In this document: one piece after another, positions 1 through 64,000 of the stretch | Numbering within the stretch: the stretch's first letter is position 1 | Layout: the number at the start of each line of letters is the position of its first letter | NCBI GenBank assembly: GCA_030704615.1 | Contig: CM060732.1 | Coordinates: 36,270,001-36,334,000 of the forward strand | DNA: 64,000 nt | From: Takakia lepidozioides | Lineage: Eukaryota > Plantae > Bryophyta | Reading direction: 5' to 3' | Position numbers and translations under genes: made by a program | The notes under the pieces: generated by a model | The model's database searches: none | What the model was told of the DNA's origin: nothing | What the model saw: only the letters and a program-made list of their open reading frames with translations

Positions 1-279
1 ACAACATTGCTTGCGATCGCTCATGATGCCGCTTTTGACATCACCTTGAGCAAGGGTTCACCTGGAACCCTCTTTGACTAGGAAGATAACCTTGAACCAA
101 CTGTGCGCCCCAATCACTACAATTGGGTCCGCCTTGGAATGCTGGCCTGAGGTACGGGAACACGCCGAAGCCGCACTACGACTTCGTCCCGAGGCTACAC
201 TACAACACTGGTTCAAACCACAGTCTGGTGTGTCATGAAGGTATCCACCTTTCAGCTGGAAGGTAGTAGCCCTTGTGGT

Positions 280-1960
280 GAAGAGGTTGGGTAGCGAGTG
301 AGCATGCTCACATGAGCACAAGGGCATATTCTCCGAATTTTCGGGAAATTTCCACGGCAAAGTGAAATTGATGAAATTAATAATCATGCAAAATTAACAC
401 ATAAAGAACAAATAGCCCGTATACCTGGTGAACATGTTATCCTATAGGCATGGCTTTTTCTCCATAAGAGGCGGGAGAGAGGCTTTACCTCAACTTTAAG
501 ATCCTTTCCCTTGTTTAAAAAAAATAAAAAATCACGCATGGATAATTTCGCAGTGCGAAATTCCGCCTGAGAAGCAATGACATTGTGGCTAAAATGATGA
601 ATAGGTCACTTTTCAAGCCCCCACCCACTCCTTTTGAATGTAGGATTTTTGGGTGATGGGATTTCTCAATGCAAAACCCACCGCTTGCTTGGTTTGTGCC
701 CATATCACCAAGTATTTTTGCGAAATTCACCACTGCCTAGTTTGTGCCTAGAGAGAGATGACTTAGGCCGAAGCCGGCGCAACTAAGAGCCACTTCACCT
801 TGCGGCTACTGCCCCCTTTCGGGGCTGGCCCCCCCTATATAGTTTGTGCCCATATCACCAAGGAGGTTGGGTAGCGCATGAGCATGCTCACGTGAGCACA
901 AGGGCACATTCCTGAATTTGCATGAAATTTCCACTGCAAAATGAATTTGGCGAAACTAAAAACTATGAGAAACTAACACGTAGAGGTTACGTAGCCCCTA
1001 TACCCGATGAGCATGTTACCCTATAGGCGTGGGTTTTCTCCATAACATGCGCGAGAGTGTGTGGTAAGGCTTCAACTGAAATTGCAGGTCCTCACCCATA
1101 GCTAATAGAAATATGTACCACACAACCTGATAATTTCGCAGCTCTAGAAACTCTATACCAACCAGCCTGACAAGAAATCAACTACAGCAGAAAGTATGAG
1201 AAGCTCACTATTAAAGTCCCCAGCACCAAGCCCATATCACCGAAGTATTTCTCAAATACCAGTAAGAGTTTCTCAAAGCGAAACCCACTTCTTCATATAT
1301 TTCTCAAATACTAAGAAATGTTTCTCAATGCGAAACCCACCGCTGCATACGTTTGTGTCCATATCACCAAGTCTGTCTCAAATACAGGAAGGGTTTCTCA
1401 ATGCGAAACCCACCGCTGCATAGGTTTGTGCCAATATCACCACATCTTCCTCAATGCAAAACTCATCGCTGCAGGTTCCTGGCTACTCTAATGAAGTTTC
1501 CGCCTCGCGGAATTGGCGCAGATGTACTGTATATATGCTCCGGTCGCTTATGGTTTTATTCCGTTTTGGAAACATATAACTCCTATGACCAAGGTCAGAA
1601 TAACATGAAACTCCCATGACCGTGGGTTGTGCTCACGCGATACCAACCCCCATCACCAAGTATTTCTCGGCGAAATTCACCGCTGTAAAATTCACCGCCG
1701 CCACTATAGGTTTAGGGTTTTTGGCTACACTACCGAAGGTTTCGCCTCGCTGAATTGGCGCAGATGTACCTACAAATGCACCAGTCCTCTATACCCGCTT
1801 ATGGTTTTATTCCATTTTGAAAACATATAACTCCTATGACCGAGGTTTAAAAACATAAAACTCACATGATCGTGGGTTACGCGAGCGTGCATATGTTGTG
1901 CTCACATGATACCAACCCCTCTCTTCACCATAATTTACGCTCCCTTTGGGGGGCGTCTAA
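280..1960. repeat. Locally duplicated repetitive region, probably a non-autonomous TE remnant
   Basis: ~280-480 resembles ~863-1060 (GAGGTTGGGTAGCG..GAGCATGCTCAC..GAGCACAAGGGCA). ~1490-1660 resembles ~1735-1920. TTTCTCAATGC(A/G)AAACCCACCGCT recurs at ~662, 1321 and 1393. No credible ORF. Confidence 0.55.
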
Positions 1961-2442
1961 TGATATATATATATTTGTCCAATCTGCATAATGTTCCTTC
2001 AATTTGAGCGGGAGTATTTCGAGGCATATTCCCGAGGGACCTTTAATGTTGAGTCTTTACGCATTCGCAAAGACCCGGCAAAACTTTCTTAGTGTAAGTT
2101 ATTCGAAGGGCACCTTAGGCAATGGAAGGCACCTTACAGTTCGGTTCGTAAGGTTCCTCCTCAAATATTCACCAATCTGAACCTCCCATTAGATTATACC
2201 TGAGCCGTCCAGACTTAAAGAATTTTTTGCTGTTCCTTTACCGCTTGGTGCCGGGCGCTCATTCGAGTAACGCCCGCTCCTCGTGCCTTACTTTCCCTCC
2301 ACGTAACCAGCGTGGAGGGCTGCTTCTCTGGAAGTTTCTGGGCCATGACAACACGCCAAGCAGACGAGTGCAGTGCAGTGGGAAGCAGCAGATCGCTTCG
2401 TTTGTAGCATACAATTTGGTGTTGCTCTTTGCTGAGGGTAGA

Positions 2443-3354
2443 ATGGGGCACAGCAAGATTCTGATTGTGGGAGCAACGGGATTCATTGGAAAGCACATTG
2501 CCAAGGCAAGCGCTCGCCTCGGCCATCCGACATTCGTCCTCGTCCGGCCAGCTACAGCCTCTAGTCCCGATAAGAAAGAGCTCCTTGATTCATTCCAAGC
2601 CGCCGGGGTCACAATCTTGCATGGGGATATAACAGACAAGGAGAGTCTGGTGGCGGCCTTGAGGCAAGTGGACATAGTGGTCTGCACAGTAACCGGACCA
2701 CAAGTGCTTGACCAGCTCACGCTCCTTGAGGCAATTAAAGAGGTCGGACACATCAAGAGATTCCTTCCTTCGGAGTTCGGTATGGACGTTGAGAGAACGA
2801 CTATTTTGAAGCAAGTAGATGCCGTTTTCAAGCCTAAAATACAAGTGCGCAACGCTATCAAACAAGCAGGCGTCCCCTACACGCTCGTGCAGTGCAACTG
2901 CTTTGCACACTGGGCTTTTCCTGCACTAGGGTTCTCAGGCCCCCAGATTAAGGAGATGACCATTTGGGGTACTGGAAATCGCAAAGCTGTTTTTGTGGAT
3001 GAGGACGACATTGCTACTTTTACCATCAAAGCCCTAGACGATCCCCGCACTCTTAACAAAATGCTTGTGATTCGCCCACGACCCAACATAGTCACGCTCA
3101 ATGAGCTTGTGGCACTGTAGGAAAAGAAGACAGGCCACGAATTGGAGAAGACTTATCTTCCAGAGGATGAAGTACTGAAGAAAATTGAAGAGACACCATT
3201 TCCAGGAAATCTTGTTCCCGCCATCATGTACAACGTCTTTGTGAAGGGTGAACAGTGCTTCGAGCTGGGCTCTCATGATGTGGAGGCAACTGAGCTCTAC
3301 CCGGATGTCAAATGTGATACAATCGATGAATACTTCAACAAATTACTTGCTTGA
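2443..3354 (+). pseudogene. NmrA-like / PIP-family (isoflavone reductase, PCBER, PLR-like) NADPH reductase with one in-frame stop
   Basis: MGHSKILIVGATGFIG (GxxGxxG), HPTFVLVR, IKRFLPSEFG, DDPRTLNK and LYPDVK. TAG at 3118-3120 replaces the Trp of LVALWEKK, and the same frame continues to 3354. No introns. Confidence 0.88.
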
Positions 3355-4551
3355 GACCAAACGTCAAGGATTGCAAGATGTATAAATCTGCTGGTTTCAC
3401 TTGTACCAAGGCCAGACGTCAAAATGGATCCTGCATTCCGAGATATTCTGCAGTATCACCACGGATTATGAACAGATTTCGACTGTTTACTCTACATCCA
3501 CACGATAGCAGAGTGGTGCCTTGACCTTCGGTACTACCTTCACCCCATAGATGAGCTCTTAGCAGAGAGGACGAATTCTTTGTTATGATGATCAAGCCAA
3601 CTCAAGCCGTCTCTATAGAACCACAGCACTCAGAGGTTGCCAAGGGAGCATGAAAAAGCCAACACATATTAAGAGGATCAATGAGCACTAAACAACAGCT
3701 TGAATAGGTCTGTTTTAAGTTGGTTAACTTTCACTTGGCCATCCATTGATCCATCTTATAGAGGTGATGAAGATATTGGCTGAGCTTTGAGAAATAAATA
3801 TATGTGTTGTGGTCATCTTGCTTCCATCAAAGTCATATTGATGAGTCCACCCTTCAGCAGACGATCAGTTGGGGCTGCAATGGCAATGCTGCTGGCTTGG
3901 CTGGAAGAGCTCCATGTAGCCTGGCTATGGGGAGGTGACACTACTGATATGCTGAGAGTGGGATCAGAGACAAGGAAAGCACTCCAAGTCTAATGACTGT
4001 AATGATATAGGCAGACACACACCAGCCAGGTTTCTATCATGTACTTCAATCTCAGATTGTAACCAGAGACACATTAACTTGTATAAAGGCTTAGGAAAAA
4101 AAAAACTTGGCTTCAGGGCCTCTATCACTGTATAAGACAGAAAGAAACCATGGGGGGACTGGTTGCCTAGGGGCAAACAAGCCACCACTACTCTGGCTAA
4201 CCGACGAGCTGCCTTCTAGAAGGCTTCACTGTCTCACTGCATCAACTCACTGTCTTTTACAAGTCGTCTAGCTGCCTGGTCAACCATCTGACTCCGTAAC
4301 ATATCAAGGACTTACATGCAAGGCACAGTGACTAAGGCAACAAAATGGAAACAATCACTGCTCTTTGGAAGGGCTATAACTGATTTCATGTGTAACTTAC
4401 CAGCTACATAGTTTTAAGAAACAAAGATGAGACTGAAAAACATACTAGGTAGTCTCGAGGAGCAAAGAACAAGTCTTCGACTTTATTCCATGTCGTAATA
4501 TGAATTGAACATATCTGGAATGGCTTGCTTGTTAGCCTGTTGCATGCTAGA

Positions 4552-5739
4552 CTAACGTCCTTCAACTGAAGCATTCAAATGGGGACAGAAGGGTAGGTAG
4601 TGAGGAAAATAATCAAGACGTCCATATGTCTGGTACCCGTGGTATCTACTGGGTCTTGATTCTTGCAAGGCTCTCCAGGATTCCTGCGACATGTTATACA
4701 CCATCGATACATCTGTATAAGGCCCAGCTCCGTCGTCCATGCTATTCAGATCTAGATATGTGCCCTCTAGAAAAAGATTGTCACCGTGCACCGCAATCCT
4801 CCATAACTCCAAGAAATCATACAGATCACCCCACTCATCTGGCAGAGTCTTGTGGGCCACAAATTCGCGGGTACTTGGATTAAACCACGTCAAGAAGAGC
4901 TTTTGAGTTTGACTTCCCACTGTATGTGCGTGATAAGCTAGGATTAAGAAATTGCCGCACTCCATTAGAAGAGGACGATGAAAAAAATCATCGACGATGT
5001 TAGACGGCAACGCAGGAAGTTCGATGGGGTCCCTGATCCAAACACCCTCTTCGACATTGTATACCACGAGCAGATTATGTTTGCTGGGAATAGTATCGTG
5101 GTAAGCTACATAGTAAAGGAGGCCATTGCAAAGAGCATGATTTCCATTAGAAATAAGATACACATCCGGAGTAGGATACTTGGAACTGGTCCACAAATTC
5201 AGTCTTTGAATCATGCTCCATCGCACTGCAACATTAGAACGGATGTCACGTGGGACCATGAAAATCTTATAAGTGTTGGTCTTTGTGTCCACTTTCATGC
5301 GAATAACCTGCCATCCCTCGACTTGATGCAGTGGAGGCAATTTCTTCCATGCCCCTGTCAGAGGATTCCACACACACAATGCAACGTCGTAGATATGGTA
5401 TTGAGAATGGCTATGGAAACATAGAAGGCCTCCATCGTTGCCCATAATATGCTTATTGTTGAGGTCACCTGGCATGGCTTGTCTGGTATCCGAGTCCGTC
5501 TGGTACCCAAACCATGGTCTGTCCGCGTCTTGATCTACTTCCTCAACGGCAATCCGATACGAACCCCAACGATCGGATGACAGGCCTAAGCACGTTTGAA
5601 GGAAGTGAGGACTATGAATGATGGACTCCCACGTCTTGCATACACAACGAGCTCTGAACAGGTTGGGAAGAGGGAAGAAAGCCAGTGTTCTCTCCTTCAA
5701 TTCTTCAGGTAAACTTCCCCATAGTCTCCGTCTTAACAT
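4552..5739 (-). CDS. F-box protein with kelch/F-box-associated-type C-terminus, intronless
   Basis: N-terminal F-box LWGSLPEELKERTLAFFPLPNLFRARCVCKTWESII, then GGLLCF and VWNPLTGAWKKLPP. 395-aa open frame. Confidence 0.88.
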   Translation of the reverse strand: MLRRRLWGSLPEELKERTLAFFPLPNLFRARCVCKTWESIIHSPHFLQTCLGLSSDRWGSYRIAVEEVDQDADRPWFGYQTDSDTRQAMPGDLNNKHIMGNDGGLLCFHSHSQYHIYDVALCVWNPLTGAWKKLPPLHQVEGWQVIRMKVDTKTNTYKIFMVPRDIRSNVAVRWSMIQRLNLWTSSKYPTPDVYLISNGNHALCNGLLYYVAYHDTIPSKHNLLVVYNVEEGVWIRDPIELPALPSNIVDDFFHRPLLMECGNFLILAYHAHTVGSQTQKLFLTWFNPSTREFVAHKTLPDEWGDLYDFLELWRIAVHGDNLFLEGTYLDLNSMDDGAGPYTDVSMVYNMSQESWRALQESRPSRYHGYQTYGRLDYFPHYLPFCPHLNASVEGR

Positions 5740-6812
5740 ATTGGACTACTACGCTGATACAATCTAGACTAGAGCTTTACCGCCCACCAACACAGTGCGA
5801 GGCTGTCAAGCCAAAGAGTGAGCGTGCGTCGAGGAGACAAGTAGAGTGCGTCTTATATCTCGAGCGCGAAGTGCACTTTTGAGAGAAAAAGTTCGCTAAA
5901 TATATCATTCTAAAACTTGGTTACTTTTTCTTTGTTCCGAAATTAGCCTTGACCTCCACCATCGATGAGAGAGGACGATTCTTTGTTATGATGACAAACA
6001 GAATTCAAGTTGTGTCCATATAACCATAGCATGCCTCTGCAGAGGAAGAGGAAACATTTACCGAGACCTTTGACAACACATTTGTAAGCCAGATTATGCA
6101 TAACGTCAAATCTTTAGTTCATCACTTCACAGCCCAAGTGCAAGAGAAAAAGTAGCACATCAACAGGCTTTGATCTGATCAACCAAAGATTTGCTAAGAA
6201 TGATGAGCATTGGTAGAGCACTGCTTGCATCTACCGGGGTCACTGCAATCACCATATTCTAAAGACAAACTATCCACAGTTACATATCTTCTTCCATAGC
6301 ATCACAATAGTGTGCATATGATCGCTCCCAGTCAGTGTTATGGAGTTTTTGGAGTTTCTCCATACATCCTTCTCCCTCTAGTTCATGCACTCACTCCAGT
6401 TCCGTCTGCCACATACATCGGTGAGTAGGTCAGAATGAGTTGGAAATGATGTAAAGAAACAGGAGATGGGCTGCAGCTCACGACCACTTTCATTTGCCGA
6501 ATGTGGGCATAGAGATCAAAAGGTCCAAGACATTTTTTTGGGAGAACCTGAAGGATGACGTTGAGAATGTCATGGAGAATTCTCATGGAAGCCACCTTCG
6601 CTATATGAGTGCATTGTGCAATGGCTCTGCAGATCGCAAACCGGCAAGGAACAAATATTGCCTTGCTCAATATTTTGGTGTTCAGCCATTTCTTCATCTC
6701 TTTCAGCTCAGCATGAACATCTGAATGTGGTATTAAGAACTGTAATCTATGATGAGTGTATGCACCGATTTACATTTCTGCCCATCAATTTTCTCACCTT
6801 TGCTTACTTGTC

Positions 6813-9422
6813 CTACCTGCCAGCGTCAGCATTGCTCTTTGATAGCAGCACATAACTTGCATTGTGTTGTGGGTCAGACTTGAGAACATATTTTGCTGCG
6901 AGTTCTGCTAGCTCCACATTGCCATGAATTTTGCAGGCAGCAAGCAAGGCCCCCCACCCTGAAGCACCTGGTTTGACTGGCAGAGCTCTAATGAAGTCCT
7001 CTGCCTCATCCAATCGCCCTGCACGGCCAAGAATGTCCACCATGCAACCACAATGCTCTACTGCAGAAGTGAGGCCATGATCTCGACTCATGGAATGTAA
7101 GTAGTGAAGGCCTTCATCGGCCAGGCCCACATGGCTGCATGCAGAGAGAAGAGAGAGAAAGGTGATACTGTCTGGCTTCAAGCCTCCCTGTTGCATTTGT
7201 TCATATAAATGGAGGGCCTCCCTACCAAAACCATGGTGAGCATACCCTGTGATCATGGTGTTCCACGAGACCACATCTCGTTGAGCCATATTGTCGAACA
7301 CCTGACGTGCATCCTTAATGCTCCCACATTTTGAATACATGTCAACAAGGGTATTCTCAAGAATGGTGTCTGGTACAATTCCACTTTTGCTCAAGTCAGC
7401 ATGGACCTGTTTACCCTTTTCCAGGACTCCTAGGCTGGCACACGCATTGAAAATGCAATTGAATGTGACTATATCAGGCCTCACCCCTTCCCATACCATT
7501 TGTTTATACATTTTGAAAGAGTCCCTAGCACACCCATGCTGCGCGTATTGTGCGATCATGGTGTTCCATGAGGCCACATTTCGTTGAGTCATATTGTCGA
7601 ACACTAGCCGTGCATCCTGTATGCTCCCACATTTGGCATACATGTCAGCAAGGGCAGCTTCCAGAATGATATCTGGCCCAGTCCCAGCTTTAATGATGTC
7701 AGCATGGACCTCTTTACCATTTTTCAGGGCCCCTGGGCTGGCAGCACATGCAGAGAGAAGGCAAATAAATGTGACTTTGTTGGGCATCACCCCTTCCCGT
7801 TGCATTTGCTCATACATCTTCAAAGCCTCCCTAGCCAACCCATGCTGAGCATATCCTGCTATCATGGTGTTCCATGAGACCACATTTCGTTCAGACATAT
7901 TGTTGAACACTTGCCGCGCATCTTCCATGCTCCCACACTTAGCATACATGTCTGCAAGGGCAGTCTCCAAATTGATTGAGGGTGCAATTCCAGCTTTGAT
8001 GATGTCTGCATGAGCCTCTTTGCCCTTCTTCAGGGCTCCTAGGCTGGCACAGACATTGAGAATGCAAATGAACGTGACCTTGTCAGGTGTCACCCCTTCC
8101 TGCATCATGTGCTCATATGTATTAAAAGCATCACTGCCACAGCCATGCTGAGCATATCCTGTGATCATGGAATTCCATGAGACAACATCTCGTTGAGCCA
8201 TATTGTCGAACACATGACGAGCATCCTTCACACTACTGCATTTGGCATACATGTCCACAAGGACATTCTCCAGATTTAAATCTGGTGTAATCCCAGCTTC
8301 AATAATGCTGGCATGGACCTCCTTCCCACTTTCCAGAACTCCTAGGCTAGCACACGCATTGAGAATGCAAATGAATGTGACCTTGTTGGGCGTGACCCCT
8401 TCCCATTGCATTTTCTTATAGATGTCAAAAGCCTCCCTACCAAGTCCATGCTGAGCATATCCTGCGATCATTGCACTCCAAGAGAACACATCGCGTCGAG
8501 CCATAGTGTTGAACACTCGACGGGCATTGTTCACACTCTTACATTTGGCATACATGTCAACAAGGCCATTCTCCAGATTGATATCTGATGCTATTGCAGC
8601 TTTGATGATGTCAGCATGGATTTTTCGGCCTTTTTGAAGGACTCCTAGGCTGGCACATGCTTTGACAGTGCAGATAAAGGTTACCCTGTTTGGCGTCACC
8701 CCTGTTTGTTGCATTTCCTCATACATCTCCAAAGCCTCCCTACCACACCCATGCTGAGCATATCCTGCGATCATGGCATTCCAAGAGACCACATCTCGTT
8801 TAGGCATATTGTCGAACACTTGATGGGCATTTTCCATGTTCCCGCATTTTGCATACATGTTAGCAAGGGCAGTCTCCAGAATCATATTAGGCAAAATTCC
8901 AGCTTTAATAATGTGAGCATGGACCTCTTTGCCCTTTTCCAGGGATCCTTGGCTGCTGGCACACGCATTGAGAATGCCAATAAATGTGACTGTGTTGGTC
9001 ATCACCCCTTCTAGTTGCATTTGCTCATACAACTTGAAAGCCTCGCTGACACAGCCTTGCTTTGCAAATCCTCCTATTATTATATTCCAAGAAAATGTAT
9101 CTCGTTGAGGCATTCTGTCAAACACTTGGCGGGCATCCACCATGCTCCCGCACTTGGCATACATGTTGACAAGGGTGTTGGAAATGGATATATTTGACTG
9201 GAATCCACTTTGGATAATATGGGAGTGCACCTGCTTTCCCTCTGCTAAGCCATGCATGTTGATGCACTCCTGCAAAAGACACACATATGTATCGGAGTCT
9301 GCCAAAATGCCTCGTTGGTTCAAAATGTGCAGGGCCTCTTCGAGTTGTCCTGCCTTACAAAGTGTCCTCATATTGCCACATTGTGCTTGACCTTGTGTCA
9401 TGGCAGCAAGCTCTGCTTTCAC
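6813..9422 (-). CDS. PLS-class pentatricopeptide repeat protein (organellar RNA-editing-factor type) with truncated E domain
   Basis: Repeating P-L-S triplets (LVDMYAKCGS.., RDVVSWNAMIAGYAQHG.., PNKVTFICILNACAS), then E-domain start (WGALLAACKIHGNVELAE..YVLLS) ending at AGR*. True start codon uncertain (9401-9538). Confidence 0.9.
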   Translation of the reverse strand: MKAELAAMTQGQAQCGNMRTLCKAGQLEEALHILNQRGILADSDTYVCLLQECINMHGLAEGKQVHSHIIQSGFQSNISISNTLVNMYAKCGSMVDARQVFDRMPQRDTFSWNIIIGGFAKQGCVSEAFKLYEQMQLEGVMTNTVTFIGILNACASSQGSLEKGKEVHAHIIKAGILPNMILETALANMYAKCGNMENAHQVFDNMPKRDVVSWNAMIAGYAQHGCGREALEMYEEMQQTGVTPNRVTFICTVKACASLGVLQKGRKIHADIIKAAIASDINLENGLVDMYAKCKSVNNARRVFNTMARRDVFSWSAMIAGYAQHGLGREAFDIYKKMQWEGVTPNKVTFICILNACASLGVLESGKEVHASIIEAGITPDLNLENVLVDMYAKCSSVKDARHVFDNMAQRDVVSWNSMITGYAQHGCGSDAFNTYEHMMQEGVTPDKVTFICILNVCASLGALKKGKEAHADIIKAGIAPSINLETALADMYAKCGSMEDARQVFNNMSERNVVSWNTMIAGYAQHGLAREALKMYEQMQREGVMPNKVTFICLLSACAASPGALKNGKEVHADIIKAGTGPDIILEAALADMYAKCGSIQDARLVFDNMTQRNVASWNTMIAQYAQHGCARDSFKMYKQMVWEGVRPDIVTFNCIFNACASLGVLEKGKQVHADLSKSGIVPDTILENTLVDMYSKCGSIKDARQVFDNMAQRDVVSWNTMITGYAHHGFGREALHLYEQMQQGGLKPDSITFLSLLSACSHVGLADEGLHYLHSMSRDHGLTSAVEHCGCMVDILGRAGRLDEAEDFIRALPVKPGASGWGALLAACKIHGNVELAELAAKYVLKSDPQHNASYVLLSKSNADAGR

Positions 9423-11173
9423 CCAAGCAGGATTAGACCAATCCTCAATCCAAAGGGCCTCCTTTGTGTGCTTATGTCTATAATCTGGTGCTCTTGGATT
9501 TCTCTGTGAAAATCACCAGCAGGCAGCTGAGCAGCCATAGCTTAAACCACAGCCTTACAAACACCAGGCTACCACTGGCACCAAGCTAGAATCATATTCC
9601 GAATAACAGGGAGGAACTTAGGCTTAGGCTACTAAAATTTTGCCCTGCTAACAAGGAAGAACAACTTACCAATAGCAACTTTAGGAGCTGCGGTTTTGCT
9701 ACTGTTATCGAGACAAAGCCATATTATCATTAATCTAGCGCTATGTGTGAGGTACAAGGTTATTGGGAAATGATGAGGTTAGACAGATCAGAGATTCCAA
9801 TCCAGAAAAAGTCATAATGCCAATTTCAGTCACAAGGTTCCTTGACCAACTCTTTCACATCCTAGATGAGAACTTCCTCACCTTATTAAACCTGTTGTCC
9901 CACCACAGTGAAGGATCCGAGAAGAAATCCTTCCAGAGCTGTTCTATGCTCATTGCTTGACCTACATGCAAGAACTGTGAGAAGGTGAGAATTCAGTCCA
10001 TTGGAGGAATGCTAGGGTAGGTTTTTTCAGTGAATCTCCCTCTCTCTTCTGTCTCTGGCTGTCACCCACTGCAGGGAAAATCTAATTCGTGAGCCTCCAC
10101 CCATGAGCCTGTGAGCGAACACTGAGTCTATGAGCTTGTGCTCAGGATTTTGGGTGAATCAGGGTGAATCATGAGCCTGAGCTGGGCACAATTCCCTTAA
10201 TCTTGGATGTGCAAAGTTTGCATGCTGCCTTTCCATGGGCAGAAGTTCGCACAATGAGTACATCTCTCTCGGCCATTATCGATCCCTCATCCTGAAGCAA
10301 TTGCTGCTCTCCACTGCTCAACAGGGACGACAACAATGTGTGGCAGGTGTATTTCGTTACCAGCCTTCCACATGGAGGAGTGAATAGAAAATGCTAGTTA
10401 CGGGATTCCACTATTCAAAGGCCGTGCCCTGTCCTAAATCTCCCCTCAGGAACAACAATGCCGGCGTTTCCCCCAAAACACGCTATCCCACACTACGTGT
10501 CTCTCGCTCTTCTGCCATAGAATGAATGCAAAGAAGATGCACATATCAAAAATTCGGGGAAGATAGCAGATCCTCAGGAAATTCGTGGACCACTTCAACA
10601 TTACACTCTATATGACCAACGTGAAATTCTCCCACAAAGATGGTTCCCTGTTCCTGGACTGGGCCTAGGAACAATCCAGTAACACGGGTCGCTCCAGCAC
10701 CCACCCAATTCCAAAGGGGCAACAGATTCACAGGTCTATACCTTTCTTCGGTATCCCTGTACGCTGGAGAGGCGTCGTATCCATCACTCTTGGGGATATG
10801 GGGCCCTGCATCCCAATCTGGCTCCCAATTTCAGCTCCACCTCCTCTCCCGATAATTTGCTCCATGATAATTTGCGCTGAAGGGGATTCCCTCCCCTTCA
10901 GCGCAAGGAGAAGACACTGCCATGAGCATGGCCCTGCCCTGCAAGCTCGTCAGAGCCATCCCTGTTGCTGCAGAGATTGAAAGCGAAGTTGGCGGCAGAC
11001 TGCAGCACCATCTCCAAAATTCTGGCGGATGATCACACGGTAGCTAGACACGACCGGCAGTTTTCTGCCGTGAGGGCTGTGGCGGCCCGTTTGCAGTTGC
11101 GGCAAAAACGTCCATTCACGTCTCTCCACACATCTCTCCCTCAACTCTGTGCTTGCATGCCCTCCTCTCTCGC

Positions 11174-14100
11174 ATGTTGCTCGGGTTTACGCAACCTAAC
11201 ACAGCTCGCCATTTGGGTGCTTGTGAGATGGGGCCTGGGTCAGCAGAAGGGAAGAAAGGGGCCCACGGATATGTGGAGCGATTGCTGGCGGCGCATCCTG
11301 CCATGTTCGCCAAGTTTCTCTCGCAGGCACCCCGCTTCCGATTTCAAGTGCTGCTCTCGCATACTGTGAACGATTATGGCTCCCGACCTCACCTTGTCCG
11401 CCATGGGTACCGTGTTGACGAGGAGTATTTCTACCCCGCCAGGTCCCCTCATCTCCTCTCGCCTAGACTCTTTCCGAGTGAGCCTTTATTCGCAAGCTCA
11501 TCAAAATTCAGCTGCAAACAATCAAAACATGAACTCCAATTTGAAGACATTCTGGAGTGTATTTTGCGTGATTTCGGGCCTTTTAGTGTCTGCTCGAGAG
11601 ACCAAACAATCGTAAAGTCAATTTTGATGATTGCATCCTAATGATCAGTCTTCCATCACTTGCGAATTGTACCACCCCGGTTCTGGGATTGTAATTCATC
11701 TAGGATAGATCTTTCGCCTGCCTCTCGTAGGATTTATGGTTAAATTCTGGACGTCCTTGGCTTAGCAGTGCAATCAAGCTGTGTGGGGTAATCGCAGCCG
11801 CGCAGAAGCTCAAGCAGCTCGAAATTTCCCTTGGTACGTGCGCCGTGTGGCAGTGTTTGCTCACATTCAAGAAACTGTGAGGACAGCACATTTTATCCAT
11901 CAGTGGTAGAAACACCCAAGTCGATTTTGGCTCTTTTGCTTCATCATCTCTTATGAACCCCTGCTGTGAGGGTATCTGAGATATGGAAGTGCCAAAATTC
12001 TGTCTTGATCTCACATGGCTGCAATTCATACTTGCAAAAGGGGTTAAAGCCTTCACATGAGGAACGTGGGCCAGGTTACAGAGACGAGTTCATGACTTCT
12101 GTTAGAGCACCTTGGACACATGTGATGATCTTAAATATGATAGAAATTTGCTTTGTAGCAGGAACTTTTTGAGGTTCTTAGCCGCCGATGTTATCCTGTC
12201 CTTGGTTGCATTGTAGGGATTAAGGTGAAATGCACTACCCCTCTGTCATTATATTCACTTTTTGAGGGAACCAAGGATGACCGTGTTGATCCTTCCAATC
12301 TTGACCATCAACAAATCACTGTCGCCCATGAGATCCGCAAGATTTTCTTGGTACCTCTTCAGTTTTCTCTCTTATACTGTTTCCGTCTTTTGGTCAGTTT
12401 TAACTTGTGCATGTGTAACTTCCTGCTTGTCGCAAAGCGTGTCTAATCATGTGTTGTTATGCCCTCTCTCTCACTCTCTCTCTCTTTCTGACGTTATAAA
12501 GTACCATTTCATTTCATTTCATTTCTCTCTCTCTCGTGGAGAATGGACTTGCAATCAAGGACTAGGTGGTTACTGTATTAACTTAAACGATTGCTGGTCA
12601 AATTGGTGGTCACCTTTATGTAGAGTAGGAACGATTAATTGATATTGAAAAGCTTGGATGCATGTATGAATGAGTTGGCTAGGTGTCCGACAATAAGGCC
12701 TTCAATCGCCTCTATTCCCTTATTGGGCATCGCACACTCAATGTGTCAATGTAAGTCTCTATCTTTCTCATGAGTACATTCTTATGGTAAAATGTCTTCA
12801 CCATTGGATGAAGGATTCTGGTCAGATTCCTTTGTATCAGCCATGGTAGCACTCTTGAAAGGTAGTAATGACTTGGCTTGACTGTGGGACCTTTAATGGA
12901 CAGGGTTCAGAGGCCTTTGTTTTACAAGCTGAGATTGTTGCTTAGTGCTAGCGACAGAAACTGAATTTCTGTTTGGTAACTAAGCTTGGCTAATTGCTTG
13001 TGCCAAACTTGTATCCCACCCTGTTCATGGCCACATGACCAGACACTGCAAAGTATAATGAGGACATCTCTATTTCCTTCACAACTGGAGGCATGCTTTT
13101 AAACTCCTGATGACCTCAGGATGGTGGCTTGATGAGGGAGCTATGGTGGAAGGTGGATTTTGGGGTTGCAGAGCACAAGGCTGCGGCACCGCCTATCTGT
13201 GGTGCTGTCCAAGGATGCCAATCGTTACTGTGAGCCCGTTGATCTAGAGGTGGAAGGCACCCCCTTTACGCTTCCGCCTAAACACAGTCAGCTTGTGATC
13301 CCTGATAACGGCTCTTTACAAGGACTAAAAGTGGGAACTGCTTACATCACTGATTGTGGTGATTTGGTATGTGTACATTGAAGCTAAAGTTGCATGCTAT
13401 TCTTCTCTTTTTTCAACTTGGCTCCCATTATTAATTGGGCCCTGGCTGTCAAGTTGGTCTATAGTCTACAGGTGCATCAGTTCTTTATAAGAAGTTTACT
13501 GAAAGTAAAATGATAAGTTTCCAGCTGCTGGCATTTACGGACTCTGTAACATCTGATAAAGGCAGGAGCCAGCTACGTTTGTTTCCTCAAAGTTTTCCTT
13601 GGGAGAGGTTGATTTAACAGTTTTTTTGGTCTTATGCAGGTTTCAGAGCCCATGGATTTCTCCGAGAAGAATTACATGAGCTTGCTAGATCAACAGAATC
13701 TTTTGATCAAGCTGGTCCGCCCTGATATTGCGGTACGTGTCAAACCTTATGAGTTAGAGTTTGTCAAGTTTTCTTACAACATTGCTTTCCCTGGTGGATT
13801 GTTTATACTGGACTACGTGTAAGCATGAAGCTTACTGGAGGTTGGGTGGTTGGTGAAGCTAGATACACCAGCATTGCAGATCGATGAGAGCATGCGCATG
13901 CTGCTGATGGAGGGCATGGTTCAGTACCCTGGCCAGTCTTCCAACCCGCAGTTTGATCAAGCTGTTTATTCTGATGACTACTGTAAGGTTTGTACTGGCT
14001 CCCAGTGTTCAGGGCTTTCGAGAGGCTAGACAAATTCTGGCATCACATATTAGGAGGGTGACAAGTTGAAGGATCTGGGGTCTTGTTGTGGAAGGCCGGC

Positions 14101-15651
14101 AGTCAGTCTGAAGACTTTCTTTTTGATCCATTGATTGTGCTTTTGCGTTTGAGCAGATGGCATAGTTGCCCTGTTTAGAGGGCTTACTTTCTCTGGTTTT
14201 AGGACTTGGAAGGAAAGGGGTGGTTGGAAAGTCTGATGAAGCAAATGTGTTCCTTATCCTAGCTGCTGCTGTTTCCAGTTTTTCCTTCCAGGCCTTGCAC
14301 GTGTACGTGCAAAGGGAGCACTCCGAGTGTATAACAAGATAGGAAGGGCCTATGGGTTCACAATTGACAACTCGTGAGTAACGTGTGCCCTGTGCTCATT
14401 TGTTTGGCTTTTGTTTGAAAATAGCCTAAGGTTTGTTCAAGCATGGCACACTCAAATGAGCCTAGTCAAGTCAATGTGCAAGTATGATTTCACTGGTTAT
14501 TTGAGAGGCTTACATGTGATTTCAAACAGTCTTCCTTTGGAGAGCACAATCTTGCTGATTTGGTTTGGTAAGCACCGGGTGGCCACTCAGTTCCTCACAT
14601 TTGTCTGAAGTTTTGGTGTTCTCAGGTTCAGATTGGTAGTGTGCCTGCAGCTGTCGAAATGTGTATGCATCCTTCAAATTTTGTGTGTCATTTCTTATGG
14701 GAAGTCTAGATGGTTCTCACTCTCATTACGTAACTGGAGGAGGAATTAAAACTTCATTGCAGGTACATCTTTGACATTGAAACCGGCCGGAACTTTTTCC
14801 TGACAGCAGTGATATATACAAATGGGAATGGGATCATGAATGATGATCGTTACGAGTATGACACTGCTGATCAGGTGATGGCTGACTTGGCCGAGGTGTT
14901 GGCAAGAGCGGTTTGGCAAATCCCTCCTACGGCAACAACCCTTTCAACTCCATTCGACTGCATTCCGTCTAGTCTCTGGTCAGCGTGTAGCAGGCCTCTG
15001 ATTCCACAGACTGTTTTTCTTGAGACTTCCAGTGCCAGTAAGCATGAGATGGAGGAGGCCCTGGAGTCCATCCCCAACATGAAGAGGGAAGATCAGGAAG
15101 AAAAGGTTGTTGATCCTACACTGGCATTGGGAACTAAAGGATTGCATCGTCCCCCTCCTTTGGAACAAACTGATGAAGTGCTGGATCGGTCTGCTACTCT
15201 TCCTAACAGTTTGCCAAAGGGGAAGACCATCTTGGAATCAAAAGATGGGGAGAAGGTATGTAGCTCTCCAGACATGACAGTCGACTGTAGTCCATTAGTT
15301 TCCCAAGGCTTGGTGGCGACAAGGTCATTTGGTCTTTTGTCCGAGACACCAGTCCTGGTAGTAGGCGTTCCCTCTGACTCTGCAGATCATTCTTCTTTAC
15401 TAGTTGATTCTCAAAGGAACTTCCAAAGTAAGTCAATATCCTCCCTCTCTCACGTGGATCCCCCAGCGTCACAAGAGCAAAACACACAATGGCTTTTCCC
15501 TCTCCATGAGAGTCGTCCTTCCACAGTACCAGAATCTGCAGCAGTCGAGCCCACAGCGCCTGCGCATGTAAACGCTGGCATCACCATGTTACCCTTTAAT
15601 GACGCCATCAGTGAGACTAGACCTTGCTTCAAATTTTTTGTGGATGAGTGA
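11174..15651 (+). CDS. Class A beta-lactamase-like / PBP-fold serine hydrolase, ~9 exons, with a low-complexity C-terminal tail
   Basis: Hand-spliced exons ~11174-11442, 11769-11833, 12217-12350, 12683-12750, ~13153-13366, 13640-13732, 13880-13987, 14279-14373 and 14763-15651. They give YFYPASAIKL (SxxK), IFLVSDNKAFNRLY (SDN), VYNKIGRAYGF (KxG) and NGIMNDDRYEYD. Start codon uncertain. Confidence 0.78.
12488..12525 (+). mobile_element. Very short 3' tail of a LINE inserted in a (CT)n tract in an intron
   Basis: GACGTTATAAAGTACCATTTCATTTCATTTCATTT matches the 3' end of the LINE fragment at ~58676-58708. Confidence 0.55.
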
Positions 15652-16027
15652 AGTGTTGTCATCCATGTTCAAATCTGTCGCACAGCGTGGCGCCGCTGGT
15701 AGCAACTGCAATCACTGAAAAGACTCGCTCATTGATCCCCGGTGTGTCGTTGCATTGAATTTCAGCTACAAAACCAAGCAAGCACATGGCTAATGGACGT
15801 TGGTCTAGCCATATCCACTGGCATCCAATTAAAACACAAAGTGTGCAGGGTCAGCAGGAGGAAGAGGTCAAGTAGGAGCCTTACAGTAGCAAAAAGAGTC
15901 TCTCAATGTTTTCTTCATTTGATTCCCTCCACTTGAGCATGCCAGCAGTTCATACTCGAAGCTTGTCAAACCAATGGAGATCAAAACTGTAGAGCTATGC
16001 TATTCCAATTTGAATCATCACCTAGAT

Positions 16028-16318
16028 GAAGTTCAGACACCTGTTATATATTCTTCTCCCAGCCCCCTAAAGCTGATCTTCCTGCTGGTCTTGGTGTGTG
16101 AAGCTCAGACACCTGTTATATATTCTTCTCCCAGCCCCCTAAAGCTAATCTTCCTGCTGGTCTTGGTGTATTATGAAGCTCAGACACTTGTTATATATTC
16201 TTCTCCCAGCCCCCTAAAGCTAATCTTCCTGCTGGTCTTGGTGTATTATGAAGCTAGACACTTGTTATATGTACTTCTCCCAGCCCCCTAAAGCTAATCT
16301 TCCTGCTGGTCTTGGTGT
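16028..16318. repeat. Tandem repeat of ~72-75 bp, 4 copies
   Basis: GAAGCTCAGACAC(C/T)TGTTATATATTCTTCTCCCAGCCCCCTAAAGCTAATCTTCCTGCTGGTCTTGGTG repeated four times. Confidence 0.92.
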
Positions 16319-16906
16319 AGTTTGAACTGGGTCTGCATCAAAGCTCCACTTTCCCAAGAACCAGACTCTTGGGAGGGAAGAGACGAGGACCTTCCTGAAA
16401 TACTGGGGCCGTTCCGTTTTCCAGACAACGTGTGTAAGTGTGTACTCAGTTGTCCAAAAAGGTGGCATATAGAGTGTCCAGGCTACGACGACATTCATCC
16501 AAGTTCATCACCTAAGGATGAAAATGGACATTCGTCCAATATGTATACTCTTGTTATTATCAACTATCCCTCCAATTAGGTCTAGAGAGCCCATGGCATG
16601 GGATGGCATGGGGCATGATGATGAAATCTGGGCCGTGGATGCGGGGCGGGCGCATCGGAGCCGTGGAAGGACAGGCGGGTGCAGAAGCAGCAGGGCAGTG
16701 AGGGCCTGTCTGTGTGTTTGTGAGTGCTATCGATCGCGTGTATACTTCGAAGGATCGCTGCATTGCATTGCTGGACGGACTGAGAGAGATGGTGGCGCAG
16801 ATCTTGTGAGAGGGGGGAGGAAGGAGGGGGGAAAGGAGGCAGTGGGGTGGTTGTGGGGAGGTGAATCGGTGGTGGGTTTGCGTTCTTGGGAGGGGATCGA
16901 TCTGGG

Positions 16907-18648
16907 ATGGACTCGGATCAGGGGAAGCTGTTCATAGGGGGGATATCATGGGAGACGACGGAGGAGAAGCTGCGGGACTATTTCAAGGTGTACGGGGAGG
17001 TGGCGGAGACTGTGATCATGAAGGATAGGGCGACTGGACGGGCGCGAGGGTTTGGATTTGTGATCTTTGCAGACCCTGCCGTGGCGGATCGGGTGGTGAC
17101 CGAGAAGCACACTATCGATGGCAGAACGGTAAGCTTGGGGGGGTTGGTGTTGTAAGGTTGTTTAGAGTGAGAGCGATGATTGTCTTGTGTCCAGTGTCCA
17201 GGCGGGCAGTGTAGTGTGTCGTGTCTTAAGTAAGTAAGCGGAGGTTGTGGTGGGCTAGTGCAATGCAGGTGTGGTATGGGATCGTGCATGTTATAACTAG
17301 TTTAGCTGTCTCTCTCTTAATTTTTATTTAGGTGGAAGCGAAAAAAGCCGTGCCGAGGGATGAGCAGCAGAATGTGCCTAGGAGCAACAGCGGTGGCCCT
17401 GGGCCAGCAAGTCATACTAGGACAAAGAAGATATTTGTGGGAGGCTTAGCCTCAACTGTTACTGAGGATGACTTCAAAAAGTATTTCGAGCAGTTTGGTA
17501 CTATTACAGATGTGGTTGTTATGTATGACCACAATACTCAAAGGCCTCGTGGTTTTGGCTTCATAACTTTTGATTCTGAGGATGCAGTGGAGAATGTTCT
17601 TCAAAAGTCCTTCCATGAGCTCAACGAGAAGATGGTCGAAGTAAAAAAAGCCATTCCAAAGGAGCTCTCTGCAGGTACTGGTCGCGCTGCAAGTGGCTTT
17701 GGAGGTGGCCGCGGTAGTGCTAACTACGGCGGTGGCTATGGCCAAGGCTACAGCTCCAGCCCTGGTGGTGGATACGGAGGTGGGGGTAACAGCCGCTATG
17801 GTCCAACTCCGGCTGGAAGGGGTGGGTATGCCGGCTATGGTGGTGCTGGCTATGGGGGTGCAGGCTATGGAAGCGGCGGAGGCTATGGTGCAGCCATGAA
17901 CGGAGGATACGGTGGCAGTGGGTACGGCAACAGTGGATATGGCAGTGCTGCTGGGGCCAGCTATGGGAGTGGCGGTTATGGAAGCACACCAGCTGGAGGT
18001 GGCTATGGAGCGGGGGCCGCCGGGTATGGGACTGGCGGAGTTGGTAGTGGTGGCTATGGGAGTGGCCCTGTGGGTGGGAGAAGTGCATGGGGAAGTGGGG
18101 GGGCTGGATATGGGAGTGGGGGAAGTTCAACAGGGTATGGCGCAGCTGGTGGGGGCAGCATGAGTGGGTATGGGAATGCTGCAGGTTGGGGCTCAGCTGG
18201 GGCTGGAGCGGGTCAGGCCACTGGCAGCAGTGCTGGCTATGGGAGTGCTGGCTATGGTTACGGAAGCAATGAAAGTGGCTATGGCTCTACTGCTGGGTAT
18301 GGTGGTCGGGGCACTGGCTATGGTAGCACTGCTGGTGGCTATGGCACCTCAGCAGGAGGAACGGGTAGTGGCAGCTACGCCGGGGGATATGGAGATGTCT
18401 ACGGGAGCTCTGGATATGCAGACAATACATGGAGATCCACAGGAGCTGATTCTTACAACTCGGCTGCGACAGGGACTGGGGCTGCAGCCGCTGGGGGCTA
18501 CAGCGTGGCTGGCGGTGCTGCTGCGGATGGCACAATGAACGGTACAACAGGCTACGGGGGAGGCTATGGTGTGGCAGGCAGGCAGACACAGCGAGGTCCT
18601 GATGCACGCTTCAGGCCCTACCCTGCTGCTGGTGACCGCACTGGCTAG
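16907..18648 (+). CDS. RNP1: hnRNP A/B-like RNA-binding protein (two RRMs plus Gly/Tyr-rich tail); exons 16907-17128 and 17332-18648
   Basis: MDSDQGKLFIGGISW (RNP2), RARGFGFV (RNP1), KKIFVGGL and RPRGFGFITF. GT-AG intron at DGRT|VEAKKA. C-terminal RFRPY (PY-NLS-like). Confidence 0.93.
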
Positions 18649-21600
18649 TCACTGCTTATCATCGCGTGCCAGCTTTAGGGGCAGCGTTTGTTCATAAGGT
18701 CCTTTGCTAATGAAAAAAGTTTCTAGCTTTAGTTGGAAGAGAGGTCAACCGTAGTTCAGATTGTTATGTTGAGGAGATTCTAATAGACTCCAGCTAATCC
18801 CATTTTTGCAGATGTTTAGGAAGGGAGGGGAGTGGTTTTTGGTATGAAGCTACTTCTTGTTGAGGTTCGGTTGCTTTTAGGGCATCTGTCATGTTGGGAT
18901 GAGGATGGTTGTCAGAGGTGGTCAGGCCAAGTGTCTTCCTGCATCATTCATTGTGGCACCTTGTAACAGTGATTGAGTTTTTCCTGTTTGCCTGACTCAC
19001 AGTAATTGAACAGAGCACCACAGGTGGTTTTCATCTTTATTACAAAACTTTTCGGGTACAAGGACCAATTAGTTTCTATTGTCATTGAATATAGTCACAC
19101 AGCTTTGACGGAGGTCAGCAGATGTGTTTTGACGAAGAATGATCAGCATACCTTTTGGGAGATGTCTAATGCTGTACTGCAGGGGGAGGTTGTAGCTCGA
19201 AAACAAACTAGTTGTGCTGAAAGCTATGTGTTTCCCCTCCTGATTGTTTGATATCTGTTATGGAAGGATTTCATTTGGTTCTCCACATTTTGTCAGCTGA
19301 TTGTGACTGTTCTGAGTGAGGGGGAGAGAGAACCAGTCTAGTCTCCATCTTGGGGAACTGTTGTGGCTTTTGTCTGCAACAGCTGATGACAGGGGTAGTG
19401 TGCTGCTTATGTAAGCCATTGCTGTCATCCAAGATGGAAAGGGATTGGTGAACCGTCATTCTTGCAGGATTTGAGTTGGGAGGTCCGACATCTGTGAGTC
19501 AGTGAAAACTAGTAACCTCAGTTGTTTGTTGAGAGATTATGGAGAGCTGGCCAGGAATATTGATGTGTGTATGCTTTTTGTGTCCTCCTGAATACAGGGG
19601 TTGCTGCCTAGTCTTAATAGGGGGACGCAATCTCGACTCTATAACCATGGTCTGAAGTCTGGAGCGCACATGGCCGAGGTTGTGAACCAGGGGGTTGCTT
19701 GGGGTTGCACAGAAGTAGGGGAGGGAGAGAGATGATAGTGTTGTGGTGGCAAGATTTGGTTGAGTTCTAGTCTAATCGGACACCAATTTCTTATCAGGGT
19801 TTCTATTTTCACACTTTGTTAGATCTGACAGAATCTTATGGCACACCAATTTGTAGCGTGGTGTGCTTACATGTTGGTAGGGCTTACTTTATCTAGTCGA
19901 CTTCAATCTGTGGATCACCAGGTGTGTTTCTGAAGGCAGCAGCTGTAGCATTCAGTCAGTAATCGTCTCTTGGCTTTGATTGTTTACTATTTGAGAATCT
20001 CTTTTATGTTTGGTTAGTGCTTTCCATATCAATCAGAATCTCTGCCCGGGGGATTGTTTCGGGCAGAGTGCAGCTATGTAGGTAACTCTGGCAGAGTTAG
20101 ACTATCCTCTCGAAAGACCTGTGGTGGATCAAGTGTTGGTGCTATGCACATGTTTATTGAGAAAGGGAAAAAAGAATTTACTGTGGCCTCCAGCATTAGG
20201 AATGGATTTGTAATCATCTTGGTCCAATCGAGGGGCATGAGTGGGTTTTTTCTTTTGAGTTTTTGGCCTGAGTGCTTGCTGGCTCCCCTCTTGTCAACCT
20301 CTGGTTTCTTGGGGTCTTTCCTGTTTGTTGGGGCAGCATGGAGGAAATCTGGAAGCTGTGCATTGAAACGGTTTGATGTCTGTTTGTGTGTACGATTTTA
20401 TTTGCACCTTTGTCTATGTCGATTGCAGGATGCTCTCTGAAACTTCTTGATCTCTTCTTCCTCTTAAATTATTGCAAGATTAGGACGGTCTTGAACTAGT
20501 ACTCACATCAGTTTTGAGAGAAACAAAAAAATTGCCAGTAGTGTCATGGACAGCCTAGGACACGATTGAAATCAATCTGCCCAGAACATGCTACTCCAGT
20601 CTTCATGTTGGCAGGAAGACAGACTTTGGTAGCAAGGAGGTCAGTAAATGTACTCAGCTAACAAGGATAGGGCATCTGAGAAGAAACTATGTTTTGGTCC
20701 ATCCGGCCTACACCCAATGAGAGCACAGCAGTGCCTTCGAATTGGACTTCTCAACTTACGTCCTAATCAGCTAAACTACGAGGACATTGGAAGTAGAACA
20801 CAGTTACTATAGTTCCTTATTGAGTTGTGATTGAGATCACAATCTCCCTTCTTGAAGATCAAGCTGATAAGACCCTCGGACATTTGACAAGGCATAGTTT
20901 CTGTGCTAAAGATATCATGAGCCGCAGCACCCTTCACTTCTCAGGGCAGTTGCTGGCCAGAGCGATGGCCGTTCTCTAATGGAGGAGCAGCAGAATAGCT
21001 GTGCTGAGAGTATAAAGTATCAACCTGCTCAACTAGTCATTCTCTGTTCAGACATAGGCCATACAGCAGCTCTTGAAAAGTGGTGGCAGCAAACAGTTAA
21101 TGTCAAGGAAGTCTGCAATACATGGCCTTAAGACCTCATTGCAATTATACGCAGGTCAACATTTTGTTGAGGTTGGCAATCAAGGCAACAGCTTCTATTA
21201 TTAGTGACCACATTTCAACAAGTATGAGTGCATTACAAGCCTAGTTGGACTGGTAGAGAGTCTAGAATTGCCACATTTATGATTTATTTCATGAAGTCGA
21301 GGGCACAGTGTGAGGCTGCATTTGTCTACCCTACATCTCCGTGATCCAGCCTTCCTCCTACTTAGTAAGTTCAAGAGAAAAGTGGAAGAAACATCATTCT
21401 CTCCATCCTTAATGAACCCCCAAAAACTTGACTATGTATATGTAGCTGGTATGGGGGATCCAAGATGCGCATTTCTATGCACCCATTGTCCTTACATGAT
21501 GATGGGAGAGAGGGAGAAAAATAGCAATGACACAATACTCTTTCTTTGCTTCTCCCTCCTTTCCTACTTGGGAGTTCAGGGCAGAACAATGTGTAAAGAA

Positions 21601-22225
21601 AAACTTTGGGCACCATATCGCGTGTACCTATTGTTTGAATTATTATTATTAATTTTTTTTCTTGAGTTGTAGCCCTGTAAAACTTTATTAGTAAGGTAAG
21701 GTAAAAATAACCTTACAAGAACCATAAGGCAGAGGAATGAGGTTCCTCTCCTAGCCAATTGTCAAGAGAAGCTAGAAAGAAAAGGAGGAGAAGGCTAAGC
21801 AGAGCTGTAGAAACACTGCACTACAACCCTAGATCAAGCCTGCATAATAGAGGGAAAGGCTAAGCAGAAACAGAACTGCTTCTCAGAGCACCAAACACTA
21901 GTGCTAGCCTGCCAGACGAAGGAAAAAGAGGGGGAGTCCAGCAGCTGAAGGTATTGCTGCAATAGAGCCATCCTGTCAAACAGATTAAAATATAGGGAAC
22001 AATTATAACTATGAGCCTAAGAGCACTGCCATTACATGCTGCCTCTCTTCCTTTTGGGGGCCTCAAAAGATAATTGGGTCTTCGATTGACATGGCAAAGC
22101 TCTCTGAAACACATTTGAACACCTCATCTTCCATATATGCCAAAGAACAATGTCTTTGAGGGACACAGGAACAGAAAACGCTCCGTCCCTAATATTGACA
22201 AGGACAACAGAAGTATAGTAGATCA

Positions 22226-23046
22226 TGTTAAAAGGATTAGTGAATCCAATGTAGGTTAGCAAGTCTAGTAAAGTGAATAGTTAGTGAAGAGAAGTTACAT
22301 TCACTGGAACCTTCATGTAACTACCGTGCTCGGGTGTGAAGCACTTTATGTCTGAGTGACTTCTAAGGTTGGGAGGAGAGCTCCTCAAATATATAAAGTC
22401 TTAATCTTATATTGCTGAGTGTATCTAATCATAATTCTAACATGCTATCAGAGGTAGGTCAGAAATTACTCATCGATTTTCTTTATCTTGTAGAGAACCC
22501 AGAAAATCAGTCTAAGATTCGCTTGGCATAGATTAATATTGCAGTATCTTAGCTGCAATGGCAGATCAAACCAAGAAAATCGAGAAATTAGATGGGCCTA
22601 ATTTTTTTCACATGGAAAATCAGGATGTCTTATCTAAAAAGGAAAAACTATGGGATTTAGTAATAGGCACTGAAATTAAGCCTACCAAGTACTACATCTC
22701 CCCGGGGTACAGTCACCAATCCCCTCTGACTGGACAAGGCTCTATCCCAGATTGGGATGATCCAGATAGAATTGCATAAATGCTACTCGTTGATAGTGTG
22801 AAGAATTCGTGTCTAGGTCATGCTACACAAGGTAGTACATCCAATGAAAATTGGTCTAAAATACAGAAGATGTTTCAAAATACAGACATGATGAACAAAC
22901 GGTTTCAGCGGAAACAATATGTTAATTTAGTCATGCATGAAGGGGATGATCGGATGTTCTATCACACATTTCACGCATTCAAATTGCTCATAGAACAATT
23001 GGCATTAAACTCCCATCCTGTCCAAGTTAGTGTAAACTGTCTTTGA
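22226..23046 (+). mobile_element. Truncated Ty1/Copia element: 5' LTR, PBS and decayed gag start
   Basis: 217-bp TGTTA...TAACA segment (22226-22442) followed by TGCTATCAGAG, a near match to the tRNA-iMet PBS TGGTATCAGAG. Then gag-like IEKLDGPNF..W and LWDLVIG with frameshift and stop. Confidence 0.7.
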
Positions 23047-23466
23047 CTTGTCCTTATCATATCACTTGCATGATGTGGCATTGTTTCTACGTGTGTCCTC
23101 AGCATTGGGCCACCGTGAAGAATGAACAAAGCCAAACAAGACATAGCTCCCGGACGATCTGCAACAGTGCACACTGGGCACACACACACACGCAGTAACT
23201 TACTTACAAACTAGTTGAGAAGAAGGATACCCCGCAGTTGGTGCCACACTGCACACGCACACACACAGACAGGGTTGCGTGCAGTGGGGTTCGGTGGGAG
23301 ATTGTGGGTGGAGACGAGGTTGTGGGGGCAGACAATCTTTGGGATGTCCAGGGAGCCGTTGCTGGAATCGTCGGGGAGCAGGGAGGCGGCTGATGGGTTG
23401 GAGCAATTTAGAGGCAACAGTGGATACCCAGAAGAGGAAACTGAGGGGGCAAAGCGAAATGTAGAC

Positions 23467-25869
23467 ATGGGCGGGTGGCGGAATTACTGGGTTGTGCGAT
23501 GGTCCCGTACCAAAATCCGCGATCCGCTTCTCCTGATCTTCCGCAGGTGCAGAACCACCCATTTGATCATTCTCTTGAGATTGAGTGACGAATTTTTCCA
23601 CGCTTCATGGAATCTGTAAGAACTGGAATGGTAGGTCCAATCTTCCAGTTTGAACATGGGCTCTTGAAATGGGCTCGGGGCGTCCTGTGTCCGATTCTTC
23701 CCCTAAGCTTTCTGCATCTGGGAGAGCAGACCAGCACTGTACCACGGGGATTTGTGGTATTATTGTGGCTCTGAATTGCACTGGTGGTTTGGCCGTGTGA
23801 CCAAGTCACACATAGAGGTACAAGTGGCTGCTTTCAGTGTATCCTTGAGGGGATGACTGCTGCTAGCTGGCAGGAGTTCATTGAAATCATCTTTATTAAT
23901 TGTAGTGACTGATGAAGGATCGTATATTGGTCTTAGAGGAGCAGATGCAATTTCTATGCGCCCCCTGTTCTTTGAATGCAAGCAAGGGTTCCGGGTTGAG
24001 GAGTAGTGGTTTAGTCCAGTTGAGCAATTTGTTGTGCCATTGAAAGATAGAAGACAGGTTGGACCTGTGGAGTATGTCCAAGTCGAAATTTCGCATCCCC
24101 CAACTACATTCCTGGGGTCATATTTCGCCTTTCACAAGATACTTCTGATGGAAGCCTCAGCTCTCAGTGTAGAGGAGATACTTTCATAGTCGATACAGTG
24201 CAGCTCTTGATGGAGCTCTTAGTGGGATCATCTTTTGTTCTCTTGGTCACGTGTGGATTTGTGTTGGATGCAGGGGCACGGACCCGAAACAAATGGCTAT
24301 GTCAGGAGCTTTGGGCATTACGCTGGGAATCTTTCCAATTTATGGTTAGTCCGAAGTCTTGTGATTTGGTGAGGATGGGTGGGGAAGGGAGGAAGGAAGG
24401 GCAAGATACAGTATCCTGACCCCAATGACATAGGTGCAGATTCAAATAAATAAGCCCCGTTGAATTGGATGGGTTGACAGGTTCTTGATATTCTCTCAGT
24501 GAGTATGATTTTGCTCATGCTCTTTGTGAAGTTGGATGCTAATTACGTCTTTTGGGGTCTGTGGACTACAAACTTCGTATAACTTTTGTGGTCTCTTCTA
24601 TATTGTTTGACTTGGTGGGATATGTTTGTTGTGTGCACAGGAGTAACAGTGTTCCTGTGTGGAGCAGCAGCTGGAATGCTAGGGAACAAGTGCAACGTAC
24701 CAACATTGATGCTTGCGAATCTCATTGCCACACCTGTAGAACTAATGTAGGCTTTCCTTTTGATTACTGAAATCCTATTAGGAGAGATTGCGAGTAGTCA
24801 CATACTAAATTTTTGTAGGTTTGTCAATGGTGGTTTTGTTACTCGTGTTCTAGTTCTTTGCAGTTAGTGGTTTGGAATTTGGTTCTTTATGACTCATGGG
24901 TGGTTTGATTGGGGCGTATGTAAACATACCCAGTTCGGAATCATCTGTACGTGTTCTTCTGTTCCACCTGTTGTGCTGACATTTTGTCATGATTGGCATG
25001 CTTGGATGGATGCAGCTTGGTAGTCCCCTTTCTGCGGTTGGGTGAACTGTTACTGGGTGGGCATCCTTTCATGCTAACAAGGGACGCACTTTGGAAGGCA
25101 GTTACCTTTAAGGCTTCTAGCAATGTACTGGGGGCGCTTTTACATGCAGTGAGTGTTGTTTTCACCTCTAATTTCATAGGAAGTAGTAGGCAGTCTTCCT
25201 GTTCCGGTAGTTGAGCTGTCAAATGAGACTTCTAGGAGAAGCGTAGTCTATCCGAGGTCTGTGCTGCTTGACAGTGTTAGTTCCATTGTTGTGGATTGGT
25301 TATGCATGCTTGGGGGCTCTTTTTCCTTAAGACTTGAGCCAGGATAGTCTTTAATTATACTTTTGAGTTGGGAAACTTCCCAATGCTTCAGCTAGCAAAT
25401 CAGGTTTAAAGGGGTGACTGGTAGTTATGGGCTGAAAGGGTTCAATACGGTAGATGTGTGTTATCATCCTGATTATGTTTATTCCACGAGTTGCAACCTA
25501 GAATTACTGAAAGTGGTTATGACATGTTTATTTGATGAGATTTTGGATTTGTTAAACACGACTTCAGTTTCTGGCTTTGTTATGTCATCGGGTAGGCTGA
25601 CAACATGGGGTGCAGTTCCAACTTGGAATTGTATACTTCAACTGAGTATACTCACGTTTGAGCATGGGATGGGTGGTGGTGCGTGGTTCTGGCAGTTGGT
25701 GGGTTGGGTGATCGCTGCACCCTTCATCTGTATGGCCTTGTATATTTTCTTTCTGCCTTTGATGCACTGTGCTCGACAGCGTTTCGCTGCCAGTGATCTT
25801 CCCATAAGCCAGCGTGTGGTCCTGCTGAATGAGGAGGTTGCTTCTCCAAGTAAAGATGCGGTCTTGTGA
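23467..25869 (+). CDS. DUF2062-like membrane protein, 5 exons
   Basis: Spliced peptides KIRDPLLLIFR / GTDPKQMAMSGALGITLGIFPIYG / VTVFLCG..PTLMLANLIATPVEL / LVVPFLRLGE..ALLHA / LVGWVIAAPF, with GT-AG junctions. Family assigned from memory. Confidence 0.72.
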
Positions 25870-26878
25870 TTTTTGCTTTTTTTTTTTTCTCTGATTGATA
25901 TGTTGCATTTCAGTTTTTGTGGATGCGTAGATTTCCAAATTAAAATTCAGGTGGATTGTACTATCAAGACATACATCATTATACAATTGTCTTCATTGCT
26001 TTGATACATTCAACTGAGAGTGAGGTTTCTCTTTGATGAGATGTGGTTTTTTTAATTCGTCTAGTTCCATCTCTGAGGGTTGGGAGAAAGCTTATTGTTT
26101 TGTAGTTGGCATGGCTTGATGACTCTCATTGGACGTTCTTGGCGACTCTCATACTGTCAAGAAAATGAAAAACATGAGAACAAACTCGACATGAGTAACA
26201 GAACTCAAACCCCAAGAAGCATTATATCCGTGCTCTGCTTGATAGGTCAGGGTGTGTATCCTTTGTCATACAAATGTCCTTAGGTTTTGCTCAGATAGGA
26301 TCTGTCGACTTTTTGCATCCATGAACCACATTGATAACTAGACAATTCCAGCAAGGTGTCCATGTCTGCTGTGTCAAAATCGGAGGTTTCAAATGTACTT
26401 CTCTCTGAGAATGTCTTCTGAGTGACCACAGAATGGCGGTACTCTTCATCTGCCTCCATTCCAATTTCCAATGTTGCACACTAATGCTCCACCTCCACAG
26501 CAGTAGCCAACTGCAATGTGAGGTGCGATCTTGTGAGCAGCTGAAATGGGTCCATAAATCCGCCAACCGAAGTTCGAGAACTCAACGTAACCTCGAACTT
26601 TCACAACCCACACCTTTAGCACAAAGATCTGGCGTCTTCCTCACTTTGTTTGGAGGAGGTATGGTCGGCCACAATGGGATTAAACTGACTAACAACAAAA
26701 CCAAATCGGTGAACCCAACTTTTAGTGATCTGTAATGTGCAAGAAACTTATTAGTGACATGGTGTCCTAATTGGCGGGCTTTATGTACTTACTAGCAATA
26801 ACCCAAATATTGTATGGGAGAAGTGTTCTCTTCATTCCGGATTTGATTCTCTCGTGCTGTGGTGGTCCCTGCGGAACG

Positions 26879-28329
26879 ATGGCGTTGCTTGATAAAATCG
26901 GTAACCTGTTTGGAAATGGCGATTCCCTGCCATGGACGGACGCAGAAATGATAGCTGTGAGTTCCTAGTTCCTACCCTTGCAGTTGCAGGTGATATGCAT
27001 CTGCTTACCTCCTGCTGATTCTTTTTTATTGGAATTGCATGAAATGTTTCGAGATCGATACCAGGATGCCAACAGGTGGTTTCATTGTGGGCTGTTATGG
27101 GTGCAGTCCAGGAACGAGGTGGTAGTTTATGCAATGAAAATATGACGACCAATTTTTTCCTGCTACAAAAGCACATAGTTTTATGAGGGAGGGAGAGGCG
27201 GTGAATGTTGGATCTTTGAAGGTTTTGATAGAATGGTGTACTTTTCACATATGAAGAGGACTGTATGCATCAAGGGTAGGCCAGCGTTAGCATACTCAAG
27301 GTCGTTTCGGATGGCATGGATCTGCATGGGGATTGTAGAGCTGTGAGCAGGAAGTATTTGCGCAGAAGGCGGGTCCAGATGCCCCCGACAGTATCATGAG
27401 GTTGGCATGGACCCTAGTCCATTCGCGGCAATCGGCTGATGTGCAGCGTGGCATAGCGATGCTTGAAGGTACCGGATTAAATCTCTTTCTGGAACTTTTC
27501 AGTGGGGATCTCTCTGTATACTGGGTTGCATTTAGGTTATCCCATCTAGAGTTGATCCTCGTGGTTGCGACCGAGGAAGGCATGGTTGTGAATTCACCAT
27601 TCTTTTTTTGGGTACATGCAGCATCCTTGGCGGGCCAAGGAGGACCACTGAAGAAGAGGGAAATTTTATATTTGCTTGCTGTGGGGCAATACCGATCTGG
27701 CGAGTATGCAAGGAGCCGGCGCTTGGTTGACCAGGCTCTTCATGTTAGCCATTCCACATCATCTACTCTTGGGGGTGAATTGTGAAAAATTCATATGGGA
27801 CAAAAGGAGTGTTGTGGGACAGTAATCAATGCACTTTCCCTCCTCAAGTGGTTACTAGTTGTAGATATTGTTAGGACTGAAACTTTGAAGGCTTACCTTG
27901 TGCAGATTTCTCCCGACTTTCGGCAAGCTGAGGCTCTCAAGAGAATGATTGAAGACAAAATAGCCAAAGGTAGAAGAGTGCTCCCTGCTATGGAACTTGC
28001 TCACTGTTCTGAAGTGATTAAGGGTTCGGCAGGCAGTCCTACATGTTTTTGAATTCAGACTTCAACTGCATAGATTGTGTTCTCTGTGCCACACTGGTAC
28101 AAATATGTACATCTGGTGGACAGGGGCTGGGTGTATGTGTGTATCTGAGGCCGTGGGATGAGAAAGGGAAACCAACTGTTGGAGATGTGTCATGGTTGAT
28201 GCTGTGTTCTGTCATCTGTTGGGAAATGGTGGGCCAGATGGAATGATAGGGGTAGGCTTGGCAGCAGCAGCAGTGGGCCTTGTGGCCAGTGGTATTGCAG
28301 CTGCAGTGGCAGGATCCCGCAAGAGGTAA
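26879..28329 (+). CDS. FIS1: Mitochondrial/peroxisomal fission protein FIS1, 5 exons
   Basis: GDSLPWTD, MRLAWTLVHSRQSADVQRGIAMLE, REILYLLAVGQYRSGEYARSR, SPDFRQAEALK, KIAKDGMIGVG, a transmembrane anchor and terminal SRKR*. Confidence 0.93.
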
Positions 28330-31206
28330 CAAGTTGGAACAAGAGCTTCTTCCACGGTCATTTCACATGCTGATCTCTAGGTTCTTTATCTTTATCGCGC
28401 AAAGATGTTTAGCTTTTCAGCTTGTTGTATTTAGCTTCTGCGACATGCCCATCAGCGGCATCTAGACGTGGCTGTTTATCAGTACTTTCTATTATATTTT
28501 ATAGGGCCTGTTTTTAAGTTGGAGTCAATCCCAATCTAGATATGACTGCGATATTACAGGTATTGCCCGAATTTAAGGAGATGTTAGCTTTGTGACCACA
28601 AACAAGAAGCCCCTGATGTAGTGTTGTTGCTGCCTTGACTTTAGTAGGGGAGTTCATAGAGTCTCAGTTGAAGGGAAATTGTTGAAGTTCATACCTGCCC
28701 TCTGGAGCCTATGGTAGCTCAGGGTGACTTCAGTGCTTAACAGAATTGACATTATGCAGGAAAAAGGCTACTTTACAAAATAAAGCTGAGGTTCGGTGCT
28801 GCAGTACCCAAGACACTTGTTTAATCATGCAAAATAGCCAACTGGCAAAACAGCAGCACATTGTCAAACAGAACATGACAGTAATTACAATGACATCCAC
28901 AGGAAGTGCTTGGGGGTGCCTACTTCATTCTTCGTCATGAGCCCTGCTATCCTCACAAAGGTTATCTCCTACTTTCCCCGAGTCATAGTCGATGAAGAAG
29001 TAAGAGGACGTACTTCCCAAGGAAGCGTAGAACATGGCTGGTCTCAAATCCCCATATGAATGGCAAGAGCTGAATTCGTCCGTAACACGCATGCCTCAAA
29101 GTGGCTCATTACACCCTGCGAGAAGGTGGGCACTAGTTATCCTATCTGGCTTAGTGTTTTGAGTCTATTGACCCAAAGAAGACAACAACCAAGCTGAGCT
29201 TGTGACAGAGTGAGAAGATGTACCATACTCAAGAAGACAATCCTTCAGAAGCAATTTCAGGACGTGCTAACAGTAAGGGCAACAAGACAGGCCAGAAGTA
29301 GAAGCAATTGGCGAACCACAGCATTGGAAGAAGCATGAATCCAGCGTAGTAAAAGTTTCGAGCCAGCTTCAACGCCTCTCCCGACTAGGCACTCCCAGAG
29401 GCCCATCGACCGTGGGTCATTGCACCCCTGCTCTGGAGCCATTGAATCTCGGTCTCCTGCTCTCCCTCCATCGCTGCACATAAAATATGGATGGCCTCCT
29501 AGAAGACAACGAGAATTGTAATATTTAGCCCTACTTGTCATTCGCCCATTATTTTACTAAAAGAGATCAGCTCTGTAGGTAGCATCAGTTCCACAGAATA
29601 TAGCCATGCTCGCAATCTTTTCTCAAAGCACGATCGCCCTGCGTGTCATCGCCAACGCAGGTACCTTCATTCTTCTCGCTCTGCAATTTTTCACAGTTTC
29701 ATCGGATCAATTAATCCTGATTATGTGGTGAAAACTCCTGCTACTGACAAATGGATTTGCTTACCACATTTCATATTAGACACGTTGTCCCCACAAACGA
29801 AGTGTTTCGTTTGTTTCAGCATGCCTCCTTTTGTTAAAATGCTATGTCTTTAAATCAACTGGGGATCTTGGTTCCAAACATGGATGTCATGTGGAGGTCA
29901 TGTGCACTAAACTTTCCTGAAGCACACATGAACTTGCCAGATTTAACTGGGGGTTATTTAGATAGACGGGGCTGCTGCAAGAATATACAATAAATGAGAA
30001 ATACTCCGCCGAACCTCAGTCGAAAGTTGTTTGAAGGGATTCTGAGAGAAATGAGAGCAGGCCTACATATTATAGTTCATAAGTCATACATCTTTTTCTT
30101 CATGCATAGATCTAAGATTTCGAAATCTGTTCACCTATTTTGCACATATCTTTTGCCTAATCTGCTTCTACCTTGATATTGATTTGTGTAGACTCCTGTA
30201 GCTACCCTTGTCAGTTCAGTTTGATCTGGCTTCCAAATTGCTTTCTTCTCCTTGTGCCCCAGGTGTTTCAGAGGTTTACTATTTCATGAACAGAAACCAT
30301 GAGCCATGAGCCATGAGCCGCATGAGCGGTGAGCCGAAGTCTAAGACACGCGGATTTCATGAGCGGACTCCTCCAAATTTGGAAATGCGGCAGATTAAAC
30401 AAGTATTAAAATAATAGTTATTTATTTGACCTTGCCGTTTTTGGAAGTTCCACATCCTGTAATGCGGCGAAGATATGTCGTCAGTAACAAGTCCGCTCAT
30501 GGTTTTTTAGATCCGCTCATGGAAATGATTGACCGTGCAACGAGAAAAATGACAAAATGACGTCGCATACTGGCCTGTATAGAGTATTCCGCGGTTTTAC
30601 ATGCCTTAACATTGGAATGAAGCTGACCCTTCTGCCGCGATTGAACCAATAGAGTCTGCACCAATAGAGTCTGCAGTACTTCACAATTTTGTCATCTTCG
30701 GGTATTCGGCGGGAAAGATTTGCGACTCAACTGGGAAATGCGGTGCCGCATTAGGGCTCGCACGTGCGAAATTTCTGGGGAGTTTGGTGTTGGCGATGGT
30801 CGGCTCCTTGAAGGCTGGGGTGCGACTATCTTGCTATGACGAAGGCCGCATCTACCAGTACCTACGACGTTACTTGGAAATGCGGCGCCGCATTTCCTTG
30901 CCGGGGGTCGAATGAGGAAAACAAAGTTTGGGAGAGCAGAAAAACAGGAACCCTCCAACAAACAAAAATACAAGCACGTAGAAAAAAAGTGAAATGACAT
31001 AATATTATCTTAGTTCGAGCAAAACAAATTACTGGTAGGCAAGACATAAGTCCGACCTTTCTGTGGCAAGACTCAGAGGTACTTGCAGCAGTACAGTTCT
31101 ACTATAACTGAAACTCCGAAAAGGATGGGCGTACCATGGTTGGGGACCGCAAGCCAAGCTCACTGGTCCCCTGGATCCATATTCAGAAGAGTGTGCACCT
31201 GGGGGC

Positions 31207-34200
31207 TCAACCTTGGTGCATGTATGAAATGATGAGTTGTGGAATTACACGGAGTCTCTTTAGGTACACGTAGTACAGATGCTTGCAAGGGCAGTATGAT
31301 GCCCCCTTGTTCGCCATGATCTGGAAGTCGGTGCAATTGCAGGTAAGTAATTTTGAAATGGTGATGGTGTACACCTCATTGCGAACAGCTGAGCCTGCCG
31401 TGGCCATCTGATACACACGCCCGAAGCCTGGTGGGGGCACTTCTGTCGAGCTCTGGATTGTACAGTTCATCCGAAGTGCATCCCCATCCTTGTCTCGTTT
31501 ACTTTTGAGGGAGGTCGCCGCCTCTTCGGTTTCCCCCAACGGTGTGTAGGATGTTTAGAGCTGTCGTGTCCCATTGTTCTTGCTCTCACAGGGGTCGGTG
31601 GTGGAGGCTGTGGAAGCTGGTTGTCTGGGGACGTCAGTGCGCTGCACCATCCAAAATCCTGCGGCGGTAAGGGCGTCGGCCTCGACCTGATTCAGACAGC
31701 CCCATCTGGATTCCTCCTTATCATCTCTAAACAACGTTGTCGTGTATCCACTTGAATTGCGGAACACTTGCCTCGAAACGACGGCTTTGTGCGAGCAATT
31801 CTCCACTGTGACGCAGACACAGTCGTCTCCACAATGGCTTGGCCATACTGCATAACAACGGGCGGAATCTGGGGCAAGCGAGCGGTGGGAATTTCTCGCA
31901 CGGAATCCCGCTTGAAGCGATGCGATCTGGAATTTCTTGGGCTTCCACTGCTGGAAGACACATTGTGCGGCAATATGACAGGACCTCGAGGTGCTGTCCG
32001 AATGTTCCTGTCGGATCTCCAGGAATCCTCTTCGCACCCGGGTTCCTCTTCAATCCTCCGCCTCACAGGGCGAGTACGGACGTCCCCCTCTAGGTGTTCA
32101 CCTCTGCGGTGCAGAGGCGTCCCTTTGATCTTCTCTCGCAATGTTGTCGCCCATTTCAGTGGATTCTTCGACCTCGAAGCTATTCGTACCAACAATTCCT
32201 CCTGTCCGGCCCAAAGCCCCATTGTTTCCCGCTCAGGAACTTGTAGTACGTGGCTTGCTTCATGATTGCTCTGTCGATGTCCTCCATTGTGGCCGTCACT
32301 ACGTCCACCAGATGTGCGGCAGAAGACGCTCGCCAGGAGGAGTGGACTGATTTTACCATATTCGTGTTCGGCATGTCCGTGTCGGAATCCAAGCACCGCT
32401 CCTACAAGGACACAAACAATGGTGAGGGACCAATGGAAAGGTCCGTAAAGAGAAAAATTGCACGAAAATGACAGCATTATACCTCCGCATGTTACTGTCG
32501 ACCGGAAATGCCACCACCCCAACCAGCTGTGCAAGGCTCCCAGATTGGTTGTCTCCACTGCACCTGACGTGTTCCACCAAGCCTCAATGATAGCAAACTT
32601 AACCTCCGCGTCATCAAATGTGGGTGCATCCTTCCACGCCGTACAAAGGACACGGTGTTCAGCCTGGAATGAGCTAGCAACAAATTTGGTAGTGTAGTGA
32701 GATAGACTCTGCATCCAATGGAATCCACAGGATCTCTCTTTCCCCTCCATTGGAACATTGGGGTCCTCACCGTACACACGCCGCACCGCTGCCCAATTGG
32801 CTGAGCGTTGTCTGCCATGAATCCCCTGAAATTGGCTCTGGCAATCCCGCCCTTGCCATCTGCTCGTTTATGCCCTCCCACAGATGCATCTCCGACTGTG
32901 TGTCCTCCCTTTCATCTCGCAGATTGCAATCGTCATGAGCCTTTTGGAGTGATAGTCATAAACATGCGCACCCATAGTCACCCACTGATGGTTTGTAATT
33001 CGCTTGATGTGATCAAACATCACCCAAGCATTCGACAAGTTTCCAGTTGTCATGCGAGTGACCAAGTCGACTCCACTCCCAGGCCCACACGTCGACATTT
33101 TAAAAATGTAACAACGATCGGATTCGCTGCCTTGCCCTGGAAACCTGCTACCTTGGATGTAGTCATATCCAGTCATTCGTTTCACCTCCAGGATTGAGTG
33201 CATGTCCGACCCCCGGCCGAACTCCTGCTTGCAAGATACGATGTGATTCCGCACATTCGGACTACAAACGTGCGAGACGGACTCCAACAGGTCAAGCATC
33301 TCCTCTTCGTTCAAGGGCACTCGGTCTAAACCATCTTCAGACATGATTTTGCCAAGAGCAATCTTGTGGGCTGCCTTCAGCTGAATCTGCTTTGGTCTGG
33401 CTCCGGGGCTCAATTTCACCTCCTCTTTTATGATGTCGTGTGCTTCCTGCATAGCCTCACGCATGTTGCCTCTCGCCAAAGGGATGGCAGTGGACCCCAA
33501 CGTGTATGCAAGCTCTAGTCAAGTCCGGGAGCTGGATTACGTAATATTGCTTGGCTCTACACATGGACATGCACGTCGGTGGTTCTTTGCAATGTGCGCA
33601 CTTGAAAGTACCCGCAGGAGACAATGAATGGATGATGGGTTGTGCCAGTCCAATCCGTCTCGTTTCTCCGCCCTCCTTTGGAGAGAAAGTGGAAGCAGGC
33701 GGGATTGAGGCACCTCAGCTTCCCCGCACAGAGGACATATCGTACACGAAACACATCAAGTAATTTTCGTGCTACTGGTCTTCGTCACACACCAGGGGTG
33801 TCCGTCATGCTTTCGATCCATGTCTGTTAACATCCCTGAGGCTTTGTTTGACGAAGTAACAGGTGGAACTCGAAGATGACATTGCCATCGACTTCGGGAG
33901 GCAGATACGTTACCTTCCTGACTGGAAATTTGGCATAGTCGAAAGCAGCCAGCTCGGAGCGAGAACCATCGAGGTGATGTTGCCGTAGGAGCTGCACAAT
34001 GGACCGGGTTGGAGTTATGCTCGAGGGTACATGCGTAGCACCTGCAGAGACGTCCATGTCGGATTTGAACGACCGTGTGGAGGACATGGGGACCTCAATG
34101 CACTCATCTTCCTCGTCGGAAATGTCGAATACGTCCACACGAGAAGCTATGGAGGGTCTTGACGGTCCAGGTCGGGAATGATTATCGTTGCATACCTCTC

Positions 34201-34339
34201 TGTTGGCAGTGGCCGCCAGTCGGTTTCCGGACTCCTTTGTGGATGGTGTGGCAGCGACTGATTCGGAAAGGGAATGGGCATTCCCACAGCTCGGTACAGG
34301 ATGGTGTCTGATGGGGGTACGTGCCATTCGATTCCGCAA
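31207..34339 (-). pseudogene. MULE-like DDE transposase with N-terminal Cys/His zinc-binding region and C-terminal SWIM finger, frameshifted
   Basis: Fragments CAGKLRCLNPAC; WVMFDHIKR (D1); FRGFMADNAQ (D2); RSCGFHW (CxxH); PNTNMVKSVH (expected E position reads K); SWIM CNCTDF..CPCKH at 31207-31539. Confidence 0.75.
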
Positions 34340-34914
34340 CCTCCGTCGTTACCTAGCACGACAATGGTCTCGTCAACCTGTCCAGGAACATCCTTCCTTT
34401 CTTCTTCCAAATAAACTGTGCCCGGTTTGAGCTTGAATTCACTCTGCAAAGTCCTCCCTCGTTTGGGATCCAGGCTCTCCCAAGTTGCGGAGGACAACAA
34501 ACTATAGCGTAGGAATTCGGAGCCATCGAAGACCGCACGAAGTTGGCAAGTGCGAGGTTCAGTATAGCGACAGACCAAGGCTCACAAGCACCGTGTAAGT
34601 GGATCTGCGGAGTCCATCGACGATTGGAAGTCGCACATTGAAGTGGAAAGTATTGTTTCAAGCTACATGCATGAAGGTGGGAGGTGTGATTCCATATCCA
34701 GTAAGTATGACAATGATGGCCGATTCGGCGACGAAATAACATCTCCTGACAGTTTCTCCTGAGGGTGGATCCAACAGTATTCTCGGTGCAGACATGAACG
34801 TTCGCACTGACAAGTGCCAGGACTGTTAGTTAAAACGGTTAGACAACCAAGTTGTGCTCATTAAGACAGGCCGCAATTGTGTTGTTTCGGAACAATGCAA
34901 CCCATTGAGGTTCC

Positions 34915-36600
34915 GCATGCGGAAATGAGGTTCCGCATTTCCGTCGGAGTGATTTTGATTGCTGTTGGACGGAAATACGGCGCCGCATTTCCGTTTTGCA
35001 TCTTAGTCATGCTCCAGTGCGACGGAAATGCGGCACCGAGTTTCCGTCCGGGGGAAACCTTTATACTCTCCAGAACGGAAATGCGGTGCCGCATTTCCAT
35101 CCAACAAGTACGGTATGTGAAGGTGGAACGGAAATGCGGCGCCACATTTCCGTTTTGTATCTGAGGCATGGAGTTGAGGGACTGAAATGTTGCACCGCAT
35201 TTCCGTCCGTTTGATACCTTCATACTCTCCAGAACGGAAATGCGGTACCGCATTTCCATCCGAGTCGCACCTTCAGACATTCCATAACGGAAAAATACGA
35301 CGCCGCATTTCCGTTTTGTATCTGAGGCATGGACCTGAGGGACGGAAATGCTGCACCACATTTCCGTCCGTTTGAGACCTTCATACTCTTCAGAACGGAA
35401 ATGCGGTACTGCATTTCCGTTCTGACTGAAAATCGTGAACCATCGGAACTGAAATGCGGCACCGCATTTCCGTCCGAGTCGCACTTTCTGACATTCCTGA
35501 ACGAAAATGCGGCGCCGCATTTCCGTTTTGTATCTGAGGCATGTAGCTGAGGGACGGAAATGCTGCACCGCATTTCCGTCCGTTTGAGACCTTCATACTC
35601 TCCAAAACGCAAATGCGGTACCGCATTTCCGTTCTGACTGAAATCGTGAACCTCGGAACTCAAATGCGGCCGCATTTCCGTCCGAGTCGCACTTCCGACA
35701 TTCCAGAACGGAAATGCCCGCATTTCCATTTTGTATCTGAGGCATGGAGCCGAGGGACAGAAATGCTGCACCGCATTTCCGACCGGTTGAGACCTTCATA
35801 CGGTCCAGAATGGAAATGCGGTACCGCATTTCCGTTCTGACTGAAAATCGTGAACCATCGGAACTGAAATGCGGCACCGCATTTCCGTCTGAGTCGCACC
35901 TTCCGACATTCCAGAACGGAAATGCGGCGCCGCATTTCCGTTTTGTATCTGAGGCATGGAGCTGAGGGATGGAAATGCTGCACCGCATTTCCGACCGTTT
36001 GAGACCTTCATACTGTCCAGAATGGAAATGCGGTACCGCAAAATCATGAACCATTGGAACTGAAATGCGGCACCGCATTTCCGTCCGAGTCGCACCTTCG
36101 ACATTCCAGAACGGAAATGCGGCGCCGCATTCCGTTTGTATCTGAGGCATGGAGTGTGGGACGGAAATGCGACACCGTATTTCCGTCCAGGTGAACCTTC
36201 ATACTCGAACGGAAATGCGGCACGGCATTTCCGTTCGACAACTAAGATATGTGAAGGTGGAACGGAAATGCGGTACCGCATTTCCGTTCTAATTGAAAAT
36301 CATAAACCACGGGAACTGAAATGTGGTGCCGCATTTGCGTCCGAGTCGCACCTTCCGACATTCCAGAACGTAAATGCGGCGCTGCATTTACCTTTTGTAT
36401 CTCAGGCATGGAGCTGTGGGACGGAAATGCGGCACCGCATTTCCGTTCAACAACTAAGGTTGTGAAGTTTGGAACGGAAATGCGGTGCCGCATTTCGTCC
36501 AACGAGTACGGTATGTATAGCTTCGGGATGGTACTTAACGGAAATGTGGCGCCGCATTTTCACTCTAACTCATCAGACGCTGGGACGGAAATGCCATGAT
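34915..36600. repeat. Array of ~32 palindromes GGAAATGCGG(CG/CA/TG/TA)CCGCATTTCC with 53-bp period
   Basis: Starts read at 35024, 35077, 35130, 35183, 35236 and at 35344, 35397, 35450, 35503, 35556, 35609. A few distinct 31-bp spacers cycle, giving a ~212-bp higher-order unit. Confidence 0.95.
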
Positions 36601-37175
36601 ATGTGAACACGTGGAGCAACGGAATTGCGGCACATGTCTGCACTCTATCTGTCTGAAGTGGCAGGAGGCGGTGCGGCCTGACCGTTGGATAATGATGTGT
36701 GTTTTTCAGACGGCAGGCGTACCCTTGACGATTCGAATTTTGTAATGACGCAAAGTCCACGAGGAGACACTTTCGTCCAAGCCTTTCAAAACCAAGTGGT
36801 GCATCACCGCCGTTTTATCTTCTTTTGTCGTGTCTACTTAGTCACCCCTCTCGCGCCCTTTCCATCTGCACTCTTCGCCCATTTTGCCTGTCTCTGTTCT
36901 TCTTATGCTCGAACCTGAGAGGGAGGGAGTGCGTGCACCAGAGAAGAGACATCGTCGCAAGCTCCGAAAATTGTACTTCGGACGTAGGCCGATGCCGAAG
37001 GGGAGGAAGCAGATGCGTCTATAGGAGGAGATTGCCATCTCGTAGCATCAGGCCATGCAGGCAACCCAGCCACCAGTCAGAGCTCCGTGCTATCGGGATT
37101 CGCGCAGCTGATCGAGCACCGAAACCCCCCTCATTTTTCTTCTGCAATTCTTAGACTGTATGCTAAGAGACTTGA

Positions 37176-40100
37176 ATGCAGAAGATGTTTGCATGCCTAA
37201 CCGGAAAGGTGGACGTACTGGAGGGATCGCAGGAATCCGAAGAGCCGCAAGAAGAATCCGTGGAGCTAGCTGCAACATGCACACCCAGCCGATCCACGAG
37301 CACGGGTCTTCCTACCGGGCCTAGCTCTGTGCCTTTCAAGGACGCGGCTTCGAAGGGCAAGTCTTTGCAGTTCAAAGCCCCAAAGAGCGACTCGCGTTCA
37401 AAGGTCATGGAGAATCGCCAGCAGGGGTCGAGCCCTTCTCCAGCAAAGACAAAGAAGAATCAACCCGTCCTTCAACCTGTTTCTGAACCGGACCAGGCCG
37501 TTTCCCCCCTACCAGGCGAATGAAGCAGATCAATTGCAGCAGACACCTTCACCTGCAAGAATGAGGAAGCACAAGGCAATCAGGGGGGAGGGCGGAGCAG
37601 TCTCCCGCAAAACCGATTCCACGAGCTGAAGCCCAGTTCCTGCTTGATTTCCAGCCTGGTGATGTTGGGGGCGTCTCTGCTGCAGCGAAGGCAACGGACG
37701 ACCGATTTCGTCGATCTGGTACCGGAGGAGGGTGCTGCCGCTCAACGTTCGCAGCAAGACCTGACCACGTTGAGGAAGATCTTCAGAATACTGCAGGCCG
37801 GAGGAGGCCGCTGCAATTGCAGAATTGCCCGCAAAGATTCCCCGGAGTGCAGCTCCAGTTGGGGATGCTCCAGCTGTTCAGCCCCTACCGCCACCTGCAG
37901 AAATGTCTCCGGAGGAATTCCAAAGTGCAGTGGATACAATGTTGGAGGAGACACACAGTAGCATTGGCAGAGTTCTGGGCAGCAGGGTATTCCAGTGGAC
38001 TCTTCGAATCTCACTCTGTCGCATGGTCTCCCTTCCCATCGTCAGGCAGGCACTTCCCAGAGATGTGGATAAGCTCAAGTTCGCATTTCGAGAAGGGTAC
38101 CGTCTAGGTTCGCTAGCCTTCTACGTTTCCATTGAGAATGAGGATGGCGAATCTCGTGGACCCACTGCGGATGAATTGTCAACATGGGATACCCACTGGC
38201 ACACTCGCAACGACGAATTCGGGCAACGCTGAAGGATGATCCAGACTTCGGCCATATGTCGGGTAAAATGTTCTTTGTGTGGGACGGGAATCACCGACTT
38301 CTTGCCTGGTGGGAGTACATCAAGCAGAACCATGCCAAGCACAGTGGCTGGCATTACATGGTGGAGTGTGTCATCCTCAAGGTGAAGGCGGCAGACTCCT
38401 CCCTGCTCAAGAATGCCATGGCGGACCTCAACTCGTAAGATACTCATACCCTCCTAAGCACGGTCGAAATGCGGTGCCGCATTTCGGTTTCCAATCTATT
38501 CTGTTTCCGTGCTTCCGTGGACTAAACTGGAGAGTGTGCCTTGCAGGGTCACTGAAAATGCGTACGTGCATACCCACATGGCACATATGCTGTACAGGGT
38601 GAGGAAAAACTGGTCTCACTGATCCGCACATGTTTGGGAAATGCTGGAGCCCGAGCTCATTCAGAAAGCCGTGGCAAAAACTCGGACATGGTATCGTCTC
38701 ACTATGGATGGAATGGCGGAGGTGATATACGTAGTAAGTCATCCTCCCATTTCCCTCTGCTCATCCTTCCCCAATTTTCAGTAATCTTTCCACATGAATC
38801 GAATGTAACGCTTCTGCATGTTTTTGTTGGCAGTCAAACATCAAGCTGGATTTGGCCCATGCCAAACGTTTCTTCATGGAAAGTGAGGGGCAGGTCAAAA
38901 CATTGCAGTCATTGACTGAGCACTTGAAGGAAACCGAGGTCAAGTCCAGAACGAAATATAAGTCAAAGCTTGTGAAGCTGGTGGCCATTGCAGATCCGGC
39001 ACTTGGAAAGGACTTCATCCCCGAGATTGCAAAACACTATTCTCGGGCCATGCAGCCGACCATGCAGTTGGAGAAACTGCATCACCTCTCAACGGCATGT
39101 GTTGAGGCGAAAGAGAAGGTGAGGTTTCAATGCACTGAAGTTCCTTCCTAGCAATAGCCACTCTTATTCCTGCACCTGACATTGGATCGGAAATGGCAGA
39201 CACGGTGGCTGTCGATCTGGAATGCATCGGAGAGTATAAGGACAATGTGGTCTTTTCCACTCGAAGTTTTCGACCCTTCAGTGGATGTGTGGCTCAACCA
39301 CATGACTTGGTGGTTCCAGGTAATTCAAGGTACTTCCCCAGATTTGCTTTTCTGAAATGAATTCCCTGAACTGCTACATGCATGTGACAATGCATGTGAG
39401 AATCGCAGGTAATGACGAATGCGTGGGAACGTTGTTGAACAGGACGTCGTAATCGATGGGGTCGCAGTTCGGGTCAACCAACAATCCCTCCTTCCGGAAA
39501 GCAAATGTGGAGTTCTCCTTCACAAAGCAGTATTCATCGAACTGCTTCGTCTGCATACATAGTGGGGAACAATTAGAAATTGAATGCGGCACCGCATTTC
39601 AAAACTCCTAAGAAAATGAAAGGACGAGCGCCAATGTCGTAATTACCTTCTTCTCTTCCGACCGAAGGCCCAATGTGTTGATGCACGTCCACTTCTTCTT
39701 CAGAATTGGGACGGCGCTCTTGCAGGTCCACTTCGCAATTCATGTCTGCGTGTTTTTGCCTCTACTCGTCAGGACAACCACACAGCCTCTGTCGTCCAAC
39801 ACCATGCGGGCGAGCCCGAATCCTTTCTTCCAAAAGTCCTCGGAGTACCTGTTCCAAGATGGCAAAGCTTGCAGTCCTTCCACAGGCTCTCCGTCCGGAA
39901 TATCCAAGATGATCATATCGCAAGACCACTCAGTGGCATTTCCGCCCCTCCTGCAATCCTTGTCTGCACACACCCTCTCAAAGAACGAGACCATCTTCAG
40001 AAACCCAGGGGTGTCGAAAGGCTCTTCGGCAGCCGCCTTCTTCAGTGCTCTGCCCTTCAGACCCTCCATGGTCTTCATGTATGCCAACTTGGCTGCCCGT

Positions 40101-41685
40101 CCATCCAAAGCCGCCAAGAAACTCTCATTTACACACTGGACTACTGTATCGGGATCCACTTTCGGCCTCTTCATTTCCACCGGCTCGAAAGGGTGCCCCC
40201 CGGGGGGTTGAAGAGTGCCTTCTTTGCTGAGCCTGTTCTCGTCCCTCTCGTGACAACGGTGGGCACATGGGATTTCGGCTGCGTTTCGGGGGGTGGGCTG
40301 TTGCAAAGTCTCCATCGGAGTCCTCTTCGTCACCCTCTTCCTGCACTATCTGTTTCTGCTTGTTCGTTTTCTTGGGTGTCACAACTGCTGCTCCTTGCTG
40401 GCGAGTCCGCTTCTTCGACCCATTCTGTTGAGCCTGCACAGCTGCATCCACCGTCTTCTGTGCCATCTCAGCTGCCTTTTTGGATTGTTCCAGAGCAGCA
40501 GCTTCCTTTCTCGACTCTGGCCGAGCAGGGACACGTCTTTCCTTTCTCTTCTCTTCTGCTTTCGCGTGCAGATCTTTCTCAGACTCGTCAACAATTCCGC
40601 CAGACATGTCCAGGTACCACGGGCATCCAACGAGATGCGCGGCATGCCATTGTTTCTGCATCTCGGGTGTGTAGACACAGCTTGGGCCCGCCACGGTCCA
40701 AGCCATGAAGAACGGGGGCTCTTGAGCCAGGGCCCCTGTCTGAAGAAGCACGTATTTCATATACCTGCAGGGCAGTCATCATGCGTGAGCAAAAGTTGAG
40801 ACCAACGTACTCGCATAGTGCAACCGAAAACATAAAATGCGAATGCGGTGCCGCATTTCCCAGACAAACCTCATAACCAGGCTTCGCATACAAGGACAGC
40901 TGGGCTTTACCTGTAAACAATTCGCATTGCAGCTTTTCCCGCTCCCTCCTGATGTGTAAACTCCACGCTCCTTCTTGCTGTCTGGGGATCCCATCTGGAA
41001 GGGCTGCAACGGAATGTGAAGGCTCCCATCGAAGCCAAAGACTCCTCGGATTTGTCGGAGTCGGAGGAAGAGACAATGGACATTGATGCCGAGGAGAACC
41101 TGGAATACGAGTGAGTGCAAACATTGTAAGTTTGCAAAGCCTTCTGGGTGATTTTATGTCAAACGCATTTCCGGACTGTGGTTCTCATTGGTCTCGTTGG
41201 TGATTGTTATGTGCAGGATTCCAGGATCCGGGTCGAAACATGTAGGGCCTACACTTCCTGCCAGGAAGAATGTCCCGTTCTTTGCGAGGGCCGACTTCAT
41301 GACGAGCCCGGTGAAGGACTACTCCCTTCCTAGTTATGCAGCTAAACTCGCAAATACAGCGATTAGACGATGTGAGAATCCCAGTAAAGTAGAGCAGATT
41401 TTGGAGAGGGCTAGGGAGGACAGAAGGATAAGGAAAGAGTTGGCAACAGCTGAGACAGGTAGACGGGTGCGAAAGTTCATATGTGATTCAGCGGATGAGA
41501 GCGATGCAGACAGGGAGGACGACGACCCAACGGAGGTGAAATGGTCGGTTCCGCAAGGGGAAGATGGGATTTTCGAAAGCCTGGCCAACGAGCAGTCCGC
41601 TGGAGATGAGAAAGACAATGACGGGGTGGAGGCGGAGCAGGACAGTCAAGGACAGGACGACGATAGTGATGATTTTCAAGATTAA
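37176..41685 (+). pseudogene. Transposon cargo gene: ParB/Sulfiredoxin-like domain, putative amino-MTase-like domain and acidic tail; intron-containing, broken by frameshifts and an internal inversion
   Basis: VRQALPRDVDKLKFAFREGY and FFVWDGNHRLLAW (DGNHR at 38283-38297). In the inverted middle segment: CDMIILDIPDG..WN..FW..LARMVLDDRGCVVVL (~39770-39925, minus strand). Plus-strand exons resume at ~40994-41110 and 41218-41685. Confidence 0.62.
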
Positions 41686-41819
41686 TAGAATTTTAATGAA
41701 TTCTCTGTACATTTAAATTATCTTCCAGAGTATATAAAGGAAATTCTCTCCGTCCTTCATGTCCCCTCTCCCATGTGCTTCTCAACGACAACATCGCCCA
41801 AACCACGTCCCTCCCAAAA

Positions 41820-42775
41820 TCGGAAATGCGGCACCGCATTTCCATGTCGAAACGGAAACGTGGCAACTGCAAAAACCTCCTTTGGAAATGCGGCACCACA
41901 TTTCCAAAACTGGGGCAAGAACAATTTTCCGTTTCATGGTTTGGACATCAGAAACTGTTCGGCACGACAGTTTTGCCGATTGCCAGCTCCTTCCATGGAG
42001 GTGAATGGATATGCCACCCCGCGTGCGGAGGTCCAACATGGAAATGCGGTGCCGCATTTACATTTTGGAGATGGACGTTTTTCCAACTGTAGACCCATCG
42101 ACGGAAATGCAGTTCCCCATTCCATGATGCTAGACGGGAATGCGGCACCGCATTCCATTGTCCAATAAGAAATTTCGATGACGTACATGGAAATGCGGCG
42201 CCGCATTTTTAAAACAGACATCGTTGTTTGTCCAATTCCAGACCCTTTGACGGAAATGCGGCACCGCATTACATTGTCCAATAAGAACTTTCGATTGCCA
42301 AACAGGGAAATGCGGTGCCGCATTTCCAAAACAGACATCGTTGTTTGTCCAATTCCAGACCCGTGTGGGCATTCGGTCTTGTTGGACGGAAATGCGGCAC
42401 CGCATTCCATTGTCCAATACGAAATTTTGATGACGGACATGGAAATGCGGTGCCGCATTTTCAGAACGGACATCGTTGTTTGTCCAATTCCAGACCCTTC
42501 GAGGGAAATGTGGCACCGCATTCCATTGTGCTCTCCGGAAATGCGGTGCCGCATTTCAAGTATGGACATGGACAAGCATTAGCGATTGGACATGCTTGGA
42601 CAATTCAAGGTCCAATATGGAAATGCGGTACCGCATTTCCAATTCGAAGTATGGTAATGCCATGTCAAGAAATGAAATGTTGTACAGCATTTCCGTTACG
42701 ACCACAACGGAGGAAAGGGAGCTGCCAGAAATCGCTGCATGGAGAAAAATGAAATGCGGTGCCGAATTTCCGAGC
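41820..42775. repeat. Second array (~15 copies) of the same 22-bp palindrome with different spacers
   Basis: Copies at 41822, 41884, 42040, 42103, 42136, 42189, 42252, 42306, 42388, 42441, 42504, 42537, 42619, 42673 and 42750. Confidence 0.93.
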
Positions 42776-43047
42776 TTCGACATGTACATGTTTCTTTTTA
42801 CTCATACATGGATTTCCTTCACCTCAGAACTCTGATATCGCTGACTCTGGTATATTCATATGGACAGATACATTATAGAAATGAGACCACAAATTGTAAA
42901 CAGTGGGCCAATTACGACAGTTCTTGAACACAATGAAACACAAGCACACAGAAGTGAGGTACGATGGGTTGTTTTATTGATCGAACACGGTGTCTCACAT
43001 TTAGCAACTCCAGACAAATCTAAGCCCTTCCTCCTTCTACATGGGTG

Positions 43048-43690
43048 TCACCAAGTCGACGGAACTTCGATAGCCCTCAAAACAAGCTCATTACTGATGC
43101 GGCACCTCGAGGTAAACTGCAATGCGGTCGATCTGGTGCCCTTGGTGGAGCTGACGACAATGTCATGCCCATCAATCATACCACCATCATACATTGACAA
43201 GGTCACTGTGGGCCTCATGTGCCCGTGCGATTTGTCTTCGCAACTCAGCCGAATGTCTCCATACACTGTAAGAGCGGAGTGAACTCCACAAATATAATTT
43301 TCCCCGGTGCCGTCCTCCCTGGTCTACTGGCAGCAGTTCCAGCGCCAAAGTGAGGCCGTGCGTGATCTGTCCGGCATCCCATTCCACCTTGGTATATCGA
43401 GGTAAACAATTTTCTGGACCCACGGACCGCATTGACCCTCGCCCTCACCTCGCTCAAAGCGGTAATAGCCCTCCAAATACTCCATTGCGCGCAAAGACTC
43501 CCGCTTGATTCCAGAAGCGTCTGTGAAAACAGAGAGCCAGACAATGATGTCTCCTGATTCTGGTTTGAATATAGCATAATCGTGGCAATGATAAGGGCAG
43601 TCAGCAGGATTTCGACGGCACGACATCGTTGAAAAAGAGTAGCGGAGTACGCTCAATGACAGCAGCTCCCGGATGGAGGAGGCAGCAGCA
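43048..43690 (-). pseudogene. Orphan cargo gene A of the MULE (paralog of 55030-55765)
   Basis: DCPYHCHDYAIFKPESGDIIVW, RWNCCQ*, YGDIRL and YDGGMIDGHDIVV..LVLRAIEVP. Internal stop at a Trp codon position. Confidence 0.6.
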
Positions 43691-43825
43691 CGGTGGCTGG
43701 AAGAAGTTCAAGCAAACGCTGCAATTCCTCACAAACACTCCAGGGCACATTTAAATTTTCCCCCTACAGGAACCTGCACGGATGAAGATTGGCTGCTCTA
43801 TGAATGTAGCCGTTTCAGTTTCCTT

Positions 43826-44533
43826 TGTCGTGCGCATACATATCGCTACACAACTACATCGCTGTCCAAAACCACACAACACATGTGCACACCACACACT
43901 AGTATACCACTAGTCTACCACTAGTCCAGCCACTAGTCCAACCACTAGGCTACAACTAGTCAGTCACTAGGCTGCCACTACGCTGCCCACTATGGCAGTC
44001 ACTAGTCCACACAATGATAAAGAAGAAGAATACAAGCACAAGCTCATGCGAGCTCACAAAGCTGAAGCATAAACTCATGCATATATAACCTCATCACTCA
44101 AATACAAGTCAAGCCAAGTGCACCCCACGCCATGGGGAATCCACACTACGGCGCCATAGCTAGGCGCGGTGAGGCTCAACTCGAGAAAGATGAGCCTCCC
44201 GCGCTTGCCGTGAAGATAACCACTCCAGGGCCTAAATCTGCCTTGACCCCTGGATTGACACTTGGGCCAATCCCAAATGTCAATATGTAAAAGCTAGCTA
44301 TTTCCTAGCTAGTTTCACACTAGTGGTAAAATAACTTGACAGCTGTCGTGCGCATACATATCGCTACACAACTACATCGCTGTCCAAAACCACACAACAC
44401 ATGTGCACACCACACACTAGTATACCACTAGTCTACCACTAGTCCAGCCACTAGTCCAACCACTAGGCTACAACTAGTCAGTCACTAGGCTGCCACTACG
44501 CTGCCCACTATGGCAGTCACTAGTCCACACAAT
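43826..44533 (-). repeat. 3' terminal repeat block: A (43826-44015), B (44015-44341), GC, A' (44344-44533)
   Basis: A and A' are 190 bp and identical by eye, with multiple CCACTAG(T) motifs. B matches 54504-54839. Confidence 0.95.
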
Positions 44534-44543
44534 CGCCCCCCTA
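44534..44543 (-). other. Polypurine tract
   Basis: Minus strand reads AGGGGGGCG, then AT, then TGTGTGG (start of the A' repeat). Confidence 0.7.
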
Positions 44544-44791
44544 GCTGGTGCTTAGGTCCCTCTAAGTCCAGGTAGCCACAAGATGTGATAGTGACCATAG
44601 CCTCACTAAGTCCTCCACCACTATCCCTACTACACTCAAACTCGATAGATCAAGAGGCCGGGTGCAAGAGTTGCCCCATCGTTAGTCGCCGTCTTGCAAC
44701 CTGTGAACTTGAGCTTGGGATCTCATGTATTGACTCCTATGAGCTTGGCCTCCCATGTCTTGTTAGCTGCCTCCAGTCATGTCCACTGCCA

Positions 44792-47780
44792 CTATCCCAA
44801 GCAGTGTGGACACAACCAATCTCCGTCAGGAACCTTCTCAAGAGGTGGTGTCAAGCATCCCATATGCCAACCCTTGAGCATCGATCACACACCAGCATGG
44901 TGGCTGCCCCTTTGGCAGACCCACAGAGCATGCACCTCAAACCTGCAGGTACCACTGCCAAGTTTGGGTCAACTCTGCCATCGACATTGGGAAGGTGACA
45001 TGGCGCACAATTACGCACATGGTCCTTCCAAGTCATGCCATCCCGACCCTCCAAGATCAGGACCCCTGAGGGCAACACCTCTCGAACCCTCAGAATAACA
45101 CGCCCTGCAGTAACATCCAGAGTCGTAGGAGCAGTCTGCTGCAAATAAACATAGTCACCAGGGCTAAACCTCCGAACCCCAGGACGATATCCTCCACCAC
45201 GTATAGTGGCATACCTCAACGTATCACGGTGCTGTGCATGGCAAGGTTCTCAAAAGCCATGGGCATGACTTTCTTGAACAACTCTGCACGCTGATCACAT
45301 GCACGTACCCACACGTCCGGATCGTCAAGGTTAAGGACTTGAGCAGTGTCCCTACGAATGGCTGCAGGCAAATCCGGCTCTCGGCCAAAGAGAAGGAAAT
45401 ATGGTGAGGAGGCAAGTGATGCTTGTTGCTGAACCTGTAGCCCATGGCTAACCAAGGAACCTGAAGATCCCAATCTCCTAGGTGTCCCTTCTGCAAGCCA
45501 TACTTGCGCAAACCCCTCTTCACCGTCTGAACAACTCTCTCTGCTAAGCCATCGGCCTCAGGATGATCCCGAGAAGTGGTGCGGTGGTCTATCAAGGCTT
45601 TATCACACAAAGCCTGAAACTCCCCCAAGAACTCTCTCCCTTGGTCCGTGAGTACCTCAGCTGGAGCACCAAATCGGCTAAGCACACGATCCAAGAATGC
45701 ATACGCAGCCCCCTCACTAGCCTTGTCAGGCAATGGAACCAACTCAATCCACTTGGAGAAGTGCTCCACCATCACCAACACATATCTGTGGTGGCGCATA
45801 GTCAGTGGCAACGGTCCTGCGAAGTCAAGACTCCACCTGTAGCCCAATCCCATGATGGTAAAGGATGCAACTGTGGTGTAGGGGCGTTGAATGAAGCACG
45901 CACCCTGTCACACACCATGCACCTAGCCACAAACTGTTGCACCTCTGTATGCATACCACGCCACCAATACTGCCCCTGCAGTAAACTGTGAGTGCGTCGC
46001 ACTCCAAAATGCCCCAACTCCTCATGGGCATGCGCACTAACCGTGCACGCTGTGTGGGGTGAGGCACAATCCTCACCCGACCATCCTCCCACACTCGAAG
46101 TAGGTGTATCCCCTCCCACTTGAACCTCTTGGCTCGTTGCAGGATCCGATCCCTCTCCCTGGCAGTCACAATGGCTGCCGTGTCTCCCGTGCGGAGGTAG
46201 TCCAACACAGCCGAATCCTCATGTATATCTCTGGCACCACCTAGCTCATCACTAGCCTCAGGGTCCTCAGACACTCCGTCTACAGTCATCCCTGTTGTAG
46301 GTCCAATCTGACCTCCCGATGCCAAGATACACAAAAATGCAGATGCGTGCCATCCCGGCACCATCTCCTCGTCCGTCTCACCATGCCACCGAGCTCCAGT
46401 GTCATCCTGCTGGCTCATGCATGGATTGCGACTCAATCCATCCGCATCCCGATTGACCAAACCCGGTCGATGCACAACCTGAAAGTCATACTCCTGGAGT
46501 ATAAGTGCCCACCGTGCAAGCTTCCCCGTAAGCTTGTCTGACTCCATCAACCACTTGAGTGGCTGGTGATCCGTGACAAGGGTGAAAAGATTGCCGTATA
46601 GATAGCACCTGAAGTGTGCCACGGCCCACACTGCAGCTAAGCACTCTCCCTCATATGAGCTGTACTTAGCCTCTGCAGCGTTGTTCGAGCGGCTAGCGTA
46701 AGCCACTACGAACTCTCTTCCCTCATCATCCACCTGTGAGCACCGCTCCAAGCCCCAGCATGCTCCAATCCGTATGCAGCTGAAAGGGACGCCCCTGATA
46801 GGTCGTCTCAAGATAGGCGCCGAGGTCAACCTCGCCTTGAGCTCTTGAAAAGCTCGTTCCTGCTCATCTTCCCACTGCCACTCCTGGTCCACCTTGGTCA
46901 GCTTGGTTAGAGCCTTTGCAATGGTACTAAATCCCTTGACAAACCGTCTATAATAGTTTGCCAACCCCATGAAAGCTCGAACTCGGCTCACATCCGTGGG
47001 GCGTGGAATTTGTGCAATGGCCTCTACCTTAGTCTGCTGTACCCCCAATCCTCCAGGATATATCATGTGACCCAGATACTCAATCTGGTTGTGGAAAAAC
47101 TTGCACTTCCCCGGATGCAACTTCAATCCGTGCGCTCTCAAGCGCTCCAATACCACCTGAAGGTGTCTCTCATGCTCCTCCATCGTAACACTAAAGATGA
47201 TGATGTCATCTATGTAGCACCGAGCAAAGTCCACCCCTGCTAGAATCCTATCCATGACTCTCTGAAACTCTGCAGGAGCATTCTTAAGCCCAAATGGTAA
47301 GAACCGCCACTGATATAGGCAATCCTTGCCGTGCTCATTGATCCCCCAGAATGCCGTCTTCTGCTTGTCCGCCTCCTTGATTGGCAACTGGTGATATCCG
47401 GATCGTAAATCCAAAGTGCTAAAGGCCTTAGCATGCCCGATGGCATCAAAGATCTCCTCTGGTGTTGGCATGGCATACTTATCGGACTTGGTCTGACGAT
47501 TTACAGGCCGGTAATCACCGCACATACGTCTCTCCGTCCAATTGCCATAGACATCCTTCTTGGCTGGCATCACTGTGGCTGAAGCATACTCTCCACCAGA
47601 GAGCTCCACCAAACCTGCCTCCCAGAGATCTTGAGTCCTCATCTGAATCAAAGACCTCTCCATGTCACTGTATCTATAGGGTCTCCGAAAGATTGGCGTG
47701 TCAGTGGCCAACTCAATACGGATCTCTTGACCCTTCAGTGCTCCCAAGTCCTTCAAACTGAAGGCAAAGCAATTCCTGTA
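44792..47780 (-). pseudogene. pol: pol C-terminal part: reverse transcriptase, RNase H, integrase and PHD finger, several frameshifts
   Basis: RT: RMCGDYRPVN, LDLRSGYHQ, LPFGLKNAP, YIDD. RH: EGECLA, TDHQPL, ADGLSR. INT: HEELGH..CMVC, LDFAGP, TDQGREF, GLAER. PHD: CMLC..CDRC..WHMGC..WLCPHC. Confidence 0.93.
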
Positions 47781-48219
47781 AGCCCTCAGGAACCGCCGTA
47801 TACGTCGTCTCTCTCCTCCGGTGACAATGGGTCCAATGTCAGGCTCCCAATTGTCCTCCGTAACTACAACCTTAAGTCCAGTGGGCTTAGAGGTAGAGGA
47901 CGCGTCCCGTGGTTGCTATGCTGCAACCTCTTGAGCAGTACTCCCTACCTGCTCAGTCAATGACAAGGCTCATCCTGCCCCATCATCTCATCCTTGAGGA
48001 CCTCCTCAACCGAGAAGAATCCCCAACCTCATCCATCACAGCCGCCTTGGGCTGCCAACTCCCTCTGAACCTCGAGCACCTCCCACGTGTGCCATGGATG
48101 CATGCACCCCGTGGTCCTCACATGCTCGCCCCCACTCACTGCCTGTACCGTCTCGGTAGGCAGAGAGACCATTGAGGGAAGTGTATTCCGCACTCTGCGT
48201 TGCTCAGCAGAGCCAAGCT

Positions 48220-49170
48220 GATAATCCAGGTCAAGCAATTGAGATCCATTGCTTGCCCCAACACTTGACGACGTGATGCCTCAGAAAGAGACGACACCGT
48301 GGTACCAGTGGTAAAACCCATTGCCCGCTCACGCTCGTCAGCATTAGGCTCCACTAACTGCTGCAACTGAGCATCCCACAGGAGGCCAGGTCCACTATCC
48401 CGGAAAGCATGCGATCCTGGGAAGCTGAGCAGTGTAGGTAATGCTGCTCGTGGTTGACCCACCTTGTTGACCACTGCCAAAGGCGAACGGTCATCGTGTC
48501 TCACACGCTGAGACTGCCTCCCTGTGTCCAGAATGTTATCCACTGTGAGATGTGCTGGCCGCTGCCCCATCAAATGCACGCTTGAGCAGTGCGGGTGGCA
48601 TCAAGTTAGTCCACCATAGCCGTGGACGATGAGCCCGTGACCCCACTGTAGCTGCATCTAGCAACACTGCTGACCCAAGCCACGACCGGACTTGATGCAC
48701 ACTGGCCATCACCCTGGCCCGAGAATCGCCCATCAGTGGCACATTCTCCAAGATGTATGCTGGAGATACAGCTTGATGAAGCTGCAAGTGGCGCAAAACC
48801 CGCACCATCTCCCAAAACAGACCCGACCTCGAGTCTCGCAATCCATTGCCATGCCCGGCTGATGAATGCCCTTGGCAGGGCCAACCTGCCACTACCAGAT
48901 CAATGGAGCCAACCCGCTCCAAATCCTGCGCCCCCAGCAACGAAATGTCTGCTGGCAAGGCCTGCTGATATCCACGAATTGCAGACACCGACAACAACTC
49001 AGGGTACCGCTGCACCAACTGAGCAACATGGCGAAGTGAAACGCGTCGTGCAGTCTCATCCCTCTCCACATACAGGTAACGCCGAACTCGTACACCTGCC
49101 TGTAACACAGCAGCCAATCCGGTGCTGATCCCGCCAAACAAGTCCAGAAGACAAATGCCTTCATCCGGAT
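48220..49170 (-). CDS. C5 cytosine DNA methyltransferase domain within pol (one frameshift near 48560)
   Basis: Motif I LDLFGG, II YVERD, IV AGWPCQG (catalytic PC), VI ILENV, VIII AHRPRLWWTN, IX ERERAMGF and X RRQVLGQAMD. Confidence 0.92.
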
Positions 49171-49589
49171 ACTGCCACACAATAGGTGTGGTGTCCAATG
49201 GAGACAATTGAGGTGGTCCTGGTGCAATCCCCACACTCTCCTCTCCTGACGGTACAAAAGCCTCCACCCAGGCTTGTTGCACCCGTCGATCAGCATCCCG
49301 CTGCAAATCCTTGCTCGTGCCCCACAATGGAGTCTGAGCAACCATGGTAGGCAACTCCGCCATACCATACATGTCATCCTGCTCTCCCGGAGGTGGTACA
49401 TCCTCTGAATGAGCATTGCCCTCAAGCAACTCTCTAGGCCAACTCACTGCCGCTGTGAATGCTGCTAGTGTCGGCATCTTGCCTCGCTGGGCAACCGCAA
49501 CTCCTCCTATGAACGTCACAGGGAGCTGCACACGCCGGCCCTCCCCTGACTGCCATGCAGGCCTATAGGAAGCTGACTCCTCCCAAAAA

Positions 49590-49880
49590 TCCAGGGTGAA
49601 GCCCATGGGGTACAACACTGCCCCACCAACCAGGACATCGTATGAGACTGCGTCTGTCACAATGGCCTTGGCTCGCATCACTGAGCCATCTGTAGGGTGA
49701 TCCGGCCGTAGTCTGATAGCCAACTCACGCCGTGTCATGCCCCGAGCCTGCTCCGATCCTCCCAGAGACGTCTGTATCTGGAAAGGACAAGGCTCCATAT
49801 CCGCCTCCGTGAGGCCCAAGCCTGCAATAGCAGCTCTGCCCAGCATCAATGGCTGAGCTCCCGAGTCCAACAAGACCGCA
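49590..49880 (-). CDS. Retroviral-type aspartic protease domain, in the same ORF as the methyltransferase
   Basis: VLLDSGAQ active site and YDVLVG closing motif in ORF 48536..49906. Confidence 0.85.
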
Positions 49881-49899
49881 GGGGTACCTCTTGCCTGCC

Positions 49900-52070
49900 G
49901 GTCCACTCAAACAGAAAATGCCATCCTGGTTGTCTAACATGACAACTCCAGGTGTCACCATGGCGCGCTCAATGGCTGGCCTAGCTGGCAGCTCCATCAA
50001 CCTGGCAGCTGCAGCTTGCCATGGCGCCGCCGTGGCAGTCTTGACCCTCAAATCCGAGGATCCCTCCGGCACTACACCTCCCACTATCTCCGCAGAAGAT
50101 GAAGTAACCTCCCCACTCTCACAGAGTGTAGCTGCCAGCCTGAACACCTCAGCTGGTCTTACCCCCGGCGTCGCAATCATGGTAGCCGAGAACAATGGAG
50201 CCTGGCACACAGATGTGGCCGCTCCTAGCAGCACACTAGCTGCCGTAGCCTTGGCAACACTAGGTAGTGGTGCTACCCGTGTAGCTCTCCCCAATGGCAT
50301 AGTAACCTCCGCCTCGGTAACAGTCGGGCGAGAACTAGGTGCCATGGATGGCGTCGACACTGTCTCCGCCAATGTGAATGACTGAGGAAGCCTAGCCTGA
50401 CGGCTTGCCTCCCCACGCTGTGGATCCAACTCCACCTCTGCACCTCGTGGCTCAGGAACTCGTGCTGCTCCTCGAGTCACGGCTGCAGCAGACTCCACCT
50501 GCACTAGTGGTAGTGCTGCTCCACACATGAATCCCATGCCTCCCATATCTCCTCCCTCAGGAGCAGGAGGTGGACCATCCGGCCTTAGAGCCGGTACCAC
50601 CTGAGCTGTAGCCATGGCAGCGAGCCTCTGCTCTAGCTGCTGAAGCCGGTTGGCCATGCCTTGGTCAACACCCTGACCTCGCGTCCTTGGCCACGTTGAG
50701 CTTGCCCTTGGCCTGCACCTCGTGGCTGGCCACCTCGTCCTCTCTGGGCTGCTCCACCTCGCCCCCGGCCACCATTGTTCCCTTGGAACTGGCCTGGGCG
50801 CAACTCAGGATGCAAACCATAACACTGGCCTCTCCATGCCCGTGCTTGCCACAATGCCCACACTGCAACTGTGCAGGCTGTGCATGTGCCGGCCCTTTGC
50901 CTCCCTCTGGGCAATCCTTCTTGACATGGGGTCCTCCACATGTCCAGCACACCACATCCGCCCGTTGTTGGCCAGCAAATGAAGGGAGAGACCCCTGCAT
51001 CTGAGGTCCTCTCTGCCCTTCCCTGAGCTTCACCTGAGCCCCCTTGTTGCCTTGAGCACGTTGAGGTAGTGGTTGGCTAGGAGCACCACTACCCCGTGGT
51101 GTCTCCTTAGCAAATCCCACCATGACCACTCGTTCCTCCACCATGTTGAGCTCTATCCGCTCTGCCAGCAAAAACACATTTGCTAAGGTGGGTTGGGCCG
51201 CTTGTAGGAGAGTTGCATCCCGCACCCTTCTCCTCAGCTCCTTGTCCAATATCCCATACCAGAATTGGACTGCCTGAGCTTCCGTAACCCCTTGGGTTAC
51301 ATTTATCAAGCGCCTCATGCGAGTGAAAGCCTCCCTCAAGCTCTCGGTCGGCTTCCGTTGGAACTCTTGCAAGCTCCGCAACTTCTCTGTCCTCACCCCT
51401 TGGTAGTTCCCTCTCAACTCTTCGAAGAACTCCACAACAGGGTTGAAGGCAGGCACGGGTGCTAGTGCTGGTGCGGTAGTGGCTTGGGTGGACGTCGTAG
51501 CTACTGTACCACCAGTCCCACTGCTGCTTGCTGAAGCTGCCGGTGCAGCGGCAGGTGTAGCCACTGCCCTCGTGGCTCTAGTGCCCCTAGTGATGGAGAC
51601 ATAGTCGGGTGACCAGTACATCCTCCACTCCTCGATCTCAACCTCATGCCCCCGCCTGAACTCATGGTAATCATCCATAGGCGGCCCCTCAAGGTGCTGA
51701 AACAGCCCTTTCCATGCCATGAAGGCGTAAATAGTTGTGGATTGCGCATTTGCTGCAAATCACACCAACTATCAAACTCTTGGATAAAATCATCCAACTC
51801 GATGGTGCCCACCGCCCCAGAGTACCTTCGTGGCCCCTTGGTAGCTCCATACATCTCCTCCATTGTGTCCCACAACAATGGCAAAGAAACAACTTGCACC
51901 GCCGGTATGAGTCCTCCTGATTCACAATCCGAATCAGAACCTTCCGTGGAAGACACAGGAGGTGAAGGTGGCCTAAACCGCACACCTCGTCTCGTGTACC
52001 CACTAGTATCGCTAGTGCTCGAACCGGCACTGTCCCCAGCAACTAGTGGCACCTCCGTGTTGACACTCAA
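49900..52070 (-). pseudogene. gag: gag with two zinc knuckles and linker, frameshifted
   Basis: LDDFIQEFDSW, FQRKPTESLREAFTRM, CWTCGGPHVKKDC and CGHCGKHGH..C. Confidence 0.82.
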
Positions 52071-52804
52071 CCGGTCATGAACATGTCCCTAACCCCCTCT
52101 CCACAAGGTAACCGGGTAGAGAACCTGTTGCGGCTTATGGTTTGGAATACTAAGTTCCTAACATAGCCTACACCTGTACCTGCATCCACCGCAAGCACTC
52201 CTATGGTTGGCTGGTCATCACCTCCAACCTCACCACAGGAGAAACAATGATGGTCTGGCTGGTCATCACCCCAGCCTCACCATCGACAGCATGCTCTAGG
52301 ACTGGCCGGTGATCAAATCCGGACCAATCACCTATAAAAACAAGCGCCCACACAAAACTAGCATGGCGCACAGTCAAGCATGCAGGTATGGAGGGGATCC
52401 AAACACAAGAAATCAGAACGACAACTCCCCACACCAAAAACAACTCCACGGTGTTGCTCCTGCAAGGACACCCCAGCCCAAACCCGGACTGACTCTTGCC
52501 TCCACCTACGGAAAGGTCTTGGCCTAATGAGAGGGTGGAAACTACGAGGAAGAGAAGCTAAAGCAATGCCTAACCCCAGCATGCCTCATCCCAACACTCT
52601 CCTCTCCTCTCTTCCCACTTGCATGACCATGGGAATATCATGAAGATACTCCTCAAACCGCCCTCCACGAGCTTCAAAATTCGGCCTTCCAGACCACATG
52701 CCAGTCCTTAGGCAGTCCACCAGTGCCTCCACGAGTCAGCACAGGCCGTCCACAGGTCAACACGGGCCACCACAGACCAGCACAGGCCCACACAGCTCAC
52801 TGGT

Positions 52805-53490
52805 CGTCACAGTCCCACAGGCCACTGGGCACAGCCTGTCACAGCCCCTCACAGCCTGTCACAGGCCTGTCACAGGGCCACAGTCACAGTCACAGCCTAG
52901 CCAGCACAGCCCGTCACAGCCCCAAAGGCCTCACATTACATCACATCACAGCCCGTCACAGCCCCTCCGTTTGTTTCACAGCCTGTCACATCCATCACAG
53001 CCCGTCACAAAGGCCTCACGGCCTGTCACAGCCCTCACAGCCCCTCACACATACACAGCCCGTCACAGCCCCACAGGGCACAGGGCACAGCCTGTCACAG
53101 CCCCTCACAAGCCCGTCACAGCCCCAAAGGCCTCAGGCACAGCCTGTCACAGCCTGTCACAGCCCCTCACAGCCCCAAAGGCCACTGGGCACAGCCTGTC
53201 ACAGCCTGACACAGCCCGTCACAGCCCCACAGGGCACAGGGCACAGCCTGTCACAGCCCATCACAGCCCATCACAGCCTGTCACAGCCTGTCACACAGCC
53301 CGTCACAGCCCCACAGGCCACTGGGCACAGCCTGTCACAGCCCGCTCACAGCCCCACAGGCCACTGGGCACAGCCTGTCACAGCCGCGTCACAGCCCCAC
53401 AGGCCTCAGGGCACAGCCTGTCACAGCCGCACAGCCGTCACAGCCCCAAAGGCCACTGGGCACAGCCTGTCACAGCCTGACACAGCCCAA
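52805..53490. repeat. Degenerate ~10-11 bp tandem repeat (CACAGCC(T/C)GT) in the retrotransposon 5' leader
   Basis: Dozens of CACAGCC units. The two ORFs spanning it are repeat artefacts. Confidence 0.9.
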
Positions 53491-54487
53491 GCTGTGCCAC
53501 AGCCATACAGCAGAATCAGCTCCTTTGCTTCATTTCTTGCACCCACAAACTGATAATACAAGCTTCAGCAGGCTGAAAGCCATGCTCTACATGCCCTACA
53601 GGGAAACCAGCCCCTTCCTTCCTTTCTTGCACTCCCACACTAAAAGTGCAAGCCTTCACCAGGCTGATAGCATGCTCCACACATACATTGCCCTCACATA
53701 AGGGAAGTCAGCCCTTCCCTCTTCCTTGCTTGCCCTCCAAGCTTGAAGATGGAAGCTTCAATGAGCTGAATACATGCTCCACACATGCAACCTCTTCACA
53801 CAAGAGATATCAGCCCCCTATCTTGGCTCCTTGGCTCCTTGATGCTCTCTATGAACAGACTAAGCACTCCATAGCCTTTGCCAAGCTCCTGAAACCCTAA
53901 GGCTTACATTTCCAGCCACAAGACACTTCTCTTTGTTGCAAGAACTCTTCTTCCAAGCTCTAAACCCTAGGTGCACATTCCATGGCCTTGCCGCACCTCT
54001 TAGCTCCTGATCCAGCCCTGCTCTTGCCATGACAAGAGCCCTCTCAATGCTGAAGCTCGAGATTGAAAACCCAATCTCACCATACTCCACAAAGTGCACA
54101 CTGATTTGCCCCAAGCAAAATCAGCCCTTTCGCTTGGTCTTGCAATCCTTCACACAATGAAAGCTCGCATTCCAAGTCCAGTTCTCAGCTTTGCCACCAA
54201 AGCCACTATAACCTGCTCTTGACTGGTCCTCTTCCCAATCGTGCTTGCTCATGCATGTACACAATCTGGAACCATCAAGGTGCTCTGGAATTACCTGCAG
54301 CATGGTGCTTTTCATCTCTGAAGCTGAAGATCGATGCCAAGGTCTACCACCTCGTAACCCACATCGCCTCCGCTTCTAACAACTAAGAGCTCCACGGTGC
54401 TCCTTGCATAACAACTTGGTTTCTCTCATTCTCAAGCAAAAACCACAAGTGCTACAACTAACTCGTATCTAGCACTCATAGATACGA

Positions 54488-54503
54488 GCTCATCTTTCTC
54501 GAG
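54488..54503 (-). other. Primer-binding site complementary to the element's own terminal repeat (self-priming type)
   Basis: Plus-strand GCTCATCTTTCTCGAG abuts repeat B' and is the exact reverse complement of CTCGAGAAAGATGAGC at 54669-54684. Confidence 0.78.
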
Positions 54504-54839
54504 TGATAAAGAAGAAGAATACAAGCACGAGCTCATGCGAGCTCACAAAGCTGAAGCATAAACTCATGCATATATAACCTCATCACTCAAATACAAGTCA
54601 AGCCAAGTGCACCCCACGCCATGGGGAATCCACACTACGGCGCCATAGCTAGGCGCGGTGAGGCTCAACTCGAGAAAGATGAGCCTCCCCCGCGCTTGCC
54701 GTGAGATAATACCACTCCACTCCAGGGTCCTAAATCTGCTTTGACCCCTGGATTGACACTTGGGCCAATCCCAAATGTCAATATGTAAAAGCTAGCTATT
54801 TCCTAGCTAGTTTCACACTAGTGGTAAAATAACTTGACA
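54504..54839 (-). repeat. 5' terminal repeat B' (half-LTR only)
   Basis: Matches 44015-44341 with a few substitutions and indels. No A segment on either side. Confidence 0.95.
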
Positions 54840-55029
54840 CCTTCCCTGCCATGCAAACTATGGGCAGTCAGTGCCAGGTGGGCCTATAGCCACTTGAGAC
54901 GACGAAGTCCATTCCCCTTTCGATGTAAATGCGGCGCCGAATTTCCATCCGGGGGATGGACTTCAGTGACAGATTTCAAACTATACCCCGTGGATGAGAA
55001 AGAGGTATTGGTTCATCCACCGCTGGCGT

Positions 55030-55765
55030 GATGAACACGTTACACGATGATTGGTGGGTACGTGGGACCCAGATGCTCCATTGTTGGAGCCCGCCCTGCT
55101 ATTCCGCTTCTCATTATTTCGAAAATCTAAGGGCTTCGTTGCTGTCCGCAAGGTCATTGTCATCGGCATCAAAGACGTCCTCAGGTCCTCTTTTGCAAGG
55201 ATGCCGTGCTTCCGGAACCGGGACGACTGCCCTTATGAAGGCTTCGATTATGCAATGTATTCGGCCACATCGGGAGACATCGTTATCTGGTACACAGTTT
55301 ACACAGAAGATACTGGTTCGAATGTGGAAACATTGTCCGCTTTTGAGTATATCCATCCCAGGCCACTACGCCTTCGAGCGGGGTGACGATCTTGGTCTGA
55401 GGAGTCCGTGGCTCCTGCGCATCCTTGATTCCGATTTTCCCAGCTACGACGGGCACCCATGCAGAAGAATGCGCACTGCTATCTGTTGCGGTGGAACTGC
55501 TGCCAGTGGACTTGGGTGGACTCCATCGGAGAGACGTATACTCCTGAAGGAATGCGCTCCTCTTCTCCATTGTATGGGGACATTCGCATTGGTGTGGACA
55601 ACGAAAACGTGAAGCTTTCCATATTCGATGGTGGTATGATTGAAGGGCACGACATTGTGGTGAACATCAACAAGGGCGGTACAACGGCTGCAATCCAGTT
55701 TACCTGGAGGAGCCCGATGACTCATAGCTAGTTCTCAGAGCAGTCGAAGTCCCATTGACAACGTG
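55030..55765 (+). pseudogene. Orphan cargo gene B of the MULE (paralog of 43048-43690)
   Basis: DCPYEGFDYAMYSATSGDIVIW, RWNCCQW, YGDIRI and FDGGMIEGHDIVV..LVLRAVEVP across frameshifts. Confidence 0.6.
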
Positions 55766-57033
55766 ACTTGTATTCAGAAGGCACAGGGCTAAAGATTTGT
55801 TTGCACAATCATCACAGTAGACGTGCTTCAAATGCAATTCATGTGGATCAATAAAAACCCCAAAGTGCCGTCTTTTTGTTCTATTCTGTATCCATCGTTC
55901 CCAGAATGCATCATTCTTCATTTCGTTTGGGATTGGGAGTGTGGGTGGATTTTGCAAGTGGCTGGTAGACTGAAATGGGCCCCCATTGTACAGAGCAGTA
56001 TCACCCTACCATTCGCGAAACATTGCCTTTCAATATGTAATTCTAAAAAACATTGCCGAACCTCCTTCATCGGGAGGTCCTTCTCCCCCTATGACCATGA
56101 CACCCTAAACCCTATTCCCGCGGACACCCATTTCCGGAAAATATTCCTGCTCATGTTTTTTACGACACTTACGACTCTGCTCATGGCTCATGCCGCTCAT
56201 GGCTCATGAAATAGCAGCCCCTGGTGTTTCATTCAAATCATCTTAGGAGTCCTTCAGCTCTCTGATGTGTAAATGAGAATTATGTCAAAGGTTGCAAGTG
56301 AATTTTTAATTTGAGCTCATGCCCTATTTGCAATAATCTCAAGGACTAGTTAAAGCTTTGTGGAATGTTCTTGAAATGTGGGTGCCCTGTGGGTGCAAGA
56401 TTAGTAAGATTCTAGAAAGTAGTTCTCAAGAATACACATGCCACCCACGCTGCAAACCAAGTCTAGTTGATCCTCCAAAACAATGGGCAGAAACTTCAAA
56501 TCATTGAGGCCCAGTATGTTTGAAACTACCATGTATACATTTGCATTGATTTGGATCTGAAACAACACGTAATGTAACAGTGTACTACCTCATCGAGGCC
56601 CAATATATTTGACAGACATTTACAACCGATCATGAGTCCTATCACGCAATTAAACAGACTTAGCTCGACAACATTGAAAGTAAAAATAGAATTTATAGTC
56701 TGTCAATATTGAGTAAATATTACACATTTCAGCTGGCATATGCTGCCCGCACAAGGTATACACGTAGAAGTCCTGTAGAATAGATAACACTGGTGCCACC
56801 TCCTACAGTCATGACAAGTTCTAGCATCTGGCAGAGAGAGAGAAGATAGAAATAAGAAGAACAACCAAATTACTAGATAGGCATCTTCATCAAAGAAGTG
56901 CAAAGATGCAGTGAGGCAACTTATTAGAGGCAAGTCCAGGAGAACACTAGTACTAAATTGAGCAACTAACGATGGCATTGCGCCAAGCTAGTACATGCAG
57001 GCGGCTTTACGAACTGTGACATTGTTGCAATCT

Positions 57034-57924
57034 TCAATCAGTCAGTCTTCGGATGCATGTCTTGGTAATCAAAATCCTCAAAGAGCACTTCTTTGCTTCT
57101 GTCACCTTCTCTGGAATACAACCTGATGCACCATCTAATTCTGTCACCTTGCATCCACCGGCTTCTGTGACGTTCCTTGAAGTGCAACCTGCTACGCCAA
57201 CCAATTCTTTCACCTTGCAGGATCCACCGGCTTCTGTCACCTTCTTTGAACTGCATCCTGCTGCACCGACCAATTTTTTCACCTTGCAGCATCCACCGCG
57301 GGCTTTGGTCACCTTCTTTGAACTGCAACCTGCACCAACCAGTTCTTTGATCACCTTGCGGCATCCACCGGCTTCTCTCACCTTCTTTGAACTGCAACCT
57401 GCTGCACGAACCAATTCTTTTACCTTGCAGCATCCACCCTCTTCTGTCACCTTTGAACTGCTACTTGCTGCATCAACTAACTCTTTCACCTTGCATCCAC
57501 CGGCTTCTTTCGTTTTCTTTGAAGTACAAGGTCCTGCTGCACCAACGTCCAACTCTTTCACCAGATTTGACGTGTAACCACCAGCTTCAGTACTCTCTGT
57601 GGAAGGCACCTGTCTCGGGTTGCATCCCACTCCAGACTCCGAATCCAGAAAAGCCAAAAAAGCGTAATCACGAGAACGTCTCAACTGCTCCACTCTTGTT
57701 TGAAACGAAGGACGTTGGACTGGTGGCGAGAGCTTAACCCTCTTAGACTCTCCCCCTTTGATCGCAGATTTGGAGATTTCTTCTGACAAGAGAGGACGCT
57801 TCCTACCCATAGCTGCGAGCTCACGCTCCTTGGTCATGCCGCTTTTTGGCAGATTGCCCACGTTAGCCTCTGGAGCTGCTTCCCACAACCAAGTCAAATC
57901 CCGCAAATACTCTTGTTTCCACAT
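57034..57924 (-). CDS. Hypothetical protein with ~7 Cys/Lys-rich 21-23 aa tandem repeats
   Basis: Open frame with repeats of the form VTEAGGCKVKELVGAAGCSSKK, a basic N-terminal half (GRKRP, SKRVK) and a non-repetitive end LRILITKTCIRRLTD. Confidence 0.5.
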   Translation of the reverse strand: MWKQEYLRDLTWLWEAAPEANVGNLPKSGMTKERELAAMGRKRPLLSEEISKSAIKGGESKRVKLSPPVQRPSFQTRVEQLRRSRDYAFLAFLDSESGVGCNPRQVPSTESTEAGGYTSNLVKELDVGAAGPCTSKKTKEAGGCKVKELVDAASSSSKVTEEGGCCKVKELVRAAGCSSKKVREAGGCRKVIKELVGAGCSSKKVTKARGGCCKVKKLVGAAGCSSKKVTEAGGSCKVKELVGVAGCTSRNVTEAGGCKVTELDGASGCIPEKVTEAKKCSLRILITKTCIRRLTD

Positions 57925-58435
57925 GATGCAGCTGTGCACAATCTTGTTCCTGGCGCACACCGCCCAACCCAATAAACTAGAACAGTACGCCCACAGTACA
58001 CACACAAACTGCAGTGCGAGTGAGTGAATCAACGAACACACCTGCAGCGCTAAACCAGAGCGTGCAGAGAGAGAGGTGCGAGAATGAGATGAGGCTCGTT
58101 TACAAGTCATACTTGTATGTTTCCCAAATCTGTTCTCCTATTTTTATGCTCATCTACTTTTCGCATACCTTTTGCTTAATTTGCGTTTACCTCCTTTTTC
58201 ATACATACATGTCCACAACCTGCTTTTCCTCATTTGGGTGTTGACACCCAATTTGGTCTAATTACGTGTCCGCACACTAACTCGACGCTTCGGACATGAC
58301 TGAATCAGTGAATGTGAATGCGTGAATATTCCACTTCACATCCAAAACACTTCTAAGATAATTTAAATCACATCGATTGAAGCTCTAGACTCCTGTAGGC
58401 ACCCTTCTCAATTCCCCCGATCTACTTTCTATGCC

Positions 58436-58708
58436 ACTGAACACTTCTTCTTCTACTGCCCTCTATACTACGAGATCCGTGGGAGATTCCACTGTTTATT
58501 CAGTGGAACCCAATCTCTCACTGAAGTCTTCCAATAGGAGGATCAAAAATGCTTGGCAGCCTACCTGCAGGAGGCCTTCACCCTTAGACAATCGCTAGAA
58601 CATTAATTGTTATTCTTGGTTTCTGGATTTGTTCCTCTCATGTTTTCTGCCATTTTGTCCCATGAGCTTTCCGTGGACGTTATAAAGCACCATTTCATTT
58701 CATTTCAT
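58436..58708 (+). mobile_element. 5'-truncated LINE (ORF2 C-terminus, 3' UTR and (CATTT)n tail)
   Basis: TEHFFFYCPLYYEIR (end of a CCHC-type motif), a tandem CATTT tail and flanking TATGCC at 58430-58435 and 58709-58714. Confidence 0.72.
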
Positions 58709-59299
58709 TATGCCTTCTTCTCCCTTGCCCTGTTTCAAATCATCTCACCAGTGCTTGGGCCCGGAACTTGGAAGCTTTTGGCTTTACTAAAAAGTTCTCT
58801 AGGCTGAAGGATTCTTTAGGACTTGAATCTATCAAACCATTCAGGGAGAAAAACACCCGCTTGGAGTCCAGAGACGAGAAGGCACAGGCTGCAGAAAGAG
58901 CTACTGACTATTCATTATATTTTTGAACGAAGAACTCTTATCATTTACCGACTATGCATGGTCCAATCCCAATATTGGCTTCTCAAAAATCTGGTATGTT
59001 CTGAATTTGAATTTGGAAGCAGGAAGGACGAAAGATTGCAGCAGTGTGTAACAGGGCAGGGATGGCACTATTAAAATACTCTGGGCAACTGCTTGAAAAC
59101 ATATGCAGACGTTATGGGACAATTGTCGAGACCTTACTTCTTTGATGGGAAGAGAGTGGTCAGGTCTTATCCCTCCTGAAAGGTGAGAATGGAGCAGTGA
59201 AAGGTAAGACCAGTACCCACACCCCCATTTCTCATATGGTGTGTTCAAAATTGGAGTAGAATCCAGGTTAACAACTTAGCAAAAACCAGTGCACAGCGT

Positions 59300-59745
59300 T
59301 TCATCACTATTTACATCAGTTGGATGCAAGACACACTCTACTGCTGCAATACCTGCACTATCTGACTAAACTTCGTTTTGAATTCAACAGATTTGTAGTG
59401 TCACTATTGAAAAGAGACTTTAGGGACCAAGAAAGCTCGTTCCACTACTTTGGGCCAGGACATGAGACTCAACAAATTAGTGTCGACCATTGGACCACAT
59501 CACATCATTGGGTCTTCAGTAATATTACAGTGCCAATTTGTGCAGTGAGTGTGACTTGAAAAGGCCATGAGCAAAAACCACTGGTGGTCAGATTGGGTTT
59601 ATGGTCCATGTCAGAATACTGGCCAAATGAGCACATTTGTGTTGTTGTGCAATACAAGTGTTTCCACATGTTTGATGTGTCTCCTCAGAGTCTCCAGCAT
59701 GCCCTAACTGGACAGCGCTCCCAGAAGTCGAATGAATTCATGCAT
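59300..59745. repeat. ~430-bp dispersed duplicate, copy 1 (copy 2 at ~61570-61985)
   Basis: Collinear similarity from CATCACTATTTACATCA to GGACAGCGCTC. Confidence 0.85.
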
Positions 59746-61569
59746 GGAGTACGTAGCAGCTGGACGTGGTAAACGTTACTGGCTGTGACAACTGCTAGTA
59801 GGGATCTGCCTTGGCGAAGTCGGCTTTCACTCGAAGGCCTGCCAGCCGAGATGACACAGTACCAACATTCATGTCATCATCACCCTTCCTTACCCTGTTT
59901 TAACTGGTTCTGTAAATGACATGGTTCTAACACATATGACCCACTCATTACTTGGAGGAAAGAAGCAGAATAAAGAAAACCTTCCTTATCTCACATTTGC
60001 GATGAAAATGAAATCAGTAGGCCTCCAGCAAGTCAACGATAGAGTGCAAACAACATGACTGGTCACGATAGATGGAAAACTATACTAGTGCATTTGCAGG
60101 AAGACTGGATGGCCCTACACACCCCGGCAAGCACCAAAAATGGTGGGTGACAGCGAGCTATCCACTACTCCCTCAAGCACCATAAGTACTCGTCATCCTA
60201 AGAAGGATAGAGCATCTTATGGAGGGATCATGTTTTGTGGAGGTGGACAAGTCTTCACAGCCACTTGCAAAGACCGGACGCTAGTGCTGAGCAAATTACA
60301 AACCCTATGCACCCACATGGAATTCCAATTGCCTGGCCAGGGAGGGCTTTGTAGCAGAACTTCCAATATAGAAAAAAACAATCCATGAAGCTCGTGATTC
60401 TGCAGTTTGAATGCAGTCTGACCACTTGATTAACAGTACAAGTAGGATGTGCTGATGACCAGGCACAGTTTCTGAGAAAACCACAGTCTTGCTGATTGCA
60501 AGGCGGGTAGTAACAGGGGCTCAAAAGAAGTCAACAAAACAGAAATGATCTGCCACTTTATGGCCTATCAAGAGAATAAGAGCAACCACCGCATACGAAA
60601 GAACACGAGGCAGTACCATTTCGTATTTATCAGCCAGATTGTAGACAGTCATGTGCTTCCAAGCAGACCCAAATAGGTGCTCATCACCAAAGGAAAAGGT
60701 AAAGGGCCCAGGAGAGGAGGACCGCACTAAAGAGGAGGCATCGCACCCCTGATCGCACCACATCTGTTACCACTCAATTCCACCACACCGGCTGTCCCTG
60801 TTACTCGTCTCTCCCAGGAACATGAGTCAACCTACACCACCACCAAGACCCTCCTCTCTCCCCCTCCTTCACAGGCCTGTCTGCAATGCTGGTTACATGC
60901 ACTCCATAAACACATTTGAGTGACAATGCAATCAGCACCTCTCCCTCCCTCTCTGTTGATTTATGGCCACAATGGGAAGCCATATGTAATGAGTACATCA
61001 TCTGAATCCCTCTTGCCTCACTAAAATGCAGCTGTCAGAGCAGTCACCACCACCATGTGTCACATCTGACAGGGATCAGGTATAACAACAATGGAGGAAA
61101 TAACAGTATGCTACGTGTAGATGTCGATGCCAGCTGAATCAAAAACATTCCCTGTAACCTAAGTATCATCGACTTGCACAATTCAGGCCGAGGTTTCAGC
61201 ATAGCAGGGATTGTTCCATGTGTCCCCTACACTCTTCATGCCTTTGTGCCAAAATAGCAATGGGATAGGTGGAAGCGCTGCACCCACTTAAGACTGCCTG
61301 TTTCCCTCAAACAGTGTGCCCTCCCCAAAAGTAGGTTCGGCTATAACACAGCCATATATATCGAAAAAATCATGTCATGCATACAATCCACACTCAAACC
61401 CACAGGTGCCTAACTGTATGGCAACCTCAGGCCAAGTCTCATATCTCTGTGAGGTGAAATACTAAAAGCAGACAAGGAAGTTCAAACTCCCATTGAGGAA
61501 CACGCCCTGAAGACACAGAGAAAGGTCATACAAACACTAATCGAGAAGATCCCATCAGACTCTGGTGTT

Positions 61570-61985
61570 GCATCACTATTTACATCAATTGGGTGCAAGA
61601 CACACTCTACTGCTGGAATACCTGCACCATCTGACTAAACTTCATTTTGAATTCAGCAGATTTGTAGTGTCAGAACTGAAAAGAGACTTTAAGAAAGCTC
61701 GTTCCACTACTTTTAAAGAGCACATGAGACTCAACAAATTAGTGTCGACCATTTGACCACATCACATCATTTGGTCTTCTGTAATGTTACAGTGCAAATT
61801 TGTGCAGTGAGTGTGAGTTGAAAAGGCCATGAGCAAAAACCTGTGGAGGTCATGGTCCGTGTTCCAAATGAGCACATTTGCGTTGTTCTGCAATACAAGT
61901 GTTTTCACACATTTGGTGTGTCTCCTCAGAGTCTCCAGCATGCCCCAACTGGACAGCGCTCTTAGAAGTGGAATGCATTTATATG
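61570..61985. repeat. ~430-bp dispersed duplicate, copy 2
   Basis: Collinear with 59300-59745. Confidence 0.85.
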
Positions 61986-62214
61986 GCAACCTCAGGTGTC
62001 GGCGAGGGGAGTAGCGACGGGCGCAGCGCTGCGCTGGTCATACCAACAGCGTTCAGGTCTATGTTGAAAGAAGAATCGATTAGTTTTCTAGCTTCCACCT
62101 TCAAAGACCCTAAACTGCAGTGTTCATGAAACCATGAAAGAGTCAGTCATGTAGTTGTTTCACCTTCCAGCTTTCATAGAGTAAAATGCAGCAATACATC
62201 TGGAGGATGCACAG

Positions 62215-62575
62215 ACGGGGTCAGAGAAGCAGTCACCCCATGCGTTTTTCCAGGCCAAAGATTCGATGAGTATGTGTGTCTGTGTTCGTCTCTCAGATAA
62301 TCAGTCGTTCTCTGCCATCCCATACGGTTTGCTAGGCCCAGGATCGATGAGTATATGTGATTGAATGCAAAAAAAAGAGAATCAGTCGTGGGGTCAGAGA
62401 ACCAGCCACCCCAGACGGTTTGCTTGGTCCAGGATCGATGAGTATATGTGATTGAATGCAAAAAAAAGAGAATCAGTCGTGGGGTCAGAGAACCAGCCAC
62501 CCCAGACGGTTTGCTTGGCCCAGGATCGACGAGTATATGTGGTTGAATTCAACTATGAAAATCAATCGTGGGGGG
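62215..62575. repeat. ~90-bp tandem repeat, about 4 copies (2 near-identical)
   Basis: CAGGATCGATGAGTATATGTGATTGAATGCAAAAAAAAGAGAATCAGTCGTGGGGTCAGAGAACCAGCCACCCCAGACGGTTTGCTTGG. Confidence 0.88.
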
Positions 62576-64000
62576 CTGGCGAGCTCACATGCGCCAGCAT
62601 GGGGAAACCTACCCTCACGACACACCCCCACCTGACCTTTTTATTTATTATCCTGATGGGAAATTCAACTTCAACCAGTATTATTGACATCAACGCAAGT
62701 GTTCTTGTTGAATTCCGACGTTTACTGTCAATTCTGGATTGTTGATGCAGGTCAGGAGAGCGTCCAATTTGGATGAGCAGTTCGGAGTTTTGGACAAACT
62801 GTGCCAAGTGCAAACGATCTGATTGCATGTTGAGTGTACATGGTTCCAAATTATTCTCCTCAAAACCGACCTGACTCCGATCTCAATTAATTCTGCACCA
62901 TCGTTAAGAGATGCTTCTCTGATAAGAGAAAAAAACCAGACTTCAAGACACTCTTCACATTCCAAAACACAATCTAGCAGAAGCTCCCCCGCTACTAGAA
63001 GGAATCTAGAGGAACTAACTGTTAGAAAATTTCAACCCCAGGAGGAGAGGCGGGTCGCGTCCGGCACATGACACAGCCTGAGAATCAATTCCCAACTTAT
63101 TCTCTTATTCCTCGGATTCGATTGCATCCATGGCTACCATTACTTAGACTTCAAACCTGCATGTGCTACAGAAACCCTAACGTCTCACCACTTGAAGATG
63201 AGGTCTGTGCAGTGTTTTCCCAGGATGTATACTCTCGAGGCAGAGTAGATCAGTCTGAATCAGCTTGATTCCATAAAGGCCTTACCCATGGAAAACACCC
63301 AACTGGTCCACTAACCCCACAATGTGTGCACAAATGGAATGGCTTTCAGCTGGCTAGTGGACATTTCCTTGGCCATAGCAAGCTCTGATGCTGTTTTCAT
63401 TACAAAAACGCCTTCAAAGTTCAGATTGACAGTCAAATTCTGCATCAACAACAGAGGGGTTAAATTTTCATCAGCTACAATACAAATTATACAGGTTTTG
63501 TTTCAGTGTTGACAACCAGAATTTCAAGAGGAATAGTGGTCATACAAGGGATGTTGAGAACTATGGGCTTAGAAGAAAATCCATGATCCGTAAGATTTCA
63601 ACCACTTCTTCATGGACCAGCTCCATACCATACTGTGTGAAAATCTACTGGGTACCACAAGACTATATGTTATGCTGGACACTGATAACCTCTCTTTTCT
63701 TGAAGATGTTGGTGAAGCTGTCAATTGTGATGCAGTTACTATCGCTCTTAAATTTCACACTCCAAAGCCAATCGACCTTCTGACTAACAATTGCCCAACA
63801 ATTGACAGAGTTGACTCACCTGGATTTTGGACTAGGTAGAACTGTCGTCGTCGAGCTACTATTCTGTCATTACGGGCGATAACGATGAGCAAGTACAAGG
63901 GGAAAAGGAATCATACAAAAGGGCGCATAAGAGGCTCGGCTTCTCGGTGTTGCAATACCAACAAGGAGCTGTCTCTCTCTGCCTTGGGCTGTTTGCCTTC

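Follow-up and report, generated by a model that had tools for sequence, protein, structure and literature searches.

A Gypsy element in Takakia lepidozioides and its relatives with copies bounded by the halves of a palindrome inside the LTR

Layout and coding regions of the element

The window is the whole 64,000-nt stretch of Takakia lepidozioides DNA analysed (contig CM060732.1, positions 36,270,001 to 36,334,000). A sequence check of the 64-kb window gave, in sense (minus) orientation, the order X-PBS-internal-PPT-Y-GC-X-Y, where X and Y are repeats, and confirmed every coordinate of the original prediction for this layout, for the palindrome at 44338-44347 and for the CCTT target duplication (TSD). 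The features are given below with their basis in brackets; identifiers beginning with L are related metagenome loci, and RT is reverse transcriptase or, for LTR ends, reverse transcription.

43822-43825, no strand: TSD CCTT, left copy (single copy at empty-site contigs)
43826-44015, minus: Y2, terminal copy of repeat Y, 5' part of U3, with the element 3' end ...CGACA (100% to Y1; varied flanks at 43826)
44009-44021, minus: X/Y junction, RT-defined LTR end blunt-joined to RT-defined LTR start (bridged by contigs; relatives share the blunt geometry)
44015-44341, minus: X2, 3' part of U3, R and U5, a putative U3/R/U5 assignment (repeat comparison)
44180-44195, minus: self-primer motif in X2, complement of the PBS (complementarity)
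44338-44347, no strand: palindrome GACA-GC-TGTC, two putative att half-sites and a 2-nt spacer (unique in the window; conserved in relatives)
44342-44343, read on the plus strand: GC spacer between X2 and Y1
44344-44533, minus: Y1, PPT-adjacent Y copy (repeat comparison)
44534-44542, minus: PPT AGGGGGGCG (relatives have a G-run at this place)
44801-45237, minus: integrase C-terminal region and PHD finger, frameshifted (tblastn to the intact ORF2 of L003; PF00628 in the matching L007 and L078 ORFs)
45227-46059, minus: integrase H2C2 zinc finger and DDE core, D-X34-E (PF17921, PF00665)
46032-47915, minus: reverse transcriptase and RNase H (PF00078, PF17917, PF17919)
47916-47918, minus: TAG stop followed by CAACCA, just ahead of the RT ORF, a candidate read-through site
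48208-49906, minus: protease region and C5 cytosine methyltransferase (PF00145, E 5.5e-13; tblastn to L003 ORF1)
50668-51759, minus: gag (PF03732, E 0.002, below the Pfam cut-off)
52737-53488, no strand: tandem repeat array, 5' untranslated region (repeat analysis)
54488-54503, minus: PBS CTCGAGAAAGATGAGC, putative self-priming type (16/16 pairs to the X motif; fold)
54504-54839, minus: X1, 5' repeat, with the element 5' end TGTCAAG... and a self-primer motif at 54669-54684 (varied flanks at the equivalent X2 position 44341)
54840-54843, no strand: TSD CCTT, right copy (sequence check)

Y1 and Y2 were identical at 190/190 nt, and X1 and X2 differed by 2 substitutions and 4 indel events. The palindrome GACAGCTGTC occurred once in the 64-kb window, at 44338. 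In sense, the sequence across the X/Y junction is TTATCATTGTGTGG, where the A could belong to either side.

The domain order was gag-PR-RT-RNase H-integrase, as in Ty3/Gypsy, with the gag and protease matches below the Pfam cut-off (for protease, those in L003 and L078). The nearest solved structures to the integrase were those of Ty3 (best, E 9e-9) and foamy virus, and the D-X34-E spacing was present in all 41 homologues with the motif found, out of 120 examined. The C5 methyltransferase profile PF00145 was matched in the window, L003, L007, L064 and L078. No Pfam match to a tyrosine recombinase was obtained in 15 window ORFs or in 48 further ORFs, including two long open ORFs of L003, although short broken fragments could escape such a search. 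The Ty3/Gypsy traits present were a DDE integrase with an H2C2 zinc finger, TG...CA ends and a short TSD, and the trait absent was a pair of full terminal LTRs with integration ends at the PBS/PPT-defined ends; the element is Gypsy by its enzymes and not by its LTR layout. The window copy carries at least 8 frame changes and is therefore no evidence in itself of current activity.

A tRNA-type PBS was rejected, as the site has no TGG start and is instead an exact 16-nt complement of the motif within X (44180-44195 and 54669-54684). Pairing of the PBS with the X motif was 16/16 Watson-Crick in the window and L007, 15 in L027, and 14 in L021 and L064 (0/500 shuffles each), and was weak, at 10-12/16, in 5 of 11 copies (L004, L020, L039, L073 and L078). 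The complement sequence co-varied among copies. By its complementarity to the element's own LTR, the PBS is a putative self-priming site like that of Tf1/Tf2.

Ends of copies in related loci and public contigs

Relatives were taken from 80 metagenome loci picked by RT, with three LTR families (A, B and C). Of these loci, 35 had no LTR match, L055 had none above the score cut, and several ended or broke before the element ends (7 inspected). End counts exclude L003, L004, L005, L025 and the L078 side fragment, which had no clear flank junction, and the 3' count also excludes L027, the contig of which stops in X2. Duplicates of one site were merged, reducing 14 rows to 12 for 5' ends and 34 rows to 29 for 3' ends.

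All 12 distinct 5' ends began at the start of X, which is the right half of the palindrome (11 TGT, 1 TCT), with Y upstream in none, and all 29 distinct 3' ends stopped at the end of Y, which is the left half, with 27 finishing in ACA. The 3' ends were of the YXY form in 16/29 and Y-only in 13/29, and the XYX form was seen at 0/12 5' ends (Fisher p = 0.001). Among the copy forms named in the original prediction, X-internal-YXY and X-internal-Y were thus both found, the latter as 3 full-length copies with TSDs, while XYX-internal-Y was not seen at these 5' ends. A 4-bp TSD was present in 5/5 full-length relatives, exact in L007, L039 and L078 and with one mismatch in L020 and L064, where an exact 4-bp match is expected by chance at 0.006 per pair; together with the Pfam profiles, this bears out the predicted combination of a DDE integrase and a 4-bp TSD with no recognisable tyrosine recombinase. 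The 80 loci contained no solo XY, a negative of little weight given that they were chosen by RT. In viral_contigs, the palindrome pattern gave 0 matches, and the protein scan confirmed 0/59 candidates.

Contigs of the window's own family were obtained from sequencing runs X2, X4, X5 and X6 (4 of 17 listed runs), and the loose-end figures refer to 24 of 360 rows. Runs X2 and X4 are from one sample, which may be the window's own source, and run X5 is from an independent study. The 17 runs also include four under a second species label, with shares of 0.29-0.35. Loose ends at 43826 were found in at least 58 contigs of run X2 and at least 38 of run X4 (flank agreement 0.41 and 0.38), at 44341 in at least 16 contigs of run X4 (0.40), and at 43825 in at least 3 contigs of run X5 (0.57). 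The low agreement at these three positions therefore indicates varied flanks at the palindrome halves. The RT-defined ends (44015), among the rows listed, were joined only to the PPT (10, 3, 1 and 1 contigs; agreement 0.94-1.0) or to the PBS (6 contigs; 1.0). The predicted location of the integration ends, at a palindrome inside the RT-defined LTR, therefore holds across the family, by the varied flanks, and across the clade, by the ends of the relatives. Ordinary YX-internal-YX proviruses, the form set against this reading in the original prediction, were absent from the 12 5' ends and 29 3' ends of relatives and from the loose ends listed (24 of 360 rows); rare ones may exist among the remaining rows.

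Empty-site contigs had CCTT (run X5, 1 contig) or CCTA (4 contigs of run X2, 1 of run X5 and 1 of run X6) directly abutting the right flank, and the 4-bp target duplication at the window element is genuine. These contigs may represent paralogous sites, because the flank itself is repetitive.

Of the Y2-X2-Y1 block (43826-44533), for which raw reads had been proposed as a check, the X/Y junction was bridged by contigs (run X2, record 1, 43960-44070; run X4, record 9, 43941-44064), while no contig or long record among the pieces listed spanned all of it. Run X6 had about equal depth of repeats X and Y, which is compatible with all copy forms. A one-off rearrangement, an insertion nested in a solo XY repeat or an assembly artefact would agree with this lack of a long record and with the many frameshifts and X1/X2 indels of the window copy; such an origin is highly improbable, because dozens of family contigs share the same ends, as do 12 5' and 29 3' ends from three further families.

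The palindrome was kept among families with LTRs too divergent for BLAST matching. Its spacer in 17 loci was GC in 9, one transition off in 5, two transitions off in 1 and other in 2. The RT-defined LTR ends showed no such conservation (TTGTG..TTATCA, GTTGTG..TTTTCA, ATACATG..TCAAT and GTTTGG..TTG). At the X/Y junction, the U5 end met the U3 start without an added base in the window element, family A and 4/6 family B loci; the other 2/6 had one extra base. Y1 and Y2 grouped by element and not by position in family B (within 0.074 vs between 0.101-0.124) and family C (0.139 vs 0.216-0.220), and the within-element signal was unclear in family A (3 loci; 0.056 vs 0.059-0.065). Both window Y copies share the same two minority variants. 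Y2 is therefore likely re-copied from the Y1 template in every cycle, and the homogeneity of Y1 and Y2 could alternatively stem from gene conversion or assembly polishing.

Proposed integration cycle and alternatives

From these comparisons, we consider it probable that this is a Gypsy element with inserted copies bounded by the GACA-GC-TGTC halves, whose DDE integrase likely cleaves each strand of the palindrome after CA, in cDNA with its blunt ends likely joined. Both the cutting by integrase and the joining of cDNA ends are inferred, the former because the palindrome halves form the termini of inserted copies. In the proposed cycle, the RNA would start in X1, and its 5' motif would pair with the PBS for self-priming. 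Reverse transcription would then give an ordinary linear YX-internal-YX cDNA, the ends of which would not be att sites. Integrase would act on the left palindrome, on the PBS side, and take both of its halves; the resulting 2-nt GC overhangs would be lost at repair, and insertion would use a 4-bp stagger. Blunt joining of the free U5 and U3 ends, before integration (as a 2-LTR circle) or during it, would give X-internal-Y-GC-X-Y. The left palindrome may be preferred because it would turn double-stranded first after the second strand jump, which is our account of the missing XYX form. Copies of the X-internal-Y form may come from a one-LTR circular RT intermediate, from cutting of both palindromes or from later Y1-Y2 recombination; lacking a second R, they are predicted dead ends.

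The original prediction had a 2-LTR circle cut at the palindrome. If the circle were covalently closed and cut at either palindrome, X-internal-YXY and XYX-internal-Y would be equally expected, and XYX copies would be unseen through recombination to X-internal-Y or poor assembly. A free circle would account for the blunt U5-U3 junction and its one extra base in 2/6 family B loci, and the 13/29 Y-only 3' ends and 3 full-length X-internal-Y copies with TSDs could be obtained by X-X recombination in XYX; HIV-1 integration can also draw on 2-LTR circles (excerpted text of PMC4372172). The excess of YXY at 3' ends over XYX at 5' ends argues against equal cutting, and loss in assembly does not readily explain it, since single contigs of L007, L027 and L064 separate two X copies at 91-94% identity. 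We consider this version unlikely.

It is similarly doubtful that the X/Y junction is inherited through RNA, with a transcript running into Y2 and PAT/Ngaro-like strand transfers giving circular or permuted cDNA without end-joining, the palindrome still being cut by integrase. The fixed asymmetry is the same as in Ngaro (A1-ORFs-B1A2B2; excerpted text of PMC8547959), and no junction variant was seen among the rows displayed for the window family. However, with the PBS and PPT in their positions, ordinary LTR reverse transcription would copy only Y1-GC-X; no primer site was noted in Y2, Y1 and Y2 group by element, and the X/Y junctions of three families fit the blunt cDNA ends expected.

Returning to end-joined cDNA cut at the palindrome, we lean towards a broader reading in which integration became separated from reverse transcription in a Gypsy clade that spans charophyte algae and land plants. 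The att sites would have moved to a permanent U3 palindrome, only end-joined cDNA would give a re-transposable copy, making end-joined (circular) precursors obligatory, and the PAT/Ngaro layout would have been reached with a DDE enzyme.

Comparison with known systems

In retroviruses and LTR retrotransposons, the integrase substrate is the cDNA ends. In this clade, integration is apparently from an internal palindrome throughout, with the cDNA ends joined. LTR circles were long regarded as dead ends (excerpted text of PMC4372172), and the clade would offer a natural system to ask whether circles can act as a productive precursor, as well as a tractable DDE-based model for the origin of split-direct-repeat elements. 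LTR finders expecting two full terminal repeats would likely miss or mis-bound such elements.

The IS3 family, e.g. IS911, integrates circles with a DDE enzyme that cuts where two ends abut across a short spacer; these are DNA transposons in which the junction is made by transposase, with no reverse transcription. Tf1/Tf2, fission yeast Gypsy elements, share self-priming (the primer complement in the window element is 16-17 nt) and have ordinary terminal LTRs. PAT/Ngaro elements have, to our knowledge, no TSD. In excerpts of PMC8547959, these elements (order DIRS) have the A1-ORFs-B1A2B2 geometry, which corresponds to A-ORFs-B-A-B in the window and in 16/29 3' ends, and encode a tyrosine recombinase, not an rve integrase, whereas the element in the window combines TG...CA ends and a 4-bp TSD with a DDE integrase. 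A precedent for the proposed cutting is HIV-1 integrase, which cleaves a palindromic LTR-LTR junction internally, after CA on each strand (excerpted text of PMC1905944); the spacer there is 4 nt, compared with 2 nt in the window palindrome. When 2-LTR circles of retroviruses (HIV-1, foamy virus) are cut, the palindrome is itself the place where the two ends meet and cleavage restores a normal provirus, whereas in the window it is permanent in U3, apart from the junction, and apparently the sole route.

The original prediction took the A-B-A-B geometry as characteristic of tyrosine-recombinase elements; the geometry is already in print for a Gypsy element, KnitGypsy-Dnmt3 of Klebsormidium nitens (de Mendoza et al. 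2018, PMC5890265), where, in the excerpted text, the Fig. 4c legend gives a DIRS-type repeat structure and A-coding-B-A-B appears elsewhere. That element resembles the window element in its Gypsy domains with a cytosine methyltransferase and in its DIRS-like repeat layout. For that element, the excerpts of PMC5890265 describe neither a TSD or palindrome nor a mechanism or the positions of the PBS and PPT; "circular" had 0 matches in them, and a TSD is mentioned for LINE only. Added here are a land-plant host, X-internal-Y forms and self-priming. The repeat geometry is thus in print once, in that figure legend, and no account of its ends or mechanism, nor any mention of a Gypsy element with integration ends in mid-LTR, was found in the literature searched, a coverage that leaves subscription journals and Repbase reports outside.

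Klebsormidium RT-RH proteins were among the matches at 42-44% identity. In the RT tree (52 rows), the window grouped with Marchantia, Calypogeia and family A (98/92), and three outgroup rows stood apart at 100/100; the Klebsormidium rows were more distant and are not known to be KnitGypsy-Dnmt3. A reductase gene neighbouring the element had its best named match in Sphagnum, at 61%.

Layout and coding content of the element

The Gypsy element at 43826-54839 has the organization first proposed for it, which in sense (minus) orientation reads TSD, X1, PBS, internal region, PPT, Y1, GC, X2, Y2, TSD, with Y-GC-X as the LTR defined by reverse transcription.

Repeat copies of the element
54839-54504, minus: X1
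44533-44344, minus: Y1
44341-44015, minus: X2
44015-43826, minus: Y2

The Y copies show no differences across 190 nt, and the X copies are 2 substitutions and 4 indel events apart. As originally noted, the element starts with TGTCAAG and ends with CGACA, the halves of GACAGCTGTC (sole window occurrence at 44338) minus the central GC, and is flanked on both sides by CCTT; empty-site contigs have this 4-mer in single copy. Pfam matches comprised a C5 methyltransferase, RT, RNase H, and integrase zinc-finger and core domains, with a gag match weaker than the cut-off and no tyrosine recombinase; the Ngaro layout and recombinase are described in PMC8547959. The solved structures nearest to the integrase core are the Ty3 and foamy-virus integrases. 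In the integrase (45227-45907, minus), 34 residues separate the second D from E, as in all 41 homologues (of 120) in which the motif was located; this spacing is one residue shorter than in Ty3 and foamy virus in alignments and is a possible clade marker. At least eight frame changes were counted in the window copy using the open ORFs of L003, a related metagenomic locus, as reference, and these may be decay or assembly error, which are indistinguishable.

The repeat geometry is already in print, since the Fig. 4c legend of De Mendoza et al. 2018 (PMC5890265) gives KnitGypsy-Dnmt3 DIRS-like repeats with Gypsy domains; the abstract, main-text passages, and supplements covered give no ends, TSD, or mechanism for that element. 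The parts seen of a 2026 preprint (10.64898/2026.05.21.726589) name streptophyte Gypsy-DNMT3 and do not discuss repeats. Mid-LTR integration had no account in the literature searched, a coverage with subscription journals and Repbase outside it.

Insertion ends in the family and its relatives

Four of the 17 listed runs, covering three samples and three studies, supplied the contigs that were compared with window 43640-44362; runs X2 and X4 are one sample, which may be the window's source. The loose-end figures are for the matches listed (24 of 360 rows). At 43826, 58 and 38 contigs left the repeat with consensus agreement of 0.41 and 0.38, part of them running on into the palindrome and the remainder differing from one another; at 44341, 16 contigs (median length 224) agreed at 0.40. 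The independent run X5 gave three contigs with varied sequence at 43825. At the ends defined by reverse transcription (44015), the loose ends among the matches listed were uniform (agreement 0.94-1.0; 10, 3, 1, and 1 contigs on the PPT side and 6 on the PBS side).

RT homologues were found in Calypogeia, Marchantia, Riccia, Closterium, and Klebsormidium; many carry a PHD finger, and a methyltransferase is present in some. A metagenome scan yielded 80 related loci, in which three LTR families besides that of the window (A, B, and C) emerged from self-comparison and cross-BLAST. On the RT tree, family A and the rows from Marchantia and Calypogeia share a cluster with the window, followed by family C, with family B farther off. 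After duplicates of one site were merged, 5' ends in relatives were flank|X in 12/12, and 3' ends halted at the Y end in 29/29, as Y-GC-X-Y (16/29) or Y only (13/29). Full-length relatives also carry the anticipated 4-bp duplications, for which an exact match is expected by chance at 0.006 per pair.

Duplications flanking full-length relatives
L007, X-int-YXY: AAGG/AAGG
L064, X-int-YXY: ATTA/ACTA
L039, X-int-Y: TGTG/TGTG
L078, X-int-Y: CCAA/CCAA
L020, X-int-Y: GGTA/AGTA

The Y/X palindrome is retained among relatives, and the PBS/PPT-defined ends vary from family to family. Old copies have C-to-T and G-to-A changes at the palindrome, and most of the changes in relatives resemble methyl-cytosine decay. 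Displacement of the att sites is shown by where many copies end.

L003 reads PPT-Y-GT-X at 8556-9317 and runs on with no second Y; assembly collapse of high-copy sequence is the probable cause, though the locus may have a tandem or canonical form. Family C PPT-Y-X-Y ends without an adjoining pol match (L015, 14295-14773; L064, 2860-3344, reverse) are possibly deleted or non-autonomous copies. At L079 5075-5165, a family C element appears to carry a family B insertion in its Y repeat. The window palindrome (44336-44349) has symmetric CAG/CTG sites adjoining a CG, and the element encodes a cytosine methyltransferase; regulation of cutting by methylation is speculation.

Proposed routes to the inserted form

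The end data make it very likely that the integrase acts at the palindrome, which upholds that part of the original prediction. If both strands were cut after CA, the resulting GC overhangs would resemble processed retroviral ends; HIV-1 integrase cuts the palindrome at its LTR-LTR junction in this symmetric, internal way (PMC1905944), and HIV-1 integration can draw on 2-LTR circles (PMC4372172). The other part, a closed 2-LTR circle cut at either palindrome, is at odds with the end counts: such a circle has two equal palindromes, so XYX-int-Y is expected as often as X-int-YXY, and XYX was found at 0/12 5' ends versus YXY at 16/29 3' ends (p = 0.001). A free circle whose XYX copies were subsequently lost remains as a rival. 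The best account of the missing form is that the left palindrome would become double-stranded first and be taken by the integrase, the free cDNA ends being joined either before or during insertion; we infer both the joining and its timing.

The X/Y junction was compared in the window and families A and B, family C being without a matching 5' copy. In the window, family A, and 4/6 family B loci, the U5 end directly abuts the U3 start; the other two family B loci, L068 and L058, have one additional base. In families B and C, Y1 is closer to its own element's Y2 than to any position-matched copy; in family A this closeness is not clear. Both window Y copies have variants at 43916 and 43981 that runs X5 and X6 lack or seldom show. 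These patterns fit Y2 being copied anew from a single U3 template, with the junction remade every cycle; templating of the junction by RNA remains as a rival. Given a PPT ahead of Y1, the expected product of ordinary reverse transcription is YX-internal-YX, which would place the inserted ends in U3. X-int-YXY alone retains a second R copy and would therefore be the propagating form. There are strong indications of a genuine, non-canonical Gypsy life cycle that extends across the clade.

Reverse transcription start and other features

The 16 nt just past X1 are the perfect complement of a motif ~160 nt into X, matching Tf2 self-priming (PMC5341516; treated in general terms only in the portion seen of PMC2864245). 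The sequences differ in families A and B and pair in the same way at the corresponding position, with a TATA-like box ahead. Among 11 copies, five had 14-16 pairs (0/500 shuffles), one had 13 (reached in 1/500), and five were weaker.

A TAG stop lies just upstream of the RT ORF in the window (47916-47918, minus) and in L003 (5083-5085), where it is the sole break between open ORFs of 1369 and 1047 codons. The 3' context is CAACCA in the window, CAGTTA in L003, and CAACCC in family A, and resembles the leaky-stop read-through signal CARYYA, found exactly in 5/44 distinct contexts. Family B loci showed no TAG at this position.

The element lies in a multi-copy repeat (41805-43825 and 54844-55803) with GGAAATGCGG..CCGCATTT palindrome arrays, in which 43011-43651 and 55176-55803 are inverted copies (65%); similar arrays occur at 34920-36500. 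Host genes at 2443-3120, 4552-5745, 6813-9512, and 17332-18648 comprise a phenylcoumaran benzylic ether reductase-like gene (best named match Sphagnum, 61%) and, by eye, an F-box gene, an 899-codon PPR gene, and a glycine-rich RNA-binding exon. The host plant belongs to the land plants and is probably not a seed plant. A direct repeat of ~440 nt (85%; 59298-59741 and 61567-61982, 2.3 kb apart) is possibly a small LTR element.

Follow-up and report, generated by a model that had tools for sequence, protein, structure and literature searches.

Retrotransposons bearing a DNMT3-type methyltransferase (DNMT) have so far been described in a charophyte and in dinoflagellates, without a tractable host (PMC5890265). 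KnitGypsy-Dnmt3 of Klebsormidium nitens combines Gypsy-type reverse transcriptase (RT), RNase H, and integrase with a nonpermuted DNMT3-type domain placed in Pol, and the legend to Fig. 4c of the same paper gives it DIRS-like split repeats (de Mendoza et al. 2018, PMC5890265). Its expression in yeast yielded no methylation, an outcome called inconclusive in what is the sole published test of a Gypsy-borne DNMT3 (PMC5890265). SymbioDIRS-Dnmt3 of Symbiodinium, flanked by A-coding-B-A-B repeats and equipped with a tyrosine recombinase in place of a DDE integrase, methylates CG de novo in yeast (PMC5890265). Other LTR elements with DNA methyltransferases, the EpiLTRs and DAM-LTRs, carry a sister enzyme of DNMT4, accompanied by Dam and a chromodomain; "streptophyte Gypsy-DNMT3" is listed there as something distinct, and no bryophyte carrier appears in the main text of the preprint (bioRxiv 10.64898/2026.05.21.726589). 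The host enzymes PpDNMT3a/b share the DNMT3-type catalytic domain but are products of cellular genes with a C-terminal DUF3444 (Yaari et al. 2019, PMC6453930).

We analyzed a 64,000-nt stretch of the Takakia lepidozioides contig CM060732.1 (the window), which contains a full-length Gypsy element coding for Gag, protease, a DNMT3-type methyltransferase, RT, RNase H, integrase, and a PHD finger (Table 1). The host is a bryophyte: as expected for a land-plant contig, the neighbors are PPR, F-box, and NmrA genes, and the best named full-coverage matches of a flanking hnRNP come from Calypogeia fissa (89%) and Riccia fluitans (88%). The element extends the KnitGypsy-Dnmt3 kind to land plants, and its domains and split repeats make membership of that family nearly certain, as opposed to a separate land-plant event. 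In the K. nitens protein P0078, as in the window, the DNMT lies between protease and RT. [quoted passage not shown] Its ends, target duplication, priming, and split-repeat route, described here, are not treated for KnitGypsy-Dnmt3 in the main text of PMC5890265. A literature search of openly accessible titles, abstracts, and text passages returned no report of a bryophyte Gypsy-DNMT3, such elements being described in algae only, and no paper describing this split-repeat integration route; the anatomy, with its probable insertion from a circle cut at a palindrome, appears to be new. On balance, we favor reading the locus as one copy, complete in length but frameshifted, of a bryophyte Gypsy-DNMT3 that exists in multiple copies. 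It likely primes itself and likely inserts from a two-LTR circle, and newly made DNA copies are the predicted substrate of its enzyme.

Table 1. Features of the Gypsy-DNMT3 element (window positions;. indicates no strand)
Feature	Position	Strand	Evidence or remark
Whole Gypsy-DNMT3 retrotransposon	43826..54839	-	11.0 kb, TG...CA termini
Target site duplication CCTT, left copy	43822..43825	.	
Target site duplication CCTT, right copy	54840..54843	.	
Repeat A1 (336 nt), element 5′ end	54504..54839	-	vs A2: 324/337 columns identical, 2 substitutions, 11 gap columns
16-nt A1 stretch complementary to primer-site position; candidate transcript 5′ end and self-primer	54669..54684	-	
Primer-binding-site position, immediately after A1	54488..54503	-	Not tRNA-like; exact complement of 54669-54684
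Tandem repeat array within 2.4-kb 5′ leader	52725..53488	.	
Gag, zinc-knuckle-like motifs, frameshift near 51720	50836..51863	-	PF03732 E 0.002 (below cut-off); 70-74% to Marchantia
Aspartic protease (LLDSG)	49550..49879	-	Motif and similarity to Marchantia relatives
DNMT3-type methyltransferase, motifs I-VIII	48572..49168	-	Pfam, motif, and PDB sequence matches
Methyltransferase target-recognition region and motifs IX-X, other frame	48226..48561	-	68-77% to bryophyte relatives
RT and RNase H, frame change near 46730	46389..47780	-	RVT_1 E 3.5e-33, RT_RNaseH E 5.5e-28
Integrase (H2C2 and rve core), several frame changes	45000..46240	-	rve E 2.8e-14
PHD finger at integrase C terminus, split by frame change	44800..44900	-	PHD unbroken in Marchantia P0079
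Polypurine tract AGGGGGG, short, two bases ahead of B1	44536..44542	-	
Repeat B1 (190 nt)	44344..44533	-	Identical to B2, 190/190
B1/A2 junction palindrome GACA-GC-TGTC; candidate integrase cut site	44338..44347	.	Halves equal the element's outer ends
Repeat A2 (327 nt)	44015..44341	-	
Repeat B2, element 3′ end, end-to-end with A2, one base shared	43826..44015	-	Same join in run X6

A DNMT3-type domain in a Gypsy element

The Gag-protease-RT-RNase H-integrase order is that of Ty3/Gypsy, and RT, RNase H, and integrase are of Gypsy type despite the split repeats. Alone, the window protease scored weakly in Pfam (PF13650, E 0.05); the Pfam cut-off for a protease is passed by other family members. 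The window protease is 51 to 61% identical over 78 to 110 residues to the corresponding stretch of four Marchantia relatives. The minus-strand ORF 48536-49906 joins this protease to C5-methyltransferase motifs I (LFGG), II (YVE), IV (GWPCQ), VI (ENV), and VIII (HRPRLWW); ORF 48136-48600, in a different frame, then supplies motifs IX (ERERAMGF) and X (LGQAMD), with RT downstream. The predicted canonical motif order, the ORF shared by protease and motifs I to VIII, and the position of RT were thus confirmed. As for the catalytic residues, which had been called intact, they are all present, but the domain is split in the assembled copy because motifs IX and X sit in another frame; the prediction did not mention this frameshift, which comparison with Marchantia relatives by tblastn placed within the methyltransferase at ∼48565-48580.

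An HMM search matched the window domain to PF00145 (E 5.5e-13). The proposed likeness to DNMT3 holds in sequence and fold searches against PDB, on which the assignment is based: the best sequence match was DNMT3A (E 4.7e-10, vs 2e-5 for a DRM-type enzyme and 2.4e-4 for M.HhaI), and the AlphaFold model of the unbroken relative P0029 (77% identical; pLDDT 88) retrieved DNMT3A/B first (E 4.5e-19). DRM enzymes have a permuted motif order (VI-X before I-V), unlike the window enzyme, and a DRM identity was rejected, as was that of a host DNMT3 with its C-terminal DUF3444. Unbroken copies likely encode an active enzyme.

The copy in the window is frameshifted as assembled in Gag, methyltransferase, RT/RNase H, integrase, and PHD, and other copies differ at the methyltransferase break. 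The chance that it is not dead, but a recent insertion whose frameshifts stem from long-read assembly errors left uncorrected within a repeat, falls slightly short of even. B1 and B2 are identical, and A1 and A2 differ by far more gap columns than substitutions (Table 1); contigs of run X8 are unusually gap-rich relative to the window (43 substitutions and 30 gaps over ∼4.7 kb), contigs of several runs share an indel relative to the window at 11 listed places, and two host ORFs nearby stay open over 899 and 397 codons. Against assembly error, just 3 of these 11 places lie in single-base runs of at least 3, and many X1 contigs lack the indel at the 11 places. Run X12, tentatively taken as RNA, has contigs mostly less than 95% alike and was excluded from expression inference.

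Relatives and conservation of the methyltransferase

Relatives in which a methyltransferase follows protease or Gag are present in Marchantia, Calypogeia, Sphagnum, Closterium, and Klebsormidium, so that the domain is family-wide instead of being confined to a single copy. An origin of the domain as a contaminant or as a fragment of a host gene caught by chance, devoid of any role in the element, is extremely improbable. The window domain is indeed frameshifted, and one relative (P0050) is filed under a bacterial MAG; this reading is refuted, however, by the recurrence of the domain at this position in named proteins of Marchantia, Closterium, and Klebsormidium as well as in at least 150 clusters at 50% identity, by the even coverage of the whole element in runs X1 and X6, and by the plant gene neighbors. 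Neutral evolution across copies does not fit either: the DNMT shares 69 to 77% identity with its relatives in Marchantia, Calypogeia, and Sphagnum troendelagicum, and the adjoining linker only 30 to 43%, which, together with the kept catalytic residues, points to purifying selection, as read from a protein-level proxy. The catalytic Cys is kept in 147/150 distant representatives and the motif VI Glu in 150/150 (147 to 150 of the 150 when both motif VIII Arg are included); among 20 named land-plant proteins, 17 have the Cys, 2 have gaps, and 1 has Ser. The motif IV Pro is replaced by Glu (GWEC) in 81 of the 150 distant representatives and kept in 18 of the 20 land-plant proteins.

The description of the domain as embedded in the polyprotein upstream of RT needs partial revision. 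It does lie upstream of RT, but in bryophyte relatives the Gag-protease ORF most often terminates with the methyltransferase and RT occupies another ORF, an arrangement that ORF comparisons make likely. Among 15 close relatives with motif X, 9 end 71 to 93 residues past this motif, 2 are short, and 4 continue into RT; all four run-on proteins are NCBI gene models, and the relatives were searched up to 2000 and 2280 residues, which would hide any full read-through protein. In algal relatives, the ORF runs on past the DNMT.

In an RT tree limited to the 19 rows whose RT cover reached 70%, the window groups with Marchantia (support 100/99). A second group of 10 elements splits from the other 9 at 100/99, and the same 10 form a clade in the DNMT tree (98/92); the DNMT follows RNase H in all 8 of them whose order was read. 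The Klebsormidium element has the domain order of the window and falls on the same side of this RT split, which includes one long branch. The backbone of the DNMT tree is poorly supported; 26 gappy or near-duplicate rows of 78 were removed from it, 7 were added, and host DNMT3 and DRM are absent. L017, L021, and P0027 lie outside its Gypsy DNMT group and are likely SymbioDIRS relatives.

No named protein from a fern, lycophyte, hornwort, or seed plant appeared among 27 and 74 matches, a weak negative because transposon ORFs are often masked. Scans of metagenome, viral, and prokaryote contigs (30, 5, 5, and 14 loci returned) recovered no DNA of the bryophyte family: the best loci had 39 to 45% identity with the DNMT after RNase H, and the remainder looked like prokaryotic or dinoflagellate sequence. 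Viral contigs scanned for RT returned nothing. Of 20 proteins looked up by cluster, 1 was named, as coming from Scenedesmus.

Split repeats, priming, and route of insertion

Two identical LTRs around the body are absent and the repeats run A-coding-B-GC-A-B; the element is thus not a canonical LTR element. The LTR corresponds to B+A because the polypurine tract precedes B and the primer site follows A. A complement as long as the 16-nt match between primer site and A1 was reached in 0/5000 shuffles, and 189 interior control windows gave a longest match of 11. A tRNA-type site was ruled out, as no TGG starts the sequence after A1. Tf1/Sushi and plant Tcn1 likewise have a primer site complementary to a stretch of their own 5′ LTR, but with ordinary LTRs and chromodomains where the window element has split repeats, a PHD finger, and a DNMT (PMC7175516, PMC6317226); the likeness to Tcn1 is one of priming landmark alone, the RT tree having no Tcn1 sequence. 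Self-priming in the manner of Tf1, the precedent for this mode (PMC7175516), is likely.

Transcription would then, as in Tf1, start inside A1, at the 16-nt sequence able to pair with the primer site, and reverse transcription would yield a linear cDNA flanked by B+A LTRs. Joining of the two LTR ends would create the A2/B2 join, and integrase would cut the CA-GC-TG palindrome within the 5′ LTR, with loss of GC, leaving A-coding-B-A-B with TG...CA ends. Foamy-virus integrase is known to cut a palindromic two-LTR junction (PMC1180852). Insertion from a two-LTR circle opened at the internal palindrome is the route that we consider probable. The B/A junction is spanned by a contig from a separate study (X5 record 21, 43 nt on either side), and further insertions among the matches listed end at the two junction positions (X12 and X5 at 44341, X6 at 44344).

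The split repeats could also have arisen without such a circle, by a DIRS/PAT-like template jump, autointegration, or post-insertion rearrangement of an ordinary B-A-coding-B-A copy. PAT and Ngaro elements typically carry A1-B1-A2-B2 repeats (PMC4157794), and a single complete insertion was observed. PAT, TOC, and Ngaro, which share this layout with the window, use a tyrosine recombinase (PMC4157794), whereas nine scanned ORFs (all outside the 2.4-kb leader) had no tyrosine recombinase match and the window element has an H2C2 and rve integrase, TG...CA termini, and the 4-bp duplication CCTT. These ends were seen together in one insertion only, where a 4-bp duplication would match by chance in ∼1/256 cases; a 5-bp duplication did not fit. 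The other insertions ending at the same internal site also argue against these origins, and a one-off rearrangement cannot explain the like layout of KnitGypsy-Dnmt3 (PMC5890265) or the landmarks repeated in the distant relative L006/L007. An origin without an integrase-cut circle is hence rather unlikely. In L006/L007 (RT 33% identical; LTRs without sequence similarity to the window), a G8 tract is followed by TG, a CA-GC-TG palindrome lies 200 nt into the LTR, the LTRs are joined end to end, and an 11-nt complement begins at the first base after the LTR (4/5000 shuffles); these are assembled contigs lacking flanks, in which the integrated form is not visible. The landmarks were not identified in the other six loci searched (L001-L005 and L008), most of which have no recognizable LTRs and in which CAGCTG is common.

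Predicted target of the enzyme

Synthesis of Gag, protease, and DNMT from one ORF would make the enzyme abundant in the particle, where the protease would free it and the cDNA or circle would be methylated ahead of insertion, with CG the most likely context to judge from SymbioDIRS-Dnmt3; camouflage or self-regulation, as first proposed, would be a possible role. That the element's own cDNA is the target has an even chance. A self-methylation footprint was not seen in the composition: with a CpG observed/expected of 0.48, the element does not fall clearly below the flanks (0.61 and 0.52) or host ORFs (0.32 and 0.48). This absence would also suit an enzyme that acts elsewhere, on host chromatin near the insertion or on other transposons, or that serves mainly as a DNA-binding module with the PHD finger, as would the inactivity of the Gypsy-borne enzyme in yeast, the Pro-to-Glu change in motif IV of distant representatives, and a Gag-level ORF that could provide free nuclear enzyme. 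We regard such roles as unlikely: the near-invariant Cys, Glu, and motif VIII Arg argue for catalysis, the motif IV Pro is retained in land plants, and the Gag fusion points toward the particle.

Extending self-methylation and circle insertion to the whole family is tentative. It would describe a green-lineage-wide Gypsy clade, multicopy in liverworts and mosses, that inserts via a palindrome-cut two-LTR circle after tRNA-free priming and whose Gag-level DNMT3 premethylates the circle. If so, its normal substrate would be a circle that is a dead end for other LTR elements, and de novo methylation in land plants would have a second source, a mobile one. The repeat anatomy provides a concrete way, open to testing, for an integrase element to gain DIRS-like ends, and LTR finders likely miss elements without paired LTRs. 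Among the proteins annotated as methyltransferases in Marchantia or Sphagnum, some belong to transposons, and DNMT counts can be distorted by them. The target of the enzyme is testable in a model plant with methylation mutants, because gene models of Marchantia polymorpha contain the DNMT.

Methyltransferase type and reading frames

The DNMT3-bearing Gypsy element in the window is real. A protease motif and C5-methyltransferase motifs I to VIII share one minus-strand ORF (48536-49906), in the canonical order that the original prediction had described, and the proposed PF00145 check gave a clear Pfam match to this ORF (E 5.5e-13). The placement with the protease therefore held, but the domain is not unbroken in this copy as assembled, since motifs IX and X follow motif VIII in a different frame; aligned relatives switch frame relative to the window at about 48565-48580. 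DRM identity was rejected because the motif order is canonical. Among 48 PDB sequence matches, DNMT3A (E 4.7e-10) and DNMT3B ranked first, ahead of DRM-type enzymes (2e-5) and M.HhaI (2.4e-4). The unbroken relative P0029, 77% identical to the window over motifs I to VIII, yielded a predicted structure (pLDDT 88, pTM 0.88) whose listed fold matches in the PDB were DNMT3 throughout (best E 4.5e-19). Judged from these sequence and fold searches, the window domain is DNMT3-type, in agreement with the style first ascribed to its motifs.

Motif X was detected in 43 of 85 proteins. Because 9 of the 15 close bryophyte-type proteins carrying it stop 71-93 residues further on, the enzyme is likely the last domain of a Gag-protease-DNMT ORF in bryophytes. 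Two others stop sooner and four continue into RT, the latter being NCBI gene models that may be spliced; with protein length limits of 2000 and 2280 residues, longer read-through forms could escape these counts. In Klebsormidium, Closterium, and several further relatives, the DNMT ORF continues into RT.

Contigs of several runs share indels relative to the window in at least 11 places, one within DNMT, and the breaks are thus not family-wide. Repeats B1 and B2 of the element are identical; between A1 and A2 there are 2 substitutions and 11 gap columns. Assembly error and real decay of this copy would explain the high proportion of gaps equally well; only 3 of the 11 indel places fall in runs of 3 or more. 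The element was matched in 13 of 17 listed runs (6 studies, three organism codes), some of only 1-4 million letters, and contigs of runs X1 and X6 span all 30 of its bins. It is therefore multicopy, and the domain is not confined to one copy.

Family, conservation and trees

Long proteins matching the DNMT domain (n=27) included 15 from Marchantia and 1 named from Sphagnum; a second protein search (n=74) returned Marchantia (21), Calypogeia (2), Sphagnum (2), Closterium (2), and Klebsormidium (1). DNMT precedes RT in Klebsormidium P0078 and Closterium P0064, the same order as in the window element. Against bryophyte relatives, the window DNMT shows 69-77% identity (47% for a single gappy Sphagnum model), a level like that of Gag (70-74% to Marchantia) and near that of RT (67-78%), whereas the linker preceding DNMT reaches only 30-43%. 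A profile search with DNMT gave 595 clusters with E of 1e-30 or lower. Of the best 150, 147 retain the catalytic Cys and all have the motif VI Glu; RT or RNase H is present in 77, with DNMT after them in 73 and before them in 4, a ratio biased by a profile that included seven loci of the former arrangement. Motif IV reads EC rather than PC in 81 of these 150 representatives and in P0064, with catalytic Cys retained.

The RT tree (19 rows) united the window with Marchantia (100/99) and split DNMT-before-RT from DNMT-after-RNase-H elements at 100/99. In the DNMT tree (59 rows), a bryophyte group (14 rows, 100/100) and a group with DNMT after RNase H (13 rows, 98/92) were recovered, whereas the backbone was not. 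Within the bryophyte group, Marchantia lies nearer to Sphagnum than to the liverwort-like window host, a pattern that ancient paralogous lineages or transfer from one bryophyte to another may explain.

A large group of Gypsy elements (loci L001-L010; proteins P0017, P0020, P0023, and P0214) places the DNMT3-type domain after RNase H and before integrase, and also has PHD; a Scenedesmus pol belongs to it; the portions of the literature consulted held no description of chlorophyte Gypsy-DNMT3. P0019 (1417 aa) is DIRS-like, and its single chain joins RT to a DNMT3-type domain akin to those of the Gypsy elements and to a Dam adenine methyltransferase; such a type is a possible bridge between DIRS and Gypsy for split repeats and DNMT3. 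Family member P0050 carries a bacterial MAG label at NCBI (Obscuribacterales), probably because of plant or algal contamination.

Split repeats and a candidate replication route

Split end repeats of the window element
Feature	Coordinates	Strand	Basis
Repeat A1	54504-54839	-	self-comparison
Repeat B1	44344-44533	-	self-comparison
Repeat A2	44015-44341	-	self-comparison
Repeat B2	43826-44015	-	self-comparison

In element sense the layout is A-coding-B-A-B, with outer ends TG and CA and CCTT flanking both sides. GC links B1 to A2 within the palindrome GACAGCTGTC, whose halves are the outer ends of the element; the 519-nt unit has no other palindrome of at least 10. A short G tract lies ahead of B1, and the 16 bases directly past A1 exactly complement 54669-54684 within A1 (maximum of 11 in 189 interior windows; 16 in 0 of 5000 shuffles). 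These G tract and primer-site landmarks identify B+A as the reverse-transcribed LTR. Folded from the candidate primer through the primer site and beyond (54440-54684), the leader forms long stems, about -105 kcal/mol (raw energy) across 221 nt, reminiscent of the U5-leader stem in Tf1. With the LTR so defined, the insertion would correspond to B-A-coding-B-A circularly permuted: its ends sealed together as the A2/B2 join, and the circle opened within the 5' LTR, at the palindrome.

A public contig from a separate study (run X5, record 21) bridges the B/A junction, and the A/B join is seen in X6. Among loose ends listed, other insertions end at 44341 (X12, X5) and 44344 (X6), and 3 of 3 at 44015 run on into the primer site. 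In X6 and X12, one subfamily carries a shorter B in which the palindrome-proximal 45 nt are retained. In the distant relative L006/L007 (RT 33% identical to the window, LTR without similarity), a G8 tract is followed by a TG unit of 824 nt that has CGTCA-GC-TGACG at a distance of 200 nt from its start. Units are joined end to end, and the first base past the unit opens an 11-nt complement (4 of 5000 shuffles). This unit holds two further palindromes. Six further loci inspected did not show the landmarks.

Anatomy, conservation, and ends of the element are observed facts; the steps of its replication are a proposal. Reverse transcription would be self-primed from the 16-nt stretch in A1, as in Tf1, for which the consulted part of PMC7175516 describes 11-nt pairing and RNase H cleavage. 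Integration would proceed from a two-LTR circle cut at the internal palindrome. Foamy virus offers a precedent for palindrome cutting (PMC1180852, in part), although its integrase acts on the LTR-LTR join itself, whereas the cut proposed here lies inside the 5' LTR. The predicted enzyme may methylate the newly made copy, as SymbioDIRS-Dnmt3 of Symbiodinium suggests by analogy. In the sections consulted of de Mendoza 2018 (PMC5890265), that element gave CG methylation in yeast, and KnitGypsy-Dnmt3 of Klebsormidium nitens, described with DIRS-like repeats, gave none, a result judged inconclusive. CpG content of the element did not support self-methylation.

The accessible supplement text of the same paper lists Physcomitrella, with Marchantia and Sphagnum absent; the portions available of a 2025 survey and a 2026 preprint (bioRxiv 10.64898/2026.05.21.726589) cite 'streptophyte' elements and name no bryophyte carriers. 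Neither a land-plant report of such elements nor the proposed circle-integration route was found in searches of an open-access library. What lends the element weight is its occurrence in land plants, among them a tractable host, together with a circle route that can be tested.

Genomic setting

The land-plant contig originally assumed was borne out by neighboring PPR, F-box, and NmrA genes and by bryophyte matches to an hnRNP exon (17332-18648). The best named matches were Calypogeia fissa (89%) and Riccia fluitans (88%), and Sphagnum came next at 78-80%; a Physcomitrium protein reaches 93% identity across 64% of the query. On these similarities, the bryophyte origin of the contig is secure and a liverwort host likely. 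The PPR frame, of the plant organellar-editing type, is open for 899 codons (6813-9512); the F-box gene lies at 4552-5745 and the NmrA-like reductase at 2152-3120.

Divergent paralogous coding stretches (43011-43651 and 55176-55803), a 65% identical inverted pair, flank the element and gave no match in a Pfam scan. At 30700-42650, a short palindromic motif, GGAAATGCGG..CCGCATTTCC, recurs dozens of times in arrays with 53- and 106-nt spacing, adjoining transposase-like ORFs (31692-33518) without Pfam matches; the arrays may be subterminal repeats of a DNA transposon. An ORF at 57034-58137 encodes repeats of 22-24 residues (69-nt units), and at 62314-62586 lies a 91-nt tandem repeat.
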